DNA of 64,000 bases from NCBI GenBank assembly GCA_949283575.1, contig CASDSU010000028.1, positions 391,706 to 455,705 on the forward strand, read 5' to 3'. The notes under the pieces were generated by a model, which was not told where the DNA came from, searched no databases, and was given only the letters and a program-made list of their open reading frames with translations. The position numbers were made by a program, and so were the translations under genes. The stretch comes from an uncultured Eubacteriales bacterium (GTDB lineage Bacteria; Bacillota; Clostridia; TANB77; UBA1234). This document shows, one piece after another, positions 1-64,000 of the stretch (position 1 is the first letter of the stretch; each line of letters opens with the position of its first letter).

Positions 1-8880: not shown

Positions 8881-8976
8881 AAATTGTTTCCGAAAATTAA
8901 ACCTTTTATTCAATCCAAATAAATTGGATGTTATATATTATGCGAAAAAATAAAATTATGTTAATTTCTGCAAATT

Positions 8977-9005
8977 CTTGATTTAAAGATGAACATATGG
9001 TAAAA
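8977..9005 (+). promoter_or_regulatory. Sigma-A-type promoter for the 9039 gene
   Basis: TTGATT (8977-8982), 17-nt spacer, TAAAAT (9000-9005). Confidence 0.6.
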
Positions 9006-9038
9006 TATAGAAGAATTTGTAGAAAAAGGAGCTTTTTT

Positions 9039-10331
9039 ATGGAAGTAAAATTTTTGAATCAACCTAAAGAAGTAAAACTAGGAGATATTCTTAAAGAACG
9101 TTTGAAAGGCGATTTTGATGAAATATACATGATAGCGGGAGTGGTGAAAGATACTGGAGTTGAGGATGTTTATGATGATATCCTTGAAGCTATAAAAGCA
9201 CCTAAAAAAATTAATATGTGTATCGGAATCGATAGAAAAAACACATCAAAAGATATGCTTATGAAGCTTTTAGAAGCTGGATGTACTTTAAGTGTTCATA
9301 TAAATGTTGATGGAAGTAAAGTTGAGTCAAGAGCTTTCATTTTTGAAAAAGAAAATGGAACTTCATATATTTATGTTACTGGAGCTAAATTTTCATCTGG
9401 TGGCTTGTTTGAAAATGCGTGTGTAATTACGGAAATCAAATATGATTCATCAGAGCAAAAAGCTTTTGAAACGGCGAAGAATAACATATTACAAGGTGTT
9501 GTTTCTGAATTTCATCAAATAGATAGAGATGAAATAATTTTACTAGCTGAAAAAGGTGAAATTGTTGCAAGAATTACTGAAAGAAAAATTCCTAGAATCA
9601 CTGAAATGTATGGAACATCTGGAACAGAACAACTTATTGGTGAACAAGTTTACGATGAGAGTACAAGCACACAAACAATTAATTTTAATGAGCTTGCTGA
9701 GATAGAGATAGATCTAGAACCTGGTATTGTTATGAGAAAAAATGTTGAACTTGCTGCGGAGAGTGAAGCAAAAAAAGAAAGAGAAGAAAAGGAAAAATTG
9801 CTTAAGTCGTTAAAAAAGACAGAAAGCGATTTGGATAAATTGTATGGCAAAAAAGATCCAGTAGAGGATACAAAGAAAAAAACTTCAATTCGTATGTCTG
9901 ATGAGATTGACTATGAAAATATGACAACTTTGATAATTGAATCAAATAAAATTATTGAAAAAGGTGCAGGCGCAGGAGAATTTAAGTTGCCAAAATCGCT
10001 TGCAGACAACATGATTAAATATTTTGATGGTGAAGACGCATTCGAGCAAAACAAGTCTGTTGTTAAGTTTGATATTTTGGATAACAAAGAAAATACAGAA
10101 GTTGTTGATGAAAATGTTGAGATTATAAGATCTGATAAGGGTATTTCAATTAAATCGGAAGCATTGATAAAACTTGAATTGACCGAGGGTGATATTGTTC
10201 GTTTAATAAAAGAAGGCGAAAAGACTTATAAATGTGAAATTATTAGAAAAGAGACTGAAGAATACAACATTTGGAGTTGCTATTGCGTGCATTCAGTAAG
10301 AGGACAAAAAAGAAAATATGGAGTGATTTAA
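9039..10331 (+). CDS. Hypothetical 430-aa protein: PLD-like N-terminal fold lacking HxK, charged central linker, B3/AbrB-like C-terminal motif
   Basis: AAGGAG at 9026-9031, 7 nt before ATG 9039. The track start at 8997 lies upstream of the promoter -10. The domain guesses come from pattern memory only. Confidence 0.7.
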   Translation: MEVKFLNQPKEVKLGDILKERLKGDFDEIYMIAGVVKDTGVEDVYDDILEAIKAPKKINMCIGIDRKNTSKDMLMKLLEAGCTLSVHINVDGSKVESRAFIFEKENGTSYIYVTGAKFSSGGLFENACVITEIKYDSSEQKAFETAKNNILQGVVSEFHQIDRDEIILLAEKGEIVARITERKIPRITEMYGTSGTEQLIGEQVYDESTSTQTINFNELAEIEIDLEPGIVMRKNVELAAESEAKKEREEKEKLLKSLKKTESDLDKLYGKKDPVEDTKKKTSIRMSDEIDYENMTTLIIESNKIIEKGAGAGEFKLPKSLADNMIKYFDGEDAFEQNKSVVKFDILDNKENTEVVDENVEIIRSDKGISIKSEALIKLELTEGDIVRLIKEGEKTYKCEIIRKETEEYNIWSCYCVHSVRGQKRKYGVI

Positions 10332-10342
10332 GAAATATAAGG

Positions 10343-10382
10343 AAAGACACATCTGCTTTGAAGAGCAGATGTGTCTTTTTTT
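10343..10382 (+). terminator. Intrinsic terminator
   Basis: AAAGACACATCTGCT-TTGAAG-AGCAGATGTGTCTTT followed by a T-run. Confidence 0.85.
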
Positions 10383-10684
10383 GACTTTAGATGGTGCGTG
10401 TTGTGCATCCAATGAAGGAAGATTGCGTCCTTTTTGATGGGACTGAGTTGCTTTGAGGTGTCGCTATGATAATACTGTTACAACAGAGATACGTGCGTAA
10501 GAGAATTTTTACTTCGCGATTATATCACGTTTTGTTCACATAATCAAGCAAGGCGAAACACCAGGGACGTCCGTTAAATGTGTCACTTACAACTTAAAAA
10601 CCTTACGGAAGGTCTTGAAATCGAGTTTCTATATAGATATAATTATTCTCATAAAGAATTACAAAAGATAGGGGTAAAAGTAAA

Positions 10685-10939
10685 ATGAGTGATAAAAGAT
10701 ATTGGGTATTTTTAATATTTTTATTTTCTGGAATCATCATTGGAGGGTTACTTGGAGAACTTGCAAGTAAGGTTTCTTTTTTGTCATGGCTTGCGTATGG
10801 AAAAAGTTTTGGTCTAACAGATCCATTAGTTTTGGACATAAATATATTAAAAATTTCGTTTGGTTTCTTGGTTGAACTAAATGTTGCAAGTATTATAGGA
10901 ATTCTTATTGCGATGCTTTTATATAAAAAAGCTAGATAG
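10685..10939 (+). CDS. Small two-helix membrane protein (DUF4321-like)
   Basis: 84 aa with two hydrophobic segments (WVFLIFLFSGIIIGGLLG, VASIIGILIAMLLY). It sits upstream of radC-mreB, a position where I recall similar small membrane genes in Clostridia. Confidence 0.6.
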   Translation: MSDKRYWVFLIFLFSGIIIGGLLGELASKVSFLSWLAYGKSFGLTDPLVLDINILKISFGFLVELNVASIIGILIAMLLYKKAR

Positions 10940-11011
10940 AGAGACTTTTGGAAGAGCGGCGCGATTTTGAAATAAAATTTGGGGGGCAAATTCTTTATAG
11001 AAAGGAATTTT

Positions 11012-11695
11012 ATGAGAATTAGAGATTTGCCAGAAACAGAAAAACCATATGAGAAAATTGAAAATTATGGAGCAGAATGTTTATCAAATGCAGAACTTCT
11101 AGCAGTAATAATTAAGTCTGGAACGAAAAATGTTACAGCTGTAGAAATTGCACAGCAGATTTTATTGTTAGATAAAGAAAATCAGGGGCTTGGTTTTCTA
11201 AAAAATGTATCACTTGAGGATTTGCAGAATATAAATGGGCTAGGAAGGGTAAAATCTATACAGATGAAAGCGCTTGCTGAGTTTGCGATTAGATTTTCGA
11301 AGCCGCAGACTATTGTTAGAAAAGCGATAACTAGTCCAGAAGATGTTGCAGAAATTTTGATGGCAGAGTTGAAAAATGAGTCGCAAGAAATTGTCAAAAC
11401 TTTGATTTTGAATAATCAAAACGAGCTTATAAGAATTGTGACAAATGCAGTTGGATCGGGAAATTCATCGTATATCGAGATTAAGGATATTTTTAAAGAA
11501 GCGATTAAATCAAGTGCGACAAAAATCATAGTTGTACATAATCATCCGAGTGGATCAATAGAGCCAAGTTTAGAGGATATTAAGTTTACGTATAAAGTGA
11601 AAGATGCTGGTGAGCTTATAGGAATTGAGTTAATAGACCATGTAATCATTGGGAATAGTAAGTTTGCTAGTTTGAAAAGATTGAATAAGTTTTAA
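11012..11695 (+). CDS. radC: RadC-family JAMM protein
   Basis: An HhH-like N-terminus and the JAMM motif VVHNHPSGSIEPSLEDI. AAAGGAA upstream of ATG 11012. Confidence 0.9.
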   Translation: MRIRDLPETEKPYEKIENYGAECLSNAELLAVIIKSGTKNVTAVEIAQQILLLDKENQGLGFLKNVSLEDLQNINGLGRVKSIQMKALAEFAIRFSKPQTIVRKAITSPEDVAEILMAELKNESQEIVKTLILNNQNELIRIVTNAVGSGNSSYIEIKDIFKEAIKSSATKIIVVHNHPSGSIEPSLEDIKFTYKVKDAGELIGIELIDHVIIGNSKFASLKRLNKF

Positions 11696-11722
11696 AGTGC
11701 AGAGGAAATAGGAGGTTTTGAA

Positions 11723-12745
11723 ATGGGCTTTTTTGCAAAGGATATTGGAATTGATTTGGGAACGGCAAATACGCTTGTACACTTGAAGGGAAAGGGAATA
11801 ATTATTAGAGAACCATCGGTTGTTGCAATCGATAAATATTCTGGTGAAGTTGTTGCTGTTGGTACAGAAGCGAAAGAAATGCTTGGTCGTACTCCTGAAA
11901 ATTTGAATGCAATAAGGCCTCTTAAAGACGGAGTAATAGCTGATTTCACGGCGACGAAGATGATGCTTAAATATTTGGTGGACAAAGCATGTCAAAGATA
12001 TGTTATTGCAAGACCAAGAGTTGTTGTTTGTGTACCAACAGGTGTTACTGAAGTTGAGGAACGTGCGGTTGAAGAAGCGACACTTAATGCGGGCGCGAGA
12101 GAAGCTTATCTTATGGAAGAACCTCTTGCTGCAGCGATTGGCGCGGGACTTAGAATCAGTGATCCTAGCGGAACGATGATAGTTGATATCGGTGGTGGTA
12201 CAAGTGAAATTTGCGTAATCTCGCTTGGTGGAATTGTTACAAGTCGTTCACTTAGAGTTGCTGGTGATGAGATGAATGAAGCGATTGTTGACTATATCAA
12301 GAAAAAATATAATGTTGCGATTGGTGAAACAACTGCCGAAGAAATTAAAGTGAGCATTGGGTGTGCTTATCCTTCAATGACTACAGAGGAGATGGATATA
12401 AAGGGAAGAGATTTTTCAACTGGTCTTCCTAAGACGATAACTATTTCTTCGATTGAAATTGAAGAAGCTACAAAAGAAGTTATTATGCAAATTATTGATG
12501 CAATTAAGATGACTCTTGAAAAGACACCTCCTGAGCTTGCTGCAGACATAATGGTTAATGGAATTACGCTTTCAGGTGGAGGAGCTTTGATTAAAAATTT
12601 TGATAGATTGCTTGCACTTGAGACTGGAATTCCTGTTAATATAGCTGAAAATCCGCTAGACTGTGTTGTTAAAGGTGCAGGAAAAGTTTTAGATGATTTA
12701 GATTCATTAAAAAGTGTTTTGATAAATTCAAGAAAAAGAAGATAG
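11723..12745 (+). CDS. mreB: Rod-shape actin homologue MreB
   Basis: IGIDLGTANTLV, DIGGGT and the GGGALIKNFDRLL motifs. AGGAGG RBS. Confidence 0.95.
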   Translation: MGFFAKDIGIDLGTANTLVHLKGKGIIIREPSVVAIDKYSGEVVAVGTEAKEMLGRTPENLNAIRPLKDGVIADFTATKMMLKYLVDKACQRYVIARPRVVVCVPTGVTEVEERAVEEATLNAGAREAYLMEEPLAAAIGAGLRISDPSGTMIVDIGGGTSEICVISLGGIVTSRSLRVAGDEMNEAIVDYIKKKYNVAIGETTAEEIKVSIGCAYPSMTTEEMDIKGRDFSTGLPKTITISSIEIEEATKEVIMQIIDAIKMTLEKTPPELAADIMVNGITLSGGGALIKNFDRLLALETGIPVNIAENPLDCVVKGAGKVLDDLDSLKSVLINSRKRR

Positions 12746-12757
12746 GAGGATAGAGTA

Positions 12758-13612
12758 ATGCAAAGTAAATGGATGAAGACGATTTTTTCGATAATTGCTA
12801 TAATTGTACTGTTTACGTGCATTGCTTTAACTAATAATAATCCTAGAAAAGTTACTCTTGTTGAAAGTATTGTTAGCGATATTTTTTCATTCCCACAAAG
12901 GCTTTATGCAAGCGCAAAAGCATATGTGACTTCTAATGATGAGTTTTTTGCAGATGTGGACGCCTTGAAAAAAGAGAATGAAGAGTTGAAGGCAAGAATT
13001 GAAGAACTTGAGAAAATTGCAATAAATTATGAGCAGGTGAAAGCTGAGAATGACGTGATGATAAGCCATTTGAAGCTTGCGGATAAGTATCAAGATCATG
13101 ACTTAATTATTGCGGATATTATTTCGGATTCAGCCACAAATTGGGAAGCGACGTATATTGTTAACAAGGGGGAACGAGATGGTGTAATGCCTGGAATGAC
13201 AGTGATTGCTGAAAAAGGCTTGGTTGGTTATGTTGAGACTGTTACTAAGACGACAGCTAAAATAATTTCGATTTTGGATGCTGGAAATTCAGTAAGCTCA
13301 CGAGTTTCGAGAACTCGCGATGAAGTAATATGCAAAGGAAGTATTTCTTCGTCAGAAAAACAAGAATTGAAAGTAATGAATATCCCAATGGGTACGACAC
13401 TTATAGAGGGCGACAAACTTGAAACATCTGGTGTTGGAGGAATTTATCCGAAGGGAATAAGTATAGGAACGATAACTGAAGTAATAAATAAAACAAATCC
13501 GATAGAAAATGAGGCGATAATAAAGACAGAAGTTGATTTCGGAAAGCTTGAAACAGTTGGAATAATTGTAATTGAAAGTGAGGATATAAATGGAGAAGAA
13601 ACTATTAGTTAG
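12758..13612 (+). CDS. mreC: Rod shape-determining protein MreC
   Basis: N-terminal TM segment, a coiled coil (LKKENEELKARIEELE), then MreC beta domains (GMPVIAEKGLVGYV.., GGIYPKGISIGTI). Confidence 0.9.
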   Translation: MQSKWMKTIFSIIAIIVLFTCIALTNNNPRKVTLVESIVSDIFSFPQRLYASAKAYVTSNDEFFADVDALKKENEELKARIEELEKIAINYEQVKAENDVMISHLKLADKYQDHDLIIADIISDSATNWEATYIVNKGERDGVMPGMTVIAEKGLVGYVETVTKTTAKIISILDAGNSVSSRVSRTRDEVICKGSISSSEKQELKVMNIPMGTTLIEGDKLETSGVGGIYPKGISIGTITEVINKTNPIENEAIIKTEVDFGKLETVGIIVIESEDINGEETIS

Positions 13613-14114
13613 CTTAATCGTGTTCATGCTTATATGTATTGCATTATGGTTTCAAATCAACTTCATTAATATCTTCACTTTTTTTGGAGCTACTGCAAAT
13701 CTTGGAATCATTATTGTTGTTGGGATTGGTCTTTTGTCGGGAAAGATACCTGGTGCTTTAACAGGTGCAGCATATGGTTTTTTGACAGATGTATTGTTTG
13801 GAAAAAGCATAGGGATTTATTTTTTGATATATACACTTTTAGGATTCACAAGTGGCGAAATGAGCAGAGGTTTTTCAAAAGACAACAAACTTTCGATGGT
13901 CTATATGGTTGCTTTATTTACTGTGATTACAGAGCTTGTGACTAATTTTGCTTTTATTATTTTGTATGGATATGATTTAGAAGTTGCTGCAGTTTTGAAG
14001 TTGATAATAAAAGAAACTATATATAACATGATACTGGCAAGGTTATTATTTAAGCCGATGACGGGACTTGGGGAGATAATAAACAAGTGTAAAAATAGTT
14101 ATTACTTACTTTAA
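13590..14114 (+). CDS. mreD: Rod shape-determining protein MreD
   Basis: 5-TM small protein whose start overlaps the mreC end. Assignment rests on position and hydrophobic profile. Confidence 0.8.
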   Translation: MEKKLLVSLIVFMLICIALWFQINFINIFTFFGATANLGIIIVVGIGLLSGKIPGALTGAAYGFLTDVLFGKSIGIYFLIYTLLGFTSGEMSRGFSKDNKLSMVYMVALFTVITELVTNFAFIILYGYDLEVAAVLKLIIKETIYNMILARLLFKPMTGLGEIINKCKNSYYLL

Positions 14115-14119
14115 TTTTT

Positions 14120-14144
14120 GGACAAAAGCCACGTCCCCTTGTCC
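14120..14144 (+). repeat. GGACAA hairpin repeat copy
   Basis: GGACAAAAGCCACGTCCCCTTGTCC, extended by TTTT/AAAA flanks. Starts 5 nt after the mreD stop and ends 24 nt before the pbp2 ATG. Confidence 0.85.
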
Positions 14145-14168
14145 AAAAGTTTTCGAAAGGAGCGTGTT

Positions 14169-16277
14169 ATGAAAGGCGAATCAGGAATAAGATTTAATAT
14201 ATTAATTGTTTTTATTTTAATGATTGGTATTATTTTTATTTTTCAACTATATAATTTGCAGATCGTGAATGGTGCAAGTTATAGAGAACAGTCGGAGAAT
14301 AGACTGGTTAGAGAAATCAAAGTCACAGCTCCGAGAGGCGAGATTTATGATAGGTATGGAAAGCTGATTGTGACGAGTGTTACAGGATATAATGTGAATT
14401 TGTATTACACGAAGATTCCAAAGACGGAGCTGAATGTAGGTCTTTTGAAGCTTGCGAATATTCTTGAAAAGAATGGTGATACATATTATACCAATTTCCC
14501 ACTTGATTTTGAGACGATGACGTTTACTAAAAGTGAGGAAGGCGCAAAGACGTGGAAACAAAGCAATAAGATTAGTGGTGATGCGTCGGAGTATGAAGTC
14601 ATCGAATTTTTTAAAAAGAAATATGAGATTGAAAATGAAGATATGACTGAAATTCAAAAGATTATAAATATGCGCTATGAAATTGCGACGAAGGGATATT
14701 CAAGCTTTAAAAGTGTTACGCTTGCGAAAGAGATTTCTAAGGAGAGTATGCTTGAGATTGAAGAATGTGGGAATGAGCTTCCAGGGGTTGTTGTGACTAC
14801 ATATCCAATAAGAAAGTACGTGGCTGAAAATGTTGGTTCTCACATCGTTGGATATGTTGGAAAAATCAGTAGCGATGAGTATAAAGCAAGAAAAGAAAGT
14901 GGTTATTCACAAAATGATATTATCGGAAAAGCTGGTATTGAAGCTACTTTAGAAGATTATTTGAGAGGCGAAGATGGAGTTACTAGGCTTGAGATGGATT
15001 CAGATGGGCGTGTGACAAGCAAGGAAGAAGTTGAAGCTAGTAAAATGGGTGACAGTGTTGTTTTGACGATTGATTTAGATCTTCAAACTAAGGCAGAAGA
15101 AGTTCTTGCCAAATACATTGAAAAGATACGTACGGGTGGATTTGCAGAGAAATGTGAAGATGCAAATGCAGGATCACTTGTTGTTATAGATACGAAAACA
15201 TCTGAGGTTCTTGCGCTTGCAAGTTATCCAAATTACAATCCAGATGAATTTACAAATGGAATTAGTAATACAGAATATGAAAAATATTTTTCAAATGTGG
15301 ATATGCCAATGTTTAATCGTGCGATTCAAGGTACGTATTCGCCTGGTTCAACTTTTAAGATGGTTACAGCAATTGCAGCGATTGAGTCTGGCGTGATTGG
15401 CCTTACGGAGCAGATTTTAACGCATGGTAAGTATGATAAAGGACACAAGCCAGCGTGTTGGATTTGGAATGGTTATAGATCGACACATGGAAATGTTGAT
15501 GCAGAAAAGGCTTTGAAAGTATCTTGCAATTATTATTTCTATGAGGTAGGATACAGGATGGGAATTGATGTATTATCTAAGTATGCAAGTATGTTTGGTC
15601 TTGGATCAAAAACTGGAATTGAATTGTTTGGAGAATCAGCTGGTACATTGGCTTCGCGTGAATACATTAATAAGTTAAACGAACGAGATGGAAAGAACAG
15701 ACAGTGGATGATTGCAGATACATTATCTTCTTCTATTGGACAGTCATACAATAGTTTCACACCATTGCAAATGGCATATTATGTAGCTACTCTTGCAAAC
15801 GGGGGAGTAAAGAATGAACTTACATTACTTAAGGACGTGATTTCACCTGAGGGCAACGAAGTTTCAATGATGTCAGTTGATACAAACGTTGATGCGAAGA
15901 TTGGAAAAACCGAAAGTACAGCGGCTGACTTAGAAATAGACCAAGCAACACTTGATGTTGTATTCGAAGGAATGAGATCAGTTACTGGAGAGACAGGTGG
16001 AACAGCATATAGCACATTCAGTTCGTTCCCAATTGAGGTAGCTGGAAAAACAGGAACAGCTACGCCAAGCTCGGGTTCAGATCATGCATGGTTCGTAGGA
16101 TTTGCACCATACGACAATCCGGAAATCGCAGTAGTATGCGTAATAGAACACGGTGGCCATGGTTCATACACCGCACCAGCAGTAAAAGAAGTAATGGAAG
16201 AATACTTTGGATACAACAATGATGAAGTGAGTGAGAAGTTAGAGTTACGCTCATTGGATGATGTTTTGATGAATTAA
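14169..16277 (+). CDS. mrdA: Penicillin-binding protein 2 (elongation transpeptidase)
   Basis: AAAGGAG 6 nt before ATG 14169. The track TTG at 14118 lies inside the repeat. N-terminal TM segment, then SPGSTFK (SxxK), SCN (SxN) and KTGTA (KTG). Confidence 0.92.
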   Translation: MKGESGIRFNILIVFILMIGIIFIFQLYNLQIVNGASYREQSENRLVREIKVTAPRGEIYDRYGKLIVTSVTGYNVNLYYTKIPKTELNVGLLKLANILEKNGDTYYTNFPLDFETMTFTKSEEGAKTWKQSNKISGDASEYEVIEFFKKKYEIENEDMTEIQKIINMRYEIATKGYSSFKSVTLAKEISKESMLEIEECGNELPGVVVTTYPIRKYVAENVGSHIVGYVGKISSDEYKARKESGYSQNDIIGKAGIEATLEDYLRGEDGVTRLEMDSDGRVTSKEEVEASKMGDSVVLTIDLDLQTKAEEVLAKYIEKIRTGGFAEKCEDANAGSLVVIDTKTSEVLALASYPNYNPDEFTNGISNTEYEKYFSNVDMPMFNRAIQGTYSPGSTFKMVTAIAAIESGVIGLTEQILTHGKYDKGHKPACWIWNGYRSTHGNVDAEKALKVSCNYYFYEVGYRMGIDVLSKYASMFGLGSKTGIELFGESAGTLASREYINKLNERDGKNRQWMIADTLSSSIGQSYNSFTPLQMAYYVATLANGGVKNELTLLKDVISPEGNEVSMMSVDTNVDAKIGKTESTAADLEIDQATLDVVFEGMRSVTGETGGTAYSTFSSFPIEVAGKTGTATPSSGSDHAWFVGFAPYDNPEIAVVCVIEHGGHGSYTAPAVKEVMEEYFGYNNDEVSEKLELRSLDDVLMN

Positions 16278-16285
16278 TAAAAAAT

Positions 16286-16310
16286 GGACAAAAGCCCCGT
16301 CACTTTGTCT
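16286..16310 (+). repeat. GGACAA hairpin repeat copy
   Basis: GGACAAAAGCCCCGTCACTTTGTCT, 8 nt after the pbp2 stop and 19 nt before the minC ATG. Confidence 0.85.
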
Positions 16311-16329
16311 AGAAAAAAGGAGTTTTACT

Positions 16330-16947
16330 ATGAATACAGAAGTACTTTTTGAAAATAAGAATAATAAGTTGGTTATAACTTTGAATAAAGATTTAAGTTA
16401 TGCTGAAATTAAAGAAAAATTGGTTAAAATATTGGCAGCGTCAGATACGCTTTTTGATAAAGTTAAGCCACCAATAATCGTTACAGGAAAGAGACTATTA
16501 GATGGCGAGGAAACTGAAGTTGCAGCTTTAATAAATGAAAAAACAGATTTAGAAGTTAAGATAGAAAGACCTAAACAAATGGGACTTGCGACAATCAATA
16601 ATATTTTCACAAAAGATACTTCAATAACACAAACTAAAGTAATTAAGGGAATGCTAAGATCAGGTCGTAGAGTAGATTTTGAAGGAAGCATTGTTGTACT
16701 TGGCGACGTAAATTCGGGTGCGGAAATTATAGCAGAAGGAAATGTAATTGTGCTTGGAAAATTGAGAGGTTTTGCTCATGCAGGTGCGAAGGGTAATAGA
16801 AGCGCATTTATAGCTGCGAACGAAATAAATCCAACACAACTTAGAATTGCGGATATTATTATGAAGGCTAACATGGAAAAGGTTGATAATGGTGAAGGAT
16901 TTGAGTGTGCGAAGATAGAAATGGGAGAGATAAAGATAATTAAATAA
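16330..16947 (+). CDS. minC: Septum site-determining protein MinC
   Basis: C-terminal beta-helix motif GSIVVLGDVNSGAEIIAEGNVIVLGKLRGFAHAG. AAGGAG RBS. Confidence 0.9.
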   Translation: MNTEVLFENKNNKLVITLNKDLSYAEIKEKLVKILAASDTLFDKVKPPIIVTGKRLLDGEETEVAALINEKTDLEVKIERPKQMGLATINNIFTKDTSITQTKVIKGMLRSGRRVDFEGSIVVLGDVNSGAEIIAEGNVIVLGKLRGFAHAGAKGNRSAFIAANEINPTQLRIADIIMKANMEKVDNGEGFECAKIEMGEIKIIK

Positions 16948-16953
16948 AATAGG

Positions 16954-16992
16954 ATACTACCTAGGGTGATAAGCTTTAGGTAGTATTTTTTG
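16954..16992 (+). terminator. Intrinsic terminator after minC
   Basis: ATACTACCTA (16954-16963), a 13-nt loop, TAGGTAGTAT (16977-16986), then TTTTTT. Confidence 0.8.
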
Positions 16993-17027
16993 TCGAATTT
17001 TGTATAAAAATTTTCAATTTAGACATG

Positions 17028-17056
17028 TTGACGTTTAGTCACTAAGAAGAGATAAT
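17028..17056 (+). promoter_or_regulatory. Sigma-A-like promoter driving only a 39-codon ORF (17091-17210)
   Basis: TTGACG-17 nt-GATAAT. The downstream ORF MENNEAVNITSLNELYTLMLKREDRIYDAMNGLNKQRKT has a weak RBS and an out-of-frame continuation, so it may be a gene relic. Confidence 0.35.
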
Positions 17057-17381
17057 GTTATCATACTATTTTAAGAAAAGAGACATGCTTATGGAAAATA
17101 ATGAAGCTGTCAATATTACTAGTTTGAACGAACTTTATACACTTATGTTGAAGCGTGAGGACAGAATTTATGATGCAATGAATGGCTTAAACAAACAGAG
17201 GAAAACATAAACGACGATGTTATTCATGGGAAGGAATTCATAAGACTTAAAAACGATGTAGAAATATTTAAAAAATTGTATTATCTCAATGGTATAGTGC
17301 AAGAAAAGATAATATGGAAGATAATTGTGAAGGTGAGTAACTGAATGTATTTGGGGGATATAAAATGAATAAAATAAAATG

Positions 17382-17416
17382 AAAAGAACTATGCCAGGAG
17401 GACATAGTTCTTTTTT
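17382..17416. terminator. Bidirectional terminator 3' of the 17429 gene
   Basis: AAAAGAACTATG-CCAGGAGGA-CATAGTTCTTTT, with T/A runs on both sides. Confidence 0.75.
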
Positions 17417-17428
17417 ATATTTATCTTA

Positions 17429-18676
17429 TTATTTGTAAGTTAATGTTGACGTTCCACAACCATCGAACATATTTGTTGCTGTTGTTGCTGTTGTCCAGTT
17501 TGAACTACTTACGTAGATTTTAGTTAAATTTTTACAACTCCAGAACATATAACTCATATTTGTAACCTTTGCAGTATTAAAGTTACTTAAATCTAAACTT
17601 GTCAAAGGTTCACACGAATAAAACATATAACTCATATTTGTAACCTTTGCAGTATTAAAACTACTTACATCTAAATTCGCTAATCTTCTACAATTATAAA
17701 ACATTCGAGACATATTTGTTACATTACTAGTGTCTAAATTAGAAATGTTTTTTATAGTTGTTAATCTAGAGCAATCATAAAACCACCATGCTGTACTATA
17801 TTGAGGACTAACTTTATTTACAAACTCTACTGTTGTAATTGAAGCTCTACTTGAATACCACGGAACACTACTACTTAACGTATAGGTACTTTTTGCTATA
17901 TCTCCATAGGATTTAGATACTGTTTTCCCAGAAATAGTTGCAGTAGTATTGTCAAATCCTAATGTCCCATCCGTATAAAGTGTTACATATACTTCATTTT
18001 TCTCAAACAGAGCATATAAAACAGTATCGGTAGTAAAAACCTTAGCTGTTTCTGCAGTGTAATTCGGTATGGTCGCTGTATTACTTGTACACCAACCGAT
18101 AAAAGTATAAGTATCACTTGTAGAAATTGCCTTTGGTAAATATACATCTAAACCTGGAAGTGATTCTTCACTTGATATTACAGTACCTTCTATTCCATTT
18201 AAATCATACGAAATTGTAATTGTATCGTATGCTTCAAGAGAAGTCTTGTTTCCATACGCATCATTGAAAACTACGCGAACAGTTCTCGTTCCATTTCCAT
18301 CTTCAACGGGCCAATTCTGAATTCTAAAGACATTATCTGAATTAGAAGTAGTCGTCGAATTTGAAGAATCAAGAGTTGTTCCTATAACATAGTTCGAATC
18401 AGTTATTGTAAGCGTTGATCCAATTTCAAAAGCTGTAACAGTTCCAGTCACACCGTCATTCGAAATCCATACTTGCATATCACTTTCATCTTCGGCGTAG
18501 ATATCGAGCGTGATGAGTCGATTGTTAGTATACGAACTGTTTTTGTTTATTGATATATTACATGCTGTAGGTGCAGACGTATCAGCAGCAAAAGCTATCG
18601 ATTCATTGCACAAAATAGCAATATTGAGCAATGTGAGAAAACAAAATATATGTAATAAGAGTTTTCGTTTTTTCAT
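17429..18676 (-). CDS. BspA/DUF285-family leucine-rich-repeat surface protein (415 aa)
   Basis: Signal peptide (..ILCNESIAFA|AD), an Ig-like region and a YDLNG-type Listeria-Bacteroides repeat. C-terminal 26-residue repeats read NxxKVTNMSYMFxxCxxLxxLDxSxFNT (TIGR02167/PF03382 type). Confidence 0.88.
   Translation of the reverse strand: MKKRKLLLHIFCFLTLLNIAILCNESIAFAADTSAPTACNISINKNSSYTNNRLITLDIYAEDESDMQVWISNDGVTGTVTAFEIGSTLTITDSNYVIGTTLDSSNSTTTSNSDNVFRIQNWPVEDGNGTRTVRVVFNDAYGNKTSLEAYDTITISYDLNGIEGTVISSEESLPGLDVYLPKAISTSDTYTFIGWCTSNTATIPNYTAETAKVFTTDTVLYALFEKNEVYVTLYTDGTLGFDNTTATISGKTVSKSYGDIAKSTYTLSSSVPWYSSRASITTVEFVNKVSPQYSTAWWFYDCSRLTTIKNISNLDTSNVTNMSRMFYNCRRLANLDVSSFNTAKVTNMSYMFYSCEPLTSLDLSNFNTAKVTNMSYMFWSCKNLTKIYVSSSNWTTATTATNMFDGCGTSTLTYK
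17545..17700 (-). repeat. 78-bp (26-codon) tandem repeat inside the DUF285 gene
   Basis: The 37-mer ACATATAACTCATATTTGTAACCTTTGCAGTATTAAA occurs identically at 17545-17581 and 17623-17659. A third, diverged unit follows. Confidence 0.9.
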
Positions 18677-18788
18677 TTGTTATATCTCTCCTCGTATTAT
18701 ATAGTTATAGTATTTAAAGTCTACTATAAAGACTTTATGTTATACTGTTTTTAGATAATGTGGATTGTTTAACCTCTCCTACCAGTTG

Positions 18789-19226
18789 ATGATTTTTGTT
18801 GATATTGACGTTGCTAAGGATAAGCACGATTGTTTTATTACTAATTCAGATGGTTAAATACTCTTTGATTCATTCACGATTACAAACAATATGGAAGGTT
18901 TTGAAAATCTGTTGCAAAGAATCGAATCTGTTGCAAATGATTTAAATAAAATAAAAGTAGGTCTTGAAGCCACTGGACATTATAGCTACAACATTTTAGG
19001 ATTCCTTCTTAGCAGTTTTCCAAGTGCTTCTAATATTGCAAATACCAATTTAGAAGAACTTTCAACTCTTCTTTCCGAATCTTCTAAAGGAAGATTTGAT
19101 TATTCAAAAGCTGAGTTAATTCAATATACTGCAAAAAATTCTATCGGCTCTATTATGCCTGCAAAATCACTTGAAGTAAAGCATACAATTAAACTAATAC
19201 AAGAACTTGGTTCTAAAATTTTTTGA
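18789..19226 (+). mobile_element. IS110-family transposase remnant (N-terminal part only)
   Basis: ..DIDVAKDKHDCFITNSDG*ILFDSF..KVGLEATGHYSYNILGFLL matches the IS110 DEDD N-domain. There is an in-frame TAA at 18855-18857, and the C-terminal catalytic/HhH part is absent. Confidence 0.7.
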
Positions 19227-19496
19227 GTGCCTATATGACACTCTATTCGTCATGCAATTTTCAATGTTCATATTAATTCAAAAAGTATTTTAAATTTTCA
19301 AGATTTTACTATTGACTTTTATTAGTTAGTCTTTTTATTAAATTTACACTTTTAGTTTAGCATAACGTAAATTTACTGTCCATAAAAAATACATGTATTT
19401 AACAGGAAAATAAAGGTTTTTTAATAAGAATATTTTTCAAGTATTGAGATAAAAAAATGTTATTATTAGAACATAATAAATTTTAGGAGGTTTATC

Positions 19497-19712
19497 TTGA
19501 AAATAAATGATTATGAAAAAGCAGAAACCACTAATATTGATTTTAAGGAAACTGTTGAATTAAGCAGACCTAAAAGTTGGCTTAAATCTGTTTCAAATTG
19601 TTATGAAGAAGATAAAAAAGATTTTATTGAATTAGTTATTGGAGATGGGCCACTTACGCCATATGTATTTATAAAAAATCTAAAAATATTTCATATTATT
19701 CTTTTTATATGA
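19497..19712 (+). pseudogene. Short fragment resembling the start of an AlbA_2/Schlafen-type DNA-binding protein
   Basis: ..NIDFKETVELSRPKSWLKSVS.. resembles the E-x-EFK opening of AlbA_2 domains. Only 71 codons. AGGAGG precedes TTG 19497. Confidence 0.2.
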
Positions 19713-19751
19713 TACACTAGTCTAGTAAACAATTTAGGGAGGGGAATTTAA

Positions 19752-20192
19752 ATGGATAAAAAGAAAATTATTTTAATTGCATCTATCGTAGTAATAGTTC
19801 TTTTAATTGTAATAATATTCGTAAAAAATCCTGACAGCAATGTAGATAATCCTAGCAGTTCAAGCGGTGATGTAGTAAAACCTGTAGAATTACCTACAAT
19901 ACACATTGAAGAAGAAAAAACATTTGAAACTTTAACTTTTAGCGATATAAAAATTGTTGAAAAGTCTGCTACAGAAAATCTTCTTAAGGCTAGTGTGAGA
20001 AATAACAGTTTAGAAAAATTTGATTCTAAAGTCATAGACGTTGAATTATTCAGAAAAAACGGAACAAGTATTGGAACGCTTGGATGTCTTATACCGGATA
20101 TAGAAGCAGAAAGTTCTGTAACAATAGAAATACCAATAGCTGCAAGTGTTATGGACACTGCAAATATCACAATGAAACAATCAGGGAACTAA
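19752..20192 (+). CDS. Membrane-anchored hypothetical protein (146 aa)
   Basis: GGGAGGGG RBS before ATG 19752. N-terminal anchor IILIASIVVIVLLIVIIFV followed by a soluble domain. The antisense track ORF 19748-20170 has no RBS. Confidence 0.65.
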   Translation: MDKKKIILIASIVVIVLLIVIIFVKNPDSNVDNPSSSSGDVVKPVELPTIHIEEEKTFETLTFSDIKIVEKSATENLLKASVRNNSLEKFDSKVIDVELFRKNGTSIGTLGCLIPDIEAESSVTIEIPIAASVMDTANITMKQSGN

Positions 20193-20236
20193 TTAAAAAG
20201 TATTTTAAGGGTCTGTAAAAAAGTCCCTTTTTACAC

Positions 20237-20593
20237 AATATCGCTACTTTGTGCAATGAATCGATAGTTTTGGTGGCAGATACCACAGTGCCTACAGCGT
20301 GTAGTATATCCATAAATAATGATAGTTCGTATGCTAACGAAAAATATGTAACACTTGATATTTATGCGAAAGACGAAAGTGATATGCAATTTAGAATAGG
20401 TTGGAATCCAGATACAGGATGGAATGAAGAAGAAGAAAAAAGTAGGATAGTGGTATAGCAGCCTTTCAATTGGTATGGAAATGAGTATGCTCCAAATATA
20501 CCTTCTGGTGCAGACTTGCCAGGTATTATTGATAATTTGAAAATAAAGTTGCAAGAAAAAAGAACTACGTCCCAAAATGACAAGGACAGGTGA
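20237..20593 (+). pseudogene. 5'- and 3'-truncated paralogue fragment of the 17429-18676 surface-protein gene, in inverted orientation
   Basis: NIATLCNESIVLVADTTVPTACSISINNDSSYANEKYVTLDIYAKDESDMQ aligns with residues ~18-70 of the 17429 gene product, about 80% at the nt level by eye. No start or signal peptide, and an in-frame TAG at 20456. Confidence 0.7.
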
Positions 20594-20606
20594 GACGGAG
20601 CTCTTT
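20584..20606 (-). repeat. Degenerate GGACAA hairpin repeat copy (inverted core, one arm lost)
   Basis: GGACAGGTGAGACGGAGCTCTTT. Its reverse complement ..AAAGAGCTCCGTCTCACCTGTCC resembles the copy at 43701. Confidence 0.45.
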
Positions 20607-20773
20607 ATTAAACTTCGTAATCGTGCGTAATATTTGTCGTACAATATTATTTGACAAACATACTAAACGCAATTAAGATGAAATTAATAAGTTAAATATT
20701 GGGGGATATACAATTTTTTCTAAGTTACTAGAAGAAGTTTGTATATTCCTTTTTTATTTGCTTAAACAAAAAA

Positions 20774-20798
20774 GGACAAAAGCCCCGTCCCTTTGTCT
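20774..20798 (+). repeat. GGACAA hairpin repeat copy
   Basis: GGACAAAAGCCCCGTCCCTTTGTCT flanked by A6/T7. A partial extra arm, GACAAATTTCTCTGTCC, follows at 20805-20821. Confidence 0.85.
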
Positions 20799-21137
20799 TT
20801 TTTTGACAAATTTCTCTGTCCAACCTATCCGAATTTAGAAAAAGGAACCGTTCCAATTTCAAAAAAAATTGTCCGTTTGACGGATGCCCCTAGGAGGACG
20901 ATTTTGAGGGTCGGCTTTACGGAAAGGGGCGTTTCGAAAAATGAAAATGTTTGAAAAGGCGAAAAAAATAAAAAAGAATTTTGGAAGCAAAAATTCGTTT
21001 AACAGAAATGTAACAAAAAAGTAATCTAGATGTAATTTAAACTTAATTTAATTTTAATATTTTGTTATAAAAAATCGTGGTTTTTAGTTCCGTAACTATA
21101 TTTTGAGTGATTTCAAAAACCTGGCAAAGTGGTGCCA

Positions 21138-21165
21138 TTTACATTAAAAATTAAACTTGTATAAT
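21138..21165 (+). promoter_or_regulatory. Candidate sigma-A promoter of the 12.3-kb gene
   Basis: TTTACA-16 nt-TATAAT with TG immediately 5' of the -10, 68 nt upstream of ATG 21233. Confidence 0.45.
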
Positions 21166-21232
21166 TCTAAATATACTTATATGAAATTATAAGTTTGACC
21201 ATATTCAAAATATTTTAAGGAGATTGAAGACT

Positions 21233-24200
21233 ATGAATAACTTTAAGAGACGTACTGCAACTAAACATTTTCTGATGAATTTCATGTTGATGTTAAGCTT
21301 CATAATGTGCTTGTCGGTGGGAGCCACAATCATATATGCGGCTGATAGTAGTGAAATATATGATGAAATCTATTTGGATACTACATTACCTAGTACTACA
21401 GCACCTGCATATGAGGTGGTAGATGGAAAGGTTGTATTAACGTCTAATCAAACTGATGCTGAGAGTGGTATTGGTTCAATTGAATATGGGTACAAACTTG
21501 AAGGAGAGGAAGACTATACATGGCAGGATTCTAGCGATTTCTCAGGCCTAGAGTATGGTACGTATGATGTTGTAACAAGAGCAACAGACTTGGCAGGAAA
21601 CGTGCAAGTATCAGAGACTGTAAGTGTAGAAATAGAGAATCCAACACCAGGTATGCTAATGAAAAGAGAAGATTCAACAAATGTGAGTGGAACGGGATAT
21701 GTATATTATGCAATAGGTGCTAAACGTGCTAGTCAGAAATTAAGAGATTCATCATATCTAACATACACGTCAGATAGCATAAAAACAATAATATTGTTAA
21801 GTGATAATACTGTGCCAGCAGATGCTCTAGCTTCTTGGGATGCATCATATACATATGGTGATGGAAAAGTAATGGCATGGGTAAAAGTAAATGAAAAAGA
21901 TACATCAGTGTATGATTTATACATTGGATCAAATAATGGAATAATAGCTCCTGCAGATTCAGGTTATTTATTTGCAGACTATGCAAATTGTGTAGAAATA
22001 AGGAATTTATCAATATTAGACACAGAAAATGTAACAGGTATGAGTAGCATGTTTGCTGGTTGTAGAGGTTTAACAAGTTTAAATGTAAGTAAATTTGATA
22101 CAAGAAAAGTTACAGATATGGGGTCTATGTTTTGGAATTGTAAAGAATTAAAATCTATTTTATTAGGAGATAATTTTAATAAATTAACGGGAAGCGATAT
22201 GTTTTCTGATTGTAGTAAACTAACAACTATCATAACAACTAAATCAATTACATTATCAAGATATGCTATGACACTTGGTACAAGTACAGGTTTATCTAGT
22301 TTATCAGATGCAATTCTATACGTACCAAATAAAGAATCTGAAGTTTTATATGAAAAAGCAACAAACTATTCAACTGTATTTGCAAGTGACAAAGATGCAG
22401 ATGGCGACATCTATAGAATTCGTCCAATCCTCGAACTTAATGGGGATAAAACAATTACACTTCTAGTTGGTTCTACATATACAGATGAAGGTGCTTTAGT
22501 TGCGGGAATGAATATTAATACATTAAATAACCAAATTAAAGGTTATACATTAGCAACAACAGGTCTTGACGATGTTGATACAAGAACAGCTGGAAATACA
22601 GCAACAATTACATACACATTAAAATACAAAGATCCATATGATGAAAACGCAACAGCTCAAACTATAATGACAGCTGAAAGAACTGTAACAACTATAGTTG
22701 GATATTATTCAGATGGAACCAACTTGTATGATACGTTAGCAGATGCGTTTGAAGGCGCAGACAATGGAGACACAATCGAAGTTATGCAAGATGTGACAGA
22801 TGATACATATGCAATCGTACCTACAGGAAAATCTATAATACTTGATTTAAAAGGAAACACAATTACGATGACGGCGCTTATGCCAATAGAAAATAATGGA
22901 ATGCTCGAGATAAAAGATTCAGCGAGTGCAGGCGGAAAATTGCTAAATATAGCGTCAAACAATGAATCATTTATTAATAACGCTGATAACTTAATTACTT
23001 TAAGTAGTTTACCAGAAGAAAATGAAATTTCAGAATATGAAACACATGAATTACCTACAGATGTATCAAATGGAAGCATAGTTCAAAATGTTTCGGGAAC
23101 TCTAATTACAAATAAAGGATTTGTAACTATTAACGAAAATGTATTTTTACAAGGTTATGATATTGCAATTAGAAACGAAGCAAACAGTATATTAAATATG
23201 CGTGGTGGAACATTAACAAATAATGTTTCTGGAACAGAAGCTACATTATATGTAGAAGCAGGTGCAATCATAAATATTTATGATGGAATTATTTCTTCGA
23301 ACGGAGCAGGCAAAGCTATTATTAATAATGGTTCTATTACAATAAGTAATAGAACAGAAAGTGAAGGACAACCACAAATTATTAATGAAAATGGTGTATC
23401 AATTATCAACCAAGAAAACATAGGTGATACAACAGCTAAATTAACTATTACAGATGCAATAATTGAAGGTGTAGTAATAAATAGAGGAGTAAACAAATTA
23501 TCAATCGCAAATTCTACTCTACAAAGTGAAAATGATATATTCTTGATAACAACTGCTGGCACAGTAACAATAAAAGATTCAACATACACAGGTAAAGGTT
23601 TAATTAACACATTTGATGAGAATGCAATTGTTAACTTAACTAATGTAACTGCAACAGCTACTGAAACAGTTATTGCTAATAATTATGGAACAGTTAATGT
23701 TGGTGGAGTATCAGTATTAACATCGACAACAGGAACTGCAATTGAAACAGCAGGAATAACAAATATTAAAGATGAAGTAGAAATAAAAGGAGTTAATGGT
23801 ATTTACAATATTGGAACATTAACATTTGGTATTTCAGGTGATACTGTTAATAGATTAATTAAAGTTAATTCATCAACAACTGCAATTAATAACGAAGGTG
23901 TATTTAATTGGTATGATGGTGAAATCACTGGTACAACTGAGAAAACATACATCGGAAACACTCCAAAGCTAGATGCATCAGTTTCAATAATGATTGAAAC
24001 AAATGTAGACAGAGAGACACAATATGTATTGTTAGATACAGAAGCACCAGTAATTTCAAATATAATTACAGAAACTGATTGGGTTAAGAATTCACAAACT
24101 CTTCAAGTTATTGCAGAAGATAACACTGGTGTTATTGGATATGCAGTAACTGAAGATGCAAATACTCCAAGTGTGGACAGTGGAATTTGGTCAATAGGTA

Positions 24201-27200
24201 ATACATTCATAGTAAATCAAAACAAGATATACTATATATGGGCTAAAGACGCTGCTGGAAACGTTGGTGGAAGAGCATTTACTGCACAGTGGATATGTCA
24301 AGAAATTTGGGATACAACTGGTCAATCTGGAAAAGATACAAGAGCAGTTCTAGAACTTGATGGAACTTTATTATTTGAAGTTGTAGACGTAGCTACAGGT
24401 AAAGATTATAACTCAACAGGAGTAATTAAAGATTATGCTATTAACACAGCTCCTTGGAGTAATGATAATAGAGTAATAAGAATTGAGGTTTCTGAAGGAA
24501 TAACAGCTATTGGCGAATATGGTTTATCAAATGCTACAAATGTAGCATCAATAAGTATTCCAACATCAGTAACAAGCATCTCAGAATCTGCATTCTACAG
24601 AACAAACAATTATAACAATGTTTCAGTATCTGGTTCAAATACAGAATTTAAGGCAGAAAATTTAGCAATCTATACTGCAAACAAAGATATTTTATATGTA
24701 TATAGCAATATGAATATTGCAGATACGTTTGTGATGGATTCAACAGTTGTAACTATTGGAGCCGGTGCATTCTATGGTAATGATACACTTACAGAAATGA
24801 GAGTATCTCCAAATGTTTTAAATGTTGGACTTGATGCATTTGAAGGAGTTACAGATGATGTTTACTACTATACATCAAGTGAAGGCATGAAAGAATATGT
24901 AGAAGCAAATCCTACAGAAGCAAACTTCATCCCAATAGACAATGTAAAACCAATAATAGAGAAATTTGAAATTAATAATGGAGAAGCAGCATCACCTGAA
25001 GCTGATGTAATTCTTACAATTGACGCAACAGATGATGTAGAAGTAGTTAAATACTTTGCTTCAGCAACTTATTACACACCAGAACAAATTACAAGCGTTG
25101 CTGATTCAGAGTGGATGACATACACAGGTGAAGAATCATATAAATTAGCTGCTCCATATGGAACTAAGACTGTTTATGTATGGGTTAAAGACTCATCTGG
25201 AAACATTTCAGATGTTGTAGAAGATTCAATATATTATGATGCAATAGGATTTGACTTATATGGACAAACAGAAATTGTTCAATACGTTGACACAACCGGA
25301 AAAGATTATTATGAATATGTAGAAAGTATTCAAGGTGGACATAGCGAAGTAGAAAACCACACAGTTCATGTGACTGGATTAGTAAATCATAAAGTTGTTG
25401 GAACATACACAATTACTTATAGCATTATAATAGATAATCAAGAAATGATTGCAAAATACAGAACTGTTGATGTAATCGAAAATTCTTGGACAGGTGCAAC
25501 AGGAACAACAGATGATGGATTCACATTTGTAATTCATACAAATGGTAAATATGCTAAGATTACAGGATTCACAGGAACAACTACTGAAGTATTCGAAATT
25601 CCAGCAAGTGTTGAGCTAAATGGAGTAGAGTATAAGGTAATTGATGTTGGAAATACAGACACAACGAAGAATATCTTAAATATTGTTACTAGTTATTCTG
25701 ATTTAACTTATGACCATACAGTTGAAAAAATTATTTTACCAGATACATTAATAAGAGTTAGTGATAATGCATTTGCAAACTTTGATAAGTTAACTATTTT
25801 AGATATTCCAAATTCAATAATGTCTTTTGGCAGTAGAGCTTTCAAAGATGCTGGTGCAAGTAACAAAATAGATACTTTAAGATTGCCAGATAATTTTAGA
25901 GTGCTAGAAAAATCAGCATTAATGCAAATTAATGTGAATAATATTGATTTTGGTAATACAATAAGATGTTTAGATACATATTCTGTATCTTGGATTACAA
26001 ATAATACAAACCTTGTAATTAATATTCCTGAATCAGTAGAGTATATTTCGGAAGCTACATTTAGAGGTTCATACATTTATGACATAAATGTTGATGAGGA
26101 TAATGTTAGTTATAGGATTTGTGATAGTAATATTGCACTTCTTACAGCAGATGGAACAACATTAATTGCTTATCCAACTACTAGTGATTTTGAAGAATAT
26201 AGGGTTCAAGATAGTGTGAAGGTGATAGGAAATTCAGCGTTCACTTATGCAACTACGATCAAAGCTATAGACCTTGCTAATGTTACTGAGATACATCCTG
26301 AGGCTTTTGAAAACATTCAAACTATGACAACTGTGACAGGAACATCAAATGTTGGAATAATTGGAAGCGAATCTTTTAAAGATACACCAATTACTGAATT
26401 TGAGTTTTCAAAGAACCTATCTACAGTAGGTGATAATGCATTCCAAAACACAGCGCTTAGCGATGTTGTTATTGAAAGCAAAGCTTCAATTGGGGAGTAT
26501 GCATTTGCAGATTGCGAAAACTTAGAAGATATCATGTTCTATACAAACTTAGGTATCGTTACACTTGCTAATGCAAATGCAATCTCAGACGCTGCTACAA
26601 TTTACGTTCCTTTTGGAATGGAAGCTATGTATGAAGGTGATAGTGTTTACAAGACAATTCCTGATTATACAAACAGAATTAAACCAATTCTAAAATTAAT
26701 TGGTGATTCATCAATGGAATGGTTATTAAACGAACCTTATACAGATGAAGGTGTTTACGCACTTGGCGTAGAAACAAACGTTGCAATGACTGAAACTAAG
26801 ATCCCAGGATTTGAGCTTATTGTTGAAGGCGGAGTAAATCCAGGTGAAGCAAAACGTCATACTGTTACATATATTGCAAAATATAATGGCGTAGAAGTTG
26901 ATAGAGTCGAAAGAATAATTGATATTAAAGACTATGAAGCTCCTGTGATTAATGGAGTTGAGACTGATAGCAGCTGGGTTGTAGATTATCAAACATTTAT
27001 AGTAGATGCTACAGATAATATTGCTGTTACTGGTTACTATATTAGTACTTCAAGTGATAAACCTGCACTAGATGCAGAAGGATGGCAAGTATCAAATTCA
27101 GTTAAAGCTATTGATAATGGAACTTGGTACATCTTTGCAAGAGATGGTTTTGGAAACGTTTCTGAACCATATGAAGTAGAAGCTACTTGGGTTTGCTCAG

Positions 27201-30200
27201 GTGTTTGGGATATTAGTAAGAATAGTGATAGAACTGTTTTAGGTATCTTATCTGTAGATGGTACAGAGCTATATATCAAAGGTATTGGTGAAACTAAAGA
27301 TTATGAAAAATCAAGTGCACCATGGTATTTAAGCAACAGAATTGATATCACAAAAATAGAAGTAGACGAAGGCGTAAGATACTTAGGAAGCTATCTATTA
27401 GAAAATATGCCAAGAGTTGAAACAATAGAACTTCCAGCAAGCTTAGAGAGAATAAGTGATACTACATTTGCTTTAACAAATAACTTTGATAGTATAGAGT
27501 TAAATGGAAACACAAGATTTGTATACGAAAACGGAACTTTGTACGGCGATGAGTTTAAAACATTGTATGTTCATACAAATAAATTCACTAACTCATATGC
27601 ATTACCTACAACAGTTACAAAGATTTGTGCAGGAGCATTTGCTAATAACACAACAATCTCAAGTCTAGATTTAAGTAATGTTACATCTATAGGAGATAAA
27701 GCGTTTAGTGGAGTATTACACTTTGGTAATGTTTATGTTTCTAAGAAATTAGAAAACATTGGTGCAAACGTGTTTGAAGGAACATATGGACCAATTTACT
27801 ACTATTCATCTTGTGCAACAATGATGGAATATGTAAAAACTTATGGTACAGAAACTACATTTATTATGATAGATGACGTTTTACCAATAGTTGAAAAAAT
27901 GACAATTAATGATAATGCTGTATCTACAGATGATAGAAATGTAACATTAAACATTAAGATAACAGATGATGTTGCAGTTTCTAAGATTCTTATCTCAGAA
28001 CTTGAACTTACAAACTTGAAAGCTGATGATTCTCGTTGGCAAGACTACAACGGCGAAACAGAACTTGCATACAAATTGTCTGCAGAAAATGGTGAAAAGA
28101 CAATTTATGTATGGGCTATGGACACAAGCAATAATATTAGTATTCCTGGAGTGGATACGATTTTACTTGGCGTTAACGATTTTGCTTTTGAAACTGACGA
28201 TTATGTAGTTCAATATGTTGATAAGACTGGAAAAAATTATTATGAATATAGTGAAGAATTCCAAGGTGGATACACAATAACAACAGAAGGAATAACAGTT
28301 GAAGTTGATACAAATATTGATGTAACAACTGTTGGAGAAAAAGAAGTTGTTTATTCATTATTCCATAATGGGTTGAAAGTTGCAGAATACATAAAAACAG
28401 TTTATGTAATTGAAGATGAGTGGGAAGATACAATTTATACTTTCCGCGATTATGAATATCAAAAACATATTAGTGGAAAATATGCTAAGATTACTAAATA
28501 TTTAGGTAGCGATACATCAGTTGATTTCCCTACAAATATTCGTGATGAGAATAATGAAAGTTATTTGGTAATTGAAATTGAAAGCTTGGATGAAAATCCA
28601 GTTGTTCCAACTTCTACAAGATCAGTTATTTTACCATACTGTTTAATTAGTGTTGGTAAGAATGCATTTGCTAATTGTATTAATTTGAATAATATAGAAT
28701 TTATGTTCAATGTTATGACGATAGAAGAAAATGCATTTAAGAATTCTGGTATACAAAATCTTATAATAGATAACAACACAAGAGAGATTAAACGTGGTGC
28801 ATTTGATGGAACTCCAATTAGTTCAGTTACTTTGGGTGCTTTAACAAAGAGTATTGAAGAAGATGTATTTAGAAATGCAATTACGGCAAATGAAGTAATT
28901 TTACGTAACACTATTGATAATATTGGTGAAGGTGCATTTGCGGGAAGCATAATAAATAACTTTGAAACAAATGCTGTTAGCGAAGATTCTAAATATGTTA
29001 TTTATGATTCAACTTATGTTGTTGAAAGAAATACATCAAACCTTGTAGCAGTGGCCGTTGGTTCTGTTGTAGGCGATGTAGAAATAAAAGAATTTAGCAT
29101 AAATAGAATTGGTAATGGAGCATTTATGAATGCTGATAGCATGACTTCGATTTCAATACCAGAAGGCTATAATGAGATAGGTAAAGAAGCATTTAGAAAT
29201 ACAGCTCTTAGAATTATTGAAGTTCCTGGCGCTGTTAAAGAGATTCCAGAATATGCTTTTGCAGATTGTAACAACTTAAGTTTTGCTGCTTTACACAGTG
29301 TAACTGAAATTTCTGTAAGTGCGTTTGAGAATAACAATGGTTTAAATAGTTTAGTAATTTTAACAGACAAAGATAGTATTTGTACAATTGATAATGCTTC
29401 GTTACTTCCAATAGCTACAAATATTTATGTTGTAGATTCAGCTTCATATAAAGCATCAAGTGATTGGAATGCTGTAGAAGAAAGAATTTTCGACATATTA
29501 AGATTAAATGGTGCTGAAGAAGTTGTTGTAGAAGCTGGTGACGAATATGTTGAAGAAGGTGTATATGTAATAGATGAAGTATTAGTGTCTAATGGCAATC
29601 ATTCAATTCTTGATAGTGTAAGAATGGAGATCATGTCTGACTTTAATACACAAGGTTTAGGAGAGCAAGAAGTTAGATATACATTGTATTCAGAAACTGA
29701 AGCTAGAGCAGAGGTTATAAGAATTATTAAGGTTCAAGATACAACGCCTCCGACAATTGAAGAAGTTCAAACAATTGATGAAGCACAGGCTATGAGAGAG
29801 AGATTTACTGTTATTGCTACTGATAATCATAGAATTGCAGGATATGCAATAACAAAAGATAATAATCCTCCAGAGCTTGACTCAGATATTTGGGTAGATT
29901 CAAATATTTTATATGCAGATTCAAATGGTTTATGGTATATATGGGTAAAAGACGAAGCTGGAAATATTTCAGTTCAAGAAGTTGAAGCTGTGCATATTTG
30001 CCGTGCTGAGTGGGATATCGGTGTTATACCAGGAACAGTATTTGGATTAATCACATTTGATAATGAATTTGTTATCGAGGGTGAAGGTGCAGTTAAATAT
30101 TTTGCAGAGGATGAAATTCCTTGGATTGAATATATGAATGAAATTGTAGCGATTGAAGTAAGAGAAGGAGTTACTCTTCTTAGAGAATATACACTTGGTA

Positions 30201-33200
30201 AATTACCAAATGTAGAAACTATTTCATTACCTTCAAGCTTAGTATCTGTGGAAACTTCAACTTTTGCTATGACAAACAATTATGACAGCATAGTTTTCCC
30301 AAACGGAACATCAATATTCACATATGAAGATAGAACTTTATATTCAGTGGATAAAGATATTTTATACGTTCATTCTAATAAGAATGTAACAACTGATTAT
30401 ACAATTGATAGTGCAGTTGAGGTGATCGCAGAATATGCATTTGCAAATAATCAAAATATCATAACGATTAATGTTACATCAAATCCAACTCTTCTTGAAG
30501 GTGCATTTAGTAATGCTAAGTCCCTTGAGACTATAAATGGACAAATTGGTGGAACAAAGATTTCGGTATATGCTTTTGAAGGATGCAATAAACTTTCTGG
30601 AATTGAATTATCTGAAACTCTTGAGACAATTGGCTCATATGCATTTAGTGATTGTAATATGATATTTGAATTTAATTTCAAAGCTTGTGAAAACTTGACG
30701 ACATTTGAACACCATGCATTTGCAAACTTATACAATATTAAGACTTTAAGAATTCCAAGAATAGTTACAACGATTACTACTGATGATACTGGTACAAGAA
30801 ATGTATTTGAGAACTTAGGAGGTAACTTCAGTGAAAACGCGATAGTATACTATTACGAGAGTTGTAACGTTATGATGGATTACGCAGCAAATTATGCTGA
30901 TGAAAATGTTGACTTCGTTTTAATAGATGAAGTAGGTCCAACAATTATAAATCTTGAAGTTGAAAATATTGATGGAGGAACATATGCAGCAGGAACATAT
31001 TTAGAGATTGTTGCCACATTATCTGAAGAATTCATAACAACAAAAGGAATAATACCTGTGCTTTCAATTGCATTTGGAAATGGTCATGCATCTCAATTAG
31101 AATCGATAGAGATTAATGGTAACAAGATTAAATATGGATATACAATCACACCTGACGATTTAGGCAAGCTTACATGTGTTGCGTTCGAAGGTGAAGTATA
31201 TGACGATCAAGATAATAGAACAATATTTACAGAGGCTACATTTAATGAGAAAGAAGTATTTGCAAGAAGTGGTGTTCTTGTTGAAAGCGACTTTGATGCA
31301 AATAAATATTTCACAACTCTTGCTGTTGCTGCAGATTACATTACAATTAGAGGTAATTTGACATTATTACTTGATGAAGAAGCTGTAGAACCTGCAATAT
31401 TCAAAGAAAATACACTTGTAAATCTTGATATTAATGGTAAAACAATAATGATGAATACAAATGCTTCAAATTCATTGATTATCAATCGTGGTATTATGAA
31501 TATTAAAGATTCTGGTAGTGGATTACTTGGCATTAGTGGTGATAACGGTAATGTTTACGTTATTTCAAATGAAGGTGATTTAACTGTTACTGGTGGTGTC
31601 ATTAGAGCTCAAGGATTTGGAGATGGTATACCATATGGTATATTTAATGCGATAGATGCGAAGACAACTGTAACAGGTGGAAGCATTGAGGCCGTTAACT
31701 TATCAGGTACAGGTTATGCAATCCTAAATGCTGGTAAACTATTTGTTAGAGGTGGAACAATTGCTGCAACAACACTAGAAGGTACAGCTTATGGTATTTA
31801 CAATACTGGTGAAACTGTAATGACTGGAGGAAATATCGCAGTAAGATTAACTTCAGGAAATAGTGGATTAACAACAGGTATTTATATCCAATCTGGTAAA
31901 GTAGTAATGGGTGCAGATGATGGAACAATTAGTATTGAAATACCATCAATTTACAGTGCTAAAGAAGGTATTAGAAATGTAGACGGTTCGTTAGAATTCT
32001 ATGATGGTGTCGTTGAAGGTGCTCTTTATAAATCAGTATTCTCAGACGATGTAAAAGTTGTTGAAGGATATGCTCTTTCAAGAAAACCTGTAGGCGAACG
32101 TGAAAAAGCAATGCTTGATTTTGACGTTATTAAACCATCTATTGAGCTTACAAATCTAACACCTGAATGGAGAAATAGTGAGGTCATTATTGAAGCTAGA
32201 ATTACGGATAATGAATCTGGATTATTTAGTGCTAAGTTTGAAGGAACTGATATAGCTCTAGTGGATGATATGATTGAGATTAAGGTTGATGAAAACGGTA
32301 TTTATAAATTTGTAGCAGTTGACCTTGCAGGAAATGTGGCAGAAGAGAGTATTAAAATTGATAACTTAGATAAGGTTGCACCTACATTTGGTGAAGTTAA
32401 ATATGAATCTATGGCTGGTCAAAAAGAAGTTATTCTTACAGCTGAAGTTAAAGACGACTTGTCTGGTATATATGGATTCGTTCTTTCTAAGAGCAACATT
32501 GAGCCAACAAGATGGGAAAGACTTGATAATATTAAACTAGAAACAGTTCTTGAGATTTCAGTAACTTTAAACGGTGTATATTATCTATATATAATTGACG
32601 ATGCAGGAAATTCTACAAGATATGGCGAAGAGATAGATATTTCAATCGTAGACGCAAGTGCTCCTAAGATTGAGAAAGTTAATATTCAAGATGATGATAG
32701 AGGATTTGCAAATAGCACAGCTGTTATGATTGAAGTAGATGCAAAAGATGATACTGGTTTAGCAGAAATTTTGATAAGCAATACACTTCTTACAAATTCA
32801 CAAGTTAATAGCTCAACAGACTGGGTTCCATACAGTGATACAGTTCTTTGGAACTTACCAACTGGAGATGGTGAGAAGACAGTTTACGTATGGGTTAAAG
32901 ATAGAGTTGGAAGAGTAAGTAGCTATGCATCAGATACAATTAAACTTTTAGCACAATATGTAGGTAATGATGGTGCAAGCAATACATCATTCAAATTATT
33001 AATAAAAGATGCGAATTATGATTTTAATGAGCAATTGACTGATGCTGAAATAGCAATCAGGGTTAAAGATGTCGCAGGAAATGTAGTTGCTGAAACTGGA
33101 TTTGGTCAAGGCATATCATTGAAATCAGCTCCAACTATTTATGGACCAGTTCAAGAAGGAACGGAGGTTATGAACGGTAGATACTACACAATAATCGCTG

Positions 33201-33559
33201 AAAACCTAACTGGAAATGGTACAGTATTCTTGGTAATCAAGACAAATGCTGAAGTAGACAGAGCTGGAAACACAATAAAATCAAATACATTAAATGCTAG
33301 TGAATTCGAAATTGCGACAGACGTTGTAGTTGAACTTGGAAAACCAACAATTTCTGTAACAGATACAGAAATCGTGGTAACAGATGCCGAAGAACACAGA
33401 GTAAATGCACTTAAAGTAGATGGCATGACAATTGAACTTAAAGCTGGAAGAATCACAATGGCAGAATTAAGTAGCAAATATGGAATTACAGTAGAAAGTG
33501 GTACAGTACTTGAGACAATCGACAAATGTGGAAACACAGCAGTGCAAGTAGTACAATAG
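21233..33559 (+). CDS. Giant (4108-aa) BspA-like multidomain surface protein
   Basis: AAGGAGA at 21217-21223, then ATG 21233. Signal/anchor FLMNFMLMLSFIMCLSVGATIIYA|AD. DUF285 26-residue repeats lie around 21990-22230 (NVTGMSSMFAGCRGLTSLNVSKFDTRKVTDMGSMFWNCKELKSI). Two beta-helix-like stretches lie at ~22700-24030 and ~31250-32100. Three diverged tandem super-modules combine Ig-like units with BspA LRR_5 blocks. Stop is TAG 33557-33559. Confidence 0.9.
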   Translation: MNNFKRRTATKHFLMNFMLMLSFIMCLSVGATIIYAADSSEIYDEIYLDTTLPSTTAPAYEVVDGKVVLTSNQTDAESGIGSIEYGYKLEGEEDYTWQDSSDFSGLEYGTYDVVTRATDLAGNVQVSETVSVEIENPTPGMLMKREDSTNVSGTGYVYYAIGAKRASQKLRDSSYLTYTSDSIKTIILLSDNTVPADALASWDASYTYGDGKVMAWVKVNEKDTSVYDLYIGSNNGIIAPADSGYLFADYANCVEIRNLSILDTENVTGMSSMFAGCRGLTSLNVSKFDTRKVTDMGSMFWNCKELKSILLGDNFNKLTGSDMFSDCSKLTTIITTKSITLSRYAMTLGTSTGLSSLSDAILYVPNKESEVLYEKATNYSTVFASDKDADGDIYRIRPILELNGDKTITLLVGSTYTDEGALVAGMNINTLNNQIKGYTLATTGLDDVDTRTAGNTATITYTLKYKDPYDENATAQTIMTAERTVTTIVGYYSDGTNLYDTLADAFEGADNGDTIEVMQDVTDDTYAIVPTGKSIILDLKGNTITMTALMPIENNGMLEIKDSASAGGKLLNIASNNESFINNADNLITLSSLPEENEISEYETHELPTDVSNGSIVQNVSGTLITNKGFVTINENVFLQGYDIAIRNEANSILNMRGGTLTNNVSGTEATLYVEAGAIINIYDGIISSNGAGKAIINNGSITISNRTESEGQPQIINENGVSIINQENIGDTTAKLTITDAIIEGVVINRGVNKLSIANSTLQSENDIFLITTAGTVTIKDSTYTGKGLINTFDENAIVNLTNVTATATETVIANNYGTVNVGGVSVLTSTTGTAIETAGITNIKDEVEIKGVNGIYNIGTLTFGISGDTVNRLIKVNSSTTAINNEGVFNWYDGEITGTTEKTYIGNTPKLDASVSIMIETNVDRETQYVLLDTEAPVISNIITETDWVKNSQTLQVIAEDNTGVIGYAVTEDANTPSVDSGIWSIGNTFIVNQNKIYYIWAKDAAGNVGGRAFTAQWICQEIWDTTGQSGKDTRAVLELDGTLLFEVVDVATGKDYNSTGVIKDYAINTAPWSNDNRVIRIEVSEGITAIGEYGLSNATNVASISIPTSVTSISESAFYRTNNYNNVSVSGSNTEFKAENLAIYTANKDILYVYSNMNIADTFVMDSTVVTIGAGAFYGNDTLTEMRVSPNVLNVGLDAFEGVTDDVYYYTSSEGMKEYVEANPTEANFIPIDNVKPIIEKFEINNGEAASPEADVILTIDATDDVEVVKYFASATYYTPEQITSVADSEWMTYTGEESYKLAAPYGTKTVYVWVKDSSGNISDVVEDSIYYDAIGFDLYGQTEIVQYVDTTGKDYYEYVESIQGGHSEVENHTVHVTGLVNHKVVGTYTITYSIIIDNQEMIAKYRTVDVIENSWTGATGTTDDGFTFVIHTNGKYAKITGFTGTTTEVFEIPASVELNGVEYKVIDVGNTDTTKNILNIVTSYSDLTYDHTVEKIILPDTLIRVSDNAFANFDKLTILDIPNSIMSFGSRAFKDAGASNKIDTLRLPDNFRVLEKSALMQINVNNIDFGNTIRCLDTYSVSWITNNTNLVINIPESVEYISEATFRGSYIYDINVDEDNVSYRICDSNIALLTADGTTLIAYPTTSDFEEYRVQDSVKVIGNSAFTYATTIKAIDLANVTEIHPEAFENIQTMTTVTGTSNVGIIGSESFKDTPITEFEFSKNLSTVGDNAFQNTALSDVVIESKASIGEYAFADCENLEDIMFYTNLGIVTLANANAISDAATIYVPFGMEAMYEGDSVYKTIPDYTNRIKPILKLIGDSSMEWLLNEPYTDEGVYALGVETNVAMTETKIPGFELIVEGGVNPGEAKRHTVTYIAKYNGVEVDRVERIIDIKDYEAPVINGVETDSSWVVDYQTFIVDATDNIAVTGYYISTSSDKPALDAEGWQVSNSVKAIDNGTWYIFARDGFGNVSEPYEVEATWVCSGVWDISKNSDRTVLGILSVDGTELYIKGIGETKDYEKSSAPWYLSNRIDITKIEVDEGVRYLGSYLLENMPRVETIELPASLERISDTTFALTNNFDSIELNGNTRFVYENGTLYGDEFKTLYVHTNKFTNSYALPTTVTKICAGAFANNTTISSLDLSNVTSIGDKAFSGVLHFGNVYVSKKLENIGANVFEGTYGPIYYYSSCATMMEYVKTYGTETTFIMIDDVLPIVEKMTINDNAVSTDDRNVTLNIKITDDVAVSKILISELELTNLKADDSRWQDYNGETELAYKLSAENGEKTIYVWAMDTSNNISIPGVDTILLGVNDFAFETDDYVVQYVDKTGKNYYEYSEEFQGGYTITTEGITVEVDTNIDVTTVGEKEVVYSLFHNGLKVAEYIKTVYVIEDEWEDTIYTFRDYEYQKHISGKYAKITKYLGSDTSVDFPTNIRDENNESYLVIEIESLDENPVVPTSTRSVILPYCLISVGKNAFANCINLNNIEFMFNVMTIEENAFKNSGIQNLIIDNNTREIKRGAFDGTPISSVTLGALTKSIEEDVFRNAITANEVILRNTIDNIGEGAFAGSIINNFETNAVSEDSKYVIYDSTYVVERNTSNLVAVAVGSVVGDVEIKEFSINRIGNGAFMNADSMTSISIPEGYNEIGKEAFRNTALRIIEVPGAVKEIPEYAFADCNNLSFAALHSVTEISVSAFENNNGLNSLVILTDKDSICTIDNASLLPIATNIYVVDSASYKASSDWNAVEERIFDILRLNGAEEVVVEAGDEYVEEGVYVIDEVLVSNGNHSILDSVRMEIMSDFNTQGLGEQEVRYTLYSETEARAEVIRIIKVQDTTPPTIEEVQTIDEAQAMRERFTVIATDNHRIAGYAITKDNNPPELDSDIWVDSNILYADSNGLWYIWVKDEAGNISVQEVEAVHICRAEWDIGVIPGTVFGLITFDNEFVIEGEGAVKYFAEDEIPWIEYMNEIVAIEVREGVTLLREYTLGKLPNVETISLPSSLVSVETSTFAMTNNYDSIVFPNGTSIFTYEDRTLYSVDKDILYVHSNKNVTTDYTIDSAVEVIAEYAFANNQNIITINVTSNPTLLEGAFSNAKSLETINGQIGGTKISVYAFEGCNKLSGIELSETLETIGSYAFSDCNMIFEFNFKACENLTTFEHHAFANLYNIKTLRIPRIVTTITTDDTGTRNVFENLGGNFSENAIVYYYESCNVMMDYAANYADENVDFVLIDEVGPTIINLEVENIDGGTYAAGTYLEIVATLSEEFITTKGIIPVLSIAFGNGHASQLESIEINGNKIKYGYTITPDDLGKLTCVAFEGEVYDDQDNRTIFTEATFNEKEVFARSGVLVESDFDANKYFTTLAVAADYITIRGNLTLLLDEEAVEPAIFKENTLVNLDINGKTIMMNTNASNSLIINRGIMNIKDSGSGLLGISGDNGNVYVISNEGDLTVTGGVIRAQGFGDGIPYGIFNAIDAKTTVTGGSIEAVNLSGTGYAILNAGKLFVRGGTIAATTLEGTAYGIYNTGETVMTGGNIAVRLTSGNSGLTTGIYIQSGKVVMGADDGTISIEIPSIYSAKEGIRNVDGSLEFYDGVVEGALYKSVFSDDVKVVEGYALSRKPVGEREKAMLDFDVIKPSIELTNLTPEWRNSEVIIEARITDNESGLFSAKFEGTDIALVDDMIEIKVDENGIYKFVAVDLAGNVAEESIKIDNLDKVAPTFGEVKYESMAGQKEVILTAEVKDDLSGIYGFVLSKSNIEPTRWERLDNIKLETVLEISVTLNGVYYLYIIDDAGNSTRYGEEIDISIVDASAPKIEKVNIQDDDRGFANSTAVMIEVDAKDDTGLAEILISNTLLTNSQVNSSTDWVPYSDTVLWNLPTGDGEKTVYVWVKDRVGRVSSYASDTIKLLAQYVGNDGASNTSFKLLIKDANYDFNEQLTDAEIAIRVKDVAGNVVAETGFGQGISLKSAPTIYGPVQEGTEVMNGRYYTIIAENLTGNGTVFLVIKTNAEVDRAGNTIKSNTLNASEFEIATDVVVELGKPTISVTDTEIVVTDAEEHRVNALKVDGMTIELKAGRITMAELSSKYGITVESGTVLETIDKCGNTAVQVVQ

Positions 33560-33570
33560 AATAGGAAAAA

Positions 33571-33595
33571 GGACAAGGGGACGGTCCCCTTGTCC
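33571..33595 (-). repeat. GGACAA hairpin repeat copy acting as a bidirectional terminator
   Basis: AAAAAGGACAAGGGGACGGTCCCCTTGTCCTTTTTTTTT. An 11-bp perfect core stem with a T-run, sitting between the giant gene stop and the abrB stop. Confidence 0.85.
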
Positions 33596-33619
33596 TTTTT
33601 TTTTCTTATCGTATATTAA

Positions 33620-33862
33620 TTATGAATTCTTAATTTCATCTAAACATTTTTTGCAAACATTCTTATCTTTATAAGTTGTAACATCTTCAGACTCTCCGCA
33701 GAAAATGCATGTAGGTTCGTACTTTTTCAAAACGATTGTAGAATTATCAACATAAATTTCGATTGAGTCCTTAATGTCGATTCCTAAAGTTCTTCTTAAT
33801 TCGATTGGTAGAACGATTCTGCCTAGTTCATCTACTTTTCTAACTATGCCAGTTGATTTCAT
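33620..33862 (-). CDS. abrB: Transition-state regulator AbrB
   Basis: MKSTGIVRKVDELGRIVLPIELRRTLGI..IEIYVD..IVLKKY is nearly identical to the B. subtilis AbrB N-domain. AGGAGG RBS. Confidence 0.93.
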   Translation of the reverse strand: MKSTGIVRKVDELGRIVLPIELRRTLGIDIKDSIEIYVDNSTIVLKKYEPTCIFCGESEDVTTYKDKNVCKKCLDEIKNS

Positions 33863-33915
33863 GAAAATACCTCCTTACAAATTACTATCTATCCTTTATT
33901 TCTCAAGGCGACATA

Positions 33916-33944
33916 AATATATCATGTTTGACAATTTTTGTCAA
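33916..33944 (-). promoter_or_regulatory. abrB promoter with a palindromic -35 region
   Basis: Minus strand reads TTGACA-17 nt-TATATT. The -35 sits in the palindrome TTGACAA-TTT-TTGTCAA. TGTCGCC just downstream resembles a Spo0A box (TGTCGAA). Confidence 0.55.
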
Positions 33945-34242
33945 GGAAAATAAGTGAAATAATGGAAAGATATGTAAAACGCGTTATGTAAAATGCGTTA
34001 ATGAAGCGGGTTTAAAGGTGATTAAATATTCTTAAAAATTTCGACAAGTGTATCAAAATTGAAGAAAATAAGTAAAAAAACATGCAAAAACGTAAAAATT
34101 ATGTCTACGGTTTGAATTGTAAATGTAGACAATGAGTAACGTTTTCTACGTGAGTTGAAATAGAAAAACGAATTAGAATAAGAAATAAAAACGAGCATAA
34201 GATGTAAATATAATAATTATTTCAGCAGAATTGGAGGTAAAA

Positions 34243-34818
34243 ATGAACAAAATTTGGGGGTATATAATAATAATTTCAGTGATTGTGGGTGTATTTACGG
34301 GAAAGGTGGAGTTACTGACAACATGTGTATTTGATTCTGCGAAAAGTACGATTGAAACATGTTTGAATATTTTTGGTATTATCGCAATTTGGTCTGGACT
34401 TATGAAAATTGCAGAACAAACAGGGCTAATTGAAAAGATGCAACGTCTTGTATATCCGCTTGTACGAATACTTTTTCCTGAAGTTCCTAAGAATAGCAGA
34501 GCAACTAGTAATATTGCTATGAATATAGGAGCAAATATAATTGGCCTTGGTAATGTTGCCACACCCTTAGGGATTAAGGCAATGGAGGAACTTCAAAAGG
34601 AGAATAAAAATAAAAAACGACTTAGCAAATCCATGATGATGTTTTTAGTATTAAATATGGCTTCAATTCAGCTTATTCCAACGACAGTAATAGCACTTAG
34701 AACAACGTATGGTTCTGAAAATTCAGTTCGAATTGTAGTGCCAGTATTAATTGCTAGTTTTGTCTCAGCGTTTGTAGGAGTGATGATTGTAAAGCTATTT
34801 TATAAGGAGGATAAATGA
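34243..34818 (+). CDS. spmA: Spore maturation protein A (nucleoside-recognition domain membrane protein)
   Basis: GGAGG 5 nt before ATG 34243. The hydrophobic profile and motifs (..IWSGLMKIAEQTGL.., NIIGLGNVATPLGIKAM) are typical of SpmA. Confidence 0.85.
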   Translation: MNKIWGYIIIISVIVGVFTGKVELLTTCVFDSAKSTIETCLNIFGIIAIWSGLMKIAEQTGLIEKMQRLVYPLVRILFPEVPKNSRATSNIAMNIGANIIGLGNVATPLGIKAMEELQKENKNKKRLSKSMMMFLVLNMASIQLIPTTVIALRTTYGSENSVRIVVPVLIASFVSAFVGVMIVKLFYKEDK

Positions 34819-35333
34819 TTTTAATAGAATATATTTCATATGCAATGGTACCAACATTAATTCTTTTAATTGTTGTGTCCGCAACGAAAAAGAAAATATC
34901 TACATATGATTCGTTTATTGAAGGTACACAGGAAAGTTTTGGAGCAATATCAAGAATATTTCCAAGTATGTTGGCCGTAGTTTTAGCAATAAACTTATTT
35001 AAAATATCAGGATGCATGGATCTTTTTATAAAAATACTTTCACCATTTTTTTCTTTGATAAATGTTCCGGGTGAACTCGTTCCAATCGGCGTGATGCGCT
35101 CTGTTTCGGGAGGAGGAGCATTAGCTGTTTTAACTAATATTTTACAAACCAATGGTCCAGATAGTACCATTGGTCTTATTGCTTCAACTATTATGGGTTC
35201 AAGTGACACAACCCTTTACGTGCTAGCAATTTACACCGCATCTATCGGTATTACTAACACTAAATTTGCTCTTTATGTCGGTCTTATTTGTGACTTAATT
35301 GCTTTCATTGTGGCGACAATGTTGTTTGCGTAA
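34815..35333 (+). CDS. spmB: Spore maturation protein B
   Basis: ATGA overlap with spmA. ..MRSVSGGGALAVL..GSSDTTLYVLAIY.. is typical of SpmB. Confidence 0.85.
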   Translation: MILIEYISYAMVPTLILLIVVSATKKKISTYDSFIEGTQESFGAISRIFPSMLAVVLAINLFKISGCMDLFIKILSPFFSLINVPGELVPIGVMRSVSGGGALAVLTNILQTNGPDSTIGLIASTIMGSSDTTLYVLAIYTASIGITNTKFALYVGLICDLIAFIVATMLFA

Positions 35334-35364
35334 AAACTCCCGTCACAAAAAGTGACGGGAGTTT
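35334..35364. terminator. Bidirectional hairpin between spmB and the 35373 gene
   Basis: AAACTCCCGTCAC-AAAAA-GTGACGGGAGTTT, a perfect 13-bp stem. Confidence 0.7.
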
Positions 35365-35372
35365 CGTTGAGA

Positions 35373-35957
35373 TTAGAGCATTTGCAGCTCGTTGTCGATG
35401 ATGGGGAGTGCAAAGTGAATGAAAACGCTGGGAATGGCAATCACTTCGAAAATTACGATAGAAAGCCAGTACCAGAGCGGATCTCCGAAGAGACCGTCAT
35501 TCAGGATAATGCACATTGCGTAAAGGAAGAACGAACGCGCGAGAAAGCCAACAAGAATGCCAGAAAAGAGGAGCAATGCGAAAACCACTTTCCGATTAAG
35601 AAATTTTTCGCTGGAAGGCTCATCAGTAGAGGCGCTTATGATGGTTGCGCATTTCTGAAGTAAGTTATCGCCCACGAGCCAAGGCCAAACTTGGACGAGC
35701 TCGAAAAAATCCACGGCAATATTGAGGCCGAGAAGGACGATCATGGCGATGACAAAAACGACAGAAAACCACAGAGCAAAAGTGACGACGGGTTCATTAC
35801 CGCTCAGCATGCACGCAATCCATGCAATAAACAGTAGCGCCAGAGAGAGCATATACCACTTGAATCTCGGGTATGATGCATTCACGTCTTTTGCTACGCC
35901 TGTGACGTAGTTCTTGACTTTGGACAGAAGCTGAGACTTGGCGTTGTTGGAATTCAT
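35373..35957 (-). CDS. Membrane protein, unknown function (GC-rich gene)
   Basis: AAAGGAGA 7 nt before ATG 35957. 4-5 TM helices. Spot G+C is 42-47% against 17-30% nearby. Several spurious antisense ORFs overlap it. Confidence 0.7.
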   Translation of the reverse strand: MNSNNAKSQLLSKVKNYVTGVAKDVNASYPRFKWYMLSLALLFIAWIACMLSGNEPVVTFALWFSVVFVIAMIVLLGLNIAVDFFELVQVWPWLVGDNLLQKCATIISASTDEPSSEKFLNRKVVFALLLFSGILVGFLARSFFLYAMCIILNDGLFGDPLWYWLSIVIFEVIAIPSVFIHFALPIIDNELQML

Positions 35958-36073
35958 GCAGAAATCTCCTTTCATGTGTCAGCACTAGTCTTTCCATAAA
36001 GGAATTTCTAGACAGTGCAAGTTCATAACGACTCTAACATTATACCACACTTTACATAATATTGCAAATTTAT

Positions 36074-36100
36074 GGACAAGTGGGACGGAGATTTCTGTCC
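36074..36100 (-). repeat. GGACAA hairpin repeat copy (inverted core)
   Basis: ATGGACAAGTGGGACGGAGATTTCTGTCCAT. Confidence 0.7.
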
Positions 36101-36189
36101 ATTTGTCGAGATATGTCGATTTGTTTTTATTGACTTTTTAAAAAGATGGTTTTAATATTTGAAACAAGAAATAAACAAACTACAGGGAA

Positions 36190-37038
36190 GTGAAAATTTT
36201 GATTGACACGATAAATGTGCTCTTGTTTGTTTTGATTTTTATGTTGTCATATTTTTTAATCAATAAATATAACATTTTTCTGAAAACGGATAAATATAAA
36301 AAGAAAAACAATTTATATTTTTCTACCAAAGAACATCCTATTAAAGTTTTTTTTCAAAAGATCAATTTTATAAAGGCAAAAGACAATTTTTTATCTAAAC
36401 AAGGTTATCCATTAAATTTAAATGCAATTTCATATTTTTTATTGAAATTTTCTTTAACGTTTCTGTTATTTTTCGCAGGTTCAATTAACTATAATTCGAT
36501 TTTGATTGGCTTAGTGCTTGGAACGCTAGGATATTTTTGCGTGGACATATATATTTATTTGAACAAAAAAACACGCGATAATGAAATTTGTACAGATCTT
36601 TTAAATGTAGTAGATTCAATATCTTTGCAACTTTCGGCAGAAATGAATTTAAAAGATTCATTGAGACGACAATTTGAAAATTGTAAAAATAAAGATTTCA
36701 AAAAAGCAATTCTAGAATTTTCAACGCAATATGAACTCTCGGAGTTAGATATTAATAATTCATTGAATGAATTGAAAAACAAATTTGATATTTTAGAAGT
36801 TAATATGTTTTGTAATTCATTAAAAGAATATTCAAAGGTTGGAAATATAACAGAAATTCTCGAAAACCTATCGGATACGCTAAAAACAAAGTATTTAGAA
36901 AAAATAAAAAGTGATACACGCACAAAAGTTTTATACATAACTTTTGGAGTAATCCTTGCACTTGGAAATATCATAATGCTGACTTTTTATCCGCTGTTTA
37001 TCTCAATTGGACAGGGCTTCAATTCAATATTTAGTTAA
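36190..37038 (+). CDS. TadB/TadC-like (T2SS-F family) pilus platform membrane protein
   Basis: 282 aa. An N-terminal TM segment, a central pair of TM helices, a helical cytoplasmic domain (..LLNVVDSISLQLSAEMNLKDSL..LNELKNKFD..) and a C-terminal TM segment, matching the single T2SSF-domain Tad layout. GTG start, weak RBS. Confidence 0.6.
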   Translation: MKILIDTINVLLFVLIFMLSYFLINKYNIFLKTDKYKKKNNLYFSTKEHPIKVFFQKINFIKAKDNFLSKQGYPLNLNAISYFLLKFSLTFLLFFAGSINYNSILIGLVLGTLGYFCVDIYIYLNKKTRDNEICTDLLNVVDSISLQLSAEMNLKDSLRRQFENCKNKDFKKAILEFSTQYELSELDINNSLNELKNKFDILEVNMFCNSLKEYSKVGNITEILENLSDTLKTKYLEKIKSDTRTKVLYITFGVILALGNIIMLTFYPLFISIGQGFNSIFS

Positions 37039-37083
37039 AATTTAATGGTGGATTAGAAATATAAAAATAAAAGGAGAATTAAA

Positions 37084-37275
37084 ATGAAACAACAAAAAGT
37101 AAATTTAAAATCACAAAGAGGATCGGAGATATTGCAGGTAATACTAATTGCAGGTGTTTTGCTTGTTATTGTAATAACAGTTTTTTATCCTCAAATGCAA
37201 ACGTTATTTGGAGATGTTATGGGAACAATATCAACATGGTTTAAGAACACAGGGAGTGCACCATTTACGGTTTAA
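37084..37275 (+). CDS. Flp-type (class III signal) pilin candidate, 63 aa
   Basis: AGGAGA RBS. A basic leader ending ..SQRG, then SEILQVILIAGVLLVIVITVF and a short tail. Confidence 0.6.
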   Translation: MKQQKVNLKSQRGSEILQVILIAGVLLVIVITVFYPQMQTLFGDVMGTISTWFKNTGSAPFTV

Positions 37276-37320
37276 TGGGAGCTTGAGCAAAATTTAGAGA
37301 AAGCAGAAAGAAGTGAAAAA

Positions 37321-38031
37321 ATGAAAAATAAAGTTGGAATTTTAAGTATCACGCTAATCTTAACGATAATTGTATTTTCAATATCTACGTATATGCAAAA
37401 ACAACTTATAGATTATGAACCAAAGATAAGTTGTTTAGTAGTAAATCAAGATATTGAAGCTAATCAAAAATTAGAAGAGGAAATGTTTGTTTCAAAAGAA
37501 ATACCCGTTTCATTAATTTCAACAGTACAAGTTATATCAGGCTTTTCGGAGATTGAAGGTTTGTATGCGAAAGATGATATTTATAAAAGTCAAATCGCGA
37601 TGAAGAAGCAGTTTGATACTAAAGAAAATTTATCGATATATGAAGCGGAAAATGGAAAAGAAAAAATATCCATAAAAATTCAAAATGCAGAAAATGGTGT
37701 GTCGTATGCGATAAAACCAAACTCATTCGTAAATATTTATTCAACGGTTAGAAATGATTATGCAAAAAATTTTTTAATGGATAATGAGCGCCTATCAATT
37801 GGTGATGAGTATGATGGATACACAGTAATAAAATTAATTGATTCTGTTAGAGTGCTAGGTGCATTTAACATTGATGGAATTGAGGTTAATGGATACGAGG
37901 ATGGAATCATTGATTCAATTATGATTGCGGTTACGCCAGATGAAGCAAAACAAATAAACTTACTTAGAGATATTGCATCGTTTAATATTACCGGAATATC
38001 AAATCAATATGTAGAGGATGAAGAAGTATGA
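37321..38031 (+). CDS. cpaB: CpaB/RcpC-like Flp pilus assembly protein
   Basis: N-terminal TM segment, a SAF-like stretch (VVNQDIEANQKLEEEMF..KEIP), then GKEKISIKI...IKPNSFVNIYSTV and ..IMIAVTPDEAKQINLL.., the CpaB pattern. Confidence 0.65.
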   Translation: MKNKVGILSITLILTIIVFSISTYMQKQLIDYEPKISCLVVNQDIEANQKLEEEMFVSKEIPVSLISTVQVISGFSEIEGLYAKDDIYKSQIAMKKQFDTKENLSIYEAENGKEKISIKIQNAENGVSYAIKPNSFVNIYSTVRNDYAKNFLMDNERLSIGDEYDGYTVIKLIDSVRVLGAFNIDGIEVNGYEDGIIDSIMIAVTPDEAKQINLLRDIASFNITGISNQYVEDEEV

Positions 38032-38351
38032 AAATATATTTTATAGATAAAACAGGAAAAAACGGAAGAATTGCAAAAGAACTACAAACTAGAGGCTATG
38101 AAAATGTAGAGATAAAGAATACATATTCATTTAAATGTACAAAAAGTGATTACGTTATTTTAAGTGAATACAACAAACATGATAAAGATAATGAAATGCT
38201 ATGTAAATACAACAATTTGATAATCATTTCGAAAGATATCGATAAAGATACCATATATGATTATATAAGAAAATATAAGGTTATAGATATAATAACTGAA
38301 AAAGCAACAGATGAATATATCGCAGAGAGAATTACAAAATCATTTGTATAA
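38028..38351 (+). CDS. Small soluble protein; possible receiver-like/TadZ N-domain remnant
   Basis: ATGA overlap with the cpaB-like gene and a GAGGA RBS. Alternating beta/alpha pattern (MKIYFIDK..YVILSEY..LIIISKD). No ATPase domain. Confidence 0.5.
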   Translation: MKIYFIDKTGKNGRIAKELQTRGYENVEIKNTYSFKCTKSDYVILSEYNKHDKDNEMLCKYNNLIIISKDIDKDTIYDYIRKYKVIDIITEKATDEYIAERITKSFV

Positions 38352-38359
38352 GAATTTTT

Positions 38360-38384
38360 GGACAAGAGAAACGTCACTGTGTCC
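38360..38384 (+). repeat. GGACAA hairpin repeat copy
   Basis: TTTTTGGACAAGAGAAACGTCACTGTGTCCAAAAA, 8 nt after the stop at 38351 and 18 nt before ATG 38403. Confidence 0.8.
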
Positions 38385-38402
38385 AAAAAAAGGAGAATAG
38401 TT

Positions 38403-39698
38403 ATGAAAAGAAATTTGGATAGAATAAAAATAATTACGATTTTTATTTTCTTTGTTAGTTTTTTAATTTCTAACAATAAAGGTGTACATGCTGAAAATTT
38501 GATAAATTTTTCAGATATTCAGAATCATTGGGCGAAAGAAAATATAACAGAGTTAGTTAATAGAAATGTTGTTGCAGGTTATGAAGATGGAACATTCAAA
38601 CCTGAGAATAATGTTACGGTTGCTGAATTTGTAAAGATGATAGTAGAGGCTGGAGGATACAGTTTGACAAGAAGTGGAGATTCGGTTTGGCCTGATTTTT
38701 ATATTGAAACAGCAATTAATAAAAAAATGATTTTTCATGATGAATTTGAGATTTATGATAAACCAATAACGAGATATGAAATTTCAAATATAGTTTCAAG
38801 ATTTATAGATACAAGTGATCTGAAAGAAAGTAAAAATGTTTTTAAGGATTTGGATGAAGAATATAGAAGTCAAGTTTTAAAGTTAGTGAAATTAAAGATT
38901 ATAAATGGTTATGAGGATAAAACGTATCGTGGGAAAAATAATGTGACACGTGCGGAGGCTGCAACAATAATATGTAAAACGCTAAATGCCAGAGATGATC
39001 TGGTTTCAAAACGCAAGTATAATGTGAAAGAAAGAACAGATTTAACAAATTATAAGGTTGAGAATGATACAAATAAAACTTCGATAAAGACGTATTATGA
39101 AATAAAAGGAAATGATTTATTAATATATGATCATGGAAGATATGCAAAATTAAGTGGATATGAAATAAATGATAAAAATATCGATTTGAAAAAAGTAATA
39201 AAAATAATTAAAGCATTAGTTAGTGAAAATAGATATGTAGCAGTTGTGTATACGCCTTCAAAATATACAACAAATCAATTAAGAATTCTATATGGAAAAA
39301 ACGAAACAAATACTTTAAGCAATGAATATGATTTTTCATTTACATATTATGAGGATAAATTATATGAATTATCGAAAATTTCAGGTGTTGAAGAATTTAG
39401 TGATGAATGTTATTTAAAAATTGATGTTTTGAAAATGTGGGATGAATTTTATAATTATCAAAACGGAATATATATTGATGAATATAAGAAAGAGAAGTTG
39501 CTAGAAGCGCTAGAAATAGAATTTGGTGGATATAGCAATTTAATATGCGAATATATTTTAGAGAAAAATGTTAAATATGTTACTAATGTTGAACGTGACA
39601 AGAAGCATGTTGAGAAAAAGAGGTTTGGAAATTATATAATTAATTTTTATCAAAACGAAAATAATGTTCCACAGTTTTATGTGGCTAAACAAAAATAG
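38403..39698 (+). CDS. SLH-domain cell-wall-anchored protein
   Basis: AAGGAGA RBS before ATG 38403. The track TTG at 38358 lies in the repeat. Signal peptide, then SLH repeats (FSDIQNHWAKENITELVNRNVVAGYEDGTFKPENNVTVAEF; FKDLDEEYRSQVLKLVKLKIINGYEDKTYRGKNNVTRAEA), then an unknown C-domain. Confidence 0.8.
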   Translation: MKRNLDRIKIITIFIFFVSFLISNNKGVHAENLINFSDIQNHWAKENITELVNRNVVAGYEDGTFKPENNVTVAEFVKMIVEAGGYSLTRSGDSVWPDFYIETAINKKMIFHDEFEIYDKPITRYEISNIVSRFIDTSDLKESKNVFKDLDEEYRSQVLKLVKLKIINGYEDKTYRGKNNVTRAEAATIICKTLNARDDLVSKRKYNVKERTDLTNYKVENDTNKTSIKTYYEIKGNDLLIYDHGRYAKLSGYEINDKNIDLKKVIKIIKALVSENRYVAVVYTPSKYTTNQLRILYGKNETNTLSNEYDFSFTYYEDKLYELSKISGVEEFSDECYLKIDVLKMWDEFYNYQNGIYIDEYKKEKLLEALEIEFGGYSNLICEYILEKNVKYVTNVERDKKHVEKKRFGNYIINFYQNENNVPQFYVAKQK

Positions 39699-39738
39699 TT
39701 TAAGTCAGATTAAAAGGAATCAGAGAAAGGAAAAGAGA

Positions 39739-41394
39739 TTGAAAAGATTTTTATTATTAATGACATTTTGTTTTATGATACTTATACCTAATTGTTATGC
39801 ATATAGTAGTGGCTTCTTATACATGATTAAAGCAATGAATATTGAATTAAATAATGTTAATGGATTACCATTAAACGAAGAGATTTATGAAAAATATAAT
39901 TTGATTGTATATGGAAGCCCTATTACAGTAAATGATACGAAACAAAGGTGGAAAACTACAGAAAACGGGAATTGGACCAAAAGTGCAGGTGCATGGAATG
40001 GTGCTGGTGAAAGAGGAGAGTATTGGATTCTGGGTCAAGATTTTTCTGGCAAATCAGTTCATAATGAAATTTTTCCGGATGATTATAATTCTGGAACATC
40101 GCCACTTAATTGGAATTATAGGGTAATAAATGGTGCCGTGGAATCATGGAGCGATGCTTCAAAATATATGTATGAAGAGCAAAAAGAATATATGCTTACA
40201 CAAAAATTATCAAGATTTGGAACGACATATGACTTAACGGTTTTAGATATAGGATTGGATAAGGCACGTCTTGAAAACTATGCTACATGGGGAAGTACAG
40301 GTAGTGTATATACAGAAAAGCCTGGAGAAGGAAATGTATATTGGGTTGCAACGTTTAGTATTCCGCCAATGGCTGGTGAAGCAAAATTAAATAGTGTTTT
40401 AGAATTGCCTAATGGAACCGAATATACTATGTCAAAGGATGACGAAAAAATTGAAATTCCACTTTCTTTTGGAGCGTATATTGATGGTCTTTCAGAATAT
40501 GCGAAAGCAGAGCATATAAAAGTAATTGAATCAGAACTTAAAGTTAATGGAGTAACATACAATACGGTGAGTGCATCAGAAACGATTAGAATAAGCAAAA
40601 ATGGAAATTTAATTATAAAGAAAGAAGATTATCCTGGCGTTGAAAAAATCACCTTGAATTTTGAATGTAATTCGTTTGCGGCTACGTATTTTCCGTCAGA
40701 TCCGGTGTTATATTCGAATAAAAATGTAACGGTAACAATCAATCTAGAATCGGATTCTAAAAACAAGGTTTTGTATTATAACGACGAAAATGCTCCAACA
40801 ATATATAGAATAACAATTAAACGTTTAAGCGTCGATGCTAGAGGGAATACCATTGAGGAAGATTTATGCATAAATAATAAAACAAGAATACCTTTTGTAT
40901 GTGCGGGACAAGTTATAAAAATTGAAGTGGAAACGTCAAAAAGTGCAGATAAAGTAACGTTTGATTTTGCAGGTTTTAATTCCATTCGAAAGCTGGACAG
41001 TTTGACTAAAAGATTTTTATGGGATGAACCAAAAAGTAGAGGAGAAAAGACTATATATTCAAATTTGACAGCACTTCAAAGAATGTACAATATGCCGGCT
41101 AGATTAACTTTGGAGGAACAAAAAGCAGAAACAGAAGTATATTCAGCAATTTATGTAGTCCCATATCAAACGACACAGACACTTCATTCATGGAATTCGC
41201 TTCGAGAAGAAAAGAAAGATGCATTTAAAATAGATGAGTCTAAACTGTTTAGTAGAAAAGAAAACTCATACACTTTGGTAGTACGAGCAAGTTCAGAAGT
41301 TGGTAGTCGTACGAAAAACTATAAATTTGATGTTGCTGAAAGATGGGATGAACTATATAATCACGATATTTCAAAGTATATATCAAATTATTAA
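39739..41394 (+). CDS. Secreted hypothetical protein (~551 aa)
   Basis: In-frame TTG 39739 gives a Sec-type signal (KRFLLLMTFCFMILIPNCYA|YSS). AAAGG ~8 nt upstream. No recognisable family. The start is uncertain. Confidence 0.6.
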   Translation: MKRFLLLMTFCFMILIPNCYAYSSGFLYMIKAMNIELNNVNGLPLNEEIYEKYNLIVYGSPITVNDTKQRWKTTENGNWTKSAGAWNGAGERGEYWILGQDFSGKSVHNEIFPDDYNSGTSPLNWNYRVINGAVESWSDASKYMYEEQKEYMLTQKLSRFGTTYDLTVLDIGLDKARLENYATWGSTGSVYTEKPGEGNVYWVATFSIPPMAGEAKLNSVLELPNGTEYTMSKDDEKIEIPLSFGAYIDGLSEYAKAEHIKVIESELKVNGVTYNTVSASETIRISKNGNLIIKKEDYPGVEKITLNFECNSFAATYFPSDPVLYSNKNVTVTINLESDSKNKVLYYNDENAPTIYRITIKRLSVDARGNTIEEDLCINNKTRIPFVCAGQVIKIEVETSKSADKVTFDFAGFNSIRKLDSLTKRFLWDEPKSRGEKTIYSNLTALQRMYNMPARLTLEEQKAETEVYSAIYVVPYQTTQTLHSWNSLREEKKDAFKIDESKLFSRKENSYTLVVRASSEVGSRTKNYKFDVAERWDELYNHDISKYISNY

Positions 41395-41424
41395 AATCAA
41401 AGAAGTTATAGGTGAGAACAAGCG

Positions 41425-41928
41425 ATGAAAGTGAAGAATCAAAATGGTGATGTACTAACAATAGCTTTAATATTTGTAGCAATAGCTCTAGTTATATTTA
41501 CATTTATAATTGCAGTTTTTATGAGTCATATAAATAATATTTTATATAATTTAAAACTTGATATGTATTCAATGAATAGAAGCGCGATAATCGCTGTAAA
41601 TAAATACAGTACGAGTATGGATAAATTCTCATATAATGTTGGGGCATACAAAGATGAATTTATAAAATTTTTGAAAAGTAATTATGAGTTAGATGAAAAT
41701 TTATCAAATGATAAAAAATTAATAACTTCCGTAGAAATAGAAGAATACACAATATACGAAAAAGGAAATAGAGATTTATATACAAATAAAATGTGTGATA
41801 CAAGAACAATACACACTGTGTTAAGTGTTAAAATAAGACCAATTATTTTGAAAAATTATTTGGAAGATATTTTTGTTTTCACAGTTCATGAAGATGTTGC
41901 ATTAAGTTCGATGAAAACAGAAAGATAG
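41425..41928 (+). CDS. TadE/pseudopilin-like protein
   Basis: AGGTGAG RBS. A short leader ending ..NQNG, then DVLTIALIFVAIALVIFTFIIAVF, the same G|x-x-(I/V)-L pattern as the 37084 and 41937 products. Confidence 0.55.
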   Translation: MKVKNQNGDVLTIALIFVAIALVIFTFIIAVFMSHINNILYNLKLDMYSMNRSAIIAVNKYSTSMDKFSYNVGAYKDEFIKFLKSNYELDENLSNDKKLITSVEIEEYTIYEKGNRDLYTNKMCDTRTIHTVLSVKIRPIILKNYLEDIFVFTVHEDVALSSMKTER

Positions 41929-41936
41929 GAAGATAA

Positions 41937-42350
41937 ATGAAAAAAATTGTTAGAAAAAAGGATAATTCATGTAAAGGTAGTGCAATACTTACTACCCCAA
42001 TAATTATAGCAATTGGAATAATGTTTGTTTCAACATTAATAGTACTTGCAGTAAATATATTGATGCCATACATTTGGTATGAAAAGTTATCAAGTTCTTG
42101 CATTAAATATATTTTCGTTATGGAGGAATATGGATATCTTACCAAAAATGAAGTTAGAAATTTAGAAAATGAATTGATAGCACAAGGTTTTAATAGTGAT
42201 AAATTAAAAATAAGTTACACAGCAAGTCGTGTAACTTATGGAAATCCAATATTTTTGAAAGTTGCATATGATTATGAATTAAAAATTCCATTTATAGAAA
42301 AAGAAAATATACCAATGGTTATAGAAAGAAATTCAGTAAGTAAAAGGTAG
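41937..42350 (+). CDS. TadE/pseudopilin-like protein (DUF4320-like)
   Basis: AGGAAG RBS. A leader ending ..SCKG, then SAILTTPIIIAIGIMFVSTLIVLAV. Confidence 0.55.
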   Translation: MKKIVRKKDNSCKGSAILTTPIIIAIGIMFVSTLIVLAVNILMPYIWYEKLSSSCIKYIFVMEEYGYLTKNEVRNLENELIAQGFNSDKLKISYTASRVTYGNPIFLKVAYDYELKIPFIEKENIPMVIERNSVSKR

Positions 42351-42360
42351 AAACTTTTTT

Positions 42361-42384
42361 GATAAAAGCTCAATCCCTTTGTCT
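42361..42384 (+). repeat. Degenerate GGACAA hairpin repeat copy
   Basis: GATAAAAGCTCAATCCCTTTGTCT compared with the consensus GGACAAAAGCCCCGTCCCTTTGTCC. 10 nt after the stop at 42350. Confidence 0.5.
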
Positions 42385-42401
42385 ATTTTGTCTACACAAA
42401 A

Positions 42402-42422
42402 AGCGCTACCAGTGGTAGCGCT
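42402..42422. terminator. Perfect palindrome overlapping the rlmH stop codon; shared convergent terminator
   Basis: AGCGCTACC-AGT-GGTAGCGCT. T-rich sequence follows on both strands. It encodes ..ERYHW* of RlmH. Confidence 0.6.
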
Positions 42423-42885
42423 CGTTGTTTTGTATTTTAAATGCTCTAAAGATTTGTTCTGTTAAGAATAGTCGAATTAGTTGATGTGGAAATGTTAGTT
42501 TCGAGAACGATAATGTTAAGTTACTGTTAGAAACTAGTTCGCGATCTAATCCAGTTGTCCCGCCGATTATAAAGGCAATAGTACTAAATCCTTTTAAAGT
42601 TATATCTTGAATCTTTTCTGAAAATTCTTCCGATGTTAGTGTTTTACCATATTGATCAAGGCATATTACAAAATCTGATGAGTTTAGTTTTGATTTTATT
42701 TTGTTTGCCTCAAGTTTTTTAATATTCAAAATTTCTTTTTCAGAAGGATTATTTGGAATTGCCTCATCAGCAAGTTCAATGATTTCAAGATTTGCATATT
42801 TACTTATTCGCTTTTTGTATTCATCGATTAGAGATGAAAGGGATTGTTCTTTAACTTTTCCCAAACAAATTATTTTTATATTCAT
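42406..42885 (-). CDS. rlmH: 23S rRNA (pseudouridine1915-N3)-methyltransferase RlmH
   Basis: 159-aa SPOUT protein: MNIKIICLGKVKE...IAFIIGGTTGL...LSFSKLTFPHQLIRLFLTEQIFRAF. Confidence 0.92.
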   Translation of the reverse strand: MNIKIICLGKVKEQSLSSLIDEYKKRISKYANLEIIELADEAIPNNPSEKEILNIKKLEANKIKSKLNSSDFVICLDQYGKTLTSEEFSEKIQDITLKGFSTIAFIIGGTTGLDRELVSNSNLTLSFSKLTFPHQLIRLFLTEQIFRAFKIQNNERYHW

Positions 42886-42894
42886 ATTATTCTC

Positions 42895-43677
42895 CTAAAC
42901 TATTTCAAGAATCTCATCTACTGTGTCGCGTCCTGCAACTGAAAGATGAAAAGGAACATCAAGTGTAGAATTATTTAACTCGTTAAGGACTGTTTGATAT
43001 GCAAGTTCTGGGAAATTATTTTCTTTACTTAAATGTCCAAGTATAAATTTTGTAACGCCACTTTCGTATAGTGTTTTGACTAGTTTGCTAGTACTTTCAT
43101 TAGATAAATGTCCAATATCGCTAGATATCCTTTTCTTTAAAAAATATGGATATGCGCCACAAAGTAAAGTGTCATTATCATAATTTGATTCTATTAGTAA
43201 GACATCGCTTCCAGTCATTTCAGATATAAGTTTTTCTTCTATATGACCTATGTCAGTAGCAACAGTAACTTTCTTTCCTTTAGATAAAATACTGAAACCA
43301 CAAGGATCAATAGCATCATGAGGAATTGAAAAAGGATGAACAGTTGCATCACCAATTTCAAAATTTTTATTCGGACTAAAAGTATTTTTGCAAGAATCAC
43401 AAACATTTAATGAATCCATCTGTGACCATGTTTTTTCTGTCGCATAAATTGGTGTATTGAATTTTTTTGCAATTGTAGTTAAACCTTTTGTGTGGTCACT
43501 ATGTTCGTGAGTTATCAATATTGCATCAATATCATTAAAGCTAACGCCTAATGTTTCAAGTGCTTTAACTATTCTGGTGCAACTAACTCCAGCGTCAATC
43601 AAAATTTTTGCAGTTTCAGTTTCGATATATGTTGAATTTCCACTGCTACCACTAAATAAATTACAAAACTTAATCAT
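42895..43677 (-). CDS. MBL-fold metallo-hydrolase (YycJ/WalJ-like)
   Basis: ..SGSSGNSTYIE..ILIDAG.. and ITHEHSDHTKGL (HxHxDH). Confidence 0.88.
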   Translation of the reverse strand: MIKFCNLFSGSSGNSTYIETETAKILIDAGVSCTRIVKALETLGVSFNDIDAILITHEHSDHTKGLTTIAKKFNTPIYATEKTWSQMDSLNVCDSCKNTFSPNKNFEIGDATVHPFSIPHDAIDPCGFSILSKGKKVTVATDIGHIEEKLISEMTGSDVLLIESNYDNDTLLCGAYPYFLKKRISSDIGHLSNESTSKLVKTLYESGVTKFILGHLSKENNFPELAYQTVLNELNNSTLDVPFHLSVAGRDTVDEILEIV

Positions 43678-43700
43678 ATGTATCTCCTTAATTTAAAAAT

Positions 43701-43726
43701 GGACAAAAGCTCCGTCCCCCTTGTCC
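43701..43726 (+). repeat. GGACAA hairpin repeat copy between murA and the MBL gene
   Basis: ATGGACAAAAGCTCCGTCCCCCTTGTCCAT. The flanking genes are on the minus strand, but the asymmetric core is in plus orientation. Confidence 0.85.
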
Positions 43727-43752
43727 ATTTTTTACAGTCTTTTTATTGTATA

Positions 43753-45021
43753 TTATTCTGAAACTCTTTCTATTTTTGCACCAAGTGAATTGAATCTTTC
43801 GGCTATTTTTTCATAACCTCTTTCGACATGTTCAATGCCATAAAGTTCTGTTTCACCATCTGCGCAAATGCCTGCAATTATCAGTGCGGCACCAGCTCTT
43901 AAATCAGTAGCTGTAACTTGACAGCCATTAAGTGCTTCAACGCCTTCTATGCAAGCAGTTTTTCCTTCAACTCTGATTTTTGCACCCATCTTTTTAAGCT
44001 CTTCTGTATATTGAAAACGAGAATCAAAAACTCCTTCGGTTAAGTAGCTTGTACCATCTGAAACAGAAAGAAGAACTGCAACTTGTGGTTGCATGTCTGT
44101 AGGAAAACCAGGATAAGGTAGTGTTTTTATATTACCTTTTGTAGTCCTAGCATCAGACCAAACTCTTATTTCATCACCATCTTCAGATTCTTCAATATTA
44201 ACACCCATCTCAACAAGTTTTGCAGAAATAGGGTCTAAATGTTTTGTAATACAATTCGTAATAGTAACATCTCCACGGGATGCAGCTGCAGCAATCATAA
44301 ATGTTCCAGCTTCGATTTGGTCAGGAACTATAGAATATGAAGCTCCGCCACGTAGCTCTTTGACACCAGTGATTTTAATTATATCAGTACCAGCACCTTT
44401 AATATTAGCTCCCATTGTATTTAAGAAGTTAGCTAAATCAACGATATGAGGTTCTTTAGCAGCGTTCTCAATTGTAGTAACTCCAGGAACAAGAACAGCT
44501 GAAAGCATTATATTAATTGTAGCGCCAACACTAACAACATCAAGGTATACAGAGTTACCTTCTAGGCCATTTTCTGAAGTTGCAATTATCATTCCGCCTT
44601 CGCAATTAACTGTTGCACCAAGTGTTTCAAAACCTTTAATATGCTGATCTATAGGTCTTGAACCAAAGTTGCATCCGCCAGGAAAACCAACAGAAGCTTT
44701 ACCAAAACGACTTAGGAGTGAACCTATGAAATAATATGAAGCTCTAAATTTTTTTGTTAAATCTAGAGGTATTTCTTTTTCTTCTACATTTGTAGAATCA
44801 ATTTCAACTTCGTTTGGAGTAATGAAATTGACCTTTGCGCCGAGTAATTCTAATATTTCACAACAACGTTTGATATCACTAATGTTTGGAATATTATCGA
44901 TACGACATTTACCTTTAATAAGTGCAGTTGCTGGTAAAATTGCTACTGCAGCATTTTTTGCACCATTGATACTAACCGTTCCTCTTAGAGGAGTATTTCC
45001 TTTTATTATAAATTTATCCAT
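43753..45021 (-). CDS. murA: UDP-N-acetylglucosamine 1-carboxyvinyltransferase
   Basis: MDKFIIKGNTPLRGTVSINGAKNAAVAILPA... and ..GGCNFGSRPIDQHIKGF.. are typical of MurA. 422 aa. Confidence 0.95.
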   Translation of the reverse strand: MDKFIIKGNTPLRGTVSINGAKNAAVAILPATALIKGKCRIDNIPNISDIKRCCEILELLGAKVNFITPNEVEIDSTNVEEKEIPLDLTKKFRASYYFIGSLLSRFGKASVGFPGGCNFGSRPIDQHIKGFETLGATVNCEGGMIIATSENGLEGNSVYLDVVSVGATINIMLSAVLVPGVTTIENAAKEPHIVDLANFLNTMGANIKGAGTDIIKITGVKELRGGASYSIVPDQIEAGTFMIAAAASRGDVTITNCITKHLDPISAKLVEMGVNIEESEDGDEIRVWSDARTTKGNIKTLPYPGFPTDMQPQVAVLLSVSDGTSYLTEGVFDSRFQYTEELKKMGAKIRVEGKTACIEGVEALNGCQVTATDLRAGAALIIAGICADGETELYGIEHVERGYEKIAERFNSLGAKIERVSE

Positions 45022-45057
45022 TCCAGACCTCTTTTCCTATTATGAGATTAATGCATT

Positions 45058-45777
45058 TTAATCAGCGTCGACATCAATTTTTGCTAAACCTTTAGAAAGA
45101 TTAACTTCAGTTATTCCTTCTATTTTAGTAAGTTCTTGAATTAATGTCTCTTTATTAGTAACATCAGTACATTTAACCAAGAATTTGATTATCAACGAGT
45201 TTGATGAATTTGATTTTATTTGTTTTATTGAAATAACTTCTAATTTATTTTTTTCAAATAAATCTTGCGCTTTACCTATAGTTCCATATTCTTTGCGAGA
45301 AATCAAAGTAAAAGTTGTTAATTTACTTTTGTTTGAAATTGCATTTTGAATAGGTGATGTAAAGTAAAGAATTATAAATATAAGTAATGTTGAAATGATT
45401 GCACCTTCGTAAAAGCCAGCACCAACGGCAAGACCAACACATGTTATTGCAAGTAAACTTGCAGCTGTTGTTATACCTTTAACAGAAAGGCCTTCACGAA
45501 TGATTGTCCCTGCACCTACGAAACCAATACCAGCAAGGATTTGAGCAGGTAATCTTGTAGGATCAAGAACAATTTCTGGATATAAATTACGCATATACAT
45601 GCCAAGAGACATTACAAGCGTAGCCGAAAGACAAATAAGAGTATGAGTTTTGATACCGGCAGGTTTATGTACTAATTCTCTTTCTAGACCAATAATTGCA
45701 GAAAGAATCAATGCAATTGATAGTTTTGTTATAGTATCAAGAGCTAGTGATGAAGTAAAGAAACCTAAAAAATCCAT
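45058..45777 (-). CDS. mgtC: MgtC/SapB-family membrane protein
   Basis: ..ALILSAIIGLERE...AGIKTHTLICL..GIGFVGAGTII.. plus a C-terminal ACT-like domain. Confidence 0.85.
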   Translation of the reverse strand: MDFLGFFTSSLALDTITKLSIALILSAIIGLERELVHKPAGIKTHTLICLSATLVMSLGMYMRNLYPEIVLDPTRLPAQILAGIGFVGAGTIIREGLSVKGITTAASLLAITCVGLAVGAGFYEGAIISTLLIFIILYFTSPIQNAISNKSKLTTFTLISRKEYGTIGKAQDLFEKNKLEVISIKQIKSNSSNSLIIKFLVKCTDVTNKETLIQELTKIEGITEVNLSKGLAKIDVDAD

Positions 45778-45922
45778 TTATATCACACCTTTTCTAAATA
45801 TTTAAATGTTCAAAAATTTTGCCCTAAAAATCTATTTAATTAGGGCAAAATTGGGAGCCTAAACTCCCATAAAGAATATATCATAGTTGAAATTCATTTA
45901 CAAGCATATATTTTATAGAAGA

Positions 45923-46108
45923 TTATGATGAAGATTTTACGGAAAAAGGCTTTTCGTGTAATTCGTTTATACAGTCTACTATTTTTAATTTGAACTGATA
46001 TTTTTGATTGATAGTACTGAAATTATTTGTAATTTGGGGGATATCTAATCCTAAGGAAGGATACATGATGCACCACCAATATGCGAATACTATAATAAAT
46101 TTTTTCAT
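45923..46108 (-). CDS. Small hypothetical protein (61 aa)
   Basis: GGAGGTG 4 nt before ATG 46108. N-terminal hydrophobic FIIVFAYWWCIMYPSL. Followed by two hairpins at 45817-45869. Confidence 0.3.
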   Translation of the reverse strand: MKKFIIVFAYWWCIMYPSLGLDIPQITNNFSTINQKYQFKLKIVDCINELHEKPFSVKSSS

Positions 46109-46173
46109 AAGCACCTCCAACAAGAGTATTACCAAGCATCGAAAAATAAATACCATAAAATGGAAAATATTAA

Positions 46174-46202
46174 TTGACACATATGGTAAAAAATGGTAAT
46201 AT
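46174..46202 (+). promoter_or_regulatory. Strong sigma-A-type promoter
   Basis: TTGACA-17 nt-TAATAT with an extended -10 TGg. Confidence 0.65.
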
Positions 46203-46233
46203 CAAAACAGACAAAAACAAAGGAGGAAAAATA

Positions 46234-46728
46234 ATGCATAAAATTATAAAAGCTTGTAATTTTTATGTTAGTGAATGGCATTTGTTTGCTGCTCTTCTAC
46301 CATATGTTCGTGAAGAATTAAAGCAAAACAATAAGATTGTTGTCATTTCGCAGGACAAGTTGGAAAGCGGAATGAAAAATTTAGTGAAAAGATTAAATCT
46401 TCATTTTGAAAATGAAAAAGGTATCGACGAAATTTGCTGGTTTAATGAAGAATTTGTGATGGAAATAAAAGAAGAACAAAATCCTGTAACTATTGTGGTA
46501 CAAGGTACTATGGAATTTATTAAAGAAATAAATACATATTTAATAGAAAAATTAATGAAAGCATGTAATGAGCTTAGAATTATAAATTGCTACGAAGTTT
46601 ATAATACAAATACGATGCTGTATAACATTTTGGATGATCATGATTTTGTATTCAATACAGCTGGGATGAATAAAAAAAGCGACATTTTTCCGGGATATAT
46701 TGAACCGGCAAAGATTTTAAATAGCTAA
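46234..46728 (+). CDS. Hypothetical 164-aa cytoplasmic protein (possibly MEDS-like)
   Basis: AGGAGG 7 nt before ATG 46234. The opening ..ACNFYVSEWHLFAALLPYVREELKQNNKIVVI.. is loosely like MEDS-domain openings. Weak call. Confidence 0.6.
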   Translation: MHKIIKACNFYVSEWHLFAALLPYVREELKQNNKIVVISQDKLESGMKNLVKRLNLHFENEKGIDEICWFNEEFVMEIKEEQNPVTIVVQGTMEFIKEINTYLIEKLMKACNELRIINCYEVYNTNTMLYNILDDHDFVFNTAGMNKKSDIFPGYIEPAKILNS

Positions 46729-46869
46729 TATCTAAATAATCCATAAAGAAGATACGCCAATTATGCAAGTAAGAGCAGTCCTAGAGCAAGCAATGTTGAC
46801 GTATCTTCACCCCCCTCATTAATTAAAAATAAAATTAAGGCACCTATTAAAAAGTTGTCTAAATTATCT

Positions 46870-47193
46870 TTAAAATCTATTTTCATTTTTATCATCATTC
46901 CTATTTAATTCAGAGATTACAGAAGAAAGCTTTAACATTCGTATGTATTGATCTACTTTTTCTTGTTTTGATTTTCTAAGAAATGGTCGTAAAGAATTGA
47001 GCAAGTTAGCGCTTGCACTGTTTTCATTAGAGTTCATTGATTTCATTAGTTTAGTTATTTTCATGATTGTTTCCATATCTGGCATTTCGAAATTGTTTTG
47101 ATTTGAAATATTTGCTTCGCTGGATCCATTTTGCGAATTATTCATTCCTGACAGCATTTCGAAAATCTTTGATAAATCTGGAGTTTCTCCCAT
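46870..47193 (-). CDS. Hypothetical 107-aa Asn/Ser-rich protein
   Basis: GGAGGTGAG RBS before ATG 47193 (MGETPDLSKIFEML..). Conserved-looking C-terminus LLNSLRPFLRKSKQEKVDQYIRMLKL. Confidence 0.55.
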   Translation of the reverse strand: MGETPDLSKIFEMLSGMNNSQNGSSEANISNQNNFEMPDMETIMKITKLMKSMNSNENSASANLLNSLRPFLRKSKQEKVDQYIRMLKLSSVISELNRNDDKNENRF

Positions 47194-47258
47194 AATCTCA
47201 CCTCCTAAATTAAACAAATTTGAATGTGCATGATGCTTGAAACAATGCATAAATTAAG

Positions 47259-47423
47259 CTATTTTTTGCCATTTTGCCTTTCTTTTCTTATTAAATCAAG
47301 CAATTTTTGATAATCATTTTCATTTAATATGCCTTTAGTTTTTTCTAGAGTCTTGTTTAGTTCCTCATCACTCATGTTTCTGATGCTATTTAGGAACATT
47401 GTGTAAATCATTTCGTTATTCAT
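47259..47423 (-). CDS. Hypothetical 54-aa helical protein
   Basis: GGAGGTG RBS before ATG 47423 (MNNEMIYTMFLNSIRNMSDEEL..). Lies just upstream of the 46870 gene, so probably co-transcribed. Confidence 0.45.
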   Translation of the reverse strand: MNNEMIYTMFLNSIRNMSDEELNKTLEKTKGILNENDYQKLLDLIRKERQNGKK

Positions 47424-47594
47424 TAAAAACGCACCTCCATAAAATAATATATGCAAGTGCACTGGAAAGTGACCTAGTAATTTGAAAAAATTTTATGACA
47501 AGAAATGGAAAAAGAAGCTATATTTTGGGAGGGATAACTTCTTTTTTGCTGTAAATAAATTGGCTAAAAATATTACGGTTTAGCCGATTTGCGG

Positions 47595-47623
47595 TTGATA
47601 TTATCTTTAAAATAGTATATAAT
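47595..47623 (+). promoter_or_regulatory. Sigma-A-type promoter for acpS
   Basis: TTGATA-17 nt-TATAAT. Confidence 0.65.
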
Positions 47624-47695
47624 TATCGGCGATAATAAATTTATCAATCGTTTATGCCCGTAGTTTATACGGCTGAGCTAATTGGAGGTGAAGGC

Positions 47696-48088
47696 GTGGC
47701 GATTTTTTGTGGTACAGATATTGTAAGTGTGGAAAGAATCAAGAATTCTATAAATGAGCTTGGTGATACTTTCCTTAAAAGAATTTATACGGACGAAGAA
47801 ATTAGCTATTGCGAATCTAGACGAATGTCGAAGTTTCAAAGTTATGCTGCACGTTTTGCTGCGAAGGAGGCTGCATACAAAGTGCTTTCTCCGGATACTG
47901 CTGAAGGTGTACGATGGCATGATGCGGAAATTGTTAGAAAAGATAATGGGAAACCAATTTTAGTTTTTCATGGAAGGCTTAAAGAAGTTGCGGATGAGAA
48001 AGGAATTACGGCTGAGGCTATTGATGTGAGTTTGTCTCATGATGATTCTTTCGCCATTGCAACTATTGTGATTGCAAAAAATTCGTGA
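47696..48088 (+). CDS. acpS: Holo-[acyl-carrier-protein] synthase
   Basis: GGAGG 7 nt before GTG 47696. ..GTDIVSVERI.. and ..FAAKEAAYKVL.. are AcpS motifs. Confidence 0.88.
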   Translation: MAIFCGTDIVSVERIKNSINELGDTFLKRIYTDEEISYCESRRMSKFQSYAARFAAKEAAYKVLSPDTAEGVRWHDAEIVRKDNGKPILVFHGRLKEVADEKGITAEAIDVSLSHDDSFAIATIVIAKNS

Positions 48089-48182
48089 AACATTTTATAA
48101 AGATAATATGTGCTTTTTTAATACATGGATACGTAAGGATATCCGGCGTGAAACATTTATATATAGAAAGAGGGATTAATTA

Positions 48183-50195
48183 ATGAAAGTTTTAATAGGT
48201 GGTGCTTGGCCATATGCGAATTATAAGCTACACTTAGGGCATGTTGCAGGTTTGATTGGTGGTGACTTGCTTGCGAGATATCATCGTGCAAAAGGTGATG
48301 ATGTTATTTATGTTTCGGGTTCTGATTGTCATGGAACACCGATTACTGAGAGAGCAAAACTTGAGGGGATAACTCCAAAAGAGATTTGCGATAAATACCA
48401 TGAATTATTTTTGAAATCTTTTGATGGATTGAATTTTTCATATGATTTATATACTTTGACAGAAACTGATTATCATAAAGCTAAGGTTCAAGAAATTATT
48501 AAGAAAATTTATGATAATGGTGCAATTTATGAAAAAGTTGAGCCTCAAGCTTATTGTGAGCATTGTCATAAGTTTATGGCCGATAGAGAGCTTCAAATCA
48601 CATGTCCAAAATGTGGAGAACTTACAAAAGGTGATTGTTGTGATTGTGGATATGCTCCAACAGAGGAAGATTTATTAAATGCAACATGTAGAGCTTGCGG
48701 TGCACAAACTGTTCAAAAAGATAATAAGAATTTATATATTGCACTTTCAAAGATGCAGGATGAAATTGAAAAATTTGTTTCTGCAAATAAAGGCAAATGG
48801 AGAATTAATGCTCAAAATGAAACAGAAAAATATCTTCGTGAAGGCCTAAGAGACAGAGCAATTACAAGAGATTTAGATTGGGGTATTGATGTTCCAGTTG
48901 AAGGTTATGATGATAAAAAGTTATATGTTTGGATTGAAGCTGTTTTAGGTTATGTTACAGCTGCAATGAGAATTTGTGAAGAGCGTGGTATAGATTGGGA
49001 AGACTATTGGAAGAGAGCCGATAGAATGTACATGGTTCACGGAAAAGACAATATTGTGTTCCATAGCATAATTTTCCCAGCATTGCTTCTTTCTTCAAGA
49101 GAAGGCTTTTCTTTACCAGACGTTATTGTTTCTTCTGAATATTTGAATTTCAATAACGAGAAAGCTTCTAAGAGTAAAGGAAATGCAATCAGTGCATTAG
49201 ATGCTGTTGAAAATCTAAACTCAGATACAATTAGATTCCATTTGATAAGCAATGGTCCTGAAAGAAAAGATACTAACTTCTCAATTTCAGAGTATGTTGC
49301 GACTCACAACAATGAAGTTACTAACAAATATGGAAATTTTGTTAATAGAACATTAAAATTCAAAGGAATTTCTGAAATTCCTGCGGGAGTTGTTGATGCA
49401 TCGATTAGTGAACTAATTAAGAATGCTTATGTTGAAATTGGAAACGATATTGAAAAACTTAACTTCAAAGATGCTGCAGATAAAGCTATCAAACTTATTG
49501 ATGATGCAAATAAATATTATGATGATCAAAAACCTTGGATTCAATTTAAGGAGAATATAGAAGAATTCAATAATACAATATTTACTTGTGCAACGCTTAT
49601 TGCAAATATAGCAAATATCATGGAACCATTTATGCCTGCTTCTTCTGAAAAAGTTAGAGCAATATTTGGTTTCGAAAAAGCTACTTGGGAGCCAGTTTCA
49701 ATCAATGCTGGAATTAAGTTAGATAATGTTGAAGTGCTGTTCACAAGATTTGATGAAAAAGTTGTTTTAGCAAAGTTCGATGAAATCAACAAAGCTAAAG
49801 ATGCTGAAAAAGCTAAGGCTGCAGCAGCTGTTAATGCAAAGAATGAAACTTCGAATAAAGTTGAAAATGATGAATTAATATCAATTGATTATTTAGATAA
49901 AGTTAAATTAAGAATTGCAAAAGTTCTTTCAGCAGAAAGAGTTGAAGGTTCAGAAAAATTATTGAAACTTCAAGTATCATTAGGTAACGAAACAAGACAA
50001 ATTGTTGCTGGACTACAAAAATATTATGCACCAGAAGATTTGATTAATAAAAACGTTGTAATAGTTGCAAACTTGAAACCAGCTAAATTAAAAGGAATCG
50101 AGTCACAAGGAATGGTGCTTGCTGCTGGAGAAGGGGACGTAGTAAAAGTTTTAACAGTAGAAGGCGAAATCGAAGCAGGCTCAGAAGTCTGCTAA
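48183..50195 (+). CDS. metG: Methionine--tRNA ligase with a C-terminal tRNA-binding domain
   Basis: HIGH-type HLGH, a zinc knuckle (CPKCG..CDCG), KMSKS-type KASKS, and a C-terminal Trbp111-like domain (LRIAKVLSAERVEGSEKLLKLQV). Confidence 0.95.
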   Translation: MKVLIGGAWPYANYKLHLGHVAGLIGGDLLARYHRAKGDDVIYVSGSDCHGTPITERAKLEGITPKEICDKYHELFLKSFDGLNFSYDLYTLTETDYHKAKVQEIIKKIYDNGAIYEKVEPQAYCEHCHKFMADRELQITCPKCGELTKGDCCDCGYAPTEEDLLNATCRACGAQTVQKDNKNLYIALSKMQDEIEKFVSANKGKWRINAQNETEKYLREGLRDRAITRDLDWGIDVPVEGYDDKKLYVWIEAVLGYVTAAMRICEERGIDWEDYWKRADRMYMVHGKDNIVFHSIIFPALLLSSREGFSLPDVIVSSEYLNFNNEKASKSKGNAISALDAVENLNSDTIRFHLISNGPERKDTNFSISEYVATHNNEVTNKYGNFVNRTLKFKGISEIPAGVVDASISELIKNAYVEIGNDIEKLNFKDAADKAIKLIDDANKYYDDQKPWIQFKENIEEFNNTIFTCATLIANIANIMEPFMPASSEKVRAIFGFEKATWEPVSINAGIKLDNVEVLFTRFDEKVVLAKFDEINKAKDAEKAKAAAAVNAKNETSNKVENDELISIDYLDKVKLRIAKVLSAERVEGSEKLLKLQVSLGNETRQIVAGLQKYYAPEDLINKNVVIVANLKPAKLKGIESQGMVLAAGEGDVVKVLTVEGEIEAGSEVC

Positions 50196-50203
50196 ATAAA
50201 AAA

Positions 50204-50228
50204 GGACAAAGGAATGGTTCTTTTGTCC
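50204..50228. repeat. GGACAA hairpin repeat copy (variant loop)
   Basis: AAAAAAGGACAAAGGAATGGTTCTTTTGTCCTTTTTT, 8 nt after the metG stop and 30 nt before the tatD ATG. Confidence 0.8.
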
Positions 50229-50258
50229 TTTTTTAAAATGGAAATTAGGAGAAAACTT

Positions 50259-51020
50259 ATGATTTTTTTTGATTCACACACACATTTATTAGATGAGCAA
50301 TTTGATGGAATAAGAGACGAGATAGTTGATAACGCCAAGAAGAACAATGTTTTATATATGACAGATATAGGGTATAATAAAGAGACTTCAAGGCAAGCTG
50401 TTGAAAATGCTAAGATATATGATGGTGTTTATGCAACAGTTGGAATTCATCCAGAAAACATTGATGATTTAGATGATGATTTTAAATTTATATATGAACT
50501 TGTTAAGGAACCGAAAGTGGTTGCGATTGGTGAGATTGGTCTGGATTATCATTATGGTGGAGATGCTGAGAAGCAAAGAGAAATTTTTGTTAAGCAGATT
50601 CAGATTGCAAACGAGCTTGGGAAGCCAGTCGTGATTCATAGTAGAGATGCAGATATGGATATGCTTAAGATTTTGAAAGAGAACAAGATTGAAAATGGTT
50701 TTGTGATGCATTGTTTTTCTTCAAGTACAGAGGTTTTGAAAGAGGTATTAAAGTTAGGTGCCTACGTATCGCTTGCAGGTCCGGTTACTTTTAAGAATGC
50801 TCGTTCATTAATCGATGTGGCAAAATTAGTTCCTGAAGATAAATTATTAATTGAAACTGATGCGCCATATCTTGCGCCAGAACCATTTAGAGGAAAAAGA
50901 AATGAAGCTGCTTACGTAGTTCATACAGCGCAAAAGATTGCAGATTTAAGGGAATGTTCGCTTGAAAAGATTTCTGAGATAACAACAAGAAATGCGAAGA
51001 ATTTTTATGGAATAAAATAA
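50259..51020 (+). CDS. tatD: TatD-family metal-dependent DNase/hydrolase
   Basis: AGGAG 7 nt before ATG 50259. FFDSHTHL.., ..AIGEIGLDYHY.., ..VVIHSRDA.., ..ETDAPYLAP. Confidence 0.92.
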   Translation: MIFFDSHTHLLDEQFDGIRDEIVDNAKKNNVLYMTDIGYNKETSRQAVENAKIYDGVYATVGIHPENIDDLDDDFKFIYELVKEPKVVAIGEIGLDYHYGGDAEKQREIFVKQIQIANELGKPVVIHSRDADMDMLKILKENKIENGFVMHCFSSSTEVLKEVLKLGAYVSLAGPVTFKNARSLIDVAKLVPEDKLLIETDAPYLAPEPFRGKRNEAAYVVHTAQKIADLRECSLEKISEITTRNAKNFYGIK

Positions 51021-51024
51021 AAAA

Positions 51025-51049
51025 GGACAAAAGCCCCGTCCCTTTGTCC
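51025..51049 (+). repeat. GGACAA hairpin repeat copy (exact consensus)
   Basis: GGACAAAAGCCCCGTCCCTTTGTCC, 4 nt after the tatD stop and 17 nt before the trpS ATG. Confidence 0.9.
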
Positions 51050-51066
51050 CGAATGGAGGTATTTAT

Positions 51067-52053
51067 ATGGATAAAAAAATAATGCTTACTGGTCTTCAAC
51101 CTACTGGTACGATTACGCTTGGTAATTATATTGGTGCGATTAAGCAAATGGTTGAATATCAAAAAAAATATAAATCGATAATTTTTATTGCTGATATGCA
51201 TGCTATTACGGTTCCGATTGATAGCGATACACTTGCTAATAATATTAGACAACTAATTGCTATTTATATTGCTTGTGGAATTGATCCTGAAAAGAATTTA
51301 ATTTTCTTACAATCAGATAATGAATATCACGCGAATATTTCATGGATGCTTGAATGCAATACATATTTCGGCGAGCTTAGTAGAATGACTCAATTTAAGG
51401 ATAAAAGTGCTAAAAATCAAAATTTTACAGCAGGTTTGTTTACTTATCCAGCACTTATGGCTGCGGATATTCTTGCGTATGATACTAATTATGTTCCAGT
51501 TGGAATTGATCAAAAACAACATGTGGAGATTGCTAGAGATATCGCAATTAGATTTAATAAGAAATATGGTGATACTTTTGTAGTACCTGAGCCACTTATA
51601 AGAGAGGCTGGTACAAAGATTATGGATTTGCAAGATCCGACGAAGAAAATGAGTAAGTCTTCAGAAAGTCAAAAAGGTGTTATCAGAATTTTGGATGATG
51701 TTAATACGATTAGAAAGAAAATTAATTCAGCGGTTACAGATTCTGTCGCAAAAGTTAATTATGATCCTGAGAATCAACCTGGAATTGCAAACCTTATAAA
51801 TATTTATACAAGTTTGACTGGCGTTTCTAAGGAAGAAGTAGTGGAACAGTTCGCAGATGCGAATTATGGTACTTTCAAAAAGGCTGTTGGTGATGTTGTT
51901 GCTGAGAAATTTGAGAAAATTCAAGCAAGATATAATGAACTTATAAATAGCGATGAATTAGACAAAATTCTGGATGAAGGTATGCAAAAGTCTAGAGAGA
52001 TTGCGAAAGAAAAGTATGAGATGATGAAGAATAAGATTGGGTTAAGAAGATAA
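51067..52053 (+). CDS. trpS: Tryptophan--tRNA ligase
   Basis: GLQPTGTITLGNYIGA (HIGH region), KMSKS and a GGAGG RBS. Confidence 0.95.
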   Translation: MDKKIMLTGLQPTGTITLGNYIGAIKQMVEYQKKYKSIIFIADMHAITVPIDSDTLANNIRQLIAIYIACGIDPEKNLIFLQSDNEYHANISWMLECNTYFGELSRMTQFKDKSAKNQNFTAGLFTYPALMAADILAYDTNYVPVGIDQKQHVEIARDIAIRFNKKYGDTFVVPEPLIREAGTKIMDLQDPTKKMSKSSESQKGVIRILDDVNTIRKKINSAVTDSVAKVNYDPENQPGIANLINIYTSLTGVSKEEVVEQFADANYGTFKKAVGDVVAEKFEKIQARYNELINSDELDKILDEGMQKSREIAKEKYEMMKNKIGLRR

Positions 52054-52070
52054 AGTTATTGAACTTGGTG

Positions 52071-52086
52071 TTTCGTCTCTTTGTCC
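52071..52086 (+). repeat. Half copy of the GGACAA repeat (right arm only)
   Basis: TTTCGTCTCTTTGTCC compared with the consensus ..CCCGTCCCTTTGTCC. Confidence 0.4.
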
Positions 52087-52109
52087 GTTTTGGCAAATGA
52101 AAAAAGAAA

Positions 52110-52143
52110 CCCCGCAGCATCGTTAGATGTTGCGGGGTTTTTG
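52110..52143. terminator. Bidirectional terminator after trpS and the 52191 gene
   Basis: CCCCGCAGCAT-CGTTAG-ATGTTGCGGGG (one G-U pair) followed by TTTTT, with an A-run upstream. Confidence 0.85.
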
Positions 52144-52190
52144 TGTTGATTTTGCGAATACACTTTTTAGGGTTCTCCTCGAAGTGCAAA

Positions 52191-53792
52191 TTATTTGAAG
52201 GTGAGGTTTGTTACTACGCGGGTGTTGCCATATTGGTTGTAGGATACATCGATGGTTGCACCGGGAATTAGCTTGGCGTGCTGATCGTAAGATACGGTGA
52301 TGTCGGACAAGTAGTAGGTGTCGATGCCAACGAGTTTGAAGATGTAGGTGGTGTTGCCATCAATTACAGCTTCATAGACAGATTCGACGACGCCGGAGTC
52401 ACCTTGGGTCTCGAGAGTAGTTATTTTCTGTCTGTAGGAAAGCACAGCTTTATCAACGGTTTCTTCAACTGTGACAATGTTGTAGTCTTCCTTATTGACA
52501 AGTGCATACCGCTTTACAAGGCCCTGATTATCCTTCAACGTCAGGAAGTACGATTCGATACTGTCGATGTTTACAAGCATAACGGGACCAGCGGAGTAAC
52601 CGTACTGCTGAACCAGACCTTTTGCAGATGCCTGAGCAGAAGATTCCTCGGCGCCAGGAGCTGCGTAGTAAGTAATTTCACCAGTTCGCATATTGGCCAA
52701 AATGAAGCCAATATTAGATTCATCATTACCTGCGGAGGTTACGCCTGTGTACAGGATTACATCGCCAGCGTTGGGATAGAGGTAGTATTGAGATTTGTCG
52801 AATGCATAAGAAGTCTTGCGTACGTCCTTATTGGAGAAATTCATGGCACCGTGTACGTACTTGAAATGCCAATCAATTTCTTCCATTAAGTGTTCAATAG
52901 AGTAAACATTATCTACCCATTCGGGAACTTCAGTAAGACCATATTTCTGAGATTCACCGGTTGCAGCATTCAGAATGATTACACCGTCAACAACTTTTGC
53001 ACCGAAAATTCCAGCAGTAGACTTCATAGTCGAGATGATGTAGTAGGGTTTACCATTTTCGTCGATTTCGAAATGGTAGTCGCCGAAAATAGTGCTACCG
53101 TACTGACCACGGAGATGTCGGAACATATCGTTACCCCAGAATGCAGAAGGTGCGTAGCGGATGGTAAGTTCCGAAGGCAGTTCAACAAGCTTTGCTTCAC
53201 CAGTGTAGATGTTGACCATGACGTAGCCAGGAATACCAGTGGATTTGGAGTTGTTATACTTCCAGAAACCGCCGTATTCGAGAGGACTGATACGGAAAAA
53301 ATCGCCATTGTATTCAATCAGCGTATATTCAGAACTGACTTCATACTGAGACAAATATTTTTCCATTACGCCCATGGCGCGGTCACCAAGTTTTGCAGCG
53401 GTGTATACGTCAATAACGGGAATATCATCTTTCGTGTCGACCACAGGAAGTGCGCTTACAGCAGTTCCTTCAGCTGCAATGTTTACTTCGTGTGCATTCC
53501 GGAAATCTTCAGAATGGAAAAGCGGTGTAGAAGCAACGCAGAAGATGATTCCAAGGACAGCTACCAATCCAGTAAAACACGAGCAGATGATTGCAGGGGC
53601 GGGGTGAGCGTTGTAACAGCACTCGTCAGCGATGTAGAAGCCAATCCACTCGACAAAAGTGAAGATTAAGCCGACACCGAAAAGGAACCACCAGAGTTCA
53701 CCGCTTGTGAAGTTGAACGCGGGACCAACAATGTAGTAGAGTCCCCAGGAGAGCAGACCAGAAATTACGGTTGAGATTGCGATTGAGATCAT
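52191..53792 (-). CDS. Membrane-anchored protein with a large extracytoplasmic domain (533 aa), unknown function (GC-rich gene)
   Basis: AAGGAGGAAG 6 nt before ATG 53792. 3 N-terminal TM helices followed by ~430 aa soluble. One spot count gives 52% G+C. Uses in-frame CGG at 52511-52509 and 53501-53499. Confidence 0.8.
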   Translation of the reverse strand: MISIAISTVISGLLSWGLYYIVGPAFNFTSGELWWFLFGVGLIFTFVEWIGFYIADECCYNAHPAPAIICSCFTGLVAVLGIIFCVASTPLFHSEDFRNAHEVNIAAEGTAVSALPVVDTKDDIPVIDVYTAAKLGDRAMGVMEKYLSQYEVSSEYTLIEYNGDFFRISPLEYGGFWKYNNSKSTGIPGYVMVNIYTGEAKLVELPSELTIRYAPSAFWGNDMFRHLRGQYGSTIFGDYHFEIDENGKPYYIISTMKSTAGIFGAKVVDGVIILNAATGESQKYGLTEVPEWVDNVYSIEHLMEEIDWHFKYVHGAMNFSNKDVRKTSYAFDKSQYYLYPNAGDVILYTGVTSAGNDESNIGFILANMRTGEITYYAAPGAEESSAQASAKGLVQQYGYSAGPVMLVNIDSIESYFLTLKDNQGLVKRYALVNKEDYNIVTVEETVDKAVLSYRQKITTLETQGDSGVVESVYEAVIDGNTTYIFKLVGIDTYYLSDITVSYDQHAKLIPGATIDVSYNQYGNTRVVTNLTFK

Positions 53793-54028
53793 TGATTCTT
53801 CCTCCTTAATGATGTTTGTCAATTCGTAGGGACACAAGGAAAACACCGTGACTAGATTGACCACTGCTAGATTTAGCTAACGTAGTAAATTATACCATGA
53901 TATGGTAATTGAATCAACATAATGCGGAGCTAGAGCGAGAAAACAAGAGTAAAATTGAATAAGGTTTGAGAGAAATATGAAAAAAATCGAACTTATTAAG
54001 ACAAAATTGAGTAAATATGATTCAAAAA

Positions 54029-54046
54029 GGACAAACTGCTCTGTCC
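54029..54046. repeat. Short GGACAA hairpin repeat copy
   Basis: AAAAAGGACAAACTGCTCTGTCCTAAAA. Confidence 0.5.
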
Positions 54047-54086
54047 TAAAAGTCAATATGAGCGGTGTATAAAAATGAAATGGTAT

Positions 54087-54153
54087 AAAGAAAGTAGACA
54101 CAAATGAAGTGAACCCCAAAATGTTCACTTCACAAAGTCTACTTTCTTTTTTT
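54087..54153 (+). terminator. Compound 13+10-bp hairpin with a T-run and no annotated upstream gene
   Basis: AAAGAAAGTAGAC/GTCTACTTTCTTT (54087-54099 / 54137-54149) encloses TGAAGTGAAC/GTTCACTTCA (54105-54114 / 54123-54132), then TTTT. Confidence 0.6.
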
Positions 54154-54518
54154 AGCTTAATTCTAGGGATTGGTGGAAGGGAGAATTTCGTTCTTTTAAC
54201 GGACGTTACTTGGTGGATGATGATGAGGAATGGCTACGGAGTGAAGAGAGAAAGAGGTGAAATAAGGAAGTGTTACAGATTTGTTACAAGAGTTGTAACT
54301 GGGATGTAATAAAAACGTAAATGAAACTTAATAAAAGGCGATTTTTGTCACAAATTAGAAATGTGAAAATGTGCTTCCGTAAAGGGAAAAAGGATGAACT
54401 AAACCTGCAAACCCTACTTATATCAATAATACGCGCGTATGCGCGTGTTTACACGCACTTGTATTTGTGCAAAAATAGGTTGTAGTTGAAAACAAATGAG
54501 TAAGGAGGTGTGCAATCA

Positions 54519-54683
54519 ATGCGAGAAGTTAATATGACAACTTTGAGAAAAGACCTGAATGTTGGTCAAATTTTTGATGAGGTTTTGCAGAAATACAGAA
54601 GAGAATACAGTAGCAGTGGATTGATTGCATGCACGAGAAATGTAAATAAAAAATTCAAAACTAGTAGAGAGGGGGCGATGTAA
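54519..54683 (+). CDS. Possible 54-aa ORF upstream of the second giant gene
   Basis: AAGGAGG 10 nt before ATG 54519. MREVNMTTLRKDLNVGQIFDEVLQKYRREYSS... is loosely Phd/YefM-like at the N-terminus. Below the track size cutoff. Confidence 0.3.
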   Translation: MREVNMTTLRKDLNVGQIFDEVLQKYRREYSSSGLIACTRNVNKKFKTSREGAM

Positions 54684-54769
54684 TTGAGTGGTATTGTGAA
54701 AAAGTTAATACAAAAGATGTTTAGATGTGTGAATAATTATTACATCGTGCCGGAGAAAAATGAGAAAAT

Positions 54770-54796
54770 GGACAAAAGACTTTGTCTCATTTGTCC
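54770..54796. repeat. GGACAA hairpin repeat copy with a duplicated right arm
   Basis: GGACAAAAGACTTTGTCTCATTTGTCC, 46 nt upstream of ATG 54843. Confidence 0.7.
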
Positions 54797-54842
54797 CAAA
54801 TATGAAAACAAAAGAGAAAAAATGAGAATTTGGAGGATTCAA

Positions 54843-64000: not shown

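Follow-up and report, generated by a model that had tools for sequence, protein, structure and literature searches.

The locus described here raises the question of how a set of pilus genes that is accompanied by neither a motor nor a prepilin peptidase should be read, either as the remains of a Tad/Flp system or as a machine that works with parts encoded elsewhere. The window (the whole 64-kb stretch of DNA that was analysed) belongs to a lineage of monoderm, spore-forming gut Clostridia in an uncultured family, and all eight open reading frames of the module are present on the plus strand between positions 36199 and 42350. They encode, in this order, a T2SSF/TadC-like platform protein, a 63-aa Flp-like pilin, a CpaB-like protein, a 107-aa CheY-fold protein, an SLH protein, a 551-aa secreted protein and two pilin-like proteins. 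The genes form a single operon, with short or overlapping intergenic regions and one promoter and one terminator for all eight; a bidirectional terminator-like hairpin (42402-42422), common to the operon and the convergent rlmH gene, closes it. We give an even chance to the reading that this single, functional operon encodes the half of a Tad/Flp-type (type IVc) filament machine that excludes the motor, with a two-gene surface cassette inserted into it.

Scans with Pfam/TIGR-type profiles matched five of the eight proteins to Tad families, and the matches were reproduced in orthologues. The Tad/Flp-derived module with an embedded SLH protein that the initial annotation had described is borne out by these matches, which are weak singly (the majority of scores for the window proteins lie under the curated cut-offs) but coherent across orthologues. 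The platform gene (36199-37038, +) encodes a TadB/TadC-like inner-membrane protein of 279 aa with one T2SSF domain and about four transmembrane segments in a TM scan. It scored 23 bits against T2SSF (PF00482), which was also matched by 12 of 13 family members (best E-value 1.3e-7); 279 homologues were found, all about 276 aa long, and a tblastn search of plasmids gave no match. Translation most likely begins at TTG 36199, which lines up with the ATG start in relatives, and probably not at GTG 36190; the protein on record is the TTG-start version, and no exact match was found for the GTG-start version. The Flp-like major pilin precursor (37084-37275, +) scored 19.8 bits against Flp1_like, which is under the cut-off, and four of four further orthologues match. 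Its leader (...SQRG/SEILQ, the slash marking the predicted cut site) places Glu at +2 and Gln at +5 after the Gly, the canonical Flp motif G/xxxxEY being absent; the Gly and the hydrophobic helix are found in all orthologues, and dN/dS against the nearest relative is 0.05. The CpaB/RcpC component of the Tad/Flp system is present as a 236-aa protein with an N-terminal membrane anchor (37321-38031, +), which reached 25.8 bits against SAF (above the cut-off) and an E-value of 1.7e-8 against TIGR03177 (pilus_cpaB); it also matches RcpC, as do 19 of 22 of its orthologues.

The last two genes encode a 167-aa protein with one transmembrane helix and the leader ...NQNG/DVL (41425-41928, +), which matched no family in profile scans and is pilin-like through its leader alone, and a 137-aa protein of the DUF4320 type with the leader ...SCKG/SAILTTP (41937-42350, +), whose assignment comes from an alignment and a weak DUF4320 match (E-value 1e-3; two of three further orthologues match). 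Both had been called TadE-like; the class-III-like leaders of the two are conserved, and PF07811 (TadE) matched neither protein. A class-III-like leader common to three products had also been proposed, and the leader Gly is indeed near-invariant over about 25 species: no Flp-like or 167-aa orthologue lacks it, and among the 137-aa orthologues a single one, from a distant lineage, does. A literature search for DUF4320 and Flp1_like found nothing. An unrelated envelope gene cluster with chance profile matches, to which the scores under gathering thresholds might point, as might profile searches of PDB sequences in which the platform, CpaB-like, 107-aa, 137-aa and 167-aa families found nothing significant, is very improbable against five adjacent genes that independently match five families of one system, the repetition of these matches in orthologues, the class-III-type leaders on three products and the annotation of orthologues as TadB by JGI.

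The fourth gene (38028-38351, +) overlaps the cpaB-like gene by 4 nt and encodes a cytoplasmic protein of 107 aa, for which an AlphaFold model built from a single sequence reached a pLDDT of 77.6. Foldseek returned CheY-like receivers exclusively for this model (TM 0.6-0.67), including the N-domain of CpaE2 (4myr), and the earlier description of a receiver-like stub is thus upheld by the fold. The model predicts a receiver fold resembling the N-domain of TadZ/CpaE: as in the atypical receiver of PDB 4myr, the CheY-like fold comes without a conserved phospho-acceptor, no such Asp being present in the 107-aa family alignment, and the gene is likewise placed directly after the cpaB-like gene. A profile search of PDB sequences detected no sequence similarity to 4myr-type sequences. 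Unlike TadZ/CpaE, the protein stands alone without a ParA/MinD-type ATPase domain and is dispensable in several sublineages, its gene being missing from some of them across the loci compared. The TadZ of E. rectale, reportedly described by Xu et al. in 2012, which PMC6668835 cites as its reference 47, is also said to have an atypical receiver domain.

Between the receiver-fold gene and the pilin-like genes lie two genes for surface proteins. The first (38403-39698, +; start ATG 38403) encodes a Sec-secreted, wall-binding protein of 431 aa, which scored 87.6 bits against SLH (PF00395; two stretches scored) and carries these repeats behind a Sec signal peptide that is visible in all orthologues. 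The second (39739-41394, +; start ATG 39739) encodes a Sec-secreted protein of 551 aa with an N-terminal Athe_2463 domain (91.3 bits against NF047340, cut-off 36, residues 45-207), Ig-like beta-sandwich domains and a conserved C-terminal domain; its AlphaFold model (pLDDT 90) gave generic tandem-Ig/cadherin-like fold matches in Foldseek and nothing more specific, and its domains are also found in large surface proteins. The conserved C-terminal domain of the SLH protein (about 200 aa) shares homology with the C-terminal part of a Cu_amine_oxidN1 protein at loci L037/L038 (hhalign 97.3%, E-value 1.9e-11; hmmsearch about 1e-18), the gene of which adjoins an Athe_2463-type gene. No pilus genes lie beside this pair in L037/L038 (one pair with readable neighbours), which distinguishes it from the pair in the window; the genomic context of distant Athe_2463 proteins comes from three metagenome loci, and a search for further homologues with the aligned N-domains of distant Athe_2463-type proteins gave no matches. 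The SLH and 551-aa genes make up an independent two-gene surface cassette that also exists elsewhere without Tad genes. Inside the module the two are embedded and co-conserved, and the proposed coupling of a fibre to the wall through the SLH protein is possible and needs revision, because the cassette occurs elsewhere without Tad genes. A similar pairing is known from Caldicellulosiruptor bescii, in which Athe_2463, an abundant Sec-secreted extracellular protein, is co-operonic with a second protein, Athe_2464 (NF047340; PMC5865380), so that both the Athe_2463 domain and the two-gene arrangement are shared.

The absence of an ATPase, a TadZ ATPase domain and a prepilin peptidase from the module, pointed out in the initial annotation, was confirmed by profile and motif scans. 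No scanned ORF of the 64-kb window matched T2SSE or Peptidase_A24 in Pfam, no T2SSE signature or Walker A motif was found in six-frame translations of the window and loci L001-L033, and no ATPase family was represented among the genes called in L034-L036 and L040-L041. The A24-peptidase motif GxGD[VIA]K was absent from the window and L001-L039 except in L015, where a giant surface protein contains it once by chance. In more than 30 genomes, no ATPase, second platform gene or peptidase lies within 10 kb of the module, and neither the module, its flanks nor the rest of the window hold a second T2SSF platform gene, in contrast to Tad systems, which have TadB and TadC. No ParA-like domain of the TadZ/CpaE kind is present in the module, and the sole MinD-like gene of the window is a true minD adjoining minE. 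A 249-aa ORF with five transmembrane segments (2410-3159, -) was considered as a divergent prepilin peptidase and rejected, having no A24 match and no catalytic motif.

Twenty-five GTDB species-level genomes carry the module with its gene order unchanged and no motor, and so do four more distant lineages (L034, L035, L036 and L040), in four genomic contexts altogether. All eight genes are under purifying selection, with dN/dS values of 0.03-0.14 in the comparison with the nearest relative. It is unusual for type IV filament systems that the platform gene stands apart from its ATPase throughout these lineages and all four contexts, which counts against the reading of a motor encoded elsewhere. 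A Tad locus in decay, its motor lost by deletion, which the initial annotation had offered as one option, could be read from the joint absence of motor, TadZ ATPase domain, second platform gene and peptidase and from the platform gene broken in two MAGs (L031 and L032), but it is in effect refuted by intact, same-order ORFs in about 30 species and several deep lineages, by the low dN/dS of every gene and by the conserved promoter and regulatory boxes, and we consider it extremely improbable. The interrupted copies suggest assembly errors, because L031 has a second split gene and both MAGs were co-assembled; moreover, none of the more than 30 homologous clusters has tadA/tadZ upstream, which a simple deletion in the present genome would have left in its relatives. 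The operon is rather a functional, previously undescribed variant that combines platform, fibre and wall parts with a wall-anchored surface-protein pair.

Upstream of the platform gene, an alignment of relatives revealed a conserved block with a tandem Spo0A-box-like element, TGTCGAG-ATA-TGTCGAT (36104-36120, +), for which the consensus of the relatives is TGTCGAA-N3-TGTCGAA; these tandem boxes at the promoter fit the 0A-box pattern TGNCGAA. The window contains three matches to the element compared with 0.44 expected, and across 27 related loci (505 kb) each of the 12 matches with no more than one mismatch lies just upstream of the platform gene. The element is followed by a sigma-A-type promoter, TTGACT-17-TAATAT (36130-36158, +), with conserved hexamers, the -35 and -10 positions being kept in nearly all relatives. 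Tandem 0A boxes are known from the Spo0A-controlled promoters of B. subtilis abrB, spoIIG and spoIIE, and the operon resembles such promoters in having two TGTCGAA boxes as a direct repeat with a 3-bp spacer beside a sigma-A promoter; the putative boxes differ from this comparison set in preceding the -35 hexamer, a placement of the activation type. Control of the operon by Spo0A is thus a plausible prediction, although three of the distant lineages lack such boxes, and to our knowledge no pilus operon has been described as a direct Spo0A target. Sporulation genes (spmA/B, spoIIR and an AbrB/SpoVT-like gene) are conserved nearby. Between spmB and the operon promoter lies a gene for a 194-aa protein with four transmembrane segments (35373-35957, -; GC about 0.46), outside the module, whose product matched no family in profile scans. 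This GC-rich gene had been thought to occupy the former place of the motor genes, which it does not; it is present only in the window and its closest relative, L009 (58% identity), and is absent in all other loci, and is a recent, lineage-specific insertion. It has no similarity to another GC-rich gene of the window (52191-53864), which was considered as a relative.

What, then, could power the module? Tad clusters occur in many Clostridia, and on the present analysis the motor and the peptidase are most likely supplied from another locus, borrowing of both being the best reading of their absence. There are documented cases of prepilin peptidases that serve more than one system (PMC6668835), and Tad motors exist in organisms of this kind, because a complete Tad cluster with TadA has been described in TANB77, a related order of uncultured gut Clostridia (PMC11680825).

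Alternatively, a non-Tad ATPase that the cell already has for other purposes, such as the sporulation ATPase SpoIIIAA or a type IVa/Com pilus ATPase, might power the module together with a PilD/ComC peptidase, giving an accessory filament of the stationary phase or sporulation. The Spo0A-type boxes, the neighbouring sporulation genes and, as far as we know, the universal presence of SpoIIIAA in spore-formers would agree with such an arrangement, which is nevertheless unlikely given that platform proteins usually work with cognate ATPases, that the promoter is of the sigma-A type and not specific for the compartment sigma factors E/F/G/K, and that three distant lineages have no boxes. A motor-independent use of the module is also doubtful, that is, a static membrane-to-wall scaffold or short stub instead of an extendable pilus, in which the platform, CpaB-like and pilin-like proteins would position the SLH/Athe_2463 complex or help to export it without a dedicated ATPase. 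We know of no type IV filament that is assembled without a T2SSE-family ATPase. Although the motor adjoins the module in no lineage or context, the self-contained module shifts as a whole from one context to another, the surface cassette lies inside it and is co-conserved and the pilin motif is non-canonical, the strictly kept Gly of the cleavage site and the full-length platform fit normal pilin processing and polymerisation, and the T2SSE-family ATPase is counted among the "key components" of type IV filaments (PMC6668835). Low probability is likewise attached to the proposal of a new class of self-contained, horizontally mobile envelope machine of seven or eight genes, derived from type IV filaments, which would consist of one platform, an Flp pilin, CpaB, two minor pilins and the wall-anchored SLH/Athe_2463 complex, would have no cognate Tad ATPase (either needing none or recruiting a non-Tad one such as SpoIIIAA) and would be deployed under Spo0A control as sporulation sets in.

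Compared with known systems, the operon resembles the Tad/Flp loci of other monoderms in having a T2SSF platform, a short Flp-type pilin, a CpaB-like protein, minor pilin-like subunits with class-III leaders, a possibly unlinked peptidase and no secretin. It differs from them in the lack of TadA/CpaF and of a TadZ ATPase domain, the single platform gene, the order platform-pilin-CpaB, a pilin without G/xxxxEY and the SLH/Athe_2463 cassette inside the operon. In Bifidobacterium breve, for example, the Tad locus reads tadZ-tadA-tadB-tadC-flp-tadE-tadF, with tadV elsewhere. The TANB77 cluster is likewise conserved across an uncultured gut Clostridia lineage and includes a CpaB-like gene and several small pilin-like proteins with one transmembrane segment, but it is complete (CpaB of 358 aa, TadZ, CpaE, TadA of 640 aa and a fused TadC-TadB of 693 aa) and, unlike the present operon, lists no SLH gene among its 12 annotated proteins (Table 1), the term SLH being absent from that paper (PMC11680825). 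The MSH pilus locus also lacks a prepilin peptidase, which is supplied in trans; however, loci of this type always keep the ATPase, which is itself missing here (PMC6668835).

Under the preferred reading of a borrowed motor and peptidase, the operon would be transcribed from the sigma-A promoter and probably switched on at the stationary-phase transition or the onset of sporulation, because this promoter lies below the tandem Spo0A-type boxes. The Flp-like pilin and the two pilin-like proteins would be inserted into the membrane and cut after the conserved Gly by a class-III (prepilin) peptidase encoded elsewhere, and a TadA/CpaF-type (T2SSE-family) ATPase, also encoded elsewhere, would drive polymerisation on the TadC-like platform, probably assisted by a second platform subunit from outside the operon. 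The membrane-anchored CpaB-like protein may form a sleeve reaching into the wall, and the 107-aa protein may act in the cytoplasm as an adaptor that corresponds to the N-domain of TadZ/CpaE. The SLH protein would bind the wall polymer, and its C-terminal domain would hold the 551-aa Athe_2463/Ig-like protein at the surface, beside or on the fibre, where the latter might act as an adhesin or exit complex.

Both the definition and the detection of type IV filament systems rest on three components, ATPase, platform and pilin, and standard detection models overlook a platform-pilin-CpaB unit that dozens of gut species conserve under purifying selection and that is in no case linked to an ATPase; its existence raises the question of whether the motor is shared in trans or dispensable. 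The Athe_2463 domain and its partner's C-terminal domain, both orphan families, are also given a first genomic context here, which suggests that they form wall-anchored surface complexes that can be pilus-coupled. In addition, the promoter sequence points to Spo0A as a possible regulator of a surface structure resembling a pilus in spore-formers that are uncultured and host-associated, which would bear on their colonisation and on the surface molecules that they show to the host.

The pilus module consists of eight tightly packed forward-strand genes (36199-42350) in the metagenome-assembled genome of an uncultured Clostridia organism (ENA ERZ17292903) with a low GC content of about 0.32. Adjacent genes lie 8-51 nt apart, save for one pair with a 4-nt overlap; the set is preceded by a sigma-A-type promoter (TTGACT-17-TAATAT, 36130-36158) and closed by a bidirectional hairpin (42402-42422). 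The 279-aa platform protein matched T2SSF with 23 bits, as did 12 of 13 orthologues (best E 1.3e-7), and some orthologues have been named TadB by JGI. The 63-aa pilin and all four further orthologues matched Flp1_like, and the 236-aa protein matched SAF, RcpC and TIGR03177 pilus_cpaB (RcpC in 19 of 22 orthologues). SLH was detected in the 431-aa protein (87.6 bits), and the 551-aa protein matched no Pfam family and was assigned to NCBIfam NF047340 'Athe_2463 domain' (91 bits vs a cut-off of 36). The 137-aa protein gave weak DUF4320 matches and the 167-aa protein matched no family. The leaders pointed out in the initial annotation are indeed shared: a short basic segment ending in Gly and followed by a hydrophobic helix is common to the 63-, 167- and 137-aa proteins, and this Gly is kept in all orthologues except a distant-lineage 137-aa orthologue, which has Ala. 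No relatedness beyond the leader was found between the 167- and 137-aa proteins.

Sequence searches assigned the 107-aa protein to no family. Its AlphaFold model from a single sequence (pLDDT 77.6, pTM 0.71) adopts a (beta-alpha)5 fold, and the top Foldseek matches were all CheY-like receivers (TM 0.6-0.67), including 4myr, the N-domain of the pilus-assembly protein CpaE2, in agreement with its earlier description as a receiver-like stub. No phospho-acceptor Asp is conserved in the family alignment. The protein is best interpreted as an atypical TadZ/CpaE-type receiver domain that stands alone and lacks the ParA-like ATPase domain, fold likeness alone being no proof of descent from TadZ/CpaE.

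Among the ORFs of the 64-kb window there was no match to secretion ATPases, TadZ-type ATPases or A24 prepilin peptidases, nor any T2SSF match besides the platform protein, and the sole MinD-like gene is a true minD adjoining minE. Six-frame motif scans were negative for the T2SSE signature and Walker A across the window and the related loci L001-L033; for the A24 catalytic motif they gave a single chance match, within a giant surface protein of L015, across the window and L001-L039. The observation that the module is devoid of an ATPase, a TadZ ATPase domain and a prepilin peptidase was therefore confirmed. A 249-aa five-TM protein (2410-3159, minus strand) showed neither a family match nor an A24 peptidase motif.

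The suggestion that this is a decaying Tad locus that lost its motor is refuted by sequence comparison, as order and content are kept in relatives and dN/dS against the nearest relative is 0.03-0.14 across all eight genes. Of 279 homologues of the platform protein, the 120 listed are at least 57% identical to it and, with few exceptions, about 276 aa in length. Around three of these homologues (70, 66 and 60% identity), module order is identical, the neighbours upstream (AbrB-like gene, spmA, spmB) and downstream (rlmH, MBL-fold gene, murA, mgtC, spoIIR) are those of the window, and no ATPase gene is present, contrary to the idea that relatives carry the motor upstream. Screening one genome for each GTDB species gave hits in 25, all of them uncultured Clostridia/Eubacteriales MAGs of ruminant, rabbit or human gut origin. 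By tblastn, the whole module, SLH and 551-aa genes included, was present at every locus with enough DNA, the 107-aa gene alone varying in presence, and distant 551-aa homologues (29-34% identity) still lie within the same module in three further contexts. In two co-assembled MAGs, the platform gene (L031 and L032, 10001-10814 in both) and the 167-aa gene (L031, 14677-15154) are interrupted, more likely by assembly frameshifts than as pseudogenes.

The GC-rich 194-aa membrane gene between spmB and the operon promoter (35373-35957, minus strand), previously regarded as occupying the motor-gene position, was found only in the window and its nearest relative (58% identity between them), and is a young insertion, not a substitute for motor genes. 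The reported 'GGACAA repeat' exists, but as an inverted repeat (ATGGACA-N17-TGTCCAT, 36064-36100) just upstream of the inserted gene's own promoter (36039-36068), and it is not kept in the nearest relative. A second GC-rich island (52191-53864, minus strand; about 0.45 vs 0.32 for the window) holds the gene for a 557-aa membrane protein, which has no Pfam match and no sequence similarity to the 194-aa product.

In the otherwise diverged upstream regions of relatives, conservation is limited to the two promoter hexamers (-35 and -10) and a block whose consensus is TTTGTCGAAATATGTCGAA; this block consists of paired TGTCGAA boxes, directly repeated and 3 bp apart. Spo0A dimers bind direct-repeat 0A boxes in that arrangement. 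The window copy (TGTCGAG-ATA-TGTCGAT, 36104-36120) lies 9 nt upstream of the -35 hexamer. When both strands of 505 kb from 27 non-redundant related loci were searched allowing one mismatch at most, all 12 matches fell just upstream of the platform gene. Some species have three phased boxes and one has a perfect copy; among distant lineages, the tandem element is absent in three and a single box is left in one. We infer direct Spo0A control of the operon, probably activation, which fits the nearby sporulation genes. Another tandem match just downstream of minC (TGTCGAATTTTGTATAA, 16991-17007, plus strand, 2 mismatches) may be due to chance. Nearly all relatives keep, beside spmA/spmB, the gene (33620-33862, minus strand) for an AbrB/SpoVT-type protein of 80 aa whose C-terminus bears a Cys4 motif; the gene's promoter is near-consensus (TTGACA-17-TATATT with TG, 33944-33916), and about 95 nt upstream lies a lone perfect TGTCGAA box (34040-34046, minus strand). 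In the distant-lineage locus L035 (3850-6818), the module adjoins a response-regulator/HD-domain gene and a GGDEF gene, which hints at c-di-GMP control instead of tandem Spo0A boxes.

The SLH gene is embedded in the module as first noted, but the proposed coupling of fibre to wall through its product is revised in favor of an independent surface cassette. Two loci from bioreactor metagenomes (L037 and L038) encode an 810-aa Athe_2463-type protein and, directly before it, a 380-aa protein whose N-domain is of the Cu_amine_oxidN1 type; the neighbours are nadABC and agrB, with no Tad genes. Since the pair occurs there without Tad genes, a protein with a wall-associated N-domain and a conserved C-domain, followed by an Athe_2463-domain protein, is a two-gene unit by itself, placed in the window inside a Tad-derived operon. 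Close members of the 551-aa family number only 122. An exhaustive profile search showed that its N-terminal ~350 residues also form the start of Sec-secreted surface proteins 700-2700 aa long, and its C-terminal ~200 residues the end of other large proteins. In the AlphaFold model of the 551-aa protein (pLDDT 90), an alpha/beta domain and beta-sandwiches make up an elongated array, for which only generic Ig/cadherin-like fold matches were obtained. Athe_2463 and Athe_2464 of Caldicellulosiruptor bescii share an operon and are abundant extracellular proteins with no known function (PMC5865380).

Giant surface proteins with DUF285 and BspA-type LRR_5 repeats are encoded at 21224-33559 (4111 aa) and from 54684 past the window end at 64000 (>3050 aa), both on the plus strand; in several relatives a giant paralogue likewise lies upstream of the AbrB-like gene. 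The cell-shape/division cluster is split (4652-7440 and 10979-16947), with minD-minE-rodA upstream of radC-mreB-mreC-mreD-pbp2-minC rather than after minC; minC is instead followed by a fragment of an IS110 transposase (18891-19226) and a DUF285 gene, suggesting a rearrangement. The CofE-like F420_ligase gene occupies two ORFs (3416-4036 and 4081-4401) and the rodA ORF (6685-7440) covers only profile positions 129-354, possibly reflecting frameshifts or assembly errors.

The module descends from, and would work like, a monoderm Tad/Flp system. It falls short of a complete one in four defining features, namely an ATPase, two platform genes, TadZ and a peptidase within the locus. No description of this arrangement was found in the literature. 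From the operon would come the platform and fibre with its minor pilins, the sleeve through the wall, the adaptor and a surface complex anchored to the wall, and most likely the ATPase and peptidase, probably also a second platform subunit, act in trans. Unlinked prepilin peptidases are well documented (PMC6668835), and the Tad cluster of a related uncultured gut order is complete, including TadA and a TadC-TadB fusion (PMC11680825); suitable motors therefore exist in such organisms. Borrowing from elsewhere in the genome is plausible. Alternatively, the module may function without a cognate motor, which, if true, would be far more novel than a motor acting in trans.
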